Source of the DNA: a virus | DNA length: 64,000 nucleotides | IMG/VR virus record: IMGVR_UViG_3300045988_108820 | Location: 32,529-96,528 of that record | Direction: 5' to 3' (one strand) | In this document: piece after piece, positions 1-64,000 of the stretch | Layout: the number at the start of each line of letters is the position of its first letter | Numbering within the stretch: the stretch's first letter is position 1 | Made by a program: the position numbers and the translations under genes | Notes under the pieces: generated by a model | The model's database searches: none | What the model was told of the DNA's origin: nothing | The model's input: the letters and a program-made list of their open reading frames with translations, nothing else

Positions 1-174
1 TGGGTGCTCAATTCCTACTACATCAAAGAATTTTTTATTAGTTGTATTAGGTTCATCTGAGGCTAAGAATGCTGAATGTGGAATAGCAATTACATGCCCA
101 TTAACTGTTACATTGGGAAGAATTAATGTAATTTTACTTCCATTCTCTAGAGTTTTAAATTTAAAATATTTCAT
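1..174 (-). CDS. hypothetical protein (partial; C-terminus runs off the left window edge)
   Basis: ATG at 174-172 (minus) opens a stop-free frame to position 1 (58 codons, MKYFKFKTLENGSK...). It is below the ORF-track length cut-off and co-oriented with the next gene. Confidence 0.3.
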   Translation of the reverse strand, partial: MKYFKFKTLENGSKITLILPNVTVNGHVIAIPHSAFLASDEPNTTNKKFFDVVGIEHP

Positions 175-192
175 AATCTTTTTAAATTAATT

Positions 193-636
193 TCACCATA
201 TATCCATTCGATAATTTCGAATTGTATAATAAAGGTTTTTACATTTTAGTTTATACACATCTCCTTTAAGCCACAGTTCCTTGCTCCATTCTTTTAAAAA
301 ATCACTTTGATCCAAAGGCATAAATCTGCCAATATTTTTAAGATTGACATATCGTGTGAATTTGTATTTAACAGGATGTATTGATATCATTTCCACATAG
401 TCAACCTCTTCAGACAATACTTTAAGTAGGTATTCACAGATACGTAAATCACGTAATACATTGTTTTCACTAGTCACGTTGTTACCACTACTCCACCATT
501 TTATCATTTTCTGAACTTTTCTAAGTTCAAGATGATAAAAGAATGTATAATCCCATTGTCTATCATTCCAAATTACTCTGAAATAATAGATAAGATTTCC
601 AATTCCTTGTTTGAATTTTCTATAATATTGTTTCAT
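193..636 (-). CDS. hypothetical protein (147 aa)
   Basis: ORF-track frame 193..678. The listed start is a GTG lying inside tRNA-Leu. The first ATG (MKQYYRKF...) is at 636, so the start is trimmed. No recognisable motif. Confidence 0.55.
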   Translation of the reverse strand: MKQYYRKFKQGIGNLIYYFRVIWNDRQWDYTFFYHLELRKVQKMIKWWSSGNNVTSENNVLRDLRICEYLLKVLSEEVDYVEMISIHPVKYKFTRYVNLKNIGRFMPLDQSDFLKEWSKELWLKGDVYKLKCKNLYYTIRNYRMDIW

Positions 637-651
637 TGTTAATTTAATTAG

Positions 652-735
652 TACAGGAAGTGGGACTTGAACCCACACGTTCTAATGAACATCAGAGCTT
701 AAATCTGAGGTGTCTACCAATTCCACCATTCCTGC
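652..735 (-). tRNA. tRNA-Leu(TAA), type II with long variable arm
   Basis: Hand-folded cloverleaf: acceptor GCAGGAA/TTCCTGT, anticodon stem TCAGA/TCTGA, loop TTTAAGC, variable hairpin GTTC-ATTA-GAAC, T arm GTGGG-TTCAAGT-CCCAC. Confidence 0.85.
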
Positions 736-761
736 AATACATAAAAATAAATAATAATTTG

Positions 762-832
762 AGTCATGTGTGGGAATTGAACCCACGAATCAACATTGGA
801 AGTGTTGCATTTTACCACTAAACTAACATGAC
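762..832 (-). tRNA. tRNA-Gly(TCC)
   Basis: Cloverleaf: acceptor GTCATGT/ACATGAC, anticodon stem CAACA/TGTTG, loop CTTCCAA, T arm GTGGG-TTCAATT-CCCAC. Length 71 nt. Confidence 0.9.
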
Positions 833-847
833 ATATAGTTAATAATG

Positions 848-878
848 CAAAGTTAATAATAATTTTATATGTAACAAA
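848..878 (-). promoter_or_regulatory. Bacteroidota-type promoter (TTTG-N19-TAACTTTG on minus strand)
   Basis: The reverse complement reads TTTG, 19 nt, TAACTTTG, just upstream of tRNA-Gly/tRNA-Leu and ORF 193..636. It matches the -33 TTTG / -7 TAnnTTTG consensus known for Bacteroides primary-sigma promoters. Confidence 0.5.
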
Positions 879-1034
879 GTTTTAATTGAAAAGCTTAAGT
901 AAATAAAGTAGAAAACCACTCTATCTTCACAGACCGAGTAGTACACATCATTGAAATATTTAAAAAACAAATGTATTAGATTTCTTTTATAACTAACATT
1001 TACACATAACTAAACTATAAATAACTTTTATTAG

Positions 1035-1105
1035 CTGATCTTATTGGAGTTGAACCAATATCTATAGTTTTGGAGACTATTGTTTTACCGTTAAACTAAA
1101 GACCA
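1035..1105 (-). tRNA. tRNA-Trp(CCA)
   Basis: Cloverleaf: acceptor TGGTCTT/AAGATCA (one G-U), anticodon stem ATAGT/ACTAT, loop CTCCAAA, T arm ATTGG-TTCAACT-CCAAT. Length 71 nt. Confidence 0.88.
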
Positions 1106-1369
1106 GTTAAATAGGACAACCACTTAACCTATTATGGTACGATAAGTTTTTTTAATTACTCGCAGGGACGTACTTTCAACTTAAACCCCGAAGTGGAAAT
1201 TTTTATTTAGTTTTTATAATAATTAGTAATAATTTCAAAATCCTTTAAATTACTATACCTGGCTTCTATAATAGTCATGCCAAAATACTTACTGAAATGT
1301 TTAGCGATTTTAATTGTTTCATAATAATTTAATTGATTTAGTTATTAATAAATGGTTAATTGTTTTGAG

Positions 1370-1443
1370 TACTCCTTGTAGGACTTGAACCTACGACTCC
1401 CAAGGTATAAGCTTGGTGCTCTAACCGACTGAACTAAAGGAGT
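1370..1443 (-). tRNA. tRNA-Ile(TAT), AUA-decoding
   Basis: Cloverleaf: acceptor ACTCCTT/AAGGAGT, D arm GTTC-AGTCGGTTA-GAGC, anticodon stem CCAAG/CTTGG, loop CTTATAC, T arm GTAGG-TTCAAGT-CCTAC. Length 74 nt. Confidence 0.88.
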
Positions 1444-1449
1444 AATTAT

Positions 1450-1508
1450 AAACCTCTCAAGAGTACTATTTTTAATAATTAATTTAACTATTAAAACTTG
1501 AGAGGTTT
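1450..1508. other. long inverted repeat / hairpin between ORF 1696..1890 and tRNA-Ile(TAT)
   Basis: AAACCTCTCAAG (1450-1461) pairs perfectly with CTTGAGAGGTTT (1497-1508). An inner TTTTAATA/TATTAAAA pairing extends the stem. No T-run follows on the minus strand. Confidence 0.4.
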
Positions 1509-1695
1509 AAGTCAAACAGAGATACAATTAATAAAAGAATTTAATAAGAATAAATTACAGCTCATCTACATCTATCTGTTGATTTTGATATTTTAAAGTA
1601 ATAAAATATCTCAGGGTTACTGACTTTTATTCACTACTATTAACCCTTTTTCGCTTAAATTCTTTTATCTTTAAAACTTTAGACTATTATTTCTA

Positions 1696-1890
1696 CTAAA
1701 GGTTGTCCCAGTAATGTTCATAATTACTATTTAATTCTTTCTCAATAAGTATAGCATCTTGAAGATAAGCTTTTAAAAATTGCGAACAATCATCAAATGA
1801 ATTAATATTTCCTTCAAATTCAATATTTAACCATTGTTCACAATATTTTATATCTTCTCTTTGCTTTTCTGTTGATTTAAGAAGTCTCAT
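1696..1890 (-). CDS. hypothetical protein (64 aa)
   Basis: ORF-track frame, co-oriented and only 5 nt downstream of the 1896..2204 gene. No motif recognised. Confidence 0.45.
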   Translation of the reverse strand: MRLLKSTEKQREDIKYCEQWLNIEFEGNINSFDDCSQFLKAYLQDAILIEKELNSNYEHYWDNL

Positions 1891-1895
1891 CGTAA

Positions 1896-2204
1896 TTATA
1901 ATTTTAATAACCTTTTAATTTTAGTCCATAATGAGCACTTTATAGATTTACTTTGTATGCCTTTGCCTGACTTTCTATTATTATAGATAGCATTTGGACT
2001 AACTACCATAAATGAAACTTTTAATTTTGAGGGATCTTTAGAAGGAGCTAGTACTTGATACCAATGTATTCTACAAGCAGCTTCTGTCCTATTTAGATCT
2101 TTACTTACTTCCCTAAAAGCTTTATTAATGTTTTGAGGATAGGCTTCTATAGCCTGGACTAAAACTTTGTTTTCCTCATCAGTCCAATACTTTCTTTTTG
2201 TCAT
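1896..2204 (-). CDS. Myb/SANT-like DNA-binding domain protein (102 aa)
   Basis: The N-terminus YWTDEENKVLVQAIEAYPQN...AFREVSKDLNRTEAACRIHWYQVL shows the W/aromatic spacing and acidic EE(N) patch typical of a single Myb/SANT repeat. Confidence 0.55.
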   Translation of the reverse strand: MTKRKYWTDEENKVLVQAIEAYPQNINKAFREVSKDLNRTEAACRIHWYQVLAPSKDPSKLKVSFMVVSPNAIYNNRKSGKGIQSKSIKCSLWTKIKRLLKL

Positions 2205-2240
2205 ACTTTATTACTTTGTTTCTTGTTTTTATTTATTTTG

Positions 2241-2312
2241 TACCCCTAGTAAGACTCGAACTTACATTTCAAGTTTAGGAAACTTGAGTTCTATCCTTTG
2301 AACTATAGGAGT
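2241..2312 (-). tRNA. tRNA-Arg(CCT)
   Basis: Cloverleaf: acceptor ACTCCTA/TAGGGGT (one U-G), anticodon stem CAAGT/ACTTG, loop TTCCTAA, T arm GTAAG-TTCGAGT-CTTAC. Length 72 nt. Confidence 0.85.
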
Positions 2313-2318
2313 TAATAG

Positions 2319-2392
2319 TCTTCCCAGTGAGACTCGAACTCACAACTTATGCTTTAGAAGAGCATTACTCTAATCCATTGAGTTATGGGAAG
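2319..2392 (-). tRNA. tRNA-Arg(TCT)
   Basis: Cloverleaf: acceptor CTTCCCA/TGGGAAG, anticodon stem ATGCT/AGCAT, loop CTTCTAA, T arm GTGAG-TTCGAGT-CTCAC. Length 74 nt. Confidence 0.9.
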
Positions 2393-2395
2393 ATA

Positions 2396-2510
2396 GTGCA
2401 GAGATTAGACTAAAAAATACTTAGTGCATTCTACTATGCTATCCATTCTATTGGCACAGGAGTTTGTCACCTGTTCTCTAAGTATTAGTTTTAGAAAAGA
2501 ATCTCTGCAC
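2396..2510 (-). ncRNA. candidate structured RNA (about 115 nt, nested helices) inside the tRNA array
   Basis: Outer 11-bp helix GTGCAGAGATT (2396-2406) / AATCTCTGCAC (2500-2510). Nested 9-bp helix AATACTTAG (2416-2424) / CTAAGTATT (2478-2486). Inner hairpins ACAGG..CCTGT and GCAT..ATGC. It starts 3 nt from the 5' end of tRNA-Arg(TCT) and has no T-loop, so it is not a tRNA. Confidence 0.35.
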
Positions 2511-2527
2511 ATGGCACGTGAATTTGT

Positions 2528-2557
2528 AATTTATAGGCAATACTAGACCTATAAATT
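2528..2557. other. perfect 10-bp hairpin in tRNA-array spacer
   Basis: AATTTATAGG (2528-2537) and CCTATAAATT (2548-2557) flank a 10-nt loop. Confidence 0.4.
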
Positions 2558-2641
2558 TTGGTTCTACCTTTTATTGTACAATTATTTTGATAGCCTGGAA
2601 TTATTTGGATTTGGTAATTATAGTATTCTATTCCACCCATG

Positions 2642-2715
2642 TGGGCTAGTAGAGGATTGAACTCTAAACCTTCACAGTATCAGTGTGATGCTCTAACCAA
2701 TTGAGCTACTAGCCT
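2642..2715 (-). tRNA. tRNA-Ile(GAT)
   Basis: Cloverleaf: D arm GCTC-AATTGGTTA-GAGC, anticodon stem TCACA/TGTGA, loop CTGATAC, T arm TAGAG-TTCAATC-CTCTA. Acceptor AGGCTAG/CTAGCCC has an A1-C72 mismatch. Confidence 0.8.
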
Positions 2716-2815
2716 ATAATGCTATTGTTTCACAACAACAGCATTAATAAAACAGTATTAACAACCAAAACAGTATTAATAAGACAAATTAACTTTAATG
2801 AAACCTACATAGATT

Positions 2816-3055
2816 CTATTCTTTATCTATTTTAAATAATTTATTGCATAAGTTAAAGCCTGAAATTATTTTGAGTTCAGGTTCAGTTATTAATAAAGCA
2901 CAAGCTAATATTAATAAAGTATCTAATACTACTGTACTTAAGAAAATAAAATATCCCTTGTCTGCTATACTATCTATACCACATATTGAAAACCATACTA
3001 CTAGTATAGTAATCCACAATAAGATACCTTTTACAATTAATTTAATTCTTTTCAT
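2816..3055 (-). CDS. small membrane protein (79 aa, two predicted TM segments)
   Basis: Hydrophobic stretches ILLWITILVVWFSICGI and FIFLSTVVLDTLLILACALLI. Its start overlaps the stop of the upstream lipoprotein gene by 14 nt. Confidence 0.5.
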   Translation of the reverse strand: MKRIKLIVKGILLWITILVVWFSICGIDSIADKGYFIFLSTVVLDTLLILACALLITEPELKIISGFNLCNKLFKIDKE

Positions 3056-3350
3056 TGCTCTTGAAGTTTAGTTCTTTGTGTATTTGTTCTTTTATTTCTT
3101 TTGAAAGATATTGTTTATAAATTTTTCCAGTCCTCTTTGATTTTTTATTTACATAGACTGCCCCACTATTAGTAATATAAATAGGGTATTTATTACCACT
3201 TTTATCTTCCCAAATATATTTAGTTTGTTGTCCTTCACTCTTTGTAGTTTGAGAAGTTACAACTTTAAAGGTATTACCTTCTCTTGTTACTTGAGCACAG
3301 CTTGTACAGCTTAATAAAGCTATAAACAAGCAGAAAATGAACTTTTTCAT
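3042..3350 (-). CDS. putative lipoprotein (102 aa)
   Basis: The N-terminus MKKFIFCLFIALLSC has a signal peptide with a lipobox-like LLSC. Confidence 0.6.
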   Translation of the reverse strand: MKKFIFCLFIALLSCTSCAQVTREGNTFKVVTSQTTKSEGQQTKYIWEDKSGNKYPIYITNSGAVYVNKKSKRTGKIYKQYLSKEIKEQIHKELNFKSNEKN

Positions 3351-3460
3351 TGTTTATTTTGTTTATTTTGTATTATATACTTTATAAATATTACATAAGC
3401 TAACCATAATACTGCTATTTCTATTAATCCTAATATAGATTTTTGAAGTAAATAAATCAT
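3347..3460 (-). CDS. small single-pass membrane peptide (37 aa)
   Basis: Not in the ORF track (below the length cut-off). Sequence MIYLLQKSILGLIEIAVLWLAYVIFIKYIIQNKQNKQ. Its stop overlaps the lipoprotein start as ATGA, suggesting translational coupling. Confidence 0.35.
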   Translation of the reverse strand: MIYLLQKSILGLIEIAVLWLAYVIFIKYIIQNKQNKQ

Positions 3461-3544
3461 AATTTTAATTTTTTAAATCAGTAGAAATAGTTATATATTA
3501 TTATTTTTACAAAGTTCTTGCAAAGGAAAAAGATAGATTGGAAT

Positions 3545-3589
3545 GGGAAAGATGATAGTTTATAAAATTTGCTTGACTATCATCTTCCC
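3545..3589 (-). terminator. hairpin downstream of 3601..3912 gene
   Basis: GGGAAAGATGATAGT (3545-3559) pairs with ACTATCATCTTCCC (3576-3589) with one bulge, 12 nt after the stop. No clear T-run, so the call is tentative. Confidence 0.4.
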
Positions 3590-3600
3590 AATATCAAATC

Positions 3601-3912
3601 TTAGAGACCAAGGTCTACATCTTCCCAAGAGCTATTACCTGGTTTGCAAAGCTTGAAGGTTCCTGACTCAAGCTCAACAACTTGCAAGCTGTCTTTCTGA
3701 GTAGCAATTTGCTGAGGTGTAAGCTCTCCAAGGTTAGAGCTGAAAGCTACAAGAGTAGTAACACCTTCAGAATTAACAAAGGCACAAGACTTGAAAGGTT
3801 CACCAGTTTCCCTGTTTACAAAAGGAGCAACCTTCATCTTACCATGTGCTCTTGCAAAAGAAATCAAAGACCAAGAATTCTTAATACCTACATTCTGTGC
3901 TGTATTAGCCAT
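3601..3912 (-). CDS. early-cassette protein, paralogue A (103 aa), unknown function
   Basis: Identical to the 4760..5071 product at 76 of 103 positions (hand alignment). G+C is visibly higher than in surrounding genes. It has its own upstream conserved element and a downstream hairpin. Confidence 0.7.
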   Translation of the reverse strand: MANTAQNVGIKNSWSLISFARAHGKMKVAPFVNRETGEPFKSCAFVNSEGVTTLVAFSSNLGELTPQQIATQKDSLQVVELESGTFKLCKPGNSSWEDVDLGL

Positions 3913-4022
3913 AATAAACTATCCATTTCAGGACTACTGCATAAATTAAAGTATTATGCTACCTAGCTGCATTACTAAATTAGATCATCAGAGACAGCTA
4001 ACTTCTGATTAATCTTTTTCTA

Positions 4023-4055
4023 TCAAAATATAGGTGGAGTTCTGTTTAGATTAGA
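4023..4055 (-). promoter_or_regulatory. conserved early-cassette upstream element, copy 1
   Basis: The minus strand reads TCTAATCTAAACAGAACTCCACCTATATTTTGA, ending 110 nt upstream of the ATG at 3912. It aligns with copies at 4688-4719 and 5166-5199. Confidence 0.5.
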
Positions 4056-4332
4056 ACTTAACACAATATAAACTTATCACACTAAGCTATTGTTATGATT
4101 AGATTAGTTTAGTGTTAAATTACTAACACTATTAATATGGCATAACTTTTCTATTCTATGCAATAGTTTACATGATTTAAACCTAACAATATTGCTCTAA
4201 GAAAGAAAAGAACCAAAAGAAAGAAACTATTATTTATTATTAATTTATATATTCCTAAAAGAAAGAAATATATAAAGAAAGAAAAGGGTTTAAAAATAGT
4301 GTAAAGTTTGCACTCTACACTATTTGTATTTA

Positions 4333-4632
4333 TCACTCACCTTTCAAGGTTGCAATGAGTTCATTCCTTACATAGTTTGGCATCATTATGCAAGGGAAAC
4401 TATCATTAAAGCTCATAGGACTCTCTACAACATGGAGGTCAAAGAAGCCCCTAGCACTAGAAGAAATAGATATAGGAGTATTATCTCTTATAATTCCAAA
4501 TTCTTCATAAGTAAGGTCTGTCTTAGTTATTTCAAGAACATCACCTTGAAACATAATAGTATCAAAAAGATAATTTACAAGTTCATTACATACAAACTCT
4601 ATAAGTTCATCACAGCTGTTCAAGACTCTCAT
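4333..4632 (-). CDS. small acidic protein (99 aa), unknown function
   Basis: The ORF-track start at 4653 is GTG and the first ATG is at 4632 (MRVLNSCDELIEF...). Hand count gives 16 D/E against 6 K/R. It is preceded by conserved element copy 2. The plus-strand ORF 4324..4644 is its antisense shadow. Confidence 0.5.
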   Translation of the reverse strand: MRVLNSCDELIEFVCNELVNYLFDTIMFQGDVLEITKTDLTYEEFGIIRDNTPISISSSARGFFDLHVVESPMSFNDSFPCIMMPNYVRNELIATLKGE

Positions 4633-4687
4633 AGTAAAGTATAGTTTCCACACTAGAGCAAACTAAAAAAGCTTTAAGTTATTTATA

Positions 4688-4719
4688 TCAAATTATAGGT
4701 GGAGTGTTGTTTGATTAGA
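4688..4719 (-). promoter_or_regulatory. conserved early-cassette upstream element, copy 2
   Basis: The minus strand reads TCTAATCAAACAACACTCCACCTATAATTTGA, about 55 nt upstream of the ATG at 4632 and directly after the hairpin plus T-run that ends the 4760..5071 unit. Confidence 0.5.
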
Positions 4720-4721
4720 TA

Positions 4722-4748
4722 AATAAAAAGAGAGGAGCTAAGCTCCCC
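4722..4748 (-). terminator. short hairpin plus T-run after 4760..5071 gene
   Basis: The minus strand shows GGAGC-TTA-GCTCC followed by TCTCTTTTTATTT. The stem is only 5 bp. Confidence 0.4.
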
Positions 4749-4759
4749 TCCCATCACTC

Positions 4760-5071
4760 TCAGAGTCCAAGGTCTACATCCTCCCAAGTGTCATGACCTG
4801 CCTTGCACAACTTGAAGTGTCCATTCTCCAGCTCAACCACTTGAAGTTCATCCTTCTGTGCTGCAATCTCTGCTGGAGTTAACTCACCAAGATTGCTACT
4901 AAAGGCTACCAAAGTTGTTACTTCATCAGAGTCAATGAATACACAACTCTTGAAATGCTCTCTGGTTTGCTTGTTGATGAATGGAGCTACTTTCATTCTG
5001 CCGTGAGTTTTAGCAAATGAGATTAATGACCGTGAGTTCTTGATACCTACTTCTGTTGCTGTTGTTGCCAT
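4760..5071 (-). CDS. early-cassette protein, paralogue B (103 aa), unknown function
   Basis: Paralogue of 3601..3912 (76 of 103 identical). A rough hand count over about 190 nt gives about 44% G+C against about 30% for typical neighbouring genes. Confidence 0.7.
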   Translation of the reverse strand: MATTATEVGIKNSRSLISFAKTHGRMKVAPFINKQTREHFKSCVFIDSDEVTTLVAFSSNLGELTPAEIAAQKDELQVVELENGHFKLCKAGHDTWEDVDLGL

Positions 5072-5165
5072 AATTATACATTTTAAGGGTTAATAATCAA
5101 AAGTATGTAAGAGTCATGCTAAGATTAGATACCTCAGCAAAGACCCCAGGGGATTATCCCCATTT

Positions 5166-5199
5166 CCAAAAGCTGGGTGGGGTGCTGTTGTAGATTATA
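5166..5199 (-). promoter_or_regulatory. conserved early-cassette upstream element, copy 3
   Basis: The minus strand reads TATAATCTACAACAGCACCCCACCCAGCTTTTGG, preceded by GTGTGG (an extended -10-like TGGTATAAT), ending 94 nt upstream of the ATG at 5071. Confidence 0.5.
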
Positions 5200-5250
5200 C
5201 CACACTCCTACACATCAAATAAAAAAAAATAAAAAAAATTTCAAAAAAAA

Positions 5251-5282
5251 TTTGGTAATTACAAAAATTATCTATAACTTTG
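5251..5282 (+). promoter_or_regulatory. Bacteroidota-type promoter (TTTG-N20-TAACTTTG) heading the rightward block
   Basis: TTTG at 5251-5254 and TAACTTTG at 5275-5282. It sits next to the poly(A) tracts and upstream of the plus-strand tRNA array. Confidence 0.55.
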
Positions 5283-5421
5283 CATAGTTAATTAATAATA
5301 ATAGTCCCAACTATTAATAGTAATAACACTTAATGGGGCTTTAACCTTTCTGAGAGGTTGATGTTGTTTGTTGTTTGTGTTAATTAAACCTCCTTAATCT
5401 GGGAAGATGGAAGAGGTACAT

Positions 5422-5493
5422 GGAGCCATCATCTAATGGTTAGGATACAAGATTTTCAACCTTGAAATAGGGGTTCAATTCCCCTTGGCTCTT
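5422..5493 (+). tRNA. tRNA-Glu(TTC)
   Basis: Cloverleaf: acceptor GGAGCCA/TGGCTCT (G1-U72), anticodon stem CAAGA/CCTTG (31-39 A-C mismatch), loop TTTTCAA, 4-nt variable loop, T arm AGGGG-TTCAATT-CCCCT. Confidence 0.8.
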
Positions 5494-5497
5494 CAAT

Positions 5498-5571
5498 AGA
5501 CTATGAAGTGTAATGGTTTTGCATACCACACTGTCAATGTGGTGGATGGGGTTCAATTCCCCCATAGTCTG
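5498..5571 (+). tRNA. tRNA-Asp(GTC)
   Basis: Anticodon stem CCACA/TGTGG, loop CTGTCAA, T loop TTCAATT between G and C runs, acceptor AGACTAT/ATAGTCT. The D-arm register is ambiguous by 1 nt, so the ends are accurate to about 1 nt. Confidence 0.75.
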
Positions 5572-5573
5572 CT

Positions 5574-5768
5574 ATGATAAAAATATTAAGAAAGGAGGGT
5601 TGGATATTAAACCCTAATGATAAAATAGTAAATGCTATTTTAAAAAGAGTAGAATTAAATAATGGAGAGTGTCCTTGTCAAAATGATAGTAGTGATAAGC
5701 ATTGTCCATGTACAGATTATAGAGATAAAAACTTATGTCATTGTAATCTCTATATCAAGTCAGAGTAA
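5574..5768 (+). CDS. ferredoxin-thioredoxin reductase catalytic-subunit-like Cys-rich protein (64 aa)
   Basis: It carries CPC-x8-CPC-x8-CHC (ECPCQNDSSDKHCPCTDYRDKNLCHCNLYI). This aligns with the CPC...CPC...CHC(M)L(F/Y) signature of FTR catalytic chains. The N-terminal LNPNDKIV..ILKRV also resembles the FTR lead-in. Confidence 0.55.
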   Translation: MIKILRKEGWILNPNDKIVNAILKRVELNNGECPCQNDSSDKHCPCTDYRDKNLCHCNLYIKSE

Positions 5769-5790
5769 TATCTACTCTAGAACTAACTAA

Positions 5791-5863
5791 GGGGTGAGTG
5801 ATGTAATTGGTAACATACTTCCTTTGCAAGGAAGAATTAAGGGTTCAAATCCCTCTTGCTCCA
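5791..5863 (+). tRNA. tRNA-Ala(TGC)
   Basis: Acceptor GGGGTGA/TTGCTCC with the G3-U70 alanine identity pair. Anticodon stem CTTCC/GGAAG, loop TTTGCAA, T arm AAGGG-TTCAAAT-CCCTC. The D-arm register is ambiguous by 1 nt. Confidence 0.8.
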
Positions 5864-6025
5864 CAATATTAACTATAATTTATTAATATGAAAAAGATTT
5901 TATCTTTATTTAAAAGGGGACTTAATGCCTATTTAAATGCATTAGCTAAATGTCCTTATGTACCGTCAGGAACTATCCCAATGGGAGTTTAGTTCCTTTA
6001 ATTTAGAATTAATACTATAATATAT

Positions 6026-6098
6026 TGGCATATAGTATAAAGGTTTATTACGATTGACTGTTAATCAATGAATCAAGGTTCGAGTCCTTGTATGCCAG
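6026..6098 (+). tRNA. tRNA-Asn(GTT)
   Basis: Cloverleaf: acceptor TGGCATA/TATGCCA, anticodon stem ATTGA/TCAAT, loop CTGTTAA, T arm CAAGG-TTCGAGT-CCTTG. Length 73 nt. Confidence 0.88.
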
Positions 6099-6119
6099 CA
6101 TAGAAAAATAATATATAAT

Positions 6120-6350
6120 ATGTGGTTATTGGAAAGTAATAGATCTAAACACCTACTTTATGCAATACCTTCAGCCTATATAGGTACTATATTATTTAGT
6201 ACTGGTTTAGCTTTTGGTATGGAGTTTAAAGATAAACAATATGGTGGTAAATTTGATTGGCTTGATATAGCTGCTACTATGATAGGTGGTATAGTTGGTC
6301 AATTATTGCAGGTTAGTATGATAAGTTTAATCTATTTAACATTTAATTAA
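6120..6350 (+). CDS. small membrane protein (76 aa)
   Basis: Two hydrophobic segments (AYIGTILFSTGLAFG and IAATMIGGIVGQLL). It is embedded in the tRNA array. A weak VanZ-like pattern is not verifiable by eye. Confidence 0.5.
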   Translation: MWLLESNRSKHLLYAIPSAYIGTILFSTGLAFGMEFKDKQYGGKFDWLDIAATMIGGIVGQLLQVSMISLIYLTFN

Positions 6351-6451
6351 TATGGAAGCACTTAATGTTATAATTGGTATTGTAGGTAATGCAATAGTAC
6401 TAGGTCTTATGTATTATTTTCTGGTAAAAAAGAAAGAATAATACTTAGGAT

Positions 6452-6537
6452 GCCTCCATGTTGGAATTAGTAGACAAGTTAGACTTAAAATCTAATAATC
6501 AGTAATGATTATGTGGGTGCAAGTCCCACTGGAGGTA
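6452..6537 (+). tRNA. tRNA-Leu(TAA), second copy, type II, atypical T-loop
   Basis: Acceptor GCCTCCA/TGGAGGT (G1-U72), anticodon stem TTAGA/TCTAA, loop CTTAAAA, long variable arm. T arm GTGGG-TGCAAGT-CCCAC has G at the usual U55 position. Confidence 0.7.
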
Positions 6538-6604
6538 CTATAGCAGCTCTTGAAGGGTGTAGAAAAGCATAGACTTACTAGACTATTTAGACAATCTGCT
6601 ATAA
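6538..6604 (+). pseudogene. possible truncated tRNA-Leu remnant / hairpin spacer
   Basis: TATAGCAG (6540-6547) pairs with CTGCTATA (6596-6603). The interior shares GTAGA..GC.TAGACTTA with the D and anticodon arms of both flanking Leu tRNAs but has no T arm. Confidence 0.25.
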
Positions 6605-6687
6605 ACCCACTTGCTGGAATTGGTAGACAGGCTAGACTTAGGATCTAGTATCTAAATGATGTAAGAGTTCAAGTCTCTTAGTGGGTA
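6605..6687 (+). tRNA. tRNA-Leu(TAG), type II
   Basis: Acceptor ACCCACT/AGTGGGT, anticodon stem CTAGA/TCTAG, loop CTTAGGA, long variable arm, T arm AAGAG-TTCAAGT-CTCTT. Confidence 0.88.
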
Positions 6688-6719
6688 CTAAAAATAATTA
6701 TAAAAAACTTATAAAAAAG

Positions 6720-6750
6720 TTTGTAATTTCAAATAAATTACTTATCTTTG
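6720..6750 (+). promoter_or_regulatory. Bacteroidota-type promoter (TTTG-N19-TATCTTTG)
   Basis: TTTG at 6720-6723 and TATCTTTG at 6743-6750, 14 nt upstream of tRNA-Thr. Confidence 0.55.
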
Positions 6751-6764
6751 TAATTGTTGAAGAT

Positions 6765-6836
6765 GGTCTCTTAGTATAAAGGTTAATATCCTTGCTTTGT
6801 AACCAAGGGATGTAAGTTCGATTCTTACAGGGACCT
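6765..6836 (+). tRNA. tRNA-Thr(TGT)
   Basis: Acceptor GGTCTCT/AGGGACC (one U-G), anticodon stem CTTGC/CCAAG (31-39 C-C), loop TTTGTAA, T arm GTAAG-TTCGATT-CTTAC. Length 72 nt. Confidence 0.82.
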
Positions 6837-6842
6837 CAATAT

Positions 6843-6915
6843 ACAGGGATGTTAGCAGTGGTAGCTAGTTAGCCTCATAAGCTAAAGGTCGTGGGTTCGA
6901 CTCCCACTCCCTGAA
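6843..6915 (+). tRNA. tRNA-Met(CAT) (elongator, initiator or Ile2 identity unresolved)
   Basis: D arm TAGC-AGTGGTA-GCTA, anticodon stem TTAGC/GCTAA, loop CTCATAA, T arm GTGGG-TTCGACT-CCCAC. The acceptor register is ambiguous, giving either an A1-A72 mismatch or a 4-bp T stem. Ends are accurate to about 1 nt. Confidence 0.75.
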
Positions 6916-6987
6916 CAAATTAAAATTAATAAATATATCTTCTTTGAAGAATACTTTATCTAGTGTATCATATATAAAAATAACACT

Positions 6988-7191
6988 ATGGGAGACAAGA
7001 AAGAGTTTAATGATGAACCTGTTTTCTATTGTAAAAATTGTTTATCTTTAAAAATAAAGACAGTTCCAGGCATGATAGAGTTAGACTACTGTGATGACTG
7101 TGGAGCAACTGATATATCTAAAACTGATATAGAAACATGGAGACAATTATATAAAGATAGATTTGGTTTTGATTATTTAGATAAATTTTAA
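6988..7191 (+). CDS. zinc-ribbon protein (67 aa)
   Basis: It carries CKNC...CDDC, that is two CxxC pairs. Confidence 0.55.
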   Translation: MGDKKEFNDEPVFYCKNCLSLKIKTVPGMIELDYCDDCGATDISKTDIETWRQLYKDRFGFDYLDKF

Positions 7192-7192
7192 T

Positions 7193-7423
7193 ATGGAAGA
7201 GAAAAAATTAACAGTAGAGCAGATTAAAGCTGCTGCAAATGAACAAATTGGTATTTTATATCAAAAGTTACAAGAAGCTAATTTAGCTAATACCTTTAAG
7301 AGACTTGATTATCTATTCAAGATAGTTGAAGGTAAATTTAATGAGGAACTAAAAAATAAAGCAATAGTAGAAATTGACAATATTATATTTGGGTATCCTC
7401 AAGAAGATAAACAGGAGAAGTAA
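7193..7423 (+). CDS. hypothetical protein (76 aa, helical)
   Basis: ORF-track frame, 1 nt after the previous stop and tightly packed in the operon. Confidence 0.5.
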   Translation: MEEKKLTVEQIKAAANEQIGILYQKLQEANLANTFKRLDYLFKIVEGKFNEELKNKAIVEIDNIIFGYPQEDKQEK

Positions 7424-7426
7424 ACA

Positions 7427-7813
7427 ATGATTGGGAAAGTTAATAATGTAATAGGACTTTCCCAGTCACCATTAGGTGATGAGTTCTTTAAATACTGGTT
7501 TATATTTCTAAGACCATTACACCATCTCACTGATAGAGAAATAGATGTGATAGCATCTTTTACTAAACATAGATACAACCTATCTAAAGTAATAACTGAT
7601 AATAGCTTATTAGATACTGTTCTCATGAGTGAGGAAACTAAAAGAAAGGTCAGAGAAGATTGTAATATAACTTTAGCCCATTTTCAAGTTATCATGGGAA
7701 AATTAAGAAAGAATAAAGTTATTATAGACAATAAAATAAATCCTAAACTTATTCCTAATATAGATAAAGATTCAAAAGGTCTACAATTATTAGTTTTATT
7801 TCCAATAAAATGA
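7427..7813 (+). CDS. hypothetical protein (128 aa)
   Basis: ORF-track frame. Its stop overlaps the next start as ATGA. A possible winged-helix-like C-terminus (ITLAHFQVIMGKLRKNKVI) is unverified. Confidence 0.5.
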   Translation: MIGKVNNVIGLSQSPLGDEFFKYWFIFLRPLHHLTDREIDVIASFTKHRYNLSKVITDNSLLDTVLMSEETKRKVREDCNITLAHFQVIMGKLRKNKVIIDNKINPKLIPNIDKDSKGLQLLVLFPIK

Positions 7814-8082
7814 ATAAGAGCATTATTCTAAATGCATCTAGAACTCTAAAAATATCACCTGATGTTGTTGAGAAAGTTTATAAAGCTTATTGGTTATATA
7901 TAAAAACAACTATAGAAGCTTTACCATTAAAAGAGGAACTTGATGAAGAAAGTTTCTTAAAGTTGAGAACTAATTTTAATATTCCGTCACTTGGAAAGTT
8001 GAATTGTACACTATCTAAATACAATGGAATTAAAAATAGGTTTAAGTTAATAAATATTATTAGAAATGCTAAAGATAAATAG
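7810..8082 (+). CDS. hypothetical protein (90 aa), weak HU/IHF-like pattern
   Basis: The N-terminal helices (SPDVVEKVYKAYWLYIKTTIEAL) and IPSLGKL resemble the HU/IHF helix-helix and first strand. The Arg-rich DNA-binding arm is not evident. Confidence 0.45.
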   Translation: MNKSIILNASRTLKISPDVVEKVYKAYWLYIKTTIEALPLKEELDEESFLKLRTNFNIPSLGKLNCTLSKYNGIKNRFKLINIIRNAKDK

Positions 8083-8488
8083 TATTAAACCATTATTTAA
8101 TAAAATAGTAACTACTTGTGATGTTTATACATCAGATAAAACACAAGGAGGTATTATTTTAAAAACAAATGGCACAATTAAGGAGTATCAAAGGGTTGAA
8201 GCAATTGGTTCAACTGTAAGAGATATAAAGGTTGGAGACCTAGTACTTATTAATCCTAAGAGATACATTGTTCCTCAACATAGAGAGAAAAAAGATGAAT
8301 CTCTGAGAGGTATTATTAGTGATGAATTAACCATGGATGTTGATTTTCCTATGGTTGAATATGGTGGTAAAAAACACTTACTCATTTATGATCAAGACAT
8401 TGATTATATTATTGATGGAGAGGAAGTTAAAGATGAGCAACCTAAGTCCTCATTGATACTCCCAGAGGACAAGAAAATTATTGTTTAA
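8066..8488 (+). CDS. GroES/Cpn10-like co-chaperonin (140 aa; analogous to T4 gp31)
   Basis: IKPLFNKIV..., DKTQGGIILK (mobile-loop-like), VEAIGSTVRDIKVGDLVLINPKRY and KHLLIYDQDIDYII parallel the GroES blocks (RPLhDRVhV, KTAGGIhL, VVAVG...VKVGDKVLF, YLIh.e.DILAhh). There is an insertion between them. Confidence 0.55.
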   Translation: MLKINSIKPLFNKIVTTCDVYTSDKTQGGIILKTNGTIKEYQRVEAIGSTVRDIKVGDLVLINPKRYIVPQHREKKDESLRGIISDELTMDVDFPMVEYGGKKHLLIYDQDIDYIIDGEEVKDEQPKSSLILPEDKKIIV

Positions 8489-8493
8489 TATAT

Positions 8494-8524
8494 AAGCTCA
8501 TGATTAAATTCATGAGCTTTTTTA
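8494..8524 (+). terminator. rho-independent terminator
   Basis: AAGCTCATGA (8494-8503), loop TTAAAT, TCATGAGCTT (8510-8519), then a T-run. Confidence 0.65.
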
Positions 8525-8538
8525 GTTTTTACTTTGAT

Positions 8539-8712
8539 ATGAAGAAATGCAGTAAATGTAATAGACTTTTACCAGAAAGTTCTTTTAAACTTAGGAAAGG
8601 TAAACTATATTATATGTGCAGAGAATGCGAAAAAGAGTACATGAGAGATAATCATATGAATATTATAAAATTAGCTAACTATTTGATAAAGGATGAAACT
8701 GTTCAGATATGA
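8539..8712 (+). CDS. zinc-ribbon protein (57 aa)
   Basis: The start is trimmed to MKKCSKC... because the ORF-track start at 8500 lies inside the terminator hairpin. It carries CSKC...CREC. Confidence 0.5.
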   Translation: MKKCSKCNRLLPESSFKLRKGKLYYMCRECEKEYMRDNHMNIIKLANYLIKDETVQI

Positions 8713-9241
8713 AGGATATAAAGTAGTTATATCTGAGGAAGCTTTTGCTTTAAAAGTATTTAGACAAATATGGAATAGAGATAGGAGTGTAAATAAAGAT
8801 AAAGCTATTATGGAGTTAGGTTATATATACTTTATTTCAGATCCTAGAAGTGACTACCAATATATAGTAGATGAAGAAGAGAGGTCTAAAGCTATTATTG
8901 AAGGTGAAGGATTACCAAGTAATTGGAAACCTGATAAAATAATTGTAGAAGCTATTAATTTTTATAAAAGTTTAAAATCCACCTCTGCTCTCCTATTAGA
9001 AGATACTAGAGCTGTTATAGATAATGTTAGAAAAACATTGAGAGAGTTTTCTTTTGATGATATGGAAGATAAGGATAGAGTAAATGCCATTAAAAGTGTG
9101 GCATCTACTATAGCTACTATACCTAAGTTAATTAAAGATTTAGATGAAGCAGAAAGAGCTGTTACTTCTGAAATGCAGAATGTAACTGGTAAAGTTAGGG
9201 GACAAAAAGAAAAGTCATTATTAGAGGATGGTATATTATGA
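8693..9241 (+). CDS. hypothetical protein (182 aa)
   Basis: ORF-track frame with overlapping start and stop relative to neighbours. No motif recognised. Confidence 0.55.
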   Translation: MKLFRYEGYKVVISEEAFALKVFRQIWNRDRSVNKDKAIMELGYIYFISDPRSDYQYIVDEEERSKAIIEGEGLPSNWKPDKIIVEAINFYKSLKSTSALLLEDTRAVIDNVRKTLREFSFDDMEDKDRVNAIKSVASTIATIPKLIKDLDEAERAVTSEMQNVTGKVRGQKEKSLLEDGIL

Positions 9242-9504
9242 TGAATATAATAAATAGTATAAATAATGTATTAACAAAGGGAGAATTATTATTACATATA
9301 GAACCAACTTCCACAGCTATAAAATCTGTGTTGAAAATTAACTATAAATTGTACATTCTAACTAAAGATAATGAATCTCCAAAAGAGATTCTTTTCTTCT
9401 CTAGTACTCTAACACCTGGGAATGTAATAAGTGATTTAGATGAATGGGCTACTCAAGAGATACTTAAATTTGTTATACATGGAGGGTTAAGAGATTATGA
9501 ATAA
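9238..9504 (+). CDS. hypothetical protein (88 aa)
   Basis: ORF-track frame. It overlaps the upstream stop by 4 nt and the terminase start by 8 nt. Confidence 0.5.
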   Translation: MMNIINSINNVLTKGELLLHIEPTSTAIKSVLKINYKLYILTKDNESPKEILFFSSTLTPGNVISDLDEWATQEILKFVIHGGLRDYE

Positions 9505-12500
9505 ATACCAAACAGAGTATTCTAAAGAATATATAGAGTCATTACCTAAAGAAGTTCAAGAACAATACTATGACTTTATAACTAGTGTACCTTATATATC
9601 AAAGCTACTTTCTGATAATAGAAAGTATGCTAAAGATTTACCTAGAGATAATGAGGGAAAGATAATAATAGATGTTACAGAACCACATATTTTAGAAAAT
9701 ACAGATTACTTTAGACCTAGTGCTATTCATTATCAACAATATGGTTGTTACACTAAATTAAAACCTAATGCTAATCCTAATAGTGAATATGGTAAATGGA
9801 TTAGAGAAGAGGTTAGAAGGTGTTGGGAAGGTTATATTAGACCAGAAGATGGAGAATGGATAACAGGGGATATGTATTTCTTTCTTAACTATTGTCCTAT
9901 ACAATTAATTAAAAAAGATAGTAATGGTAAGTCTATTAGAACTATTGACTTTCCTAAATTTTGGGATGGACATTATTATAAATTTCATTATTTAAATCAA
10001 TGTAGAAATGAAGGACATCATGCCGCAGAATTAGCTAGTAGAGGTAAGGGAAAAGCACACCCTTATAGCCAAAAAATATTAACTCCTTTTGGATGGAAAT
10101 ACTGGGGAGACATACAAATTGGTGACTATATTTATGGAGATAATGGAGAATTAACAAAAGTAGTAGATATTCCTTATGATGAAGTGTCTGATATATACAC
10201 TGTTACTTTATTAGATGGTAGAAAAGTACAATGTACAAATGGGCATTTATTTAAAGTAAAGAATCATAAAACAAAAAGAATAGAAATAAAACCTCTAATT
10301 GAAATTATTAAAGATTACAAGAGTACTAGAAAAGTATCTAATAAAACCCCAAATGGTATAGAATATAATTATAGAATACCAAAAATTACTAATGCTGTTT
10401 ACTTCCCTTCAAAGAGAGTACCAATAGACCCTTATACTTTAGGTTTGTTACTAGGTGATGGGTGCTTTAGAGTAATCTCAGCAAAGAACTATGTACTATT
10501 TACTTGTGATAAAGAAGATTATTACACTTATGAAGAAAACATACCTTACAAGATAGATAAAGTAACAAATAATAATTATACTCATGCTATAAGATTTTCT
10601 GTAGAACCTTTAATTAATTATAAATTATATGGATTAAAATCAGAGCATAAATTTATACCTAGAGACTACCTAGTAAATGATAGAAATGTGAGATTAGAAA
10701 TACTTAGAGGACTTATGGATTCAGATGGAACAGTGGATAAAACTTCTGGTATTCCTGTCTTTAGTACTACATCTGAGAAATTAAAGGAGGATTTTATATT
10801 CTTATGTAGGTCTCTAGGATATAATGTATCTTGTTCTTTACATGATTCAAAATTTAATAATATAACATATAAAAGTCATTATAGAATTAGAGTTATAACA
10901 AATGACCCTATCTTTAAATTAGGAAGGAAATTAAAGTTACTTAATAATTTTACTTCTAGCTATGCTAAAAGTAAGAGAGATTATACTACAATTATAGATA
11001 TTCAATACTCACATAAAGAACAAGCAAAGTGTATAACAGTTAATAACGAGTCACATTGTTATATAATAGGAGATTTTGTAGTAACTCATAATTCATATAG
11101 TGCAGCATCAATGTTAGCTAAAAGATTTATACTAGGAGAATCTAATGATGTAAAGAAGAAAGTACAATGTGTTGCTACAGCTAGTGAGAGAAAATATATT
11201 CAAGGAGCTAACCAACTACTTGATATGTTTCAATACTACATTGATTTCTGTGCTAACAATACAGAGTTTCCTAGACAAAGAATCACTTCCTCTTTACAGA
11301 ATTTAGCATGGACTATGGGCTATGTAGACTCTGAAACTAATACTAGGAGGGGAACTGAAAATAGTGTTATAGGTATTACTTCTAAGGATGATGAATCTAA
11401 GCTTAGAGGTTCTAGAGGTGTATTGTATCTTCTAGAAGAAGCAGGTTCATTTCCTAGACTATTAAATTTGTATCAAGTGCTAAGACCATCTGTAGAAGAT
11501 GGTAATAGTGTTTGGGGATTAATTTATTTATATGGTACAGCTGGTGATAGTGATTCTGACTTTAGTTCTATGCAAGAATTAATGTATAACCCTAAAGGTT
11601 ATAATATTAAAGCAATAAATAATGTTTATGATAAAGAGGGTCAAGGAAGAAAGCAGTTTACATACTTTTTTCCTGGTTATATGAATAGAGCTGATTGTTA
11701 TGATAAAGATGGAAATAGTGATGTCAATAAAGCCCTTATTGAAATACTTTTAGATAGGTATAAAGTAAAGTATAATAGTACTGATATTAATGCAATTACT
11801 AAGAGAATTGCAGAAATTCCTATAACTCCACAAGAAGCTATATTAAAGACTAAAGATAATATATTCCCTATCACAGAGTTAACTAAGAGACTTAATGAAA
11901 TTGATAATAATCCTAATTTCTTTGATGATATTTATGTTGGAGATTTAGCTTTTAATAAACAAGGTAAAGTAGAGTTTAATGCTACAACTACAGACACTCC
12001 TATAAGAGACTTTCCTACTAAAGATAATAAAGTACAAGGAGCAATAGAAATATATGAAATGCCCCAAGAGATACATGGTAAAGTTCCTAATGAAAGATAT
12101 ATTTTATCACTAGATAACTATGAAAATGATCAAGCCCAATCAATGTCATTGGGTAGTGTATTTGTGCTAGATCTATGGACTGATAGAATTGTAGCAGAAT
12201 ATACAGGAAGACCTATGTTTGTTGATGATTTAAATGAAATATGTAGAAAGTTATGTTTATTTTATAATGGTAAAGTGATGGTAGAAAATAATAAGAAAAA
12301 TACCTTTGCCTACTTTAGTAAAATGAATAGTTTACATCTAATGGCTGATACTCCAGAATATCTTAAGAATAAACAAATATTAAAAGTCAACACATTTGGT
12401 AATGCAAGTAAGGGATGTCCTGCTACAGTACCTGTGATTAATTTTTCTATGGAAAGATTAAGAGATTGGCTACTAAAACCTGTAACTGTAACAGAAGAAT

Positions 12501-12748
12501 CTAATGGGGAATCAATATCTACTACAATCCCCAATCTACACTTTCTAAAGAATAGAGCTTTAATTAAAGAATTAATGCTTTATAATCCTGCTATTAATGT
12601 AGATAGAATTATGTCTATGTGTCAACTCATGTTATATAGAGAAGAAAAGATGATTCTTTATCAAGGAGAACCTAGAAGAGCAGAGAAAAGAATTGATTCT
12701 ACTTATCTAGGAAATGATCCATTCTTTAATAAAAACTATAAACAGTAA
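9497..12748 (+). CDS. terL: terminase large subunit, interrupted by an intein (1083 aa precursor)
   Basis: Removing residues 187-532 joins ...ELASRGKGK to SYSAASMLAKRF..., restoring a GKGKS Walker A P-loop. A Walker-B-like VLYLLEEAG lies downstream, and the gene sits immediately upstream of the portal-sized ORF. Confidence 0.8.
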   Translation: MNKYQTEYSKEYIESLPKEVQEQYYDFITSVPYISKLLSDNRKYAKDLPRDNEGKIIIDVTEPHILENTDYFRPSAIHYQQYGCYTKLKPNANPNSEYGKWIREEVRRCWEGYIRPEDGEWITGDMYFFLNYCPIQLIKKDSNGKSIRTIDFPKFWDGHYYKFHYLNQCRNEGHHAAELASRGKGKAHPYSQKILTPFGWKYWGDIQIGDYIYGDNGELTKVVDIPYDEVSDIYTVTLLDGRKVQCTNGHLFKVKNHKTKRIEIKPLIEIIKDYKSTRKVSNKTPNGIEYNYRIPKITNAVYFPSKRVPIDPYTLGLLLGDGCFRVISAKNYVLFTCDKEDYYTYEENIPYKIDKVTNNNYTHAIRFSVEPLINYKLYGLKSEHKFIPRDYLVNDRNVRLEILRGLMDSDGTVDKTSGIPVFSTTSEKLKEDFIFLCRSLGYNVSCSLHDSKFNNITYKSHYRIRVITNDPIFKLGRKLKLLNNFTSSYAKSKRDYTTIIDIQYSHKEQAKCITVNNESHCYIIGDFVVTHNSYSAASMLAKRFILGESNDVKKKVQCVATASERKYIQGANQLLDMFQYYIDFCANNTEFPRQRITSSLQNLAWTMGYVDSETNTRRGTENSVIGITSKDDESKLRGSRGVLYLLEEAGSFPRLLNLYQVLRPSVEDGNSVWGLIYLYGTAGDSDSDFSSMQELMYNPKGYNIKAINNVYDKEGQGRKQFTYFFPGYMNRADCYDKDGNSDVNKALIEILLDRYKVKYNSTDINAITKRIAEIPITPQEAILKTKDNIFPITELTKRLNEIDNNPNFFDDIYVGDLAFNKQGKVEFNATTTDTPIRDFPTKDNKVQGAIEIYEMPQEIHGKVPNERYILSLDNYENDQAQSMSLGSVFVLDLWTDRIVAEYTGRPMFVDDLNEICRKLCLFYNGKVMVENNKKNTFAYFSKMNSLHLMADTPEYLKNKQILKVNTFGNASKGCPATVPVINFSMERLRDWLLKPVTVTEESNGESISTTIPNLHFLKNRALIKELMLYNPAINVDRIMSMCQLMLYREEKMILYQGEPRRAEKRIDSTYLGNDPFFNKNYKQ
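10055..11092 (+). mobile_element. intein (346 aa) with double-motif LAGLIDADG homing endonuclease
   Basis: Block A-like AHPYSQKILTPFGWKYWGDIQIGDYIYG, block B TNGH, LAGLIDADG motifs LGLLLGDGCF and LRGLMDSDGTV. Block F is AKCITVNNESHCY and block G is FVVTHN followed by Ser +1. Confidence 0.8.
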
Positions 12749-12769
12749 ATTTAGTAGAAAGTAGTAAAT

Positions 12770-12805
12770 AATTCACTTAGATTATTGTCTGAGTGAATTT
12801 TTTTA
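12770..12805 (+). terminator. rho-independent terminator after terL
   Basis: AATTCACT (12770-12777) pairs with AGTGAATT (12792-12799), followed by a T-run. Confidence 0.6.
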
Positions 12806-12815
12806 TATAACTTTG
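12785..12815 (+). promoter_or_regulatory. Bacteroidota-type promoter (TTG-N20-TAACTTTG)
   Basis: TAACTTTG lies at 12808-12815, 22 nt upstream of the portal ATG. The -33 element is reduced to aTTG. Confidence 0.45.
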
Positions 12816-12837
12816 TGAAGTTAAATAAATAAGAATT

Positions 12838-15246
12838 ATGAGTGAATTTTTGCAATTTCCACCTCAGCAACTTCCTATGAGTAAGAAGACAAAGAAATGG
12901 AGAAAGCAGATTCTTGATTGGGGTTCTAATAGGGCTACTATCAGTAGTTCATTAGTTAGGAAAAGTGTAATACATAAAAAGATTAATTATGATCTACTCA
13001 ATGGTATAATACACCTTAATGATATGATGACTATAATTAATCCAGATAATATACAAGCACAGTTTATTCCTAATAAAATTCAACATTACCCTATTATGAA
13101 TTCTAAACTCAATGTCTTGAGAGGTGAAGAGTCTAAAAGGGTCTTTGACTTTAGAGTTGTTATCACCAACCCTAATTCCATCTCAGAAATTGAGAATAAT
13201 AAGAAGCAAGCTTTACTCCAAGATATACAACAAGCAGTTGCTGATGAGTCACAATCAGAGGAAGAATTTAATGCTAGATTAGAGAAACTGAATGATTATT
13301 ATACATTTGAATGGCAAGATATGAGAGAAGTAAGAGCCAATGCTTTACTTAATCATTATGCTAAGGAGTATAATATGCCCCTTATATTTAATAAGGGATT
13401 CATGGATGCTATGACAGTTGCTGAAGAAATTTATCAATGTGATATTGTAGGAGGTGAACCTGTTATTGAAAAGCTTAATCCAAATAAAGTTAGAATTTAT
13501 AAATCAGGATATTCTAATAGAATAGAAGATGCTGATGTTATTGTAGTGGAAGACTACTGGAGTCCTGGCAGAATAATTGATACCTATTATGATGTATTAT
13601 CTAATAAAGATAGAGAATATATAGAAAATTTACCAGATTCTACAGGAGAAAGTGGAAGTGAATCTACTTACTTTTCTAACCCTAGAAATGAATTTATTAG
13701 GGTAGAAGATACATCACTTGGAGATGCTGTCTATAAAGATGGTTTCTTCTGGTCTCCAACAGGAGAAGGAAATAGTTCCATGAATTCTATGTTACCTTAT
13801 GATATAGAAGGTAATATCAGAGTAGTTAGAATGTTTTGGAAATCTAGAAGGAGAATTAAGAAAATTAAATATTATGATGAGAATGGTGAAGAACAGTTTA
13901 AGTTTAGAGATGAAAACTATGTAGTCAACACTGATTTAGGAGAAGAAGAACAAATACTTTATGTTAATGAAGCTTGGGAAGGTACTAAGATAGGTGAAGA
14001 TATCTATGTTAATATGAGACCAAGAGTAGTTCAATATAATAGATTAAGTAATCCTTCAAGATGTCACTTTGGTATCATAGGTTCTATTTATAATCTTAAT
14101 GACGATAGACCTTTTTCATTAGTGGATATGATGAAACCTTTTAACTATCTCTATGATGCTATCCATGATAGATTAAATAAGTTATTAGCTAAAAACTGGG
14201 GTAGAATAGTAACTCTAGATTTAGCTAAAGTTCCTACTGGATGGGATGTAGAGAAATGGCTCTATTTTGCAAAGACAAATAACATTGCAGTAGTAGATAG
14301 TTTCAAAGAAGGTAATATTGGTGCAGCTACAGGTAAGTTAGCTGGTGCTATGAATAATGCTTCTAGTGGAGTTATTGATGCTGAGCTTGGTAATTCTATA
14401 CAACAGAATATTAATTTACTTGAGTTTATCAAGATGGAAATGTCTGATGTAGCAGGTATTTCTAAGCAAAGAGAAGGTCAGATTTCAAATAGAGAAACTG
14501 TAGGTGGTGTAGAAAGAGCTACATTACAATCTTCACATATTACTGAGTGGCTATTTGTAATCCATGAGGATGTTAAGAAAAGGGCTTTAGAGTGCTTTCT
14601 TGAGACAGCTAAGATAGCTCTTAGAGGTAGAAGTAAGAAGTTCCAATATATTCTTTCTGATGGCTCTATGAAGGTTATGGATATTGATGGTGATGAATTT
14701 GCTGAGGCTGATTATGGTCTTGTGGTTGATAATAGTAATGCTATACAAGAGTTACAACAAAAGATGGATATGCTAGCTCAGGCAGCCCTACAAAATCAAA
14801 CATTAAATTTCTCTACTATTATGAAACTATATAATAGTTGTTCTATGGCTGAGAAGCAGAGAATAGTTGAAAGAAATGAACAAGAACTGATACAAAGACA
14901 GCAAGAAGCACAACAGCAACAGCTTCAACAGCAGCAACAACAAGCTGAAATGGAAGCCCAAGCTAAGGAACAAGAGATGCAGTTGAAAGATACAATGAAT
15001 CAAAGGGATAATGAAACTAAGATTCTAGTAGCTACAATATCTGCTAACTCAAATCAAGAAAGTGATGATGGTGTTCAAGAACAACCATTTTCAGAGGAAG
15101 CTAGAGCTAATCTACTTGAGAAGATGAGACAATTTGATCAAAAAATGAAATTAGATAGAGAAAAACTAGAATTGGATAAATATAAGTCTAGAGAGGATAT
15201 TAGACTAAAAGAAAAATCATTAAATAAGAAAACTAATATTAAATAA
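12838..15246 (+). CDS. putative portal protein (802 aa)
   Basis: Large ORF directly downstream of terL, as in the crAss-like gene order. Its size fits, and it has a Q-rich coiled C-terminus (QQQQLQQQQQQ). No motif check is possible by eye. Confidence 0.6.
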   Translation: MSEFLQFPPQQLPMSKKTKKWRKQILDWGSNRATISSSLVRKSVIHKKINYDLLNGIIHLNDMMTIINPDNIQAQFIPNKIQHYPIMNSKLNVLRGEESKRVFDFRVVITNPNSISEIENNKKQALLQDIQQAVADESQSEEEFNARLEKLNDYYTFEWQDMREVRANALLNHYAKEYNMPLIFNKGFMDAMTVAEEIYQCDIVGGEPVIEKLNPNKVRIYKSGYSNRIEDADVIVVEDYWSPGRIIDTYYDVLSNKDREYIENLPDSTGESGSESTYFSNPRNEFIRVEDTSLGDAVYKDGFFWSPTGEGNSSMNSMLPYDIEGNIRVVRMFWKSRRRIKKIKYYDENGEEQFKFRDENYVVNTDLGEEEQILYVNEAWEGTKIGEDIYVNMRPRVVQYNRLSNPSRCHFGIIGSIYNLNDDRPFSLVDMMKPFNYLYDAIHDRLNKLLAKNWGRIVTLDLAKVPTGWDVEKWLYFAKTNNIAVVDSFKEGNIGAATGKLAGAMNNASSGVIDAELGNSIQQNINLLEFIKMEMSDVAGISKQREGQISNRETVGGVERATLQSSHITEWLFVIHEDVKKRALECFLETAKIALRGRSKKFQYILSDGSMKVMDIDGDEFAEADYGLVVDNSNAIQELQQKMDMLAQAALQNQTLNFSTIMKLYNSCSMAEKQRIVERNEQELIQRQQEAQQQQLQQQQQQAEMEAQAKEQEMQLKDTMNQRDNETKILVATISANSNQESDDGVQEQPFSEEARANLLEKMRQFDQKMKLDREKLELDKYKSREDIRLKEKSLNKKTNIK

Positions 15247-15247
15247 T

Positions 15248-15871
15248 ATGAGAAAATTTGCAGGAATTATTGAATCTACAACAGTAGCTCCTCCTACTAA
15301 TTGTTTATGGATTAAAGGTAATGATGCTTTATATTTTACTAATGGTAAATGGGTATCTCTTTTAGCTGAAGACAGTGCAGATAGAATAGAGCTTGAAACT
15401 AAAGTAGATGATTTAGATAAAGAGGTTGGACAAATTAAGAAAGATTTATCTGTTTTTGGTTCAGAACAGGGTGTAGTAGAATTAGCTATAGGCAATACTC
15501 CAGAAATAAAGGCAGCTAACTTAGATAAATTAAAGACTATTCAATCTAATGACCATACATTTTTCACTGATATTAACTATGGTTATGGTACTGCATCTTG
15601 GTTACCTACTACAGGAGGTAATGCTCTTATTATAACTAACGAAGGTCATGCAGTTAAATATTCTATAGCTGCTGATGGTGAAGTTACTAAATTAAGTGAA
15701 TTTACTTTAGGGGAATATACTTTACCTAAAGCTACTAAAACTACATTGGGAGGTATTAAAGCTATTATTAATGTAGCTAATCTGGCTGAGGATGCTACTA
15801 TTGCACAAGTTGTAGGAGCAGTTAATACATTATTAGGACAATTTAGAAATTGTGGTTTAATACAATTGTAA
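15248..15871 (+). CDS. tail-fibre-like / virion appendage protein (207 aa)
   Basis: Adjacent to the portal. LPKATKTTLGGIKA resembles the A-T-x-x-x-x-G-h-h-x-h-A motif of phage fibre proteins. The N-terminal LWIKGNDALYFTNGKWVSL echoes the C-terminal motif of the next gene. Confidence 0.45.
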   Translation: MRKFAGIIESTTVAPPTNCLWIKGNDALYFTNGKWVSLLAEDSADRIELETKVDDLDKEVGQIKKDLSVFGSEQGVVELAIGNTPEIKAANLDKLKTIQSNDHTFFTDINYGYGTASWLPTTGGNALIITNEGHAVKYSIAADGEVTKLSEFTLGEYTLPKATKTTLGGIKAIINVANLAEDATIAQVVGAVNTLLGQFRNCGLIQL

Positions 15872-15875
15872 TATT

Positions 15876-18800
15876 ATGTTTTTTACTAGAGAAGATATAG
15901 AAAAAATTCACCAAGGCTTATTAAGATCTGGTATTAAAGACAGTGAATTACCAGAAACTATTAATGTTAATAGTGATGATACTTTAGCTGTGGTTCAAGA
16001 TGGTAAAAATAAAAAGATTAATATTGAAGAATTCCTTAATAATATATCTCTTTTTAAGAAAGAAGGCTTTATCAATATTACTGATAGATTTAACAAACAT
16101 TCAATGTCATTAATGGAGGCTATTCAAACTGTACCAACTCATCAGAGAATAGATGGTTTGGTTATTACATTTGAGGATATTAATGGAGATTGGAGAATCT
16201 ATCAGTTTAGAGGAGATGCAGTAGATTTCTTTGCTGAAAATAAATGGACTGATTTATATGACTATACTAATTATATAGTAAAATCTATTACTCCAGATGA
16301 AGAAGATTTAACAGTATCTAAACCTGATAAAAATGGTAATGCTATAGTATCTTTAAAGGATAGAGCTTATGATGAACCAAACTTTAGTGGGAAAGGTTAT
16401 ACGATACTTAGAAAGAATATTCAAACAATAGATGGGGTTAGAGGGAATATTCTTACTGACGATATGATAGATGAATTTAATACTATATATGAAATTAGAT
16501 ATGACTTTGATTTAAATGGTAAGGAGATTACTATACCAAGAAATTGTGTATTAAAATTCAATGGAGGTAGTTTAAACAATGGTATTATAAATGGAAATTA
16601 TGCAGAAATAGAAGCTGAAGCCTTAGATAATGTTCTTATTAATATAAAATACACTTCTCCTGTAAATTTTAATAAACTCTATACTTATTATATTATTCCT
16701 AAAGTATGGGGTATTATTGAGGGATACATAGAGAAGGGAGAAGATGGACATTATACAGAAGAACAATATGATATAATGTATAATAATGGAGTAGGATTTA
16801 CTAAAGCTATTGAATATGCCTCTAATAAGGGATTTAATAAAGTAGTATTTCCTAAAGGTAAATATTGTTTTACACCATTTGACTCTGTTGTTAAATTTAG
16901 AAATTCTAACAGTATTTGGATTCATGATTTATATAATTTTGATATAGATTTAAATAGTTCAGAATTATATTTTCTAATAGATAGTACACAAAAAAGTAAA
17001 TATGTTACTTTCAATTATGGTTCCATTTATGACATAAGAGGTAATTTAATAGGAATTACTACTTGCGAAAATCTTAATATTCATAATGGAGTTATAATAG
17101 GAGATAGGCTTATTAGAACTTATACTAATAAAAATGAAAAAGGGGTTGAACAAACTTATGGTATAGTAGTAAGTGGCATTAATATTAATATTAAAATAAA
17201 TGATATTGATGTTAGTAACTTTATGGGGGATGGTATTGCAGCCTTTATGAATAATATGGTACAAGTAGATTATAAAGTAAATACTCTATCTAAGAGTACT
17301 GACAACTTACTTAGGAAAAAGTCTGAGAAACTGTATTATATTCTGAATGGTCAAATTGCTACCAATATTAATTTAACATTTAAACAAGTAGGTTCTTCAA
17401 TTACTGATTTTATAGATACAGATTCCTTAATTACTAATAATTATTTGAAACATAACCTGCTTAAAAGATATAGGAAGTCTTTTAGACTTGCTGGTAATGG
17501 AGGTTATACAAGATTAGCTAATTGCTATTGCCCTAATATAGATGTACTCGTATATGATAGTAATGCGGAAGATGCTAAAGTTATTAGAATTATCCCGTGC
17601 TCTTTTCTTGAAGATTTTCAATTATATGAATATGAAAGATATATAAAATTACAGTTTATAAAAGATTTCGATATTCCTGATGAAGGAATTACAAGTAATC
17701 TTGTGGTTACTGTGAAAGGAGCTGATGGATTAACTATTAAAAATTGTTATATTCACAATAATCATAGAGGAAATTTTACTGGAAGTATAAATAATACTAC
17801 TATTAGAAAATGTATATTTGAAAAAGCTCTTACTTACAATCAAGATGTAGGTATTATAGATTACCCAGATAGTACTAATTATCATATAGATATTGAAGAT
17901 TCTTTTTGTCGTAAAGTTACTATACATGATTGTGATTTTATAGGAATTGCTAAAGCAGAATTACTTTTCGGATGCTATGATTTATCTTTTTATAATAATA
18001 GATGTAATCAGATGCCGACTATTTATAATAATATTAGTACTAATATTTATAATAATATATTTAAAAAAGGATCAATCTTTGGGTTAGGTGTAAAAATATT
18101 TACAGAGGGAACTATAGGTGGAAGAAATAAATTACAAAGGTGTATTAATATACATGATAACTATATATATAGTTTAAACTTAAACACTGTATCATTGGAT
18201 TTTATAAAAAACACAACTGTGTTATTTAACAATAACACGGGAGTTGTAAAAAGCTTTACTACTTATAACTTTAGTTCAACGGTAGAATCAGTTGCAAAAT
18301 ATATATTAGAAAATAATAATTTTATAGCTACAAATAATTATTTTTTCTTCTGTGACGATAACTATACAACTATCATTACTCTTGGAAAGTGGGTAAATAA
18401 TTTCTTTCTTAATAAGTTTGGAAATTTTGATAGGTATCAGTTTATAATAACTGCTGGGGATTTTATTGACAATGTTGTTGACCTTACAGATTGTAGGATA
18501 AAATTAGGAGAATTTAGAAACAATACAATTACAAGACAAAAGTTCATTGGTTATTCTGAACTAGTAAGAAACGCTGAAAATGACTATATGTATAAAAGTT
18601 TTAGTAACCTTGTTATAAAAAATTTACAGATAGACCCTCAGAGTAATATACCTAGTAACTCTGTTATAGAATTTATAGACTGTGATATTACAATAAGTAT
18701 TGATTATACATATCTACTAAGAAATGATAATACAACCCTTATATTTAATAGATGTAATTTCAATACAGATAAATCTTATATTGTTAGAAATAGTATAAAG

Positions 18801-19034
18801 AAAGATGTAAACTGTAGATTAATTTTAAAAGATTGTACTCTTAATAATAAACCATGGTCTACTGATGTAGTATTTGTATCAGGTGAGAAAAATCCAGTAT
18901 GTATAAAAAGAGGGTCTTCTACTCAAAGACCTTTATATGCAGAAGATGACTTCTTATATTATGATACTACTTTAAAAAAGTATATAAGATGGAATGGAGA
19001 AGAGTGGGTTAATTCTGATGGAACAACATTATAA
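15876..19034 (+). CDS. tailspike / tail fibre with predicted parallel beta-helix (depolymerase-like) domain (1052 aa)
   Basis: Repeated N/I/V-rich rungs: NLNIHNGVIIGD, INDIDVSNFMGDGIAA, LTIKNCYIHNNHRGN, TIRKCIFEKA, VTIHDCDFIG. The C-terminal FLYYDTTLKKYIRWNGEEWVNSDG motif is common at fibre tips. Confidence 0.6.
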   Translation: MFFTREDIEKIHQGLLRSGIKDSELPETINVNSDDTLAVVQDGKNKKINIEEFLNNISLFKKEGFINITDRFNKHSMSLMEAIQTVPTHQRIDGLVITFEDINGDWRIYQFRGDAVDFFAENKWTDLYDYTNYIVKSITPDEEDLTVSKPDKNGNAIVSLKDRAYDEPNFSGKGYTILRKNIQTIDGVRGNILTDDMIDEFNTIYEIRYDFDLNGKEITIPRNCVLKFNGGSLNNGIINGNYAEIEAEALDNVLINIKYTSPVNFNKLYTYYIIPKVWGIIEGYIEKGEDGHYTEEQYDIMYNNGVGFTKAIEYASNKGFNKVVFPKGKYCFTPFDSVVKFRNSNSIWIHDLYNFDIDLNSSELYFLIDSTQKSKYVTFNYGSIYDIRGNLIGITTCENLNIHNGVIIGDRLIRTYTNKNEKGVEQTYGIVVSGININIKINDIDVSNFMGDGIAAFMNNMVQVDYKVNTLSKSTDNLLRKKSEKLYYILNGQIATNINLTFKQVGSSITDFIDTDSLITNNYLKHNLLKRYRKSFRLAGNGGYTRLANCYCPNIDVLVYDSNAEDAKVIRIIPCSFLEDFQLYEYERYIKLQFIKDFDIPDEGITSNLVVTVKGADGLTIKNCYIHNNHRGNFTGSINNTTIRKCIFEKALTYNQDVGIIDYPDSTNYHIDIEDSFCRKVTIHDCDFIGIAKAELLFGCYDLSFYNNRCNQMPTIYNNISTNIYNNIFKKGSIFGLGVKIFTEGTIGGRNKLQRCINIHDNYIYSLNLNTVSLDFIKNTTVLFNNNTGVVKSFTTYNFSSTVESVAKYILENNNFIATNNYFFFCDDNYTTIITLGKWVNNFFLNKFGNFDRYQFIITAGDFIDNVVDLTDCRIKLGEFRNNTITRQKFIGYSELVRNAENDYMYKSFSNLVIKNLQIDPQSNIPSNSVIEFIDCDITISIDYTYLLRNDNTTLIFNRCNFNTDKSYIVRNSIKKDVNCRLILKDCTLNNKPWSTDVVFVSGEKNPVCIKRGSSTQRPLYAEDDFLYYDTTLKKYIRWNGEEWVNSDGTTL

Positions 19035-19283
19035 TATATAGATTTAAGAAATTATGTTTAAAAGCTTAAATTATAAATATAATAAAATGAATAGAAGAAA
19101 AGTATAGTAGAAAGGCAGTTTGAACCTATAAATTTGACTTAATTAATTATACTAACAATATTATTCTGTCAGGAGTTAAGTCAAGAGAAGACATAACTAA
19201 GTACAAAGACTATCTTGACAAAGTGAAAATAAAAGAAAAAAGTACCAAAAGTTCTTGGTAAATAAATATAATCTACTTACACT

Positions 19284-19315
19284 CTTGTGTAAGTGGATTA
19301 TTTATTATATATTTG
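19284..19315 (+). promoter_or_regulatory. Bacteroidota-type promoter (CTTG-N20-TATATTTG)
   Basis: CTTG at 19284-19287 and TATATTTG at 19308-19315. The ATG at 19320 follows after only 4 nt, which would give a near-leaderless mRNA. Confidence 0.5.
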
Positions 19316-19319
19316 CAGT

Positions 19320-19712
19320 ATGAAAAGATTAGTATTTATTGTAATAACTATCTTATTATTTTCAGCATGTAGAACCATTACAAAAACTATAGAAGTTCCT
19401 GTTGAAATACCTGTAGAAGTTGTAAAGAAGGAATATATACATGATACTAAAATAGATAGTATATATATCAGAGATAGTATTGATAGATGGCAAAAAGGTG
19501 ATACCTTATATATTACTAAATGGCATACAAAGTTCAAGTATATAAATAAGGTAGATACTATAGTTAAGACTGACTCTATTCCAAAGATAGTGCCAGTAGT
19601 GAAGGAAGTAGAAGTAAACCACATCTATTGGTGGCAAAAGACCTTAATGTGGGCAGGGGGTATATTATCAATTTGTATAATAATCTCTTTAATTTATAAT
19701 TTTAAAAAATAA
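19320..19712 (+). CDS. lipoprotein with C-terminal TM anchor (130 aa), unimolecular-spanin-like
   Basis: The ORF-track start at 19293 is GTG. The ATG at 19320 gives MKRLVFIVITILLFSAC (signal peptide plus lipobox-like FSAC). A C-terminal TM segment LMWAGGILSICIIISLIY is present. Confidence 0.55.
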   Translation: MKRLVFIVITILLFSACRTITKTIEVPVEIPVEVVKKEYIHDTKIDSIYIRDSIDRWQKGDTLYITKWHTKFKYINKVDTIVKTDSIPKIVPVVKEVEVNHIYWWQKTLMWAGGILSICIIISLIYNFKK

Positions 19713-20083
19713 TGATTGATGTTGATATATTAATAACAGGAGGAGTTGGATTAGTAACAAGTGCAGTTTCTAGTTGGACAGCTTGGTTTTTTGCAAGAAA
19801 GAAATATAATTCAGAGGTAGATTTAAATCTTGTAGAAAAGATGGAGAAGTCATTAGAATTTTATAGAAATCTTTCAGATGATAATAAAGCAAGACTTGAA
19901 GAGATAACAGAGAGGAATAATGAACTTGAGAAAGAAGTTGCAGAATTAAGGAAGCAAGTTCTTAATCTTACTATGAATATATGTATGGATTTAACTTGTT
20001 CTCACAGAATTAAAGAAATAACTAAGAGAAATGGGAAAAATAAAAGTAGGCTCGATGAAACAACTAGCCCTAGTAGAGGGTGA
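19712..20083 (+). CDS. N-terminal TM plus coiled-coil protein (123 aa), holin or i-spanin-like
   Basis: TM segment ILITGGVGLVTSAVSSWTAWFF followed by a coiled region (ARLEEITERNNELEKEVAELRKQVLNL). Its start overlaps the upstream stop. Confidence 0.5.
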   Translation: MIDVDILITGGVGLVTSAVSSWTAWFFARKKYNSEVDLNLVEKMEKSLEFYRNLSDDNKARLEEITERNNELEKEVAELRKQVLNLTMNICMDLTCSHRIKEITKRNGKNKSRLDETTSPSRG

Positions 20084-20231
20084 TATTAATTTATTATCTA
20101 AGAATGAAGTTTTAATCTCAAGAGAAGAAGGATATACAATTCTTAGGAAGAAATTAGACTCTGGGAATATAGAAACATTTGTAATAGTACCATTAAAAGA
20201 TTTTAATAGAAATGGAGATAGTAGTAGATAG
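20031..20231 (+). CDS. hypothetical protein (66 aa; alternative start at 20055)
   Basis: ORF-track frame that overlaps both neighbours. Confidence 0.4.
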   Translation: MGKIKVGSMKQLALVEGDINLLSKNEVLISREEGYTILRKKLDSGNIETFVIVPLKDFNRNGDSSR

Positions 20232-20691
20232 AAGATTTAAGAAACCCACTTATACAATAAGTAATCTAACTATTAATGGTAAGTGGTTCTGTAATGTAAT
20301 AGAAGATACTGATAGAGACTTGGACAATACAATGTCTCCTTCATATATTAGAAAGGTAAAGGATGTAAATGGGAATGGATTAAATGATGATTCTATTACA
20401 GCTATTCCAAGAGGTACTTATAAAGTTACACTTGATGTAGTATCTCCAAAGTTTAACAAAAAGGAGTATTATAGAAAATATTGTGGAGGAAAGGTTCCTA
20501 GAATACTTAATGTTCCTGGTTTTGATGGTATATTAATGCATTGTGGGTCTAGTGCCAAAAGCAGTGCTGGTTGTCTAATCTTAGGTTATAATAAGATTAA
20601 AGGGGGAGTAGTAGATTCCCAAAAGGCTTTTGAATTAGTGTATAGAGAGTTAATGAAAGATAAAAATAATCTAACAATTAAAATCTTATAA
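20212..20691 (+). CDS. putative cell-wall-active enzyme (159 aa), His/Cys motif, candidate endolysin
   Basis: IPRGTYKV...PRILNVPGFDGILMHCGSSAKSSAGCLILG has a conserved His followed by S-x-G-C, reminiscent of the L,D-transpeptidase (YkuD)-type active site. Membrane and spanin-like genes flank it. The fold is not verified. Confidence 0.4.
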   Translation: MEIVVDRRFKKPTYTISNLTINGKWFCNVIEDTDRDLDNTMSPSYIRKVKDVNGNGLNDDSITAIPRGTYKVTLDVVSPKFNKKEYYRKYCGGKVPRILNVPGFDGILMHCGSSAKSSAGCLILGYNKIKGGVVDSQKAFELVYRELMKDKNNLTIKIL

Positions 20692-20763
20692 TTATGGCTA
20701 AAAGTGGTAAGAAGAGACCAAAACCAATGTCTCCTAAAGCAGGAGTGGGTAAAGGAACTAAAT

Positions 20764-21156
20764 ATGGTTGTGGTGGAAAAATTAAGAAGAAGTAGTTTCC
20801 ATAAGCTATTACTGTTAGTGTTGAAATATATACCAATGGTAATAGCTTTATGCTATATGCTTAATACAATACTTTATATAGAACCATTAAGTAATATAGC
20901 AGGAGTGTCTCTATTAACATGGATATTCTTATATTTAGTTTCTATTGCATTTGAGTTTTGCTCTTATCATAGAATGTTTCTTTGGTATATTCTAATAGAT
21001 GACATATTAAATATAACTGATTACTATTGGAATATACCAATTAGCACTGATAATTTAATCAGAATACATAATATATTAGCAGGAATAACATTATTTGTAG
21101 TATTAGTTCTTTATGTTAAAAGTAATAAAATCACTATTAGAAAGAATAATAAATGA
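20764..21156 (+). CDS. multi-pass membrane protein (130 aa), holin candidate
   Basis: The ORF-track start at 20704 is GTG and the first ATG is at 20764. It has three or four hydrophobic segments (LLLLVLKYIPMVIALCYML, VSLLTWIFLYLVSIAF, ILAGITLFVVLVLYV). Confidence 0.5.
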   Translation: MVVVEKLRRSSFHKLLLLVLKYIPMVIALCYMLNTILYIEPLSNIAGVSLLTWIFLYLVSIAFEFCSYHRMFLWYILIDDILNITDYYWNIPISTDNLIRIHNILAGITLFVVLVLYVKSNKITIRKNNK

Positions 21157-21442
21157 TATAGATTGTGGTAATAGTAATATCACAGAAGATGAAGCTATGG
21201 AAATAATAAAAGTTATTAAGTCTTACACAGATAAGACTCAGAAACTTAGTAAATGCCAAGCATGTCAGAAACTTAATGTGAGTAGGGCTACCTTTGATAA
21301 TTTAGTTAGAGAAGGTATTATACCTAGAGGAGAAAAGGTTATGGGTTTTAAAGAATTATTTTGGGAAGAAAGGACTCTAGATGAAGTAATAAAGAGTAGA
21401 AGAAATGGTAACAAAGAAAACAATCAAAGTTCCAATCTATGA
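21113..21442 (+). CDS. helix-turn-helix DNA-binding protein (109 aa)
   Basis: LSKCQACQKLNVSRATFDNLVREGIIPRG is a typical excisionase/MerR-like HTH segment. Confidence 0.5.
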   Translation: MLKVIKSLLERIINDIDCGNSNITEDEAMEIIKVIKSYTDKTQKLSKCQACQKLNVSRATFDNLVREGIIPRGEKVMGFKELFWEERTLDEVIKSRRNGNKENNQSSNL

Positions 21443-21743
21443 TTATAGAGTAATTATCATAGTAGTAGATACTTGGGAAGAAGCACATGAACTCTATCCA
21501 AGTATAAAATGTAAAACAAGAGCCTGTGTGCTTGAAGGCCCAGACTATTCTATTATAGCTGTTCCACCTCATAAGACTAATTTAATAGTCCATGAATGTG
21601 TTCATTTAAAAAACTGCATTTGGAATTACATAGGATATAAACCAGAAGCAAATAATGATGAAGTAGATGCTTATTTAGTAGAATATCTATTTGACCAAGT
21701 ATCAAAAGTTGTAGCTAAACATAACTTAGAAACTCAATGCTAA
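21405..21743 (+). CDS. small HExxH metalloprotease-like protein (112 aa)
   Basis: It carries the HECVH motif (IVHECVHLKN) with downstream acidic residues (NDEVDAYLVEY). It overlaps the HTH gene by 38 nt. Confidence 0.45.
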   Translation: MVTKKTIKVPIYDYRVIIIVVDTWEEAHELYPSIKCKTRACVLEGPDYSIIAVPPHKTNLIVHECVHLKNCIWNYIGYKPEANNDEVDAYLVEYLFDQVSKVVAKHNLETQC

Positions 21744-21756
21744 ATATATAATTTAT

Positions 21757-21793
21757 AACACTCTTAAAGTTAATGCTTTAGGAGTGTTTTTTT
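21757..21793 (+). terminator. rho-independent terminator
   Basis: AACACTCTTAAAG (21757-21769) pairs with CTTTAGGAGTGTT (21776-21788) with one wobble, followed by TTTTT. Confidence 0.65.
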
Positions 21794-21906
21794 ATTCATT
21801 AGTATCATTATGTTTCTTGATAAAGTTTATATACCTTTGCTTTGTAAGCTTACAAAAAATAAATATTTTATAAACTATCAATTGAGAAACATTATGGAGA
21901 AAACTT

Positions 21907-22083
21907 ATGTTTTTGACACAGCTGAAGTTCATCAATACATTTGAGCATGAAAAGAACCACTTGGAGATGCACATCTGTGAGGCATTAGATATTAATCCTT
22001 ATTCAGAGGAAGCTGCACACTTGAGTGGTGACTTAGCTCAATTAATTCTTGAAGAAGCCTTATATTCTATTGTGGAACTTTAG
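21907..22083 (+). CDS. small hypothetical protein (58 aa)
   Basis: Not in the ORF track (below the cut-off). Sequence MFLTQLKFINTFEHEKNHLEMHICEALDINPYSEEAAHLSGDLAQLILEEALYSIVEL. A perfect terminator hairpin follows directly. The antisense ORF 21792..21974 is rejected. Confidence 0.45.
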   Translation: MFLTQLKFINTFEHEKNHLEMHICEALDINPYSEEAAHLSGDLAQLILEEALYSIVEL

Positions 22084-22085
22084 TA

Positions 22086-22113
22086 AAAAGGAGTACTTGT
22101 TAGTACTCCTTTT
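22086..22113 (+). terminator. rho-independent terminator
   Basis: AAAGGAGTACT (22087-22097), loop TGTT, AGTACTCCTTT (22102-22112), with a T-rich tail. Confidence 0.65.
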
Positions 22114-22141
22114 GCTATATTATAAATAACTTTATTATATA

Positions 22142-22173
22142 CTTGTCTAACCTATTTATTCTTATTAATTTTG
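22142..22173 (+). promoter_or_regulatory. Bacteroidota-type promoter (CTTG-N20-TAATTTTG) for the scaffold/capsid operon
   Basis: CTTG at 22142-22145 and TAATTTTG at 22166-22173, 28 nt upstream of the ATG at 22202. Confidence 0.55.
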
Positions 22174-22201
22174 CAAAGAAGTTTAATAAGGAGTATAATA
22201 T

Positions 22202-23341
22202 ATGGAAGGTTTATCATTAGATAATATAATGACTGGAGAAGAGGCAGCAGCTCTCTTTGATCCAGAAACTAAGCAAGAAGGAACTGAGGAAACTCCCTCA
22301 AAGAATTCTGATGAAAATGAAAAGGAAAGTAAAGAAACTACTGAGGTTGTAGATGTAGATACCTTATTTACAGATAAGCCAGAGAGCGTAGGTAGTGAAG
22401 ATCATAAGGGAAAGGAAGATACCTCTTCTAAAGAGGAAACTTCTCCCAACTTCTACTCTTCCATTGCCAAAACCTTTGCAGAAGATGGTGTCTTCCAAGA
22501 CCTTAATGATGAAGCTATTTCTAAGGTTAAAGATGCAGAGTCCTTTATGGATTTAGTAGAGGAGCAAATTCAATCTAAGCTTGATGAAAGGCAAAAAAGA
22601 ATTGACCAAGCTCTTAATGCAGGGATAGAACCTACACAAGTTCAGAGATTTGAGAATAACATCAAAATATTGAATAGTATTACTGATGAAGCTATCTCTG
22701 AAGAAGGTGAGAAAGGTGAAAATCTTAGAAAAAACATCATCTATGAGGACTATATTCAGAAGGGCTTCTCCAAAGAGAGAGCTATTAAAGCAGTTGAAAG
22801 ATCTATAACTGCTGGTACTGATATAGAAGATGCTAAAGAAGCTCTACAAAGTTGCAAAGAACAAGTAACCAAAGCTTATAATAATGCAGTTAAAGAAGCA
22901 GAGGAAGTAAAGGCAAAGGAAGAAAAAGAGCTAAAAGAGCAAGCAGAAGCTCTTAAAAAATCAATTCTTTCTGATAAGAAACCTTTTGGTGACTTAGAGA
23001 TAGATAAGAACACTAGACAAAGAGTATTTGATGCTATTTCTAAACCAGTATTTACTGATCCTGAAACAGGAGAAAGACTTACGGCAATTCAAAAGTTTGA
23101 AGCTGATAATCATAATGATTTTATGAAGTATGTTGGTCTTACTTATGTATTGACTGATGGTTTCAAATCACTTGATGGTTTAGTTAAAGGTAAAGTGAAG
23201 AAGGAAATTGGTAAGGGTCTAAAGGAGTTAGAACATACCTTAAATAACACTGCTAGAAACTCAGATGGTACACTTAAATTTACAAGTGGTGTAAACTCAG
23301 ACCCAGAATCTGCATTTAGTAGATTTACACTTGATATTTAA
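22202..23341 (+). CDS. putative scaffolding protein (379 aa, acidic, helical)
   Basis: Highly acidic, E/K-rich, coiled sequence located immediately upstream of the capsid-sized ORF. Confidence 0.5.
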   Translation: MEGLSLDNIMTGEEAAALFDPETKQEGTEETPSKNSDENEKESKETTEVVDVDTLFTDKPESVGSEDHKGKEDTSSKEETSPNFYSSIAKTFAEDGVFQDLNDEAISKVKDAESFMDLVEEQIQSKLDERQKRIDQALNAGIEPTQVQRFENNIKILNSITDEAISEEGEKGENLRKNIIYEDYIQKGFSKERAIKAVERSITAGTDIEDAKEALQSCKEQVTKAYNNAVKEAEEVKAKEEKELKEQAEALKKSILSDKKPFGDLEIDKNTRQRVFDAISKPVFTDPETGERLTAIQKFEADNHNDFMKYVGLTYVLTDGFKSLDGLVKGKVKKEIGKGLKELEHTLNNTARNSDGTLKFTSGVNSDPESAFSRFTLDI

Positions 23342-23356
23342 TATTTAATAACTATT

Positions 23357-24862
23357 ATGGCTGGACAATTAGGTAAGTTTCAGATGGTTGGTTTTGATGG
23401 CTGGAAAGGTTTGTCAAAATTAAACCATATTTCAGCTATCTATGGTATGGGTGCTCAAAAAGCATCTAATATGATGGTTGAGTTGTTAGCTTCTAAGATG
23501 GGTAATACTCTTGACACATTTCTGAGTAGACTCCCTATAAAGGAATTTGAAGATGATTCAGAGTATTATTGGGATATTATTTCTAGTGCAAGAAAGAATA
23601 TTCCTTTGGTAGAAGCTAGAGATGAGGATGGTAAGAAAGTTGAACTAGGTGATAATCCTGTAGGTGTTGGTACTACTCCTTTCTATTTAGTATTTGCAGA
23701 AGATTATTTCGCAGATGGCGAGGTGATTTTTGGTAGTTTAAATCAAGTATATCCTATTAGAGTACTTGGTGATGCAAGAATGGAAGGTACTAATGCTGTG
23801 TATCGCTGTGAAGTGATGGGTGGTATTACTACAGGTGTTCCTTCTGAAAGACTACAAACTGGTGAAAGATTCTCTGTAGGTTTTGCTCCTGTTGAAAAGG
23901 AATTAAGCCGCAAGGTTGGAGATATTAGATTTAATACTCCTGTAAGTATGCGTAATGAGTGGACTACTATTAGACTTCAACACAAGGTTTCAGGTGCAAT
24001 GCTTAATAGAAAACTTGCTGTTGGTATTCCTATGAAGGACACTTCTACAAATAAGACAGTGATTGCTAACTTATGGATGCATAATGTAGACTGGACATTT
24101 GAAAAACAATGGAGTGATTACAAGAATATTGCAACAGCTTGGGGTACTTCTAACCGTAATACTAATGGTGAATATCTAAACTTTGGTAAGAGTGGTGAAG
24201 CTATTAGAATGGGTGATGGTTTATTTGCTCAAATGGAAGTAGCTAACACTTACTACTATAATACATTCTCATTAAAGATGATTGAAGATGCACTTTATGA
24301 ATTAAGTGCAAATGCTTTAGACATCAAGGAAAGGGTGTTTGTTCTTAGAACAGGTATGAGAGGAGCATCTCTATTTAGCAAAGCAGTTGGTGATATTGTT
24401 TCTGGATGGACTCAATTTACAGTAAATGCTGATAACTTGGGTATTGTACAAAAGACTAATAATGTACAACATCAGACCTCCCTTGCAGCAGGTTATCAAT
24501 TTACTGAATTTAGAGCACCTAATGGTGTGATTCTAAAGATTGAAGTTGATAAGTTCTATGATGATCCTGTACAAAATAAGATTCAGCACCCACTTGGTGG
24601 TCCTGCAAGTTCTTATAGATTTGATATTATGGATATTGGTTCTATGGATCAACCTAATATCTTTAAGTGTCAAATCAAGGGAGAGCCAGAATATAGAGGT
24701 TATCAATCTGGTATGAGAAATCCTTTCACTGGAGCTATGAGTAATGACTTTATGTCTCATGATGAAGATAGTGCAACTATACACAAGATGACTACATTTG
24801 GTGTATGTGTACTAGATCCAACTAGAACAATGTCATTTATTCCTGCTGTGTTGCAAGGTTAA
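23357..24862 (+). CDS. putative major capsid protein (501 aa)
   Basis: Its position after the scaffold-like gene, its size, G+C above the local average and a strong hairpin directly downstream fit a highly expressed capsid gene in the crAss-like order. The fold is not verifiable by eye. Confidence 0.6.
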   Translation: MAGQLGKFQMVGFDGWKGLSKLNHISAIYGMGAQKASNMMVELLASKMGNTLDTFLSRLPIKEFEDDSEYYWDIISSARKNIPLVEARDEDGKKVELGDNPVGVGTTPFYLVFAEDYFADGEVIFGSLNQVYPIRVLGDARMEGTNAVYRCEVMGGITTGVPSERLQTGERFSVGFAPVEKELSRKVGDIRFNTPVSMRNEWTTIRLQHKVSGAMLNRKLAVGIPMKDTSTNKTVIANLWMHNVDWTFEKQWSDYKNIATAWGTSNRNTNGEYLNFGKSGEAIRMGDGLFAQMEVANTYYYNTFSLKMIEDALYELSANALDIKERVFVLRTGMRGASLFSKAVGDIVSGWTQFTVNADNLGIVQKTNNVQHQTSLAAGYQFTEFRAPNGVILKIEVDKFYDDPVQNKIQHPLGGPASSYRFDIMDIGSMDQPNIFKCQIKGEPEYRGYQSGMRNPFTGAMSNDFMSHDEDSATIHKMTTFGVCVLDPTRTMSFIPAVLQG

Positions 24863-24873
24863 ATATAACTTAT

Positions 24874-24897
24874 AGGGGGAATTAAGTTTCCCCCTTT
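24874..24897 (+). terminator. hairpin terminator after capsid gene
   Basis: AGGGGGAA (24874-24881) pairs with TTCCCCCT (24888-24895), followed by a T/A-rich tail. Confidence 0.55.
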
Positions 24898-24912
24898 AAT
24901 TAAATAAAATAT

Positions 24913-25809
24913 ATGGCAAAGGAAGATAAAATTAATGAGGAAAAACCTTTAGTTAATTGTCTAAAGAATGAGCAAATAATCATAAGATATTTGCCTAGAC
25001 AGAGTAGAATGGTAACTAACCCTAAACATGTACTATTTGGAGGAATGGCAGAGAATGCTACAAGAACTTTTGTAGTTCCTATGTTGTCTTCTGGTAGATA
25101 TGTTAATGTTCTTACAGATAGTGAAAAGGATTTCCTTGAAGAATTAATGGGATTACCTCCAAATGCACTTTCTATATATAAGAAAGTAGATAACTTTTGG
25201 GATGATGCTAATGAAGCTGGTATATCTAAAGTAACATTAAGAAAGCAAGATAATTATCTTAACTTAGCTAATGTAGAAGATTATATTAGATATAAAATTC
25301 TACTAGCTAATAAAGACTATATTGCTCCTTCTCTAGAAGCTTTGGAAACTAACCCTAAGGCAACTTATCAATTTGTAATTCTTACAGAAGACTCAGAAAC
25401 CCAATCTGCTAAGAAGGGTATGACAACTTTAATGCAATGTTATACTGCTTATGGTAAGATTGAAGATGAAGTTGATACTCTTAGAGTTATTGTTGAAACT
25501 CTTACTGGTGTAAGAGTCCATAAGAATACTAAAAAAGAGTTCTTACAAACTAAGGTAAATGAGTTAATACAAGGTAACAGTAAGATGTTCTTAAAAGTTG
25601 CTACAGACCCTATGTTATCAACTAAAGTTCTTATCAGAAGATGTGTTGAAGAAGGATTAATAGCTCATAGAGGTAATCAGTACTACATTAAAGATGGTAA
25701 TATCCCTATGTGTGAAGATGGAGAACCTACTTTAAATGTAGCAGCACAATGGATTAACTTACCAAAGAATCAAGAAATTAAGCTTAGTCTAGAAGCTAAA
25801 CTTAAATAA
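24913..25809 (+). CDS. virion structural protein, function unassigned (298 aa)
   Basis: ORF-track frame within the head module. No motif recognised. Confidence 0.55.
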   Translation: MAKEDKINEEKPLVNCLKNEQIIIRYLPRQSRMVTNPKHVLFGGMAENATRTFVVPMLSSGRYVNVLTDSEKDFLEELMGLPPNALSIYKKVDNFWDDANEAGISKVTLRKQDNYLNLANVEDYIRYKILLANKDYIAPSLEALETNPKATYQFVILTEDSETQSAKKGMTTLMQCYTAYGKIEDEVDTLRVIVETLTGVRVHKNTKKEFLQTKVNELIQGNSKMFLKVATDPMLSTKVLIRRCVEEGLIAHRGNQYYIKDGNIPMCEDGEPTLNVAAQWINLPKNQEIKLSLEAKLK

Positions 25810-25825
25810 TATAAATTGAAAGCCC

Positions 25826-26605
25826 ATGACCAATGAAGAATTTAGTAATGAATTTGATGTTCTTTACAATAATATAACTAGTAATCAGGCTCCTGGGCTT
25901 GATGAATATGAGAAAAGTGTTTTCTTAACTAAGGCACAATCTGAAATACTGAGAGAATATTTTAACTATAGAGTAGATAATACTAATGGAGGTTTTGATG
26001 GGAGTCAAAAAAGACAATATGACTTTTCATTCCTAATTAAAACTGCTAAATTAGAAGCTAATGTTTCTAATGAGGGGGATGAGAACTATATTCCTAAGAT
26101 GGATAATAGAGGCTCCCTATTTAACTTCCCAGAGGATTACTTTCTTAGTATCAATGAGGTTATTAGGGATGATGCATCTAGTAATAAGTTTTACTCTGTA
26201 GTCTCAATAAGTTATTCTGATTATCAAAGATTAATGACTAAACCTTATGCTTATCCACCTAAAAGAATGGCATGGAGGTTATTCATTGGAACAATACAAA
26301 AGACTTTAGAAGATACTTCTAAAGTAATAGTTCCTGTGGCAGAGATTATAGGAAAATTTGTTGGAGATCCAACTACTTGGGACTACACTCTTAGATATGT
26401 AAAGAAACCTAGTCCAATTATTCTTATTAATTTAACTGATGATGACTTATCAATTGAAGGTGAAAAAGTAAAAACTCCTTGTGAGTTTCCTTCTCAATTA
26501 CATCAAGAGATCCTTGAAAGAGCTGTGTCATTAGCTAAAATAGCATATCAGGCAGGTTCTACTGCTACTATTGCAGCACAATCTAGTAAAAATAATCAAC
26601 AATAG
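25826..26605 (+). CDS. head-tail connector-region protein, paralogue 1 (259 aa)
   Basis: It shares the N-terminal T-x-EEFSNEFDVL-x-N...LDEYEKSV-x-LT and C-terminal L-x-I-x-GEK-x-K..C...ILE-x-AV-x-LA blocks with the next gene. Confidence 0.55.
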   Translation: MTNEEFSNEFDVLYNNITSNQAPGLDEYEKSVFLTKAQSEILREYFNYRVDNTNGGFDGSQKRQYDFSFLIKTAKLEANVSNEGDENYIPKMDNRGSLFNFPEDYFLSINEVIRDDASSNKFYSVVSISYSDYQRLMTKPYAYPPKRMAWRLFIGTIQKTLEDTSKVIVPVAEIIGKFVGDPTTWDYTLRYVKKPSPIILINLTDDDLSIEGEKVKTPCEFPSQLHQEILERAVSLAKIAYQAGSTATIAAQSSKNNQQ

Positions 26606-26610
26606 TAATT

Positions 26611-27297
26611 ATGACTACAGAGGAATTTAGTAATGAATTTGATGTCCTACTTAATAGCTATATTACTATTAACCAAGATTCATTTAAACTAGATGAATAT
26701 GAGAAATCAGTTCTTCTAACTGAATCACAAGAAGCTGTAATTAAGGAATTATATAATGGAAAACTAGCAGGGGAAGGATTTGAAGAAACAGAAGAAATTA
26801 GAAGAGGACTAGATAGTTTAGTCAACACTCTAGAACTAACATCTAAAGATATTTCAAAACCTAAGATGTCAGATAAATCTCAGTTTTTTCAACTGCCAAC
26901 AGATATATGGTTTATTACCTATGAATCAGCACTTTTATCAGATGAGTCTTTAGGATGTAAAAATAATACTAGAGTAATTGTAATTCCTATAAGACAGGAT
27001 GAGTACCATAGTGTAGAAAGTAATCCCTTCAGAGGACCTTCAGATAAAAGAGTTTTAAGAATAGACACTGGCTCCTCAATAGTAGAACTTATATCTAAAT
27101 ATAATATTAAGAGCTATTTTGTAAAGTATCTTAGTAAACCTAAACCTATTATTTTACAGGACATCTCAAATGAGAATTTAACAATAAATGGTGAGAAATT
27201 AAAGATGGAGTGTAAATTAAATGAATCTTTACACAGAACCATCTTAGAGGGAGCTGTAGCTTTAGCCATTAAGAGACTTCCCTCGAAGAATGTATAA
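26611..27297 (+). CDS. head-tail connector-region protein, paralogue 2 (228 aa)
   Basis: Tandem paralogue of 25826..26605 with the same N- and C-terminal blocks. Confidence 0.55.
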   Translation: MTTEEFSNEFDVLLNSYITINQDSFKLDEYEKSVLLTESQEAVIKELYNGKLAGEGFEETEEIRRGLDSLVNTLELTSKDISKPKMSDKSQFFQLPTDIWFITYESALLSDESLGCKNNTRVIVIPIRQDEYHSVESNPFRGPSDKRVLRIDTGSSIVELISKYNIKSYFVKYLSKPKPIILQDISNENLTINGEKLKMECKLNESLHRTILEGAVALAIKRLPSKNV

Positions 27298-27314
27298 CTT
27301 AAACTAATTTAAAG

Positions 27315-28382
27315 ATGGCAGTTTTTTCTGTAAATCAAAACAGACAGCTTTATGTAGCAAATGCTTATAAAGCAACAGTAGCAGGAACTGACCCTGCTGG
27401 TACAATATCAGTTAAGGCTGATAAAGCAAAAAAGTATTTTTATTTTCCTTATGTAGGTGTTGATAACCTCATGAGAAGTGATCTAATTGATGTAGATAAG
27501 GTAATGTATGCTAAGGCTACAGATGCTGATGCTCTAGCAATGAAGCTAAAATCAGTACTTGTAACTCTAGATTCAGCAGTTAATGGTGGTGAACCTATCT
27601 CAGGTCAGGATTATATACTAAGGATAGCCTTTAGACAGTATTTTGGTAATTCAGATGGTAATATGTACTTTAAGCATGGTGCTGTTCATGGCTTTGCTGG
27701 TATGACTGCTTCTGTATTCTATGCTAAAATGGCACAGTCTTTAGCTCTTAACTTTAGTAGAGAAAGAGTTAAACCTCTAGCTATTCACTTAGTAAGTGGT
27801 GACCTTGCAGATGGAGGCACTGATGAAGGTGAGGTGTTGCCAACTTCAGTTATTGCTAAAAAGAAGAGTGATACAAGTGATTTTGATCCTTTTACTACAA
27901 CTTACACTGGTATTTTAATTGAGGAAGTAGAACAAGATTGGGTTCTTGGAACTAAAAAGCAAGTGCCTGTTTACTTTGATGTATATCCTTCTACTGTTAT
28001 TAGTGGTGGTGATGAAGTAATTTGGGGAACAGCTGAAGAGGTTGCTAGTAAAGAATCTATAGGTAATGGTCATAATATTGCAGATCTTGAGTATTTCTGT
28101 ATGGGTGAAAGAGGTGATCAATATAGAAATATTGGTTGGCCTAATGTAATTAAAACTAAGTATTTAGTAGATCCTGAAAAGAAATATAATATCATTGATA
28201 TACATTATGCTTATGTAGGTGATGGTGTCAGTGTACAGAAGTCAGAGAAAGATATTACTATTGTAGTACCAAAGGTTGGTGCTAATAATCAAGCTAGTAA
28301 TAAACTGACTAATGATATTATTGCTGCAATAAACACAGCTACTGGTCTTAATATTGCTACACTTGATAATTCAGCAGGTTAA
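27315..28382 (+). CDS. virion structural protein, function unassigned (355 aa)
   Basis: ORF-track frame followed by a strong terminator, consistent with an abundant structural product. Confidence 0.55.
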   Translation: MAVFSVNQNRQLYVANAYKATVAGTDPAGTISVKADKAKKYFYFPYVGVDNLMRSDLIDVDKVMYAKATDADALAMKLKSVLVTLDSAVNGGEPISGQDYILRIAFRQYFGNSDGNMYFKHGAVHGFAGMTASVFYAKMAQSLALNFSRERVKPLAIHLVSGDLADGGTDEGEVLPTSVIAKKKSDTSDFDPFTTTYTGILIEEVEQDWVLGTKKQVPVYFDVYPSTVISGGDEVIWGTAEEVASKESIGNGHNIADLEYFCMGERGDQYRNIGWPNVIKTKYLVDPEKKYNIIDIHYAYVGDGVSVQKSEKDITIVVPKVGANNQASNKLTNDIIAAINTATGLNIATLDNSAG

Positions 28383-28398
28383 GCTAGTATAAATTCAA

Positions 28399-28427
28399 AG
28401 TAGATGTGATGAGCATCTACTTTTTTT
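28399..28427 (+). terminator. rho-independent terminator
   Basis: AGTAGATG (28399-28406), loop TGATGAG, CATCTACT (28414-28421), then TTTTTT. Confidence 0.7.
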
Positions 28428-28446
28428 ATTTTAATACATTACTAAT

Positions 28447-29094
28447 ATGATACACTATAACAATTTATATATAACTGAGGATAGCAAGTATTTAGTAATA
28501 GATGTAGCTATAGATGAAGATTCTACCTATGATGATGTTTATCTGTATAGAATAGCTATAGACACTCAAGATACTTACATTACTAATGGTCCTAGTAATA
28601 ATGCTAAAATTATCTTCCTAGATGAAGGTGATATAGAAAAACCTAGTATGAATGGTATTGAGGAAGTTAAAAATAGTGGTAAAGATTCTAAAAAAGTAAA
28701 GCATACTAAACTAACTCTATCTGCTAAAGATTTAGGAGTTAATTTAAATAAGGATATGCTATTCATCTATAGTACAGCTTCAGGGTTTATACCAGAAGAT
28801 AAACCAGATGTTCTCAAATATATAACTGATACAATACTTAATGTAGTTGTTAATACTTATGAAGTGTACAAAAGTATTATCCCTTTAATTAAGGAGATTG
28901 GTGAATTATGTAAGGATCCTATATCATTTATTGATAGAGAATTACAAATCAAAGCTGTAGAATACTCTATAAAAAATAGTAATTATCTATTAGCTATTAA
29001 ATATTGGAAGAAATACTTTATGGATAATACAATTACATCCTCATCTAATAAATGTAACTGCAATGGAAACTCTCAATGTTCTTGCATTAGATAG
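28447..29094 (+). CDS. hypothetical virion-module protein (215 aa)
   Basis: ORF-track frame with a Cys-rich C-terminal tail (NKCNCNGNSQCSC). Confidence 0.5.
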   Translation: MIHYNNLYITEDSKYLVIDVAIDEDSTYDDVYLYRIAIDTQDTYITNGPSNNAKIIFLDEGDIEKPSMNGIEEVKNSGKDSKKVKHTKLTLSAKDLGVNLNKDMLFIYSTASGFIPEDKPDVLKYITDTILNVVVNTYEVYKSIIPLIKEIGELCKDPISFIDRELQIKAVEYSIKNSNYLLAIKYWKKYFMDNTITSSSNKCNCNGNSQCSCIR

Positions 29095-29401
29095 TATTAA
29101 TAAAATAATGAGTAGATTATCTAAAATTGGGTATTTAAACAAATGCTTTATTTACCCAGTATTAGCCTTAGTTTATTTATGTGATATATTAAATAAATAT
29201 GGTCAATATGTATCAGAAGATGACTATAAATATATCACTAAAGCTATTCAAAATCTCTCTGATAATTCCTGTCTAATTGCTTTACCAGATTTCTATGAAT
29301 TAAAGAATTCTCATCTACCACAATATAATCCACTGATAAGTAGAATTAGTGAGGACTCTCTAAGTAGATTAGCAGAAGATAATTCATTAAGACTATTATA
29401 A
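29063..29401 (+). CDS. hypothetical protein (112 aa)
   Basis: ORF-track frame that overlaps the upstream gene by 32 nt. Confidence 0.45.
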   Translation: METLNVLALDSINKIMSRLSKIGYLNKCFIYPVLALVYLCDILNKYGQYVSEDDYKYITKAIQNLSDNSCLIALPDFYELKNSHLPQYNPLISRISEDSLSRLAEDNSLRLL

Positions 29402-29425
29402 TATAATTAAATAAAAGATTATTCT

Positions 29426-29457
29426 CTTGTGTATAAGACTTGTATTTATTATCTTTG
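29426..29457 (+). promoter_or_regulatory. Bacteroidota-type promoter (CTTG-N20-TATCTTTG)
   Basis: CTTG at 29426-29429 and TATCTTTG at 29450-29457, 28 nt upstream of the ATG at 29486. It lies inside the GTG-extended ORF-track frame. Confidence 0.55.
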
Positions 29458-29485
29458 CACAAGAGAGTTTTTATTTTATACAGAT

Positions 29486-30211
29486 ATGACTTATAGAGAA
29501 ATAATTTATATGTGCTTAGATGCACTAAAGATTACCTCAGATGATGCTATATTCAATGAAGATCATATATTGTTTCTTGTAAATAAATATAGAAATCTAT
29601 TACTTCAACAAAAATATTCAGACATTAGAAATGCAGTTCTTGAAAGTAACTATCAAACACTTTGTCTAGATTTAGAAATAGATAATACTAAAAGTGTTAG
29701 TATATGTAATGAGGAGATACTCAGAAGTAGTAATAAGATACCAAAATTATTGAATGTTGGAAATACAGAAGTTACTTTAGATGACTATTATATTGGAGAA
29801 ATAGCATTAGTATCCCCAAACAGAATGAGATATGTTGGTCATAATAGATGGTTACAAAATGCAATATATTGTTCAATATACTCTGATGATCATCTATATT
29901 TTAAATCAGCTAATTCTCAACATCTAAATTTAGAAACAGTGAGGCTAAAAGGTGTTTTTGAGGACCCAATTGAGGCATACAAATTATCCTGTGACTGCAA
30001 TTCTAAAAATATGTGTGATTACCTAGACTTAACACTCCCATTGGAGGATGGTCTTGTTCCTAAATTATTAGAATTAATAGTGCAATTTATAACTGCTGGT
30101 ATTTATAAACCAGAAGATACTGAGAATAATGCAAAAGATGATTTATCCTCAATGATGCAGTTTATAAGAAGTAATATGAAATCCAATCTACAGAAACAAA
30201 TAGAAGGCTAA
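29486..30211 (+). CDS. tail-module protein (241 aa)
   Basis: The ORF-track start at 29429 is GTG and overlaps the promoter, so the start is trimmed to the ATG at 29486 (MTYREIIYM...). Confidence 0.5.
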   Translation: MTYREIIYMCLDALKITSDDAIFNEDHILFLVNKYRNLLLQQKYSDIRNAVLESNYQTLCLDLEIDNTKSVSICNEEILRSSNKIPKLLNVGNTEVTLDDYYIGEIALVSPNRMRYVGHNRWLQNAIYCSIYSDDHLYFKSANSQHLNLETVRLKGVFEDPIEAYKLSCDCNSKNMCDYLDLTLPLEDGLVPKLLELIVQFITAGIYKPEDTENNAKDDLSSMMQFIRSNMKSNLQKQIEG

Positions 30212-30744
30212 TGGATGATTTTAGGAAAGAAATGCTTAAAATAAATGAATCAAGAGTTCATAAAGTAAAGAATTCTTTAGGTGTTTACGATGCTTATAAA
30301 TGGATAAGGAAGAATGAATGGTTAGGAATGAGTCCTATATCAGAACATGATTTTTATGCAATTATAAGAACTGTAAATAAAGCTCTTGCTAATAAATTTC
30401 TATACTCAGGCTCTATTAAATTACCATTAAGAATGGGAGAAATTGTATTAAGGAAATATAAACCTAGTATAACTTTACAAGATGGTAAGATTAAAACTAA
30501 TTTACCTATTGATTGGGATTCTACTTTACAATTATGGTCAGAAGATAAAGAGTCTTATAAAAAGAGAACTTTAATTAGAATAGAAGAAAAAGAGATATTT
30601 AAAGTACTTTATGATAAGAGTAAAGCACTATACAATAATAAATCCTTCTATGCATTTAGTCTTAATAGAGACATTAAGACAGCTCTTAAGAAACAATTAA
30701 AAAATGGATTATTAGATGCATTTATGTTATGTGGGAAGACTTAA
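30211..30744 (+). CDS. tail-module protein (177 aa)
   Basis: ORF-track frame. Its ATG overlaps the upstream stop. Confidence 0.5.
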   Translation: MDDFRKEMLKINESRVHKVKNSLGVYDAYKWIRKNEWLGMSPISEHDFYAIIRTVNKALANKFLYSGSIKLPLRMGEIVLRKYKPSITLQDGKIKTNLPIDWDSTLQLWSEDKESYKKRTLIRIEEKEIFKVLYDKSKALYNNKSFYAFSLNRDIKTALKKQLKNGLLDAFMLCGKT

Positions 30745-30746
30745 GT

Positions 30747-31469
30747 ATGAAAGATAGAGCATCTCTTATCAAAATAGCTGTAGACAATGGAGTATATGAC
30801 ATTAATGAAATAAGAGGTAGCTATAACCAATATAAAAATGGAGGATATAAACCATCTGCTTCCATAAGAAAGACAATAACAAATTGGGAGGGAAGGTCAA
30901 TGAGAACTAATAGATCATTTGAAGCTGAAGCTAGAGACTTTAATAGAGCATTACCTAAAGGGGCTTTACAAAGATTAACTCAGCAACAACTTGATGGTCT
31001 TTATAGCTATAGTTATAATGTAGGTTCAGGCAATTTTAGAAGTAGAGTTGTACCTACTCTTGCAAAGTATTTAGCAGGAATGGCTTCTACACAGGATGTA
31101 CAAAAAGCTATGTGGGCATCTGGAGATACTAGGCTTAGGGGATTAGCCAGAAGAAGAGCAGCTGAAAGAAGGATGTTTGGTAGTAGTTCTTCACCAACAA
31201 TTGCTCAAAGTGCTATTATTCCTGAGACTGTACAAGACTTTAACCCATATTCCTTAGTCTATGAAGAAGCACCAGAGATTCCACCACTTAAATTTAATGA
31301 AGGTATAGTTGCTCCAGATATACCTAATTCAGAAGAACTAGATACTAAAGATACAATAGATGATACTAATACTCCTGAACCAGATTATGGATCAATTGAA
31401 CAATTATCTAATATATTAGATATGATACATACATCTAGGAGTCCTAGGGAAATAAATATTAATATATAA
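30747..31469 (+). CDS. lysozyme-like (GH24-type) virion-associated murein hydrolase (about 240 aa)
   Basis: ITNWEGRS (catalytic-Glu context), LTQQQLDGLYSYSYNVGSGNF and RLRGLARRRAAERRMF parallel the conserved GH24 phage-lysozyme blocks (EG..., Q.DALvSfaFN.G, GL..RR..E..lf). An alternative start exists at 30729. Confidence 0.6.
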   Translation: MKDRASLIKIAVDNGVYDINEIRGSYNQYKNGGYKPSASIRKTITNWEGRSMRTNRSFEAEARDFNRALPKGALQRLTQQQLDGLYSYSYNVGSGNFRSRVVPTLAKYLAGMASTQDVQKAMWASGDTRLRGLARRRAAERRMFGSSSSPTIAQSAIIPETVQDFNPYSLVYEEAPEIPPLKFNEGIVAPDIPNSEELDTKDTIDDTNTPEPDYGSIEQLSNILDMIHTSRSPREININI

Positions 31470-32155
31470 TGGAAAGATATATATCAATAAAAGAAGTTTT
31501 AGATAACTTACTTGACAATCCATTACTACAGGATTTGACTCTTGAAAGAGTTGTCAACTATACAATTGATTTTATACGAAAGGTAGGTATGCCTAAAGTA
31601 TATATAGAGAAAACAGCAAATCTTGAAGTTAAAGAATATAGAGCATTACTTCCTTGTGATTTTCATAAAATGATTCAAGTGAGAACTTTTAAGGAGGGTT
31701 GTAGTCAAACATTTAGAAGTTCTACTGATAATTTTCATTTCTCTAATAATAAGAGGAACTCACATGACTTAACCTATAAATTACAAGGTCAGGTTATTTA
31801 TACCTCTATAAAAGATGGTACAATAGAAATAGCTTACCAAGCTATTCCTGTTGATTGTGATGGTTATCCAATGATAGCTGATAATAGTTCCTTTAGGGAA
31901 GCATTAGAGCTTTACATTACAAAGAGAAGATATAAAGTACTATTTGATATAGGTAAAATTAGAGGTGATGTTTATAGTTCTACTTGTCAAGATTATGCCT
32001 TTGCTGTAGGTCAAGCTCAAACAAGTTTAATAATGCCTACAATTGATGAAATGGAATCAATTACTAACTCTTGGAATACATTAATTCCTAGAGTTACAGA
32101 GCATAGAATGGGATTTATTAATAATGGTTCAAAGGAGACCCTTAAACAACAATAA
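31469..32155 (+). CDS. tail-module protein (228 aa)
   Basis: ORF-track frame with start and stop overlapping both neighbours. Confidence 0.5.
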   Translation: MERYISIKEVLDNLLDNPLLQDLTLERVVNYTIDFIRKVGMPKVYIEKTANLEVKEYRALLPCDFHKMIQVRTFKEGCSQTFRSSTDNFHFSNNKRNSHDLTYKLQGQVIYTSIKDGTIEIAYQAIPVDCDGYPMIADNSSFREALELYITKRRYKVLFDIGKIRGDVYSSTCQDYAFAVGQAQTSLIMPTIDEMESITNSWNTLIPRVTEHRMGFINNGSKETLKQQ

Positions 32156-35100
32156 TGATGAGGCAAGATTTTCATGTTTTTCAAGGTATGAGGCAGGATA
32201 ATCATCCTATTAGACAAGAATCTAAATACCTATGGGAAGCACATAATATAAGATTTACAGCTAGGGATGATAGTACATTATTATCTATGACCAATGAGAA
32301 GGGAACTAAGATTATTACCAAATTAATAGTAGGTTCTTATATAGGTCATTGTGTAGTAGGAAATTATTTAGTAGTCTTCACTGTTGGTAATAAAAATAGT
32401 ACTTTAAATTATATATATAGAATAGAAAAGAAAGCAGATGGTTGGGTAATTACTATATTGTATATTGGCAATTTAAATATGGATGTAGAACATCCTATAC
32501 AAGCATTAGGTATCTATGAAGGGGAATTAGTTCAAAAGGTATATTGGGTAGATGGAAAGAATCAACCAAGGTCTATTAATATAGTAGCTAATAGATTATT
32601 ATTTAAAGACAAAGATATTATGGAGTTGTCTGATGCAGATAAAAATAATCTATATCCAGAAGGTTGCTTTGATTTTACTCAAGAATTACTTTTAAATGAA
32701 GAAATAACAGTCACTAGAGAAGAGGGTGGTGGAGCATTCTCTCCAGGAACTATACAATATGCTTTTTCATATTATAATAGACATGGACAAGAAAGTAATT
32801 TATTCTACACTACTGAACTTCTTAATATATCCTTTCCTACTAGAGGTGGAAGTCCAGAGGATGTAGTTAGTAATACCTTTCATATCTCTATCAAGAACCC
32901 TGAATCTAATTTTCAATATCTTAGAATTTATTCTATTCACAGGACATCAGTAGATGCAACTCCTATAGTAAAGATAGTAACTGATATAGAAATAACTGGA
33001 AGTAATGAAATAACTTATGTAGATACAGGACTTACTGGATCTAATATAGATCCAACAAAGATGCTATATATTGGTGGAGAATCTATTATAGCTGGAACTA
33101 TAGCTGAGAAAGATAATACATTATTCTTAGGTAACATAGAATTAAAGAGAGATAGTATTCCTGACTCTATAAAAAATACTCTAAAAGATTCTGTAGCTAA
33201 TAATAAAGTATCAATAGGAACTAGAACAATAGAACTTAATAGTGTTGATGATTCAGAAGCTATTTATGAGTATAGTAATCAACTTGCTGCTGGTAATACA
33301 TCATCATTTAAAGTAGGTGACACCTATAGACTTGGTATTCAGTTTCAACATAAGACAGGTAAATGGTCTGAACCTCTATGGTTAGGTAACTATGATGTTC
33401 CTAGAGATATTAAGCCACATAGAGATGGTGATAACATTGTAGTTCCAAAAATGACATTTAGTCTAGATAATGATACAAAGAGTACTCTATCAAGTTTAGA
33501 ATATAAAAGAGCTAGGGCATTAGTAGTATTACCATCTATTTATGATAGAATGGTATTAGCTCAAGGTATATTATGTCCTACTGTATTCTCTATTAAAGAT
33601 AGAGTTTCTAATACACCATTTGCCCAATCCTCTTGGTTCTTCAGACCAATGTCTGAGAGTACAAATAATCTTACTGATATAGAAAAAGGATCTACAGTAT
33701 CATTTGCTCATCTAGATCTATTAAAGTCAGGGAGTGATAGAGGAGCTGAAATTCAAAATATGATTTCAACACCTTTTTCTACTGCAAATAGTGATGCAAA
33801 ACAAGATAGAGCTACTAATAATAATGCATTCTTTGTTGACCAATCTATAATTACTATGCACTCTCCTGATATAGAGTTTGATGATAGTACAAAACAAGCT
33901 TTAGAGGAAGGAGATTTTGAGCTTAATATAGTTGGATTAACAGAGTTTAAATCAAATGCAGGAGATATTTCTATACAGACATCTTCAGCAGTACCAGCTC
34001 CTAATGATAATGGTTTCTTTCACAAATCATTCCTTACTACTAATTATGAAAACAAAGGAATGGTTGCAGGTATGTTCTATAAAAGTCATCTTATAGATGA
34101 TAAAGATAGTGGAAAAACTCTCTATGCTTATAATGCTACACAGAAGAGTTGGGAATTAAATTGGCTAGTATATCCTTGGCAGAGATCAGGTTCATTAAAT
34201 AATGACATTGTTAGACCAGAGTCTGGGGGAGCTAGAACTTCAGTATTAAAAAGAAAAGTTATTTCAAATATTAGATTCTCTCCAGATGTAAAATGGTTGA
34301 GTAAATCTTGGAGTTCAGGAGATAAAAATGGTATTACACCAGTCTCTATTTTCAATAGTAATGAGGTATCACTTATAAAGATACCTACTCCAAAGAATTC
34401 AGGTATTAGAGCATTGAATTATTATGGTAATGTTGATACTTTGATTACTACAGATAGTGAATACACTTTCTATGTAACACCTAATACAGGTGTGGATTTA
34501 CAAGGTTCTGGAGTAATAGTCAACCCATTCACAAAGATTCCACTTCAAAGTATTAAAACTAATTATAGTGATAATCTTGCAGGAGATTTTAAAGAGCAAT
34601 TAAAAACTACTAATGAACCTGTAAGAATGAAATATAAATCTACACCTCATGCAGTTTTCGCTTTTAATTATTTAAATAATTCATCTCCAGTTATTTTACC
34701 TAGAATGAATAACTTAAATAAATATATAGGAACTAATGAGGTCCCATTTTGGTCTAATGTAGATCCAGAGATACCAAATCAATATAGAGATGTTGATATT
34801 CAAGAGGTTTATCCTATTTCTGGTAGTCCTAAAGAAGTAGAAAATGCAGTAATTAAAAATTTAGAGAGTAATTATGGTGATACACTCCCAGATGATTGTG
34901 CTATATGCACTTGTTCAGTAAGGAGTCAAGATACTAACTATGCAGATTTATATGTAGCTGTACAGGGAGGTAAATGGAAAAAAGTAACTGAAGATAGCCC
35001 AGACTTAAAACTAGGTAATATTTATTATTACAAAGGAGGAAATATATATTGGAAGGTTGTTTATCATGGTTCTGGTAGAGTACTATATAAAATAGGTGAA

Positions 35101-36633
35101 ACTACTTCATATTCTGTAAAACAAGATAATATTGATATTTCAGAAACAAAGCCTTGTTTATATATGGCTGAGTTAAGAAGAAAATCAAAACCTACTAATA
35201 TGTTTGGGGGAGATACTGATGAAGCTCTTAGAAATAATTCTTGGATACCTGCTGGTCCTATTGTTCCACTTGACTCTAAAATTGAGTTTAGATATGGAGA
35301 TACATATTATCAAAGGTATGACTGTTTAAAGACTTATTCCTTTACAGAGGAGGATGAAAATAGTGTAATAGAAATTGCCTCCTTTATGTGTGAATCTAGA
35401 ATTAATCTAGACGGAAGATATGATAGGAATAGGGGTCAAATTAGTAATCTAAATATGTCTCCTATTAATTTTAATTTAATGAACCCTATCTATTCTCAGA
35501 GAGATAATTTCTTTAACTATAGAATACTTGATAAAGAGTACTATAGAAACAATAAATATCCTACTCAAATATTATGGTCATTAGAAAAGTCATATCTAGA
35601 GGATATAGATACATGGGCTAATGTGACCTTAGCTAATTCTATAGATTTAAGTGGCAGTGCAGGATCTATTACATCCCTTGAAACATTTAATGATACTTTA
35701 ATAGCTTTCCAAGAGCAATCTATAAGTCAGATTTTGTTTAATAGTAGAGTTCAAATACCTACATCAGATGGTACTCCTATAGAAATCACTAATAATTATA
35801 AGGTTGAAGGAACTAGACCAATTAGTAATGTTATAGGATGTCAAGATAAATTCTCTATAGCAAAATCTCCAAGTGGTTTATATTTTATAGATAATAATGC
35901 TGATATATTATACTTATATAATGGTCAACTGCAAGATATAAGCACACAGTTTGGTGGAAAGTTTTGGTTAAGAAAATATCATGCAAATGAGAAATGGAAT
36001 ATTAATAGTAAGTCATCTGTAAGATTAAGTTATGATCCAAAGAATAAAGATTTATATCTAAGTCCCATTGGAGACACTAATAATGAAAATACTTTATGTT
36101 ATTCAGAACAAATGGGTCAATTTACATCCTTAATGAGTTATAGTAAAGCTATTATGTTCCCAATTGATAATAGTTTCTACTCTATTACTAGTTCAAATGG
36201 TACTACAAAATTATGGGAGAACTTTAAAGGAAATTATAATCAATTTTTTGATGAGATAAAGTTACCTAGATTTACTTATATTTGTAATGAAGATGTTTCA
36301 TATACAAAAATATTTGATACTATTGAGTATAGAGCAGATGTTTATAACAAAGAGGGATTATTAATTCATAATAAATCTTTTGATTGGATTAAAGCAGCAA
36401 ATGAATATCAAGATACAGGTGAGAAGACTTTAAGTCAGGCTAGAAGAACTATAAATGATATATCATTAAGAAAGAAATTTAGAGTATGGAGAGGACAGAT
36501 ACCTAGACAAGGAAGAGAGAGAATTAGAAATCCTTGGACTTCAATTAGTTTAGGTTTTAAAAAGTCTTTAAATGAGAATGATAATATGTTTCATTTTATA
36601 TTACATGATATTTCAACAAAGTACACAATCTAA
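32155..36633 (+). CDS. large tail structural protein (1492 aa)
   Basis: A single uninterrupted frame in the tail module. Its size is comparable to the large tail (muzzle/hub-type) proteins of crAss-like phages. No motif verified. Confidence 0.6.
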   Translation: MMRQDFHVFQGMRQDNHPIRQESKYLWEAHNIRFTARDDSTLLSMTNEKGTKIITKLIVGSYIGHCVVGNYLVVFTVGNKNSTLNYIYRIEKKADGWVITILYIGNLNMDVEHPIQALGIYEGELVQKVYWVDGKNQPRSINIVANRLLFKDKDIMELSDADKNNLYPEGCFDFTQELLLNEEITVTREEGGGAFSPGTIQYAFSYYNRHGQESNLFYTTELLNISFPTRGGSPEDVVSNTFHISIKNPESNFQYLRIYSIHRTSVDATPIVKIVTDIEITGSNEITYVDTGLTGSNIDPTKMLYIGGESIIAGTIAEKDNTLFLGNIELKRDSIPDSIKNTLKDSVANNKVSIGTRTIELNSVDDSEAIYEYSNQLAAGNTSSFKVGDTYRLGIQFQHKTGKWSEPLWLGNYDVPRDIKPHRDGDNIVVPKMTFSLDNDTKSTLSSLEYKRARALVVLPSIYDRMVLAQGILCPTVFSIKDRVSNTPFAQSSWFFRPMSESTNNLTDIEKGSTVSFAHLDLLKSGSDRGAEIQNMISTPFSTANSDAKQDRATNNNAFFVDQSIITMHSPDIEFDDSTKQALEEGDFELNIVGLTEFKSNAGDISIQTSSAVPAPNDNGFFHKSFLTTNYENKGMVAGMFYKSHLIDDKDSGKTLYAYNATQKSWELNWLVYPWQRSGSLNNDIVRPESGGARTSVLKRKVISNIRFSPDVKWLSKSWSSGDKNGITPVSIFNSNEVSLIKIPTPKNSGIRALNYYGNVDTLITTDSEYTFYVTPNTGVDLQGSGVIVNPFTKIPLQSIKTNYSDNLAGDFKEQLKTTNEPVRMKYKSTPHAVFAFNYLNNSSPVILPRMNNLNKYIGTNEVPFWSNVDPEIPNQYRDVDIQEVYPISGSPKEVENAVIKNLESNYGDTLPDDCAICTCSVRSQDTNYADLYVAVQGGKWKKVTEDSPDLKLGNIYYYKGGNIYWKVVYHGSGRVLYKIGETTSYSVKQDNIDISETKPCLYMAELRRKSKPTNMFGGDTDEALRNNSWIPAGPIVPLDSKIEFRYGDTYYQRYDCLKTYSFTEEDENSVIEIASFMCESRINLDGRYDRNRGQISNLNMSPINFNLMNPIYSQRDNFFNYRILDKEYYRNNKYPTQILWSLEKSYLEDIDTWANVTLANSIDLSGSAGSITSLETFNDTLIAFQEQSISQILFNSRVQIPTSDGTPIEITNNYKVEGTRPISNVIGCQDKFSIAKSPSGLYFIDNNADILYLYNGQLQDISTQFGGKFWLRKYHANEKWNINSKSSVRLSYDPKNKDLYLSPIGDTNNENTLCYSEQMGQFTSLMSYSKAIMFPIDNSFYSITSSNGTTKLWENFKGNYNQFFDEIKLPRFTYICNEDVSYTKIFDTIEYRADVYNKEGLLIHNKSFDWIKAANEYQDTGEKTLSQARRTINDISLRKKFRVWRGQIPRQGRERIRNPWTSISLGFKKSLNENDNMFHFILHDISTKYTI

Positions 36634-36638
36634 TTTAA

Positions 36639-36677
36639 TAGGGATATAAGAGAAGTCTTATGTCCCTATTATTTTTA
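36639..36677 (+). terminator. rho-independent terminator
   Basis: TAGGGATATAAG (36639-36650) pairs with CTTATGTCCCTA (36657-36668) with one wobble, followed by TTATTTTTA. Confidence 0.6.
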
Positions 36678-36687
36678 TATTTAGGTT

Positions 36688-36719
36688 CTTGATAATATCA
36701 CTCATTTTATATATCTTTG
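36688..36719 (+). promoter_or_regulatory. Bacteroidota-type promoter (CTTG-N20-TATCTTTG)
   Basis: CTTG at 36688-36691 and TATCTTTG at 36712-36719, 20 nt upstream of the ATG at 36740. Confidence 0.55.
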
Positions 36720-36739
36720 CACAAGTAAACTAATAAGTT

Positions 36740-39466
36740 ATGGCTAATAGAATTAATAATAGAAGATATAATAAGTTATTAAGTTATAGAAATAACTACT
36801 TTGTAGGAGGAGGACACATGTTTGCTCCTTATTATCAGACACCACCAATATTAGGGGGTATGGGTGGAGCACAGAATCCTACTCAAGGATATGAGCCTAC
36901 AGGAATTCCATCTAATACATCTAGTACTAATGGAGGATTATTTGGTAATCTAGGAACTTCAATTGTAAATGGTTTTAAATCAGGTGCTCTTAATGGTTTA
37001 GCTGGTGGACTAGGAAATATTGCAGGAGGTGCAATAGGAGGAGGAATGTCTAGTGGTGTTGGAAGTGCTATGACTAGTCTAAGTGGCTTAGCTAGTGCTA
37101 TTCCAGGACCTTGGGGTGCTATTTCCTCAGCAGGTTTAGGAGTACTTGGAGGCTTAACAAATAGAATGTTTGGTTCTAAATTGAATAAAGAGAATATTGC
37201 CGATGTTGAGGGTAATATTAATAGACTTAACAGCCTACAAGCAGATGCTAATAGCTTTGATACTTTAGCTGATATTTGGGGTAACACATCTATGGGAAGT
37301 AACTTTACTAATAGTTATATTGGTAAAGATGGATGGTTTTCTAATAAAGCAAAAAAGAAAGCTAAACAATTGAGGAACCAAATGGAGTTAGCTAATGCTT
37401 ATGCTGAAAATGCACTTCAAAATAATGCTCATAATATTTCAGAAACTACTATGAATAACTTAGAAGCAAATTATGCAGCTCTTGGAGGATTTCTAAATCA
37501 ATATGCTGATGGTGGTAGTATATATATTAAACCTGAAAATAGAGGAAAATTTAATGCTACTAAAAAAAGAACTGGAAAAACTACAGAAGAGTTGACACAT
37601 AGTAAAAATTCATTAACTAGAAAAAGAGCAATCTTTGCTCAGAATGCAGCAAAATGGCACCATGCTTTTGGTGGTGAATTAAATACTAATGGAGCAGACT
37701 TTCCAACTGGATTAACCTTCATTGGTAATGGGGGTTTACATGAAGATAACCCTTATGAAGGTGTACCAATGGGTGTAGATCCAGAAGGTACTCCTAACTT
37801 AGTTGAAGAAGGAGAGGTTATATATAATGACTATGTATTTAGTAATAGATTGACTGTTCCTAAGACTATAAGATCTAAATATAAGTTAAAGGGAGATAAG
37901 GATTTAACCTTTGCTGATGCTGTTAAGCAAATCTCTAAAGGTGCTACAGAAAGACCTAATGATCCTATTAGTCAAGAAACTTTACATGAGATAATGTCTG
38001 ATTTAGCTCAGACCCAAGAAGGTGTTAGAGAAGAAGCTAGTGAGGGTAATAAATTTGCAAAAGGTGGTATCTTAGGTAACTTATATGAAGGTGATGGTTC
38101 AGCATGGCAAGTGCTAAATAGAAATAATAAAACCAAAGGTCTTAACTTTGGAGATCCTAAATTTAATCCTTATACTAAGAGTGGAGATATTGATTGGAAT
38201 ATAATGTATGGTAAAGATAGTCCTTACATGAAAAGAAGACAATATGTTCTAGATAATTGGGAAAGTGAAGGAGTTAAAAATTGGCTTTCTAAATATGTAG
38301 AAGGAGTTAATGCTTATAATAGAGATAGAAAAGGCTATAAGCCTATGTCTGTTAATGATATTACTAAAGATGTATTTGAACACAGAACTTTTGATAAAAG
38401 TTGGGGAGGAATGCATTCAGGTATTGATTATGCAGGAGACCCATCTGTAAATAGAGCTAATAGATATTTTCTTAGAAGTAAAGATGATAGTGGAAAATAT
38501 GCTATAACTCCTATGGAAACTACCCCATGGAAAGGTTTTGCTCAAAGTGGTGAATACCAAGGTCTCAAATATGAAGAAGCTTTCCCAGATTATAAAGAGG
38601 TAGGAAGTGAAGAGAGACCTCTTGATAAGAGTACAAATACTATATACACTGATTATTATTATGATACTATTCCAAAAGAGAAAGCTCCTGAAGAACCTAA
38701 AAAACTACCTCCATTAAATTTAGGTAGAAGCAATGAGGATCTTAGATATATTCCTGCAATAGGTTTAGGTTTAGCATCACTAACAGATGCACTAGGATTA
38801 ACTAATAAACCAGATTATTCTGAAGCAGCTCAGATAGAAGCAACTACAAGAGGTGGCTCTTATAGACCTGTATCTTGGAGTCCAATTGGTAATAAACTTG
38901 GTTATAGACCATTTGATAGAGATTACTATACTAATAAACTTAGTGCAGAAGCTAGTGCTTTAAGAAGATCTTTAGCTAATCAAAGTGGTGGTAATAGTGG
39001 TAGAGCAATAGCAGGTTTATTAGCTGCTGACTATAATGCTCAAGATAAACTTGGTGAATTATTCAGAAAATCAGAAGAATATAATTTAGAACAAAGACAG
39101 AAGATTGAAGACTTTAATAGAGCTACTAATCAAGCTAATTCTCAAGGTATGCTTCAAGCTGATATGGCTAATCAACAAGCTTATGCAAATGCAAGAGAAA
39201 GTAACCTTAGGGGTATTTTAGCAGCTGCTGAAATGAGACAAAAAGCTAGATTATCTGCTGAAGCTGCTAAATCTGCTAATTTAAGTGGATTCCTACAGGC
39301 TATAGGAGATATAGGGTATGAAAATAAATCACTTAATATGATAAGAGCATTAATGGAAGCTGGTCTTGTACCAGTATCAGACTCTATACAAGACCTTTAT
39401 GCCGCATCTTCAGCTAAAAAGAGATTAACCTCTAATGGTAAAACTAATAAAAAGGGAGGTAAGTAA
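36740..39466 (+). CDS. tail / ejected internal protein with Gly-rich N-terminal region (908 aa)
   Basis: Residues about 45-140 are G/A/S/L-rich (GGLFGNLGTSIVNGF...GLAGGLGNIAGGAIGGGMSSGVGS...GLGVLGGL), glycine-zipper-like. The rest is unassigned. Confidence 0.55.
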   Translation: MANRINNRRYNKLLSYRNNYFVGGGHMFAPYYQTPPILGGMGGAQNPTQGYEPTGIPSNTSSTNGGLFGNLGTSIVNGFKSGALNGLAGGLGNIAGGAIGGGMSSGVGSAMTSLSGLASAIPGPWGAISSAGLGVLGGLTNRMFGSKLNKENIADVEGNINRLNSLQADANSFDTLADIWGNTSMGSNFTNSYIGKDGWFSNKAKKKAKQLRNQMELANAYAENALQNNAHNISETTMNNLEANYAALGGFLNQYADGGSIYIKPENRGKFNATKKRTGKTTEELTHSKNSLTRKRAIFAQNAAKWHHAFGGELNTNGADFPTGLTFIGNGGLHEDNPYEGVPMGVDPEGTPNLVEEGEVIYNDYVFSNRLTVPKTIRSKYKLKGDKDLTFADAVKQISKGATERPNDPISQETLHEIMSDLAQTQEGVREEASEGNKFAKGGILGNLYEGDGSAWQVLNRNNKTKGLNFGDPKFNPYTKSGDIDWNIMYGKDSPYMKRRQYVLDNWESEGVKNWLSKYVEGVNAYNRDRKGYKPMSVNDITKDVFEHRTFDKSWGGMHSGIDYAGDPSVNRANRYFLRSKDDSGKYAITPMETTPWKGFAQSGEYQGLKYEEAFPDYKEVGSEERPLDKSTNTIYTDYYYDTIPKEKAPEEPKKLPPLNLGRSNEDLRYIPAIGLGLASLTDALGLTNKPDYSEAAQIEATTRGGSYRPVSWSPIGNKLGYRPFDRDYYTNKLSAEASALRRSLANQSGGNSGRAIAGLLAADYNAQDKLGELFRKSEEYNLEQRQKIEDFNRATNQANSQGMLQADMANQQAYANARESNLRGILAAAEMRQKARLSAEAAKSANLSGFLQAIGDIGYENKSLNMIRALMEAGLVPVSDSIQDLYAASSAKKRLTSNGKTNKKGGK

Positions 39467-40758
39467 TGCAGTTAGTTATAGATAGTAAATTTAGACCATT
39501 TTCCTATGATGAGCTTGTAAAGCCTCTTACACAATATAAAGAGGCTTATGATAAAGTGGAAGCACAATATTCTGATTTAGTTTCACAAACGGAACAATGG
39601 AAAGATATTGCGAATAGAACAAAAAGTCCTGAAGCTTATGCAATGTATAGTAAGTATGCTAATGACTTAAATAATATAGTAGATGATTTTAGTAGAGGTA
39701 TGACTTTACAAAATAGAAGTCAACTTATGTCTATGAAGAGAAGGTATGCTAGTGAAATACAACCTATTGCAAGAGCTAGTGAAGCTATGAAAGAAGCTAA
39801 TGACCTTAGAGTAAAGTCTGGTCCTGATTCTATATTTGAGGTAGGAGAATATAATTCACTAGATCAATTTCTTCATGGTAAAACAGCTAATAATAGATCT
39901 CAAAGTAGAGATGCTCTTACTAAGAGAACAGCAGCTATGACAGAAGCTGCTATGGCTTCAGCAATGAAAGATCCAGAGTTCAAAAAAGCATTGGGAGATC
40001 AATATTGGATGTTAACACAGCACACAGGAGGTTCTTATGCAGACCTTAAAGCTGCTATAGCCAATAATCCTCAAGCACAAAATAGATTTGCTGAAATTAA
40101 AGCTCAGGTGATGAAAGAAGCTGGTTATGATAGATATGATGCTATGGGTAAGCAAGCTATAGAGAGTGCTATTAATACAGGTTTATATGCAGGTCTAGAT
40201 AAACCAGTTAGGTCATTCCAAGCTAATCAAGCTTATCTTAACCCATTACAAGCTGAACAATTGTCTCAAGCTAAGACTGAGTTTGAGTGGAAGAAACAAG
40301 CTAGAAGACCTCTACCTCTTGGGAATGGTAACTATCTTGACCCAGTTTCAGGTCTTACCTTTACTGAAGATAATAAAGGTAAGAGAACTTATAATTTTTC
40401 TGGTAAGGGTTCTGGTAAGGGTTCTAATAAGGGTAGTTCTGGAGATGGTGATAATAGATCTACAAGAAAAGTTAATAGATTAGCTAAACCTATAAAGGTT
40501 AAAGTGGGTGGTGGAAATCCTATAGAAGAATATGGTGATACTGTAGAACCTACTGGTACAAAGGTACCATTTAATAAGTTAACTGGTGCAGCTAGGGACA
40601 TTGCTAAACAATATATGAATGATGATACTTCAGAGGGTTATGATATTTATATTGAAACACCAGGTACATGGGAATGGCATTCTCATCAGAGAATGTACAT
40701 AATACCAAGAAAAGTTGAAAGTATTGATAAAGAGGATGAAGGTGAAAATGATATTTAA
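39466..40758 (+). CDS. tail / ejected internal protein (430 aa)
   Basis: ORF-track frame. Its ATG overlaps the upstream stop. It contains a GKGSGKGSNKGSSGDG low-complexity tract. Confidence 0.55.
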   Translation: MQLVIDSKFRPFSYDELVKPLTQYKEAYDKVEAQYSDLVSQTEQWKDIANRTKSPEAYAMYSKYANDLNNIVDDFSRGMTLQNRSQLMSMKRRYASEIQPIARASEAMKEANDLRVKSGPDSIFEVGEYNSLDQFLHGKTANNRSQSRDALTKRTAAMTEAAMASAMKDPEFKKALGDQYWMLTQHTGGSYADLKAAIANNPQAQNRFAEIKAQVMKEAGYDRYDAMGKQAIESAINTGLYAGLDKPVRSFQANQAYLNPLQAEQLSQAKTEFEWKKQARRPLPLGNGNYLDPVSGLTFTEDNKGKRTYNFSGKGSGKGSNKGSSGDGDNRSTRKVNRLAKPIKVKVGGGNPIEEYGDTVEPTGTKVPFNKLTGAARDIAKQYMNDDTSEGYDIYIETPGTWEWHSHQRMYIIPRKVESIDKEDEGENDI

Positions 40759-40768
40759 ATTTTAATCT

Positions 40769-43700
40769 ATGTTTACAGAAATTTTAAGAGGTCTTAAAGG
40801 TCTTAAAGGTCTCAGGGGTCTTGAAGGTCTTTCCCAACAAGAAAGAGATGCTTGGAGAAGAGTTAATGCAAGTAAACTCGAAGGTAAGTCTGCTCAATAT
40901 GAAGATAGATTGTATGCAAATCAACAATTTGTCAAGAAATTTGGAATGGATGCCTTTAACTCCTTTAATAGGGACCAAAGAGACTATATATATAAGGATA
41001 CAATAGTAAATGAACTTTATACTGATCTTTATAGCCCCTATACTGATAAAGTAGGAACTGATGGTAAATATATAGTTGACCCTAATAAGGGAATGGGGAG
41101 TGAAGCAGAATTTAAAAAGTATTATGCTATGGATGCAGACTCAAAATTGGAATTAATTAGAAGTGGTTGGAAACCTACTCCTCAAATTGAGTCTGAATTA
41201 AAGAAAGAGCGTGATATGAAATTAGCAGCAATAAATAATTCTAATGCTTGGGTTGGTGCTCCTAGCTATGCTCAAGGAGGTGTAACAGCTAGTTTTATTT
41301 TTAGAGAACCAATACACGAAGAGCTTTCTAGATCCGAGAATAATAAAATTTTGGAAGGAATTTATGCTAGAGATTTAAAGAAAAGGGAGGATGAACTTCA
41401 ACCTGAAATAGATGACTACTATTTAAATACTATAGGAAAACTAAGCGACTCAGAGGTGAAATCCCAATTTATGAAAGCTTTAACTCCCAGTGATACTAAT
41501 ATTGGTAATTCACAATTGCTTGCATTTTTTCATGATGGTAAAAATGTAGAAGACGAAGTAAAGAATTTTAGCATAGATGATATGAGGATGTATCTAGCTA
41601 AGTTCAAAGTCCTTAATGATAGATTAGGAGCTGGTGCAGCCTACACTGCATTAGATAATTATGCTAAGGAATATATAAGTGATCATCAAGGAAACCTCAC
41701 TTATGCAGGATTACTAGCAAAAGATATTGGTATAAGTGTGCTGTCTTATACTGCTGATAAAGTAAATAGTATAAGGCAACTATTTAATACTGGTAAAGGA
41801 AAATCTGTAGTATGGATCGATAATAAAGGTAATGTAGTTGCTCCAGATCAAGTTAAAACAGCAAAGAATGGAGATAAATATTATATCAATGATGATGGAG
41901 AAGTTACTGCAATAAAGCAGACTAAAATGAGTGTTACAGACTTAGATTATTTAGGTAAAGATGCTGAAGGTAATACTAGAAGTGACTTCCTAAATAATCA
42001 GTTTTGGGCAGATGCTGAACAATATGGTACTCTTGATTCTGATGAAATAAAACAATATAAAAAGTTAGGAGCATCTCCTTACAAAGTTGTATATAAACCA
42101 GGTGATGATTCAGATTTACTGTATGAAACTATTAAAATGACATCATTTGCTATAGCCGATGCTGCTTCTATGCTTATTCCAGGATACGGAGAAACTGTGG
42201 GTGCTGCAATGCAAACAACTAAAGCAGCTTCTTTATTAAGTAAGGCAATTAGTACTCTTGGTAAGGGTATATATTATACAAGTAAATTAGCAAAAGCTGT
42301 TCAACCTACAATTAGTGCTACAGCTATTGGACATGCCTATGGTAGAGGTGTATTTGGGGAGAGTCTAGCTCAAAATATGCAACAACTAGAAGAATATGCT
42401 TACACCTTTGCTCAGAAAAATTTTCATGATAATTATTATAGTAATAAACAGTTTAAGGATCAAGTAGACAAAGATGTACAAACTGAATTTAATAAACTAA
42501 AGAATATACAAAAGGCTGAGTTAAACACATCGGAGGGAAATAAAGAAATAGCTAACCAAGGACTCACTGATGAGGCTCTTATGGAAAAAGCTAAGCAGAT
42601 TGTTCATAGTACTTACATTGATAGAGGTGTTAAAGATATTCAAAATTCTGATGATTATTTTGATATGGTTGGCAAGGCTTCAGAAAGTGCAAGTGATGCA
42701 GCTATGACAGCTGCTATTACAGACGGTGCTAAGTATATGTTAGTTAATAATTTTGGATATAGAAAATTTCTATTTAATACTGCTGCTGATAGAGCTGCAT
42801 CTTCTGCAAGAAGATTAGCTCGAAATTTATCTGAAAAGGAGAGCAGAAGATTACTCTTTAAAAGTCTTATTGATGGAAATAAGTTAAAAACTATTGGGAA
42901 GATAACAGCATCTCAAGCATGGGGAGGTGCATGGACTAACTTTACTGATGAAATGCAATCTTGGGGTGGTAAACAAATAAATCAGGATAGATTCTCTTCT
43001 TATTTAAGTGGTTTTTATAATGGTCAAGCTTCAGATGATATCTATGGTGCTATAGATGCAGTAACTTCATATTTTAATGGTGCTATGGCTTCCTTAGCTA
43101 AAGGCACAACTTGGAAGGCAGGATTTGTTGGTGCTACTGGTTCATTAACTTCATTCGCTCCTAATGTTGCTTCAATAACTACTACTATTGGTACAAAAAG
43201 AGGTAGAGAAGCTTGGAGAAAAGCTTCTTTAGGAGAAAGAGCCAATATGATTTTTAATAATGGAGTTCTTAATGAATACTATGGAAAGAAACAGGGTGAA
43301 TCAGAAATAAAAAGGTATGTAGATGTAGTTAATAAATTACTTGATGAACAAGATAACTTTTCTATATTAAAAAGTGCTGTAGCTCTAGATAGAGCTTCTA
43401 TTGATGTAAGTAATCAGGAAGATAAAAATGCTATCACATTCCTAAAAGCGGTAAATGCAATATCACTATTACATCAATTTCAGAGTGATAGTGGTATTAA
43501 AGATCAGTCTAGTTCTAGAATAAAAAGATGGTTAAAGAATAAATTTGGTGAAGGTGAAAACACTTTAGGGGCTGTTGCTAGTCAATCTACTATACTTACT
43601 AAGGCTTTATCAGAAATAGAAGATTTAGTTAATGGAAATCTAAGTGAAGAATCTGCAAAGAGTTATCTATCTGAATACTATGCTAAAAACCCAACAGTAG

Positions 43701-46700
43701 AACAATCAGAGGATAATAATAAAAGAGCTTTAGAGGAGATGTCCCAAAATGCTAAAACTCTCCAAGAGGCTGAAAATACTTGGCAAGATATTAATTCTAA
43801 GCTTGATATGGTTGAGAAGGATAGAGGTTCCAAAATATCTTCTAATGTTAGAAGTAGACTACTTGAAAGAGCGGCACTTGATGGTTTCTTATCAGAAAGG
43901 TTAGATGCTCTGGAGGATAAAATTTCAGGTAATAGAATTAACACTTCTACTGAATCAACTGCTGAGACCTGGGGTACTAAGGAAGCTATTAAGGAACAAG
44001 TTCTATCTATGGAAAGAACTGAGAGGGATCTTAATAAGGATATAATTGTTGCAAAGAATAGATTAGATAATGCCACTACTAAGTTAAATGAGTATAAAAA
44101 GACTCATGATATTGAGAACTTAGATGATATAGCTACTACAGAGTACATAGGTTTACTAAATAATGTTGAAGCTGCCAAACTACAGTATGAATATACTACT
44201 AATTCTATGGATAAGCTCAAATCTAGGCAAGAAAAGATGAAAGCTATGAGTAAAGAGGAATCATCAAGAGTTTTATCTAAGAATGAAATACTGGCATTGC
44301 CCTCAGAAGCTAGAGCTAGAATGCTTAATGATTTGAATAGAAGTAATTATTCAAAGGAGCAACTTGAACAAATAGATGCTCTTAAGAATGAACTAACTCT
44401 AAAGGATCCATCATTACTACAATCTATACAAGATCAAGCTAGGCTCTTAAAGCAGAAAAATGCTAATGCTAGTGCCTATGAAATGATGTTAGAGAATCCA
44501 GAGGCAGCTTATACAGAATTTGAAGCTCAAGATGGTGTAGATGCTACTATATCTAGAGATTTATTCTTTAGAAGGTATAGTGAGAGCATTAATAATGTGA
44601 TAAGAAAATTGAGTAGTCTGAGTAATATAAAAGATATAAGTCAAGATGATATAAGGGAAGCAATATATAAAAATCTTAGAGTCTTACATCCCAAGATACT
44701 TGATTACTTAGACACAACTCTACCCAATGAAAAAGGTTTAGAATTTATTCCTTTATATAGCAATGAGATAGTAAAGGCTAAAGAATGGTCTAATATGCTT
44801 ACAGATATAAGTAAGGCTGTTGACCAAATGAACTTTGACGATTCAACTAAGAAAGTATTCAGTGACAATATAGGTAATCTTATTGATAAAGCTTCTACAA
44901 GAAAGCAAGCTATGGATATTTTAGAGCAAGTTAGTAACTCTACTGATGTTTCAAACTCAGATCAAGCTAACTTTAGGAAGTTACTGAATATAATCAATGG
45001 TGTTGAAGAACAAAGAAATGCTACTACTACAGAGACTAAAGAAGAAAAAAAAGCTAGACAGGAATCTCAAGAGACTCAAGCAAAGCAAGAGGAAAAGAGA
45101 GTAAAGGATGCTGAAGATAAAGCACAAGAAGCTATTGAAGTAACAGAAAAAGAAGCATCAAATGATAAAAATGCTCAAGAAGCTTATCAAGAAACAGAAA
45201 AAGAGAAATCCAATGAACAAAATGCTCAAGAGACTTACACTGAAACTAAACAAGAGAGAAGAAATCAAGAAGAAGCTAATAAGCAATTAAATACTTATGA
45301 GCAGACTGACGAAGATATAGCTAGAGATAAAGCTATAGAAGAACAAAGAAAAGAGGGTGTGGACTTTTCATCAGGAACTATAGACTTTGAGAGTCCTGAT
45401 TGGGAAAAACAAGTAGAACAAGCAGAGGCAGAAGGACATAAAATAGAAGAAGGATTTGTTAGTAAAGATACTACTGATGTTACTGATCAAGGAAATAGAG
45501 AGTCTATGCAACCTAGTGAAGTTTTAGCAGGAAATTATTTTCATAGATATGATGTAGATGCTCTAATAGAAGATAAAAAAGAGGTAGTTAGCTATGGTAG
45601 AAAGGGAGATATATTAGATAGAATATTAAAGTGGTTTGAAAATGCAGGAATCAAACTTCAGGAGATAGTAGATACTGAAGTGGGAGACATTATGAAAACT
45701 AAGCCTGAAGTACATCTACTATATGTAAATCCTAAAACTACTGCTACTGATGATGCTTGCTTTAGTGACACCGCTATGTTAGCAGTAGAATATACTGACA
45801 AAATATCTAAAATACATAATAATGATAGGGGGGGAGTAATTACTGCTAATGGTAAGCAATATCTAATAATAGGTACTCTAGGATTCAATAATAGAGAGCA
45901 ACAAAGCAATTATGTAAGTGTGCATAATCCAGCAAAAGGCTCAAGACTTAAATATTTTACAGCTAATCCTAATGAACGATTCTATATCCTTCCAACTGCT
46001 CATACCGAGATAGCTGAGATGACATCAGGAAGAATAACAAGACAATTAGAGAGTGATTCAGAGGTAAAAATTAGACCTGTTACAGAACTCTTATCTGAAC
46101 CTAATAGAAATCCTAAGGGATTAAAACTCCAAGATCTTAAGTGGGGTATAATGTTTGAAGATGGTTTACATTATGCAAATGTTTCTCCTAGAAATACTGT
46201 GTACCCTCCTAGAGATACCCTAAGTAACTTAGGTGCTGTATTTTTACTAATTGAAACTGCTAATGGTAATTATATACCAGTAGCAATAAGATCTACAATG
46301 CTCTCTGATTTACAAGATGGTACATTAAAGACTCAATTAAATAATCTATTTAATGAATTAAGTTCTACTAAATATTCAGATAGATTAGGTGCTATTAATC
46401 AACTTGTAAAATTACTTAATATAAATGAGAAGGGAGATAATATACTCATAGGAATGGATGATAAAGCAACTGTTAGTACAGTTAAGAATGGTACTGTATT
46501 AAGGACATTCAATTTGAAAGATGCTAACTTTAGTAGAATGGACTTAATTAATGCTATTTTTGAGCTTAATCCTAGAGTTAATATTACTTTATCTACTCTA
46601 AGTGATCCTGTACAGTTAAAAATGTATGCAGAAGCAGGTGCTTTGAACACTGATATAGCTAAATTAGGAACATCCAATGCAAGTTATACAGTGTACTCAA

Positions 46701-48487
46701 TGGATGCTAATGGTAATCCAATTAAGACTAAGCCAATAGAGAATAGAGATCCAAGTACAGAAGCTAATAGTGACTTAAACAAAGCTGACTATAAGAAGAA
46801 ACACTCTGTATATTATAGAGGTTCTCAATATAGAGAGAAGAATGGAAAGTGGTATAATACTAATTGGAAAGAAGTAACAGATCCTATATTACTTAGTCAA
46901 ATTAAATGGACTAGCTATATTAGAGTAAATGATTTGACTCCTAATTTAGTTGGTAATGATATGTTTGGTAATAAGAATAATGAATATTACATTATTAATT
47001 CTAATCCTACAAATGCAAAAGTGATTAAAGTACTTAGTAATGGTATTGTAGCTGAACTTAACATAAATGATTCTAGAGTAATAATAGAGAAAGTACAAAA
47101 TAGAGATATTCAAGCAACTAGAGAAAAAGCAGCTAAAGAAGAGAAAGAAAGACTTATGCATATTGAAAACTCTATGGACTATGATAATGCAGAAGCGGCT
47201 GGTGAGGGTGAAGATGTTACTAAGGTTAATGAGATTAGTGGAGCTAATTTAACTGAGGAACAAATTATTGCACAAGGTAATGGGGATTTCCAACTTGACT
47301 CTAAACCTCAACCAACAGATACTGAGCTTAAGGCACAAGCTATGGTAGATAGAATAACCTCTGATTCTCATGACATCATTCTAGATGAAAAGAGAGGTGT
47401 ATATGTAGATTCCACAGGCAAAGAAAGAGCTAGAGTTACATCAGTAATTCAAGCTACTGAAGGTACTGAGAGATTTGACCCAAATAGTCCTTGGATTACT
47501 CCTTCTACTAATGTGGGAACAGGAATGGATAACTTTGTAAGAGACTTCTTTGCTAGTAAATTGGGAAGTTTAGATAGCCTTCAGGAGAGGTATCCTAATG
47601 CCACAACTGCTCAACTACAAGCCTTTGAGAAACAGCTCCAAGAGTTCAAGGCTAAGCTTGATAAAGCTGGTTTAACAGTAGTTCCAAGGGATGTTACTGT
47701 CACTGGGGAAGTTGAAGTTACAGATACTAATGGTAAGAAATATAAATTACCTGTAGCAGGAACTCTAGACTTGCTTGCCTATGACAAAGATGGTAACTTC
47801 TATATCTTTGATATGAAGACAAATCATAGTACTCCTAATGCTAAAAAAGCTGCAAAGTGGAACAAACAGTTATCTTTATATAAGCAGTTCTTAGAAGAAA
47901 AGTATGGTGTTAGTGTAAAAGAGACTTCTATAATTCCAATAGAAGTGAAGTACCCAGCTCCTAAAGGATGGAGAAATGGAAAAACTGTATATAGAGCAGA
48001 TGAAAAAACTAATCAACTCTATTATCAGACAGAGGATAATTCTGGAGCATTAACCTCTAGTACTCCATATAGAGATGCTAAACCAATCTTACACTCTAAC
48101 ATACCAATCTCAACTAGTCCTGTAAAGATAGAGTATAGTTTACTAACTGATTCTGAGAAAGCATTATTATCTCCTGTGGTAGATGGAACATTTAATTCAT
48201 CTACAGGTACTACTAACATTGAGAATAAAAATAAGAACAAAGACATTAATAAGACAGGTGACATTTCACTAGCTGAATTACAAGCTAGTACAAATGCTAA
48301 ACCTACTAATGTAAGTTCTATGCTTAAAAATAGAAACTATAGTAAAAAGGTAAGAGGAATACTAAAAGAGAAAGGTTTTAATGGTAAAATGTCTGAGGTA
48401 GAAGCTTGGTTAAAAGAGCATAATATGCCTATAAGTAATATAAAAGACATAGATTCTTGGATTGATATGTTACAAAACTGTAGATAA
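40769..48487 (+). CDS. giant tail / ejected protein (2572 aa) with C-terminal PD-(D/E)xK nuclease domain
   Basis: A single uninterrupted frame. It has an N-terminal GLKGLKGLRGLEGL repeat, hydrophobic Ala/Gly-rich segments, a central E/K/Q-rich repeat tract and a C-terminal nuclease motif set (see sub-feature). Confidence 0.7.
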   Translation: MFTEILRGLKGLKGLRGLEGLSQQERDAWRRVNASKLEGKSAQYEDRLYANQQFVKKFGMDAFNSFNRDQRDYIYKDTIVNELYTDLYSPYTDKVGTDGKYIVDPNKGMGSEAEFKKYYAMDADSKLELIRSGWKPTPQIESELKKERDMKLAAINNSNAWVGAPSYAQGGVTASFIFREPIHEELSRSENNKILEGIYARDLKKREDELQPEIDDYYLNTIGKLSDSEVKSQFMKALTPSDTNIGNSQLLAFFHDGKNVEDEVKNFSIDDMRMYLAKFKVLNDRLGAGAAYTALDNYAKEYISDHQGNLTYAGLLAKDIGISVLSYTADKVNSIRQLFNTGKGKSVVWIDNKGNVVAPDQVKTAKNGDKYYINDDGEVTAIKQTKMSVTDLDYLGKDAEGNTRSDFLNNQFWADAEQYGTLDSDEIKQYKKLGASPYKVVYKPGDDSDLLYETIKMTSFAIADAASMLIPGYGETVGAAMQTTKAASLLSKAISTLGKGIYYTSKLAKAVQPTISATAIGHAYGRGVFGESLAQNMQQLEEYAYTFAQKNFHDNYYSNKQFKDQVDKDVQTEFNKLKNIQKAELNTSEGNKEIANQGLTDEALMEKAKQIVHSTYIDRGVKDIQNSDDYFDMVGKASESASDAAMTAAITDGAKYMLVNNFGYRKFLFNTAADRAASSARRLARNLSEKESRRLLFKSLIDGNKLKTIGKITASQAWGGAWTNFTDEMQSWGGKQINQDRFSSYLSGFYNGQASDDIYGAIDAVTSYFNGAMASLAKGTTWKAGFVGATGSLTSFAPNVASITTTIGTKRGREAWRKASLGERANMIFNNGVLNEYYGKKQGESEIKRYVDVVNKLLDEQDNFSILKSAVALDRASIDVSNQEDKNAITFLKAVNAISLLHQFQSDSGIKDQSSSRIKRWLKNKFGEGENTLGAVASQSTILTKALSEIEDLVNGNLSEESAKSYLSEYYAKNPTVEQSEDNNKRALEEMSQNAKTLQEAENTWQDINSKLDMVEKDRGSKISSNVRSRLLERAALDGFLSERLDALEDKISGNRINTSTESTAETWGTKEAIKEQVLSMERTERDLNKDIIVAKNRLDNATTKLNEYKKTHDIENLDDIATTEYIGLLNNVEAAKLQYEYTTNSMDKLKSRQEKMKAMSKEESSRVLSKNEILALPSEARARMLNDLNRSNYSKEQLEQIDALKNELTLKDPSLLQSIQDQARLLKQKNANASAYEMMLENPEAAYTEFEAQDGVDATISRDLFFRRYSESINNVIRKLSSLSNIKDISQDDIREAIYKNLRVLHPKILDYLDTTLPNEKGLEFIPLYSNEIVKAKEWSNMLTDISKAVDQMNFDDSTKKVFSDNIGNLIDKASTRKQAMDILEQVSNSTDVSNSDQANFRKLLNIINGVEEQRNATTTETKEEKKARQESQETQAKQEEKRVKDAEDKAQEAIEVTEKEASNDKNAQEAYQETEKEKSNEQNAQETYTETKQERRNQEEANKQLNTYEQTDEDIARDKAIEEQRKEGVDFSSGTIDFESPDWEKQVEQAEAEGHKIEEGFVSKDTTDVTDQGNRESMQPSEVLAGNYFHRYDVDALIEDKKEVVSYGRKGDILDRILKWFENAGIKLQEIVDTEVGDIMKTKPEVHLLYVNPKTTATDDACFSDTAMLAVEYTDKISKIHNNDRGGVITANGKQYLIIGTLGFNNREQQSNYVSVHNPAKGSRLKYFTANPNERFYILPTAHTEIAEMTSGRITRQLESDSEVKIRPVTELLSEPNRNPKGLKLQDLKWGIMFEDGLHYANVSPRNTVYPPRDTLSNLGAVFLLIETANGNYIPVAIRSTMLSDLQDGTLKTQLNNLFNELSSTKYSDRLGAINQLVKLLNINEKGDNILIGMDDKATVSTVKNGTVLRTFNLKDANFSRMDLINAIFELNPRVNITLSTLSDPVQLKMYAEAGALNTDIAKLGTSNASYTVYSMDANGNPIKTKPIENRDPSTEANSDLNKADYKKKHSVYYRGSQYREKNGKWYNTNWKEVTDPILLSQIKWTSYIRVNDLTPNLVGNDMFGNKNNEYYIINSNPTNAKVIKVLSNGIVAELNINDSRVIIEKVQNRDIQATREKAAKEEKERLMHIENSMDYDNAEAAGEGEDVTKVNEISGANLTEEQIIAQGNGDFQLDSKPQPTDTELKAQAMVDRITSDSHDIILDEKRGVYVDSTGKERARVTSVIQATEGTERFDPNSPWITPSTNVGTGMDNFVRDFFASKLGSLDSLQERYPNATTAQLQAFEKQLQEFKAKLDKAGLTVVPRDVTVTGEVEVTDTNGKKYKLPVAGTLDLLAYDKDGNFYIFDMKTNHSTPNAKKAAKWNKQLSLYKQFLEEKYGVSVKETSIIPIEVKYPAPKGWRNGKTVYRADEKTNQLYYQTEDNSGALTSSTPYRDAKPILHSNIPISTSPVKIEYSLLTDSEKALLSPVVDGTFNSSTGTTNIENKNKNKDINKTGDISLAELQASTNAKPTNVSSMLKNRNYSKKVRGILKEKGFNGKMSEVEAWLKEHNMPISNIKDIDSWIDMLQNCR
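47351..47968 (+). other. PD-(D/E)xK (RecB/Cas4-like) nuclease domain within the 2572-aa protein
   Basis: Ordered motifs: RVTSVIQ (res 2222-), GTGMDNFVRDFF, GTLDLLAYD (D2334), IFDMKT (D2348-x-K2350) and QLSLYKQF (Q2367-xxx-Y2371). Confidence 0.6.
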
Positions 48488-48492
48488 AAAAG

Positions 48493-48520
48493 AAAGCCAG
48501 TAGGAATTCTACTGGCTTTT
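48493..48520. terminator. bidirectional terminator between convergent giant genes
   Basis: AAAGCCAGTAG (48493-48503), loop GAATT, CTACTGGCTTT (48509-48519). It is flanked by an A-run on the left and a T-run on the right, between the stops at 48487 (+) and 48530 (-). Confidence 0.7.
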
Positions 48521-48529
48521 ATTATATTA

Positions 48530-51500
48530 TTACTTTTGTAAATTGTTCTTTTCAAACACTTGGAATACACCATTATCAGTATCCATTTCATTAAGTTGTT
48601 CAATTTGTCCGTAAAATGGAATTAAATACTTTTGAATGTTTCTAAAGTATTTATTTTCCCCCTTATGCTTACCAGACTTAATTGTGTCATTAATATCTCC
48701 AATACCAGCAAATGGGTATAAAAAGGAATTAACTACATTAGATGCAGCTATAGGACTGTTTATTAGAGTATTCATTTCCATAGGAATACCCCATGGAGTT
48801 GAACCATTTATATCTGTAATAGCTCTCTTTGTTTGATATATCCACATCCTTGTCCAAAATTCTTTCTTATGGTCATCAGGTTCACCGAGAGCAAATGATA
48901 ATGTAAGAAGACTAGATAATACAAGTATTTCAGATAGTGCTCTTCTACAATTAGCTTTTTGCATAGGATTCATCTCATTCCAATGCAACATTGATTCTCT
49001 TTGAAACCTAAATATATCCCCAGCCATAGCATAAGCAAACTTAGAAGCTGTGTTATAATATCCCTCTCTATTTTCTCCAAGAGTAGCATCATAATGAGAA
49101 CTCCTAAATCTTCTAGAGTAGTGTTCAACCATCCATTGCCTTAAATTCATTATAAATCTACCAGCCATGTGTTGATGAATTAAACCTTTGTCTTCTTCAT
49201 TCATAGCACCATGGGTAGTTTGATTTACATATCTAATTCTTTTTCTAATCTTCTCTAAAAAGGCATCATCAATAGGAACTTCTTGACCATTATCATCAGT
49301 ATATGTAGCATTTTTATCAATTATTAGTTCAGAATTACCATCTACCTTATTACCTACAGAGAATACATCATAAAGGGATTTAGTTTTTCCATTTATTTTA
49401 ATCTTAGTATTATGTAATACAGCATACATATTTACAAAGTGAATTAAGTGTTCACCTGCCCCATAACCTATGAATGAGAAGTTCTTTCCCAAAAGATGTC
49501 TTAGTGGTCCTCTGTAATATCTTTGATGCTGTAATTCTCCAAAATTTTCATTTAATGGATCAAATATTTGTGCTAACAATACTGATTTACTATTAGTATT
49601 ATTAGTCATAAAGTCCATTATTCTTCCTACAGAGCCTTTAATATTATCACCAAAAACTTTCTTATGTGCCCATGCATAATCAATAGGATTATAAAACTCC
49701 ATAGCCCCAGACTCTACTAACATTTGAAGTTCACCTACTAGGTAGTTAGATATAGCTCCTTTAACATTAACAGCCAAACTCTTTAAAGAAGTATATGCAA
49801 GTAGATTCTTCAGTAACATGTGATATTTTCCAGGGTTTTTAATATTAACACCATATATAAATTTATCAACAAATCCATCAACAATACCAATAGTATTAGA
49901 ATTACTTGCAAAAGCTCTTAATTGTTTATAAACCCTAATACCTGTATCTTCTACCATATCTAGACTTTTATAGTTCCTTCCAGCAGCTACTTCTTGGTCT
50001 TTAATAAAATCAGCCATAAATTCAACAGTGTCTTTAATATTATTCATAGCCTCATAGTTTATTGCAGTTCCTGCTAAGTGTTGTATAGCACTAGAGAAAT
50101 CTTTCAGTAGTTCTCCTTTATCTTTAATCTTATTGATATAGAATATAGGTATTTGTCTAAATGGAGTATTATCTAATGCTCCACTAACTATGTTATATTC
50201 TTCTCCATTTACTATACCATTATTTGCATATCTATCATCATCTTCTCTTATAGTAGTAAAGTCTTTAAGTTTTGTTCTAATAGCTTTTATTAAATCTCTA
50301 AGACTTCCCTTCTTAACAGCAGCTTTCATAGCATCCACAAAGGATCTCCTAATTTGAGGAGGTACAAATTGTCTTTGAGCATAATTAGGTAATAAGGTTC
50401 CTAATTCTCCTTTTATTTGCATCATTGTTTCATAATACTCCTGTTGCTCACTAGTTAATTTAGGAAATGCTTTTCTATATGTGGAATTAGGAACTCTCTC
50501 AGTTCTGCCACTTACTAAATCTACAACTCTATCCTCTGTATTAGCTTCTTCCCAATTTTTTATAGCTTCATCTACAGATAGACCTCTAGTTCCTTGCCCT
50601 ATTAATCCTTTTCTAAAATTAGCTCTAGCTTTATAATAAGCAGTCCAATCAATATCACTTATGATATAACCATTAGGCTCATACATAAAGTCACTCTTAA
50701 AACCTGCTTTTCTGAGTTTATGTTCTGCTCTTCTTATTCTAAGAGATATAGCATTCATCTTAGCATCCCTAGAAGATTGAGCATCTCTTATAATGTTACC
50801 CATAGTAGCAATTAATGGGTTAGAAACTCTTCCAATACTATATAAATAGTCATAGATAGTAGAGTCTTTTTCAGCCATTTCAACTATATTAACTACAGAC
50901 ATGCCATTAGAAAGTTTATCTCCTAAATATTCAGTAGCTATAGTAGTCATAGTATTTAGTCTTAACTCCCTTAGAGTTTTATCATGTTTATCAAAGAATT
51001 CTACTAGTTTAGTAGCTTGATCTTTTATAATTTGTTTATCAGTATCACTAAGTCTTTCATCTGAGATAATACTATCAATATTAGACAATGATGTAAGAAT
51101 GCTTTTATAACCATCAGTAATAGATTTAACCTGCATTAGTGACTTAGCTATAGCAGAAGCTCTCTCTAGATTACTTCCAGATTGTGGAGTATTCTGGAGG
51201 ATTTTTTCCACTTCTTGTATTTGTGTAGATGCTTCACTAAGAAATCCTAGAATACCAACATAGTATCTATTACTATTAATTTCCTTCATAAGTGTATGCA
51301 AAGACTGTTCCAATCTAGTAGTTTCAGGGGTTATTCCCTGCTCTGCTTTCATCTTTTTGAGCTGTCTTTGTAATGTTATAGCAGCTTCTGATGCTGCTTG
51401 AGATAAACTCCTTATATTATTTCCAACTAGTACTACTTCATTAAAGTCTAGATTATATTTCTTATTTAGTGCTTTTATTGTATCTTCTATCTTACCTTCT

Positions 51501-52375
51501 TCTGAATTTCCAATTGCCTGTTCTACACTCTCTATTTGTTGTGAAACTGCATTAATATCAAGTCCATTATACTTTTTACAATTATTTAATGTAGCATCTA
51601 TTAAGGCTTTTTGAGAAGCTGTTACTCCACCAACTCTATAAGAGTCATATATTTTTTGAGCAACTTCTTCCAATGTGCCAAACATTTGCTTAAGTCTTTG
51701 TACTTGACTACTTGATTCATTAAATACTAGAAGGTCTTTAATCTCTTTTCTGTCAAGAAACTTATTATCAGTAAATTGTACATTATGCATTTGAAGTATA
51801 GCATTTCTAGCATTAGCTGCATTATATACTGATTTATTAACATCAGCAGATTCAATGTCTATACCAACATTATTTAAAGATTGTTTTAATATATCCCATT
51901 GTTGTAGTTGCTTTTCAACTTGAGCACTTCTTAATTGTGTTCTTGAGTTTCTCACATCTACTACAATATTAAATTTATCTCCTCCAGAATAGACAGCAGC
52001 TACAGTACCTTTACTAGAATTATTATGACGCTGTGCTATATCAAGGGCATCTTTAGCATTAGTATAATCAATAGGATTTCCTGAGAAATCAGTAGCTCCT
52101 ATTGTTCTTGATACTTCACTTACCTTTCCTTCTGTAGATTCCCTAATAAATGACATTACATCTAGGTACTTTTCTACATCTGCAATCTTATGTTCACCTT
52201 GGTCATTTCTAGAATAACCTAGGCTATCCATCTGTGCAGCTACCCCCGATTGGAGGTAGACTGCATAGATGTAATTAGCCTTTGGTCTATTCCCTGTGAC
52301 TTTAAGTAACTCCTTATAGAGTTTACTAGGTTTACCCTGTATTGTAGGGTATAATTCACATGAATTTTTAGCCAT
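48530..52375 (-). CDS. giant virion/ejected protein co-transcribed with the RNAP-type gene (1281 aa)
   Basis: Its ATG immediately follows the TAA of the 3115-aa gene with no spacer. A single uninterrupted frame. No catalytic motif recognised. Confidence 0.65.
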   Translation of the reverse strand: MAKNSCELYPTIQGKPSKLYKELLKVTGNRPKANYIYAVYLQSGVAAQMDSLGYSRNDQGEHKIADVEKYLDVMSFIRESTEGKVSEVSRTIGATDFSGNPIDYTNAKDALDIAQRHNNSSKGTVAAVYSGGDKFNIVVDVRNSRTQLRSAQVEKQLQQWDILKQSLNNVGIDIESADVNKSVYNAANARNAILQMHNVQFTDNKFLDRKEIKDLLVFNESSSQVQRLKQMFGTLEEVAQKIYDSYRVGGVTASQKALIDATLNNCKKYNGLDINAVSQQIESVEQAIGNSEEGKIEDTIKALNKKYNLDFNEVVLVGNNIRSLSQAASEAAITLQRQLKKMKAEQGITPETTRLEQSLHTLMKEINSNRYYVGILGFLSEASTQIQEVEKILQNTPQSGSNLERASAIAKSLMQVKSITDGYKSILTSLSNIDSIISDERLSDTDKQIIKDQATKLVEFFDKHDKTLRELRLNTMTTIATEYLGDKLSNGMSVVNIVEMAEKDSTIYDYLYSIGRVSNPLIATMGNIIRDAQSSRDAKMNAISLRIRRAEHKLRKAGFKSDFMYEPNGYIISDIDWTAYYKARANFRKGLIGQGTRGLSVDEAIKNWEEANTEDRVVDLVSGRTERVPNSTYRKAFPKLTSEQQEYYETMMQIKGELGTLLPNYAQRQFVPPQIRRSFVDAMKAAVKKGSLRDLIKAIRTKLKDFTTIREDDDRYANNGIVNGEEYNIVSGALDNTPFRQIPIFYINKIKDKGELLKDFSSAIQHLAGTAINYEAMNNIKDTVEFMADFIKDQEVAAGRNYKSLDMVEDTGIRVYKQLRAFASNSNTIGIVDGFVDKFIYGVNIKNPGKYHMLLKNLLAYTSLKSLAVNVKGAISNYLVGELQMLVESGAMEFYNPIDYAWAHKKVFGDNIKGSVGRIMDFMTNNTNSKSVLLAQIFDPLNENFGELQHQRYYRGPLRHLLGKNFSFIGYGAGEHLIHFVNMYAVLHNTKIKINGKTKSLYDVFSVGNKVDGNSELIIDKNATYTDDNGQEVPIDDAFLEKIRKRIRYVNQTTHGAMNEEDKGLIHQHMAGRFIMNLRQWMVEHYSRRFRSSHYDATLGENREGYYNTASKFAYAMAGDIFRFQRESMLHWNEMNPMQKANCRRALSEILVLSSLLTLSFALGEPDDHKKEFWTRMWIYQTKRAITDINGSTPWGIPMEMNTLINSPIAASNVVNSFLYPFAGIGDINDTIKSGKHKGENKYFRNIQKYLIPFYGQIEQLNEMDTDNGVFQVFEKNNLQK

Positions 52376-55300
52376 TTAGCAAAGTTTTTTATATTCTTCT
52401 TCTATAGTTTTTTCATCAAATTTAATTCCAAGAACTTCAAGTCTAGATTTCATGAACTTCTTAACTTGTGATTCAATAGCCTTCTTAAACTCATTGTCCA
52501 TATTTTTATAATTTTGGATAGTACTTTCTGCATCTGCAAGTGTTTTACCCTTCGTCATATATATTTGGTGTAATAAGTCTATTTGCTCTTGTTCACTATT
52601 AGTAGATTCATCTAACTTAGTTTCTCTATCCACATCTGGATTATTAATCTCTGATTTTGTATTATCTTCCAAGGATACTGAAGGAATCTCAAGAGGTTTC
52701 TCAATTCCATCAATGCTAATCTCTAGATAGTCTTTGTTACTTCCAAGAGGATTAATTTCTTTGTACTCAATAGATTCATCTTTTGATAGAACTTGCTGAT
52801 ATAATTTATCAACATTATCTACTCTCATTTTAAAATATTGAGTTTTCTGAAGATCTTTAACATCACTCTCTTTATATACTTCAAAGTTACCATTCTCAAG
52901 CTTTCTCATAACAAGATTTTTCTTTCTAGGAACAAGCTTGTTATTGTCCCAGTTATTTCTAATAAACTGGTCAAGGACTATCTCAGGTGTGCTACTTGGG
53001 AGTACTCTAAATGTATCAACATAACTACTAAGTCTCTCTTTCACATATACAGGAACTAAACTCATAAAGGTTTTAGGAGAAAATCCTATTCCAGCTCTAA
53101 AGAAACAGTACTTAAAGAGTTTTTCAGATAATTCTGGATTCACTCTATGAAGGTCAATCCAAGCACTACTTAGTCTTTCTTTTTGTAGAATATCAAGACC
53201 AGTAATATCAACCTGAAGAGTGGCTCTACCTCCTTTATCAGTTCCATATTTTATAGACTGAATGAGAAGATTATTTTTATACTGTTCTTTGTAGTTTTTC
53301 TCCATAAACTCCTTAGGGAACTCTGATATAGTTTTACCTAAATCATTTGATTTTACTACATTACCTGCTACAACAAGATAGGACTGATAGAAGTCACTTA
53401 AACTACTAAGAATTTTTCTATCACCGAGAATAACATCACCTATTGGATTTTCACTAGCATAAGTGAGGATATTTCTAAATCCTGTACTATTAGCTGGCAT
53501 ACTACTAAATAAGCCTTGTGCTATTCCTAATGTTTTTCTAAATTGATTTAGAATAGGATGTGCAAGGAAGATATCATTAATACTAATTTCCTCTCCATCT
53601 GAGCCAAGAATATTACTCTCAGAAGAAAGCTTTTCCATTTTATGCTCGGTGATTAAATTATCAATAATCAATGGACCCACTGCACTACTTATTGAGTTAA
53701 ATCTAGTAGCAAATGTAGGCATCCTCATAGCGTCAGCAAGTCTTTGAAAGTTTCTAAATGACTTAAGAACTTTGTATTCAATTCTTGAATCCCTTGATTT
53801 TACACCTTTAATTAATTGCTCTCTAGTAAGTTCTTCTTCATTAAGTAAACTATTCTCATCAATATTTAGATCTTTCTCTATTTTCTTTATCCTATTTTCA
53901 ACTACTTTACTTAAAGAAGTAAATCCTGTGATATTTTCACTACTAAATTGATTAAGAACATCTGATATAACTCTTTGAGATAAGAAGAGAGCAGCATCAT
54001 CAAAAGGCATTCCAAGTCTTACAAGAGTATTAAGAATATTAGCTGTATTACTATTAATATTCATCAAGTTAAGTACAGGATCTTTAACAGCATCAGCTGC
54101 ACTAGCAACTAAACTACCAAGTACTTTACCAACTGATTGTCCACTATTATCAAGTCTAACATCAATAGGCATATTACCTCCAAAAGTCATATCTGCTACA
54201 GTAAATGGTCTAGTAAGGTTACATGCATTATCTACATTCATCATATATCCTTCATTCTCTATTACTGCATGAGCAGTTCTATTAACTGCAAAGATACCAA
54301 TAAGAGAACCAGCAGCACTATTTTGTTTGTAGAATTGTATATGAGTATCAATAAACATAAGATTCTTATCTTTACTACTTAAATCCTTGAGTTCATCAAT
54401 AGACATCTTACTTAATTCATCATAGCTTTTGTCAGTAGTTCTAAGAGCAGTTACAAGATAACCCATTCTCTTTTGTGGGTCAAAGCCACCTGGATTTAGC
54501 ATTTCTGCACAACTAGTTTCATGTGTTAATACCTCATAAGTCATATCAACAATCTTATTATTTCTATAAGTTCTTCCTTCTGTAGGTTTATTAACAGTAA
54601 AAGCATTTTGTAAATATAACTTAAGTAACTTACTATAAGAATTACTAGGAATTGACATGAATCCTTCAGCTGTCTTTTGATTAACTAGAGAGGCTCTATC
54701 AAATGGGTCTTCAAGAAATTGTCTAACCAAATCATTAAGTTTGCTTTTAACATTATAACTTAGTTTCCCTTTTTGAGACTCAACTAGAGAATCATATAAT
54801 ATTTTATGAAGAGCAGATTTAGTAATTTTATTTTTAGAAATACTGTAATCTTTTCTCATAAGATACTCCTTATCAACATCAAAGTCTGAACCTGTGAGTA
54901 GTGTAATATCACTAGGTAACATAATACCATCACCAGCTTCTCTAGGTAAGAAACCCACAATCTTCAAAGGAGCCATACTATATTTAGCTTCAGTAGGAAT
55001 TCTATAGCCAATCATCTTTAATAAATCAGGGTCAAGAGCTTCCAATGCTTCTATGCTAATGTTACCATTCTTATCAGCGAATTGACTGAATAGATTGTTA
55101 GCATATATAGGAGCAAATACCTCAAAGTAAGCAATACCTCCTTGATTTTCTTTTATATAATCTTTATAGGACATTGTACCTTCAGAAACCTTTAATCCTT
55201 TGTATTTAGCATTAAATTTATCAGTTTGAGAAAGTTCTTTCTTTATAGGATTTTTTTCATATTCTGCTCTTGTTTTTAATAAACCTCCATTCTTGTCTTT

Positions 55301-58300
55301 AAATCTAATATTAAGTTCTCTAGAAGTACCAAAGTTAGTAACCTGTACAACAGGACCACCAGCTATTTCTTGTTTATTAACTCTATTCTTTATAACAGAG
55401 TTGACTAATTGTTCAACTCTTTTACTCTGAATAGGATCTCCAAGAGGTATTCTAAATCTACCATTTTCATCAACCGAACAAGCTTGTAAGAGATCTATAC
55501 CATATCTAGGACTGGATAATATTTCTCTTTGTAATATCTTACTAAGAGCTATATTTCTATCTTTTGTATTAGTACTTTGAAGACCTAGAGCACTCTCTAA
55601 ACCACTTATACTATCTTCAATATTATCTGCAATAGTTTGTTCATACTCAGACTTAAATTCATCAGCAGATATTTTTTTACCTTCAACTTCATAGGTTGCA
55701 TCATTTCCAAAGCTATCTTTTGTAGCAAGTTCTGATACTACAATATATCTCAATTGGGAGCCATGAACTTGCTCATGATTCTTAAAGTGCTCAGGCACTT
55801 CTTGTTGTAAACAATAGTCTTCAAAAGGTAGCTCTTGAACATAAGTTTGATTATATTTACCTGTTTTGGTATCTATAGTCACATCCTCAAGTTTTCCAGT
55901 CTCTTGGTTAGTTCTTTGGATTGTTTTAGGAGCTGTCTCATATATACAAGCCTCCATAACAGCTTTGGCTTTAGCTTCTCCATTGACATCATTAATATAT
56001 TTATTAAGATTAATTCTGCCCATTAAGCCAGACTTTACAGTTGACTCAAACTGAACAGTATCAATACCATCTGTCTTATAGTTACCATCTTCATCATAGT
56101 GACTTTCTTCCATTACTTCATAGATTGCTCTAAGTAGGTTTGGTCTACCAGTGTTCTCATTTTGAAGAATAGCATCAGCCATTATAAGAAGATATTCAGA
56201 GTTTTTATTCTGTACAGGTATTTTAAGCTTATCAAGGGGAGCATTAGGTACACCAGAAGACTTTTCTATTTGACTATAAACAAAGGGCTTTAGTGGTTGA
56301 AACGCTACACTTAGATCACTATAATTGTAATCTCCCTTTCTAAGTTTTTGATATATTTCTTCTGCCTTTTTACTCCATTTACCAAAAATAAATGCTTTCT
56401 TTCTATATGATGTTGGAGAAGAATATCCTTGAGCATCTGCTACATTTATTTTTCTAAATGCACCATCTTTACCTACAAGAGAGTCTTTTAATACTCTATA
56501 ACCATCTTTTTCAGCTTCTGGAGCTTCAGCTATCTTTCTATCAAAAACAATTGATACATTGTCAATGATATTAGATACAAAGTCATCCCAGTCTTTAAGA
56601 TAGAAGGTTCTTTCCTTTCCATCAGAGACTTTACTACCTTCATAGTCTGTAGCATCTACATTACCTCTTATACCTGGAGCATGGATTTGTGCTAATCTCT
56701 TTTGTAAATCTTCTGCATCCTTATAATAGGCAATATCAGTTACAGTTAATTCCATTATGTTCATAGCTGCAAAAGTATCATTCCAAACAAAGTTTTCAAG
56801 ATTAGATTTAATCTCTTCCTCTGTAGTACCAATACCTGAGATTTTCTTAGCTCCTTCCATAAGACCAGAGTTAATCCAATTCTCTACAATGGATTTAGCT
56901 CTAGTGTCTAAAGTATCAAAGATAGCTTTATTAGCAAGTTCATATAACTTAGCTTCATCTACTTCTTTACCATTGATTTTATTGTTTATAAGTTTACCTA
57001 ATTCACTATTCTTTTTATCTCCAGTAAGATAATCATTCATAAAGTCAAGGAAGCAGAACTTTTTACCATTTTTATCAAAATTCTTTATGAATCTTGGACC
57101 TTTACTATCGAGGTTTCTCATCAGTACGGTTTGGATTCTACTTAACTCTTGATTAAATATGTCCATCATACCATCTGTAATAGTTTCTCTATAGTTAATA
57201 CCTCTTTCACTATAAAACCTTATGAATTCAGAAGATGGCTTATTAGATAACATAGGCACCCTAAACCAAGCAGGTACTCTTGATTGTTTATCATTTGCAC
57301 CTTCTGAAAAATACTCTGTAAGTAATGAGAGTGCATACTCCATATCACTCATATTCTTCATATAATTGTGCTTATTGAAACTGAGTTGTACTTTATGTTT
57401 AAAAACACTTCTAGCTTTACTATCAGTAGCTAAAGTTCTAAGCCAACTGTTTCTCCAACCTCTTTCAATATCTGTGCCTTCATGAAACCATGGTTGGTTT
57501 GCATACTCCTCGGTCAGAAAGTCATCAAAAGCCTGTCCCTCTTGACTAAATTTTTGCATTAACTTAGACATATAAGAAGGAGTTACATAACTTTGATACA
57601 TTTTACCATTATCATAAAAGGCAGAAATTGCAATATCTTCTAAGTGTTCTGTGATAGGCTTTAAGAACTCTCTCATATTACCATTGATACTATCTTTAGC
57701 CTTAAACTTGAAAGGTTCATAAGAAGCATTATCAAGATTATTTTCAAAAGATCTTATCATGTATCCTAAAGCACTATACATCTTTTTAAAAGTTTCACTC
57801 GTAAGATTACTCTTTACCATATCAGGAGTTACATAATAACCAAATAAGCTTGAAATATAATCTAAAGTATTAGCAACTTCATCTTTATCAACTTCTTTAG
57901 ATAAATCATATCCTGTATGCCTAAACTTTTCAAGACTGTCATAAGCAGATTTAAGTTCTCCAAATGATTTTTTATTTATACCCTCAGTAGTAAATAATGG
58001 ATGTTCTCCTATTTTATACTGAGTTGTGACTTGCGTCATGGCTTCACTAAGAGCAGGATTTTCATTTACTGAAATACTTTTATATTTTCCATCTTCTTCA
58101 ATTACTGTTGAATATGATTGAAATGGCTTAAAGAATGTTCCGTAGAATTGACTCTGAAAATCAGTCTCTTTACCAGAAGTATCAGATAATCTATCAATAA
58201 GTTGTTTAACCCAAGGATTATCTTTCTGCTTTCCTTGTAATTTAGTTATTGCACTAGCCAAACTTAATGAGCCTTGTGTCCATCTAAGTATAGAATTAGT

Positions 58301-61300
58301 TGCTTCTCTTACATTTATTCTTTCATTGATACCAAACTCTGATTGTACATTGTTCCCATCTTTATCAAGAATATAACATTTAAGTAAGGCTTTCCTAACC
58401 AATTGAGACATAGTTTCAAGTATATCTTGACATCTAGATTCTAATTGCCAATGCTCTTGAAGATTACCTTCAATTTCTTCCACACTTGCCTGGTCATTAG
58501 ATTCATTAAAGTTATCTGCATCACCCACAAGATCTTCATTGACTTCATTAACTTTCCCATCAGGTGTGGATACTATACTAAAATCTTCAAAGTTTAAGAA
58601 TGAACTTTGTGCAAGTAACATTACAGCTTGCCAATTATCAGTAATAGCAGTAGCTTTATCTATTGTATCAAAGTTGTCAAAGTCATTATGTTCAGGAGAA
58701 AACTTCTGTCTGCACATTTCAATTATATTGTCAACTCCAATAGTTCTAACTACATCTGCTCTAGTCATAGAGGCAAAATCTTTGTCAGTACCATCCTTAT
58801 TTTTAAACCTATCACCATAGATAGTTTTAGCTGCCTCTGGATTTTCTTGCAATTCAGTAATATGGTCTGAAATCCAATATACAGCTTGTTCAGCTATATG
58901 TCTTACTTCTGTTGCAGAAAGGAGACTATCTCCTAAAAGGTTGTCTATTTGTTGCATCTTATCTTGTTGTTTTAATGTATATAAATCTTGTTCTTTTTCT
59001 TTTCTATCTATCTGTGAAGTTTCTTCTTGAGTACCATCTTCAGTATTAGCTACTTGAACATTAGTAGTAGTTTGTAGATTATTATCCTGAGACTCTTGCT
59101 TATTTAATCTAATACCTTTCTCTAGTTCTATTCTATGAATAGCATCTAAAGTAGCTCTCTTCTCTACTTCTATTTTGTTAGGTGAAAGCCAATCTATTGC
59201 ATAAGGAACTAAACTACCATAAGTATCTCTTATATCTCCTTCATAATAGTCTTTACCACTATCCTCCCAATACTTATGACTTAATTCATGATATGTTACT
59301 AAATTTTTAGCATCTTCATCAGTTTGAATTATTTCTCTTAGTCTTTCTTCTGTATATCCTTCCTTTGCTAATTCTTTAAAGACTACCCTTTTTTGTTCTG
59401 ATGTGCTACTAGGGACTTCACCTTTAATATATTTAAAAACATCTTCTTTACTAAGATTCCTAGCAACTACTATATTACCACTCCTAGTAAATCCAAGTTT
59501 TCCATTTAATATTTTCTCATCAGTAGTTTCATTTATAGGAGCTTGAAATTTAGAGTACTCTTCAAAAGTTCCATCACTCTTAAGATAATCACTACTACCT
59601 TTGGAGTAATCATAAATACCCCCTCTTAAGTTTTTATTAGCAGAATTAAAATACTCTTGTGAAATAGAAATAATTTCCTCTAAAGCTGAATCTTTTATAT
59701 CTATTCCTTGAGATTTAAACATTTTATTAAATAAATTAGTAAGATAATTTATAAATCTCTTAAAAGCATTTTCTTTCTTACCTAACTTTATTTTACTTAA
59801 TTCTACTTGAAAGGCTCTATCTGTTAAAGCTACAGCTACAAATTCTTTAGCATTAGTTAATCCATACCACTCAGTTCCCTTTAATTGTTCTTCACATTGT
59901 AGATATAGATTCCATACATTATTAGAAAATTCTGTTTGTACTTTATTAAAGTTCTTTATTTTAGACCAAGAAGGGTGATAATTTAAAATCTCAGCAGTAA
60001 CAGCATGAATTAATTCGTGAGTTAATACCTTCATAATACCTCCCTTTACATTAGCTTTATCATCTGTCATTAGATAATCTAATAATAAAGCAGGATTAAT
60101 TCTTATTGTAGCTGTTCTAAAATTATCTTGTTTTCTACTAGCTATACCATCTAAATTAGAGTCTATAAGTATATTTATAGGAATATTATTATTTCTTAAT
60201 ATCTCAACTACTTGTTTAAATAATTGGTGATATGGATTAGTAGGTTTTACTTTACTTAAAAACTCATCAATTAAAGAGTTATTTAGAGTAATACCTTCCT
60301 GCTTTAATATAGCTATAGCTCTCTCTCCCTCTATAGCATTCTCAATAGAGTCCCCTGATATATAGTCTTCCCTATTAAGCAATTCTAACTCCTTATTAAT
60401 TTCTTCTTGTCTTGAGAAAGCTTGCTTTTTATGCCATTTATCTATTAAATTATCAGCTAACTTAGGGTTTTTTAATTCTGATAAAACATTATCTAGTTCT
60501 TTTAAATTGTGAATTATATTACCCTTATCATCAACTTTTATTCTAGTATTATAGCTTTTATTAAATCCAGCTGCCTTTCTTCTTAATGCTCCTACTTTTC
60601 TTTCTAATGGAAGATTTTTAAAGTCTTCTTTAGCTATATCCATTAGACTTAGAACATTACTAAGATTTTCTCTCTCTTTCTCTATAGACTTTATTCTATC
60701 ATCTATTTTACTCTGTAATTGTGTCTTAGATTCTCCCTTATAAGAAATTCCAAGAGCTGATTTTTCTTCATTATAATAATCTATTCTATCATCAGTTCTG
60801 GAGAAGGTTCCTATATTACTCTCAGCTGATTTAATTTGATTTGGGGTTGGAACAACTATTTCTTCATATCTCCCCTCAGCACCTGAATATAACACACCAT
60901 CATATTCTTCCGTATTACCTATTCCCCTATTAAAGTTTTCAGCTAATTCCACATTTTTAATAGCTTCTTTCATACTTATATTAGGATCTGTCCCTGCTCT
61001 TAATGGTTTTTTTATATTTACAAATAATTTCATTATATTACCATATTGAGCAGCTTTATTCTCTACGGAAGATAAATATAATCCTTTACCATAGTATCCA
61101 TCATCTGTGTTTTTACCAAACATTTTAGTATCTAGTATATTCCACTTACTATTGGTACCATGATAAACAACTAAAGGTTCACCATTTTCATCTACTACTT
61201 TAGAAGCATTCTCTGGGTCATTTTCCCAATCACCAAACCAACCTTTAAATTCTTTAGTTCTAACCTGAGCATATTGTCTTTCATCAAGATTAGACTTTTT

Positions 61301-61723
61301 ACCGTTAGGAGCTAATAAATTACCTTCTGAGTCTCTTTTAGCATTAGATAAAATATACTTATATTCTGACTCAAATGTGGGATTTCCTATCATTAAATCA
61401 TAAGTTCCATTTTTTCTCTCTACAATAGAAATACTATCCTTTCCAAATATTTTAACTGCATTGTTATACTCCTCATTAGCTAAGATTAGTGTGGGAAAGT
61501 TAATAGGAGATGAGTATTGCTTCTCCCATACTTCAATCATATTATGGTCTCCAGTAAAAGACTTTGGCTTGAGTAAATTATTTACTTCTTCTGCACTTGG
61601 AAATCTATCACTATTCTCAGAATTTTGTATCTTATGAATAATTAGTTCTAGAGCAGATGAGGATATATCTACCTCATCAAGTAAAGTTTTAAACTCTCTT
61701 GAATTAATATTAACACAACTCAT
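52376..61723 (-). CDS. giant virion-packaged RNA-polymerase-type protein (3115 aa) with N-terminal ART-like and HExxH modules
   Basis: DFDVD at residues 2280-2284 (LLTGSDFDVDKEY) matches the DxDxD metal-binding motif of two-barrel RNAPs, as reported for crAss-like virion RNAPs. The N-terminal effector-like domains are listed as sub-features. Confidence 0.7.
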   Translation of the reverse strand: MSCVNINSREFKTLLDEVDISSSALELIIHKIQNSENSDRFPSAEEVNNLLKPKSFTGDHNMIEVWEKQYSSPINFPTLILANEEYNNAVKIFGKDSISIVERKNGTYDLMIGNPTFESEYKYILSNAKRDSEGNLLAPNGKKSNLDERQYAQVRTKEFKGWFGDWENDPENASKVVDENGEPLVVYHGTNSKWNILDTKMFGKNTDDGYYGKGLYLSSVENKAAQYGNIMKLFVNIKKPLRAGTDPNISMKEAIKNVELAENFNRGIGNTEEYDGVLYSGAEGRYEEIVVPTPNQIKSAESNIGTFSRTDDRIDYYNEEKSALGISYKGESKTQLQSKIDDRIKSIEKERENLSNVLSLMDIAKEDFKNLPLERKVGALRRKAAGFNKSYNTRIKVDDKGNIIHNLKELDNVLSELKNPKLADNLIDKWHKKQAFSRQEEINKELELLNREDYISGDSIENAIEGERAIAILKQEGITLNNSLIDEFLSKVKPTNPYHQLFKQVVEILRNNNIPINILIDSNLDGIASRKQDNFRTATIRINPALLLDYLMTDDKANVKGGIMKVLTHELIHAVTAEILNYHPSWSKIKNFNKVQTEFSNNVWNLYLQCEEQLKGTEWYGLTNAKEFVAVALTDRAFQVELSKIKLGKKENAFKRFINYLTNLFNKMFKSQGIDIKDSALEEIISISQEYFNSANKNLRGGIYDYSKGSSDYLKSDGTFEEYSKFQAPINETTDEKILNGKLGFTRSGNIVVARNLSKEDVFKYIKGEVPSSTSEQKRVVFKELAKEGYTEERLREIIQTDEDAKNLVTYHELSHKYWEDSGKDYYEGDIRDTYGSLVPYAIDWLSPNKIEVEKRATLDAIHRIELEKGIRLNKQESQDNNLQTTTNVQVANTEDGTQEETSQIDRKEKEQDLYTLKQQDKMQQIDNLLGDSLLSATEVRHIAEQAVYWISDHITELQENPEAAKTIYGDRFKNKDGTDKDFASMTRADVVRTIGVDNIIEMCRQKFSPEHNDFDNFDTIDKATAITDNWQAVMLLAQSSFLNFEDFSIVSTPDGKVNEVNEDLVGDADNFNESNDQASVEEIEGNLQEHWQLESRCQDILETMSQLVRKALLKCYILDKDGNNVQSEFGINERINVREATNSILRWTQGSLSLASAITKLQGKQKDNPWVKQLIDRLSDTSGKETDFQSQFYGTFFKPFQSYSTVIEEDGKYKSISVNENPALSEAMTQVTTQYKIGEHPLFTTEGINKKSFGELKSAYDSLEKFRHTGYDLSKEVDKDEVANTLDYISSLFGYYVTPDMVKSNLTSETFKKMYSALGYMIRSFENNLDNASYEPFKFKAKDSINGNMREFLKPITEHLEDIAISAFYDNGKMYQSYVTPSYMSKLMQKFSQEGQAFDDFLTEEYANQPWFHEGTDIERGWRNSWLRTLATDSKARSVFKHKVQLSFNKHNYMKNMSDMEYALSLLTEYFSEGANDKQSRVPAWFRVPMLSNKPSSEFIRFYSERGINYRETITDGMMDIFNQELSRIQTVLMRNLDSKGPRFIKNFDKNGKKFCFLDFMNDYLTGDKKNSELGKLINNKINGKEVDEAKLYELANKAIFDTLDTRAKSIVENWINSGLMEGAKKISGIGTTEEEIKSNLENFVWNDTFAAMNIMELTVTDIAYYKDAEDLQKRLAQIHAPGIRGNVDATDYEGSKVSDGKERTFYLKDWDDFVSNIIDNVSIVFDRKIAEAPEAEKDGYRVLKDSLVGKDGAFRKINVADAQGYSSPTSYRKKAFIFGKWSKKAEEIYQKLRKGDYNYSDLSVAFQPLKPFVYSQIEKSSGVPNAPLDKLKIPVQNKNSEYLLIMADAILQNENTGRPNLLRAIYEVMEESHYDEDGNYKTDGIDTVQFESTVKSGLMGRINLNKYINDVNGEAKAKAVMEACIYETAPKTIQRTNQETGKLEDVTIDTKTGKYNQTYVQELPFEDYCLQQEVPEHFKNHEQVHGSQLRYIVVSELATKDSFGNDATYEVEGKKISADEFKSEYEQTIADNIEDSISGLESALGLQSTNTKDRNIALSKILQREILSSPRYGIDLLQACSVDENGRFRIPLGDPIQSKRVEQLVNSVIKNRVNKQEIAGGPVVQVTNFGTSRELNIRFKDKNGGLLKTRAEYEKNPIKKELSQTDKFNAKYKGLKVSEGTMSYKDYIKENQGGIAYFEVFAPIYANNLFSQFADKNGNISIEALEALDPDLLKMIGYRIPTEAKYSMAPLKIVGFLPREAGDGIMLPSDITLLTGSDFDVDKEYLMRKDYSISKNKITKSALHKILYDSLVESQKGKLSYNVKSKLNDLVRQFLEDPFDRASLVNQKTAEGFMSIPSNSYSKLLKLYLQNAFTVNKPTEGRTYRNNKIVDMTYEVLTHETSCAEMLNPGGFDPQKRMGYLVTALRTTDKSYDELSKMSIDELKDLSSKDKNLMFIDTHIQFYKQNSAAGSLIGIFAVNRTAHAVIENEGYMMNVDNACNLTRPFTVADMTFGGNMPIDVRLDNSGQSVGKVLGSLVASAADAVKDPVLNLMNINSNTANILNTLVRLGMPFDDAALFLSQRVISDVLNQFSSENITGFTSLSKVVENRIKKIEKDLNIDENSLLNEEELTREQLIKGVKSRDSRIEYKVLKSFRNFQRLADAMRMPTFATRFNSISSAVGPLIIDNLITEHKMEKLSSESNILGSDGEEISINDIFLAHPILNQFRKTLGIAQGLFSSMPANSTGFRNILTYASENPIGDVILGDRKILSSLSDFYQSYLVVAGNVVKSNDLGKTISEFPKEFMEKNYKEQYKNNLLIQSIKYGTDKGGRATLQVDITGLDILQKERLSSAWIDLHRVNPELSEKLFKYCFFRAGIGFSPKTFMSLVPVYVKERLSSYVDTFRVLPSSTPEIVLDQFIRNNWDNNKLVPRKKNLVMRKLENGNFEVYKESDVKDLQKTQYFKMRVDNVDKLYQQVLSKDESIEYKEINPLGSNKDYLEISIDGIEKPLEIPSVSLEDNTKSEINNPDVDRETKLDESTNSEQEQIDLLHQIYMTKGKTLADAESTIQNYKNMDNEFKKAIESQVKKFMKSRLEVLGIKFDEKTIEEEYKKLC
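54872..54886 (-). other. DFDVD candidate catalytic Mg-binding motif of the two-barrel RNAP
   Basis: The minus strand reads GAC TTT GAT GTT GAT (D2280-F-D-V-D2284). Confidence 0.6.
59276..59290 (-). other. second HExxH motif (HELSH, residues 812-816)
   Basis: The minus strand reads CAT GAA TTA AGT CAT in the context LVTYHELSHKYWED. This may be an ArdC/SprT-like Zn-peptidase module, unverified. Confidence 0.35.
59774..60166 (-). other. zincin-like metallopeptidase module (HELIH, residues 569-573)
   Basis: VLTHELIHAVTAEIL, with the motif nucleotides at 60005-60019. Domain borders are approximate. Confidence 0.45.
60809..61351 (-). other. ADP-ribosyltransferase-like domain of the polyvalent-protein type (residues about 125-305)
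   Basis: LLAPNGKKSNLDERQYAQVRTKEFKGWFGDWE...SKVVDENGEPLVVYHGT...YGKGLYLSS...YEEIVVP matches the recurrent lead-in and H..Y..E pattern I recall for ART-like domains of phage and conjugative-element polyvalent proteins. Confidence 0.5.
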
Positions 61724-61748
61724 ATAATTTTTAATTAAGATTTTAGTA

Positions 61749-61780
61749 CAAAGTTAATTAAATTTTGCTTAGTTATCAAA
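61749..61780 (-). promoter_or_regulatory. Bacteroidota-type promoter (TTTG-N20-TAACTTTG on minus strand) for the RNAP-type operon
   Basis: The reverse complement of 61749-61756 is TAACTTTG and of 61777-61780 is TTTG. It lies 25 nt upstream of the ATG at 61723. Confidence 0.55.
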
Positions 61781-61810
61781 TATATAAGAACAAAAGTTGA
61801 TTGTTTTAAG

Positions 61811-61842
61811 AAAAAAATAGGGAAGAGTATAAACTCTTCCCT
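61811..61842 (-). terminator. rho-independent terminator after 61849..62067
   Basis: The minus strand shows AGGGAAGAGT, loop TTAT, ACTCTTCCCT, followed by ATTTTTTT. Confidence 0.7.
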
Positions 61843-61848
61843 TATTAT

Positions 61849-64000: not shown

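Follow-up and report, generated by a model that had tools for sequence, protein, structure and literature searches.

The 64,000-nucleotide window analyzed here (positions 32,529 to 96,528 of IMG/VR record IMGVR_UViG_3300045988_108820) comes from a human gut phage of the family Steigviridae, and the closest genome was found to be that of cr116_1, a member of the same family. The minus strand of the window carries an open reading frame (ORF) of 3115 codons that begins with ATG. Translation of the listed ORF confirmed the claim of an earlier, sequence-only reading of this DNA that the frame is single and contains no internal stop. As any codon on this strand is a stop with a probability of 0.073, a frame of this length would stay open by chance with a probability of ~ 1e-103. 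The N terminus of the product (MSCVN...) aligned with residue 1 of 128 homologues, and the annotated ATG is therefore supported as the start codon. At the other end of the gene, a 1281-aa ORF opens with an ATG immediately after the stop codon (...TGC TAA ATG GCT...), which is the abutting arrangement that had been described.

Also encoded in the window are the portal and, each with a Pfam match, the crassvirus major capsid protein, muzzle, cargo 1, and cargo 2. The gene neighborhood is identical to that of crAss001, where gp50 and then gp49 are convergent with gp47 and lie after the genes for the muzzle and for cargo proteins 1 and 2. In phi14:2, which also belongs to the Steigviridae, the RNA polymerase (RNAP) gene is likewise followed by a homologous large gene. 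An HExxH motif was absent from the 1281-aa ORF. The 1281-aa and the convergent 2572-aa ORFs were also considered as polymerase candidates; both were without PDB sequence relatives and were rejected. The coordinates of all features are collected in Table 1.

Table 1. Features of the polymerase locus, with positions in the window and residue numbers (aa) of the 3115-aa protein.
Feature	Position	Strand	Evidence or remark
Terminator-like hairpin, 10 bp stem, T7 tail	61819..61842	-	Ends the upstream small gene; parts it from the polymerase promoter
Bacteroidetes-type promoter-like site, TTTG-N20-TAACTTTG	61749..61780	-	25 nt 5' of the polymerase ATG
Whole gene, probable 3115-aa virion RNA polymerase with N-terminal extension	52376..61723	-	Homology, fold, conservation; orthologue of crAss001 gp50 and phi14:2 gp66
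M0 leader domain, aa 1-130	61334..61723	-	At residue 1 of the 128 homologues
ART-PolyVal ADP-ribosyltransferase domain, aa 136-316, including FKGWFGDW lead-in	60776..61318	-	Pfam PF18760
M2 rare module, aa 317-450	60374..60775	-	9 homologues only
M3 gluzincin-like module, aa 461-717	59573..60343	-	HExxH and distal Glu
M4 second HExxH module, aa 722-882, Y-H812-E-L-S-H816...D821...E-x-R-A-T	59078..59560	-	Alignment; AF2 pLDDT 90.2
Polymerase body, aa 880-3115	52379..59086	-	Collinear with the entire gp66 (2180 aa)
DPBB1 region, aa ~ 1760-1968	55820..56446	-	Beta-rich in model; boundaries approximate
Connector between barrels, aa 1968-2125 (gp66 1095-1238)	55349..55822	-	Alignment; helical in model
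DPBB2 region, aa ~ 2194-2297, bears the catalytic loop	54833..55144	-	Alignment and model
Catalytic DFDVD (D2280, D2282, D2284), within LLTGSDFDVDKEY	54872..54886	-	Only DxDxD of the protein
Bridge helix, aa 2459-2487 (gp66 1529-1559)	54263..54349	-	Alignment; single 31-residue helix, aa 2458-2488, in AF2 model
Trigger loop region, aa 2530-2568 (gp66 1598-1636)	54020..54136	-	Alignment
Downstream 1281-aa ORF	48530..52375	-	Orthologous to crAss001 gp49 and to the 1421-aa protein of phi14:2 (C-terminal ~ 900 aa only)
Convergent 2572-aa ORF, PD-(D/E)XK domain at aa 2284-2395	40769..48487	+	crAss001 gp47 position; domain match, layout

The host-type promoter proposed in the sequence-only reading fits the sequence upstream of the gene. 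The pattern TTTG-N19-21-TAnnTTTG was matched six times in the window against 1.66 matches expected, and none of 100 shuffled sequences reached six. The promoter-like site was conserved 27 nt 5' of the orthologous gene in cr116_1, the nearest relative, while the region directly 5' of crAss001 gp50 contained no exact match to the pattern. The RNAP of phi14:2 is a middle gene transcribed by the host RNAP (bioRxiv 10.1101/2020.03.07.982082), and the putative promoter identified here agrees with those data. The reading had placed synthesis of the protein late; 'middle or late' is the correct wording. One of the six matches to the pattern, at 48604-48634 on the plus strand, lies antisense within the 1281-aa ORF and is probably due to chance.

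The relationship between the ORF product and known polymerases was studied by sequence comparison. A phmmer search against the PDB returned the virion RNAP of phage phi14:2, gp66 (6VR4_A), as the sole match (E = 3.1e-22), in collinear stretches. The significant part of this alignment covers ~ 700 residues and places GSDFDVDKEY opposite GSDFDIDKMY. In a MAFFT alignment of the polymerase body with gp66, the two proteins shared 1875 columns at 20.2% identity. A blastp comparison with crAss001 gp50 gave E = 7e-142 with 28.7% identity over 1416 aligned positions, and a tblastn search with aa 1151-3115 recovered 140 phage records, many of which are annotated as putative RNA polymerase or RNAP catalytic subunit. 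Matches to curated Pfam or PHROG families were absent for the polymerase body. A possible counterpart of the gp66 N terminus within the extension was considered (gp66 48-85 against aa 148-187), and was discarded as not significant (3.7 bits, i-Evalue 41); MAFFT places the gp66 N terminus at aa 880.

The fold was explored with an AF2 model of aa 1620-2780 (pLDDT 81.5, pTM 0.74). Foldseek identified 6VR4 as the only significant PDB match of the model (E = 4.1e-33, probability 1.0, TMq 0.58, 1210 columns), which bears out the polymerase fold anticipated around residue 2280. The reading had also named QDE-1 and YonO as expected structural relatives alongside gp66. Here, gp66 was matched; QDE-1 and YonO were not among the top 50 Foldseek PDB matches, nor in the phmmer results against the PDB. 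The wider two-barrel kinship that includes QDE-1 and YonO is known from the published superposition of gp66 (bioRxiv 10.1101/2020.03.07.982082). An N4-like virion RNAP fold, which is of the T7-like single-subunit type, was rejected, with Foldseek values of E = 0.19 and probability 0.03 for 3c3l_B and E = 0.75 and probability 0.03 for 9pnq.

The DFDVD motif was found at D2280-D2284, exactly where it had been reported. A protein of such composition would contain about one DxDxD by chance, and the motif alone is therefore no evidence of function; its value comes from alignment and conservation. The motif aligned with 1361-DFDID-1365 of gp66, and D2280, D2282, and D2284, together with K2285, were invariant in a 17-sequence alignment reaching to gp66 and crAss001 gp50. 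Among all homologues that span the site, the aspartates were kept with a single exception. A second DPBB with conserved basic residues had also been named as a feature to look for. By alignment, these residues would be K1812 and K1840 in the other barrel (DPBB1), which were invariant in the 17 sequences and aligned with gp66 K1012 and K1027. In the trigger loop region, D2544, K2547, P2549, N2555, N2557, and T2560 were invariant, as was R2569, one residue past its end. The protein and gp66 thus have in common the DFDxD-K signature, the two first-barrel lysines, the connector, the bridge helix, and the trigger loop. Taken over its length, the region aa ~ 880-3115 is homologous to, and fold-identical with, gp66, and both the active-site residues and the crassvirus gene order are conserved.

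The first 880 residues are made up of modules whose boundaries act as independent units across homologues. The M0 leader was not found in crAss001 gp50 or phi14:2 gp66. It is followed by an ART-PolyVal domain, matched by PF18760 at E = 9.5e-20 and 72.2 bits against a gathering cut-off of 31.2, with all of the model (1-140 of 140) aligned to aa 178-307. In this domain H188 is conserved in 91% of relatives, Y216 is Y in 64% and F in 18%, and E288 is present; these residues form a candidate catalytic H-Y-E triad. To our knowledge, no ART-PolyVal member has been characterized biochemically. In the gluzincin-like module M3, residues H569, E570, H573, and E627 showed no variation in an alignment of 15 sequences whose identity falls to 24%. 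The only PDB entries matched by an M3 profile were phage internal virion and ejection proteins rather than characterized peptidases (9sfn_G, E = 9e-6; 8vb2_A, E = 4e-3), and the same profile matched the 1421-aa zincin protein of phi14:2 (E = 3e-21). Matches of M3 to Pfam peptidase families (SprT-like, M90, M91, M13, and DUF3810) were below threshold in every case. For the second HExxH module, M4, searches gave no PDB sequence match, no Pfam match, and no PDB fold match, and in BFVD its model matched crassvirus orthologues only. A hydrophilic low-complexity stretch at aa ~ 880-930 (DNNLQTTTNVQVANTEDGTQEETSQ...) lies between M4 and the polymerase body.

In relatives, the extension varies in length from ~ 0 to ~ 3300 aa and contains other enzymes, and NADAR, RecD/Pif1-like helicase, Zeta-toxin-like kinase, nuclease, SLOG, and DUF1848 domains were found in the same position. 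This variable length, together with the differing enzymes, gives the region the look of an injected effector cassette.

The nearest relative of the protein is encoded by the uncultured phage cr116_1 (Pamirivirus faecium) as gp_24128 and gp_24130, with 86.8% nucleotide identity and 90% amino-acid identity in the body. The module order is equal, including ART, M2, zincin, and M4, whereas the N-terminal third is more diverged (64-67%) and has two insertions. In cr116_1 the polymerase gene is split between the codons for D2282 and V2283 by a group I intron with a LAGLIDADG endonuclease gene. The allele in the window is uninterrupted, and this intron-free form is a handy full-length template for expression. 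The crAss001 orthologue, gp50 ('putative RNA polymerase', 2412 aa), is ~ 700 aa shorter than the protein described here and is without a Pfam-detectable domain, ART, or zincin. Similarly, phi14:2 gp66 is homologous over all of its 2180 residues to the polymerase body but lacks the 880 N-terminal residues with their leader, ART-PolyVal domain, and two HExxH modules; in phi14:2 a zincin domain is found in the neighboring 1421-aa protein and not in the RNAP chain. Mass spectrometry has placed both orthologues, crAss001 gp50 and phi14:2 gp66, in virions (PMC10172136; annotation of KC821624).

Taken together, these data indicate that the protein is very probably (at a probability of roughly 0.9) the virion RNA polymerase of this crassvirus, an N-terminally extended orthologue of crAss001 gp50 and phi14:2 gp66, with packaging, polymerase activity, and promoter use resting on orthology. 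The identification as a crAss-like virion-type RNAP made in the sequence-only reading is thus supported by the sequence match and fold match to gp66 and by the conserved aspartates. By analogy with the orthologues, the host RNA polymerase would transcribe the gene in middle or late infection from the promoter-like site 25 nt 5' of its ATG, and the abutting 1281-aa gene would probably be cotranscribed. The product would be packaged in the capsid alongside the gp47-like and gp49-like proteins. The protein would then be ejected ahead of, or together with, the DNA, and would transcribe the early genes without the host polymerase. The first ~ 880 residues may represent an add-on cassette that is delivered into the cell in the same polypeptide. 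If so, the ART domain might modify a host target on entry, as injected T4 Alt does, and the zincin-like module might process or activate the polymerase.

A refinement of the virion polymerase assignment is that the 3115-aa chain is a polyprotein precursor. Cleavage by one or more zincin-like modules, either inside the capsid or once the chain has been ejected, would yield a free ADP-ribosyltransferase, protease fragments, and a polymerase of ~ 2200 aa, the size of gp66. The position at which the polymerase body begins, ~ aa 880, such that the body corresponds to the full length of gp66, is consistent with this, as are the low-complexity stretch that parts M4 from the body and the independence of the module boundaries across homologues. 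Cleavage of fused forms, with the zincin domain perhaps activating the RNAP, has been proposed by Drobysheva et al. On the other hand, neither crAss001 gp50 nor phi14:2 gp66 needs a zincin in its own chain to work, and processing of this kind is regarded as possible, if on balance doubtful.

It could also be that the N-terminal 880 residues are nonenzymatic and serve as a scaffold for packaging and ejection. The ART domain would then be inactive, and the HExxH modules would be structural remnants comparable to those in internal virion and ejection proteins of other podophages. The PDB relatives of the zincin profile, all of them internal virion and ejection proteins, would suit such a role, and the constant location of the M0 leader at residue 1 is what one would expect of a targeting or ejection signal; the subthreshold peptidase matches point the same way. 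However, the metal-binding H, E, H, and distal E of M3 do not vary in any of the 15 aligned sequences, H188 is kept in most relatives of an ART domain that scores far over the Pfam cut-off, and a scaffold would hardly account for the helicase, NADAR, Zeta-toxin-like kinase, and nuclease domains, unrelated enzymes that relatives carry at this position. This explanation is therefore considered unlikely. Finally, the ORF might encode a large structural or ejection protein without polymerase activity, its DFDVD being a product of chance. This view is in keeping with the roughly one DxDxD expected at random and with the lack of a matched Pfam or PHROG polymerase family. It is most improbable, however, given that the motif lies opposite the catalytic DFDID of gp66, an enzyme of solved structure and proven biochemical activity, in a significant 700-residue alignment, that the whole fold matches, and that the active-site residues are invariant.

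Returning to the virion polymerase and its extension, a broader proposal can be put forward tentatively. In many crassviruses the virion RNAP may double as a delivery vehicle, in which the ~ 120-aa leader and the ~ 2200-aa body bracket a hypervariable cassette (0 to ~ 3300 aa) of swappable enzymes. These would enter the cell covalently tied to the polymerase, the first enzyme to read the phage genome, and would reprogram or disarm the host before expression of any phage gene, for example by ADP-ribosylating the host RNA polymerase or defense proteins.

Known systems offer partial parallels. Iyer, Burroughs, Anand, de Souza and Aravind reportedly described the polyvalent proteins of phages and conjugative elements in 2017, in work that is said to be the source of the Pfam ART-PolyVal family. 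Polyvalent proteins are likewise giant, multidomain, and delivered along with the DNA, with ART-PolyVal beside metallopeptidase-like modules; here, by contrast, a two-barrel RNA polymerase is joined to the cassette, which is bounded by a crassvirus-specific N-terminal leader. The likeness to T4 Alt, a capsid-packaged, injected ADP-ribosyltransferase that acts before phage gene expression, is a functional analogy only, since Alt belongs to a different ART clade and has no detectable homology to the protein. The same is true of the N4 virion RNAP, a 3500-aa ejected polymerase with an HExxH subdomain in its C-terminal domain (PMC13434306), which has a T7-like fold (Foldseek probability 0.02-0.03) and likewise no detectable homology. 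A literature search found no open-access paper that ties an ADP-ribosyltransferase or polyvalent proteins to the crassvirus polymerase, an absence that is not proof of novelty.

No other viruses of the human gut are as abundant as the crassviruses. Their polymerase as such brings no novelty. Its enzyme class had been predicted in 2018, a structure followed in 2021, and the orthologue of the model gut phage crAss001 is known in virions. The possible added value lies in the N-terminal 880-aa cassette. If the ART and protease-like modules are active and injected, then crassviruses would carry swappable, first-minute effectors on their transcription enzyme. Were this true, the cassette would bear on the takeover of Bacteroidales hosts and the evasion of their defenses, as well as on the activation of a self-inhibited polymerase, a question raised by the structure of gp66.

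The 3115-aa frame on the minus strand (52376..61723) runs from its ATG through 3115 codons with no interruption. At the base composition of this strand a stop would be expected in 7.3% of codons, and the probability of 3115 open codons is ~1e-103. A single DxDxD is present in the protein, D2280-F-D-V-D2284, inside LLTGSDFDVDKEY; the motif by itself proves nothing, because a protein of this size and aspartate richness should contain roughly one such pattern by chance. The polymerase stop abuts the ATG of the downstream 1281-aa ORF (junction TGC TAA ATG GCT), and a promoter-type sequence is located ahead of the gene (see the table). Thus the uninterrupted giant ORF, the motif, the abutting second giant ORF and the upstream site described in the sequence-only reading were all found where it had placed them.

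Features of the window and of the 3115-aa protein (body alignment, residues equated with gp66)
Feature	Window (nt)	Strand	gp66 (aa)	3115-aa protein (aa)	Remark
Promoter match	848-878	(-)			TTTG-N19-21-TAnnTTTG, directly upstream of tRNA genes
Promoter match	5251-5282	(+)			TTTG-N19-21-TAnnTTTG, directly upstream of tRNA genes
Promoter match	6720-6750	(+)			TTTG-N19-21-TAnnTTTG, directly upstream of tRNA genes
P22-like portal	12838-15246				Pfam
Crassvirus major capsid protein	23357-24862				Pfam
Muzzle protein	32155-36633				Pfam, E=1.6e-289
Cargo protein 1	36740-39466				Pfam
Cargo protein 2	39466-40758				Pfam
2572-aa ORF	40769-48487	(+)			gp47 position
Promoter match	48604-48634	(+)			antisense within 1281-aa ORF, just beyond 2572-aa gene end
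Catalytic DFDVD codons	54872-54886	(-)	1361-1365	2280-2284	DFDID in gp66; body alignment
M4	59078-59560	(-)		722-882
M3, zincin-like	59573-60343	(-)		461-717
M2				317-450
ART-PolyVal				136-316
M0	61334-61723	(-)		1-130
TTTG-N20-TAACTTTG site	61749-61780				25 nt before polymerase ATG
Terminator-like hairpin	61819-61842				closes small upstream gene; upstream of polymerase promoter-like site
Cleft-blocking domain			196-233	1042-1105	body alignment
Connector			1095-1238	1968-2125	body alignment
Bridge helix			1529-1559	2459-2487	body alignment
Trigger loop			1598-1636	2530-2568	body alignment

A plain sequence search of all PDB chains with the whole protein returned 6VR4 as the sole match (E=3.1e-22). 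6VR4 is gp66 of Cellulophaga phage phi14:2, a DNA-dependent RNA polymerase packaged in the virion. The strongest stretch aligned aa 2228-2946 with gp66 1323-2042 and set IGYRIPTEAKYSMAPLKIVGFLPREAGDGIMLPSDITLLTGSDFDVDKEYLM opposite gp66 IGYRIPNQGQSSNDPLQIVGILPEAMGDTIVAYTEIPTKTGSDFDIDKMYVM, and weaker upstream stretches were collinear. The AlphaFold2 model for aa 1620-2780, with 48 homologues as input, was confident (mean pLDDT 81.5, pTM 0.74), and in a Foldseek comparison with the PDB 6VR4 alone was significant (E=4.1e-33, probability 1.0, 1210 columns, query-normalised TM 0.58); the non-significant tail consisted for the most part of largest-subunit chains from multisubunit RNA polymerases. 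Both sequence and fold therefore bear out the proposal that this ORF is a crAss-like virion RNA polymerase, and a fortuitous DFDVD, for all that the motif is expected about once by chance, is excluded. The 2572-aa and 1281-aa neighbours were ruled out as the polymerase, having no DxDxD and no PDB relatives, and it is therefore the 3115-aa ORF that encodes it.

The polymerase body (aa ~880-3115) was aligned across 17 sequences, comprising the window protein, 14 diverse full-length homologues, crAss001 gp50 and gp66. The published gp66 landmarks (bioRxiv 10.1101/2020.03.07.982082) transferred collinearly, and 69 columns were invariant in 17/17 sequences. D2280, D2282, D2284 and K2285 were invariant throughout, as were R2241 of IGYRIP and a trigger-loop cluster (D2544, K2547, P2549, N2555, N2557, T2560), with R2569 one residue past the loop. 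Among 48 homologues, all sequences spanning the site kept SDFD[VI]DK, with one exception. A predicted single 31-residue helix (aa 2458-2488) in the AlphaFold2 model coincides with the mapped bridge helix. Conserved basic residues had been anticipated in the other barrel; K1812 and K1840 (gp66 K1012 and K1027), in the beta-rich stretch ahead of the connector, were invariant in 17/17 and, by position and invariance, would be those of the beta-type barrel. With a conserved active site, collinear landmarks and a fold matching 6VR4 around residue 2280, the double-psi barrel and the conserved aspartates that the sequence-only reading depended on are thus both supported in silico.

The window comes from a crAss-like phage genome, with the structural genes recognised by Pfam listed in the table. 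Among deposited genomes, uncultured phage cr116_1 (Steigviridae, Asinivirinae, Pamirivirus faecium) is the closest, sharing 86.8% nucleotide identity across 89% of the polymerase ORF, and eight metagenomic contigs encode an identical 3115-aa protein, one of them 99,371 bp long and derived from a Hadza gut metagenome. The layout in crAss001 is identical: gp49 comes directly after gp50 (2412 aa, 'putative RNA polymerase'), and the two genes are convergent with gp47, where the structural block ends. The 3115-aa ORF matched gp50 (E=7e-142), the 1281-aa ORF gp49 (E=9e-56) and the 2572-aa ORF, more weakly, gp47. A PD-(D/E)XK nuclease domain (aa 2284-2395) is the sole region detectably common to the 2572-aa ORF and gp47, and for the rest of that ORF PDB, Pfam and PHROGs yielded no relatives. 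Mass spectrometry has identified crAss001 gp47, gp49 and gp50 in virions (PMC10172136), and the phi14:2 homologues carry a structural-protein annotation from proteomics. The identity of the polymerase module, its conserved active site and its genomic setting are established; the enzyme belongs to a well-described family and is no surprise to a specialist.

In phi14:2, gp66 carries out rifampicin-resistant early-gene transcription and has to be delivered together with the DNA; its gene is of the middle class and is read by the host polymerase from sigma-70-like promoters, and in related phages sigma-70-like motifs recur ahead of RNAP and tRNA genes (bioRxiv 10.1101/2020.03.07.982082). The Bacteroidetes consensus TTTG-N19-21-TAnnTTTG occurred six times in the window versus 1.66 expected, and 0/100 shuffles reached six. 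Five matches are intergenic and precede genes on their own strand: tRNA clusters in three cases, and the capsid-gene operon and the polymerase ORF in one case each; the antisense match is probably due to chance. Fifteen tRNA genes form two divergent clusters (651-2715 (-) and 5422-6916 (+)). The polymerase site is kept in cr116_1, 27 nt upstream of the orthologue, but the consensus was missing from the DNA immediately ahead of crAss001 gp50. The host-type promoter claimed for this gene is thus backed by enrichment and by cr116_1 but not by gp50; taken with the intergenic placement, these observations make promoter function plausible, which fits the literature.

The window carries the intron-free allele of the polymerase gene. 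In cr116_1 the gene is split between D2282 and V2283, within the catalytic DFD/VD, by an insert of ~840 nt (18428-19270 of the cr116_1 record, L001) that encodes a LAGLIDADG endonuclease and is bordered by two group I intron halves (Rfam RF00028, E=8e-7 and 4e-6). In the databases, many homologues stop directly after GSD, GSDFD or GSDFDV or at ~aa 2242, which suggests several insertion sites. Elsewhere, in the packaging region, a 1083-aa ORF (9497-12748 (+)) has, at aa 388-481, LAGLIDADG_3 and Hom_end domains; these probably mark an intein or an endonuclease inserted into a large conserved gene, possibly the terminase.

The body from ~aa 880 corresponds to gp66 in full, and in crAss001 gp50 just ~100 residues precede it, versus ~880 in the window protein. 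Exhaustive HMMER searching, together with local profile searches, divided this extension into modules that are distributed independently. M0, which stood at residue 1 in 128 homologues whatever comes next, is absent from crAss001 gp50 and phi14:2 gp66 but present here, and may be a packaging or ejection signal. The ART-PolyVal module is a full-length Pfam match (72 bits versus a cut-off of 31), with H188 of VVYHGT kept in 91% of 338 relatives; the remaining conserved blocks contain Y216 and E288. M2 has nine relatives. M3 bears the gluzincin signature, H569, E570, H573 and E627, all four invariant down to 24% identity, and the M3 profile reached no curated peptidase family. It matched phage proteins of solved structure, of the 'internal virion' and 'ejection' kinds (9sfn_G, E=9e-6; 8vb2_A, E=4e-3), and also the zincin region of a phi14:2 1421-aa protein (12261-16526 of the phi14:2 record, L004; E=3e-21). 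The gene for the latter lies directly downstream of gp66, and its zincin domain was proposed as a possible polymerase activator (Drobysheva et al.). The 1281-aa ORF and its crAss001 counterpart share the C-terminal ~900 residues alone with that protein, and no HExxH is present in either. The zincin-like module is in the polymerase of the window phage, whereas in phi14:2 it is in the downstream protein, and therefore occurs in different cargo proteins across crassviruses; N4 vRNAP likewise has an HExxH subdomain (PMC13434306). M4 has the invariants Y-H812-E-x-S-H816, D821 and E-x-R-A-T, and its predicted fold (pLDDT 90.2) has three strands and then helices, with HExxH at a helix end. No PDB relative was found for M4 by sequence or by fold, and only crassvirus orthologues in a viral structure library; it occurs only in crassvirus polymerase proteins and is a possible minimal zincin.

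Across 56 full-length relatives in a representative library the body starts anywhere from ~residue 50 to 3650, with the M0 leader retained N-terminally in most. Between M0 and the body, various relatives carry ART-PolyVal, DUF1848, NADAR, MoCo-carrier/SLOG or PD-(D/E)XK, and further ones a RecD/Pif1-like helicase with a Zeta-toxin-like domain; judged from these arrangements, the N-terminal extension is a variable cassette. The window ART is 42.5% identical to the C-terminal ART of a different cargo protein in an Intestiviridae phage, annotated 'RNAP associated protein fused to zincin protease'. DNA of the ART lead-in (FKGWFGDWENDP...VVDENGEPLVVYHG; ORF nt 411-569, window 61155-61313 (-)) has 79-82% identity to the distant crassviruses cr271_1 and ctcc615, with no other nucleotide similarity between the polymerase gene and these two; cassette exchange or an unusually strong constraint could account for this.

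Following the orthologues, a host-type promoter would drive synthesis of the polymerase, probably co-transcribed with the abutting 1281-aa gene, and the enzyme would be packed into the capsid, ejected, and transcribe early genes in a rifampicin-resistant manner. From domain content, the N-terminal cassette would enter together with it; the ART would modify a host target upon arrival, in functional analogy to T4 Alt, which is injected, and the zincin-like module would process a precursor or strip the cleft-blocking segment. That segment keeps gp66 self-inhibited (bioRxiv 10.1101/2020.03.07.982082). A cleaved polyprotein, with the 3115-aa product as precursor, would be compatible with this mechanism. 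A purely structural extension is its rival, to be set beside both the virion-protein matches of M3 and the conserved ART and zincin-like residues.

The crassvirus transcription block consists of large multidomain proteins (Yutin et al.), and 'fused to zincin protease' is a pre-existing database annotation. No open-access paper was found linking the polyvalent-protein pattern to the crassvirus polymerase, and the modular, effector-like cassette suggested by sequence would be the sole part beyond what could be found described. Its module swapping follows the pattern of the polyvalent proteins of phages and conjugative elements, a concept reportedly set out by Iyer et al. in 2017.
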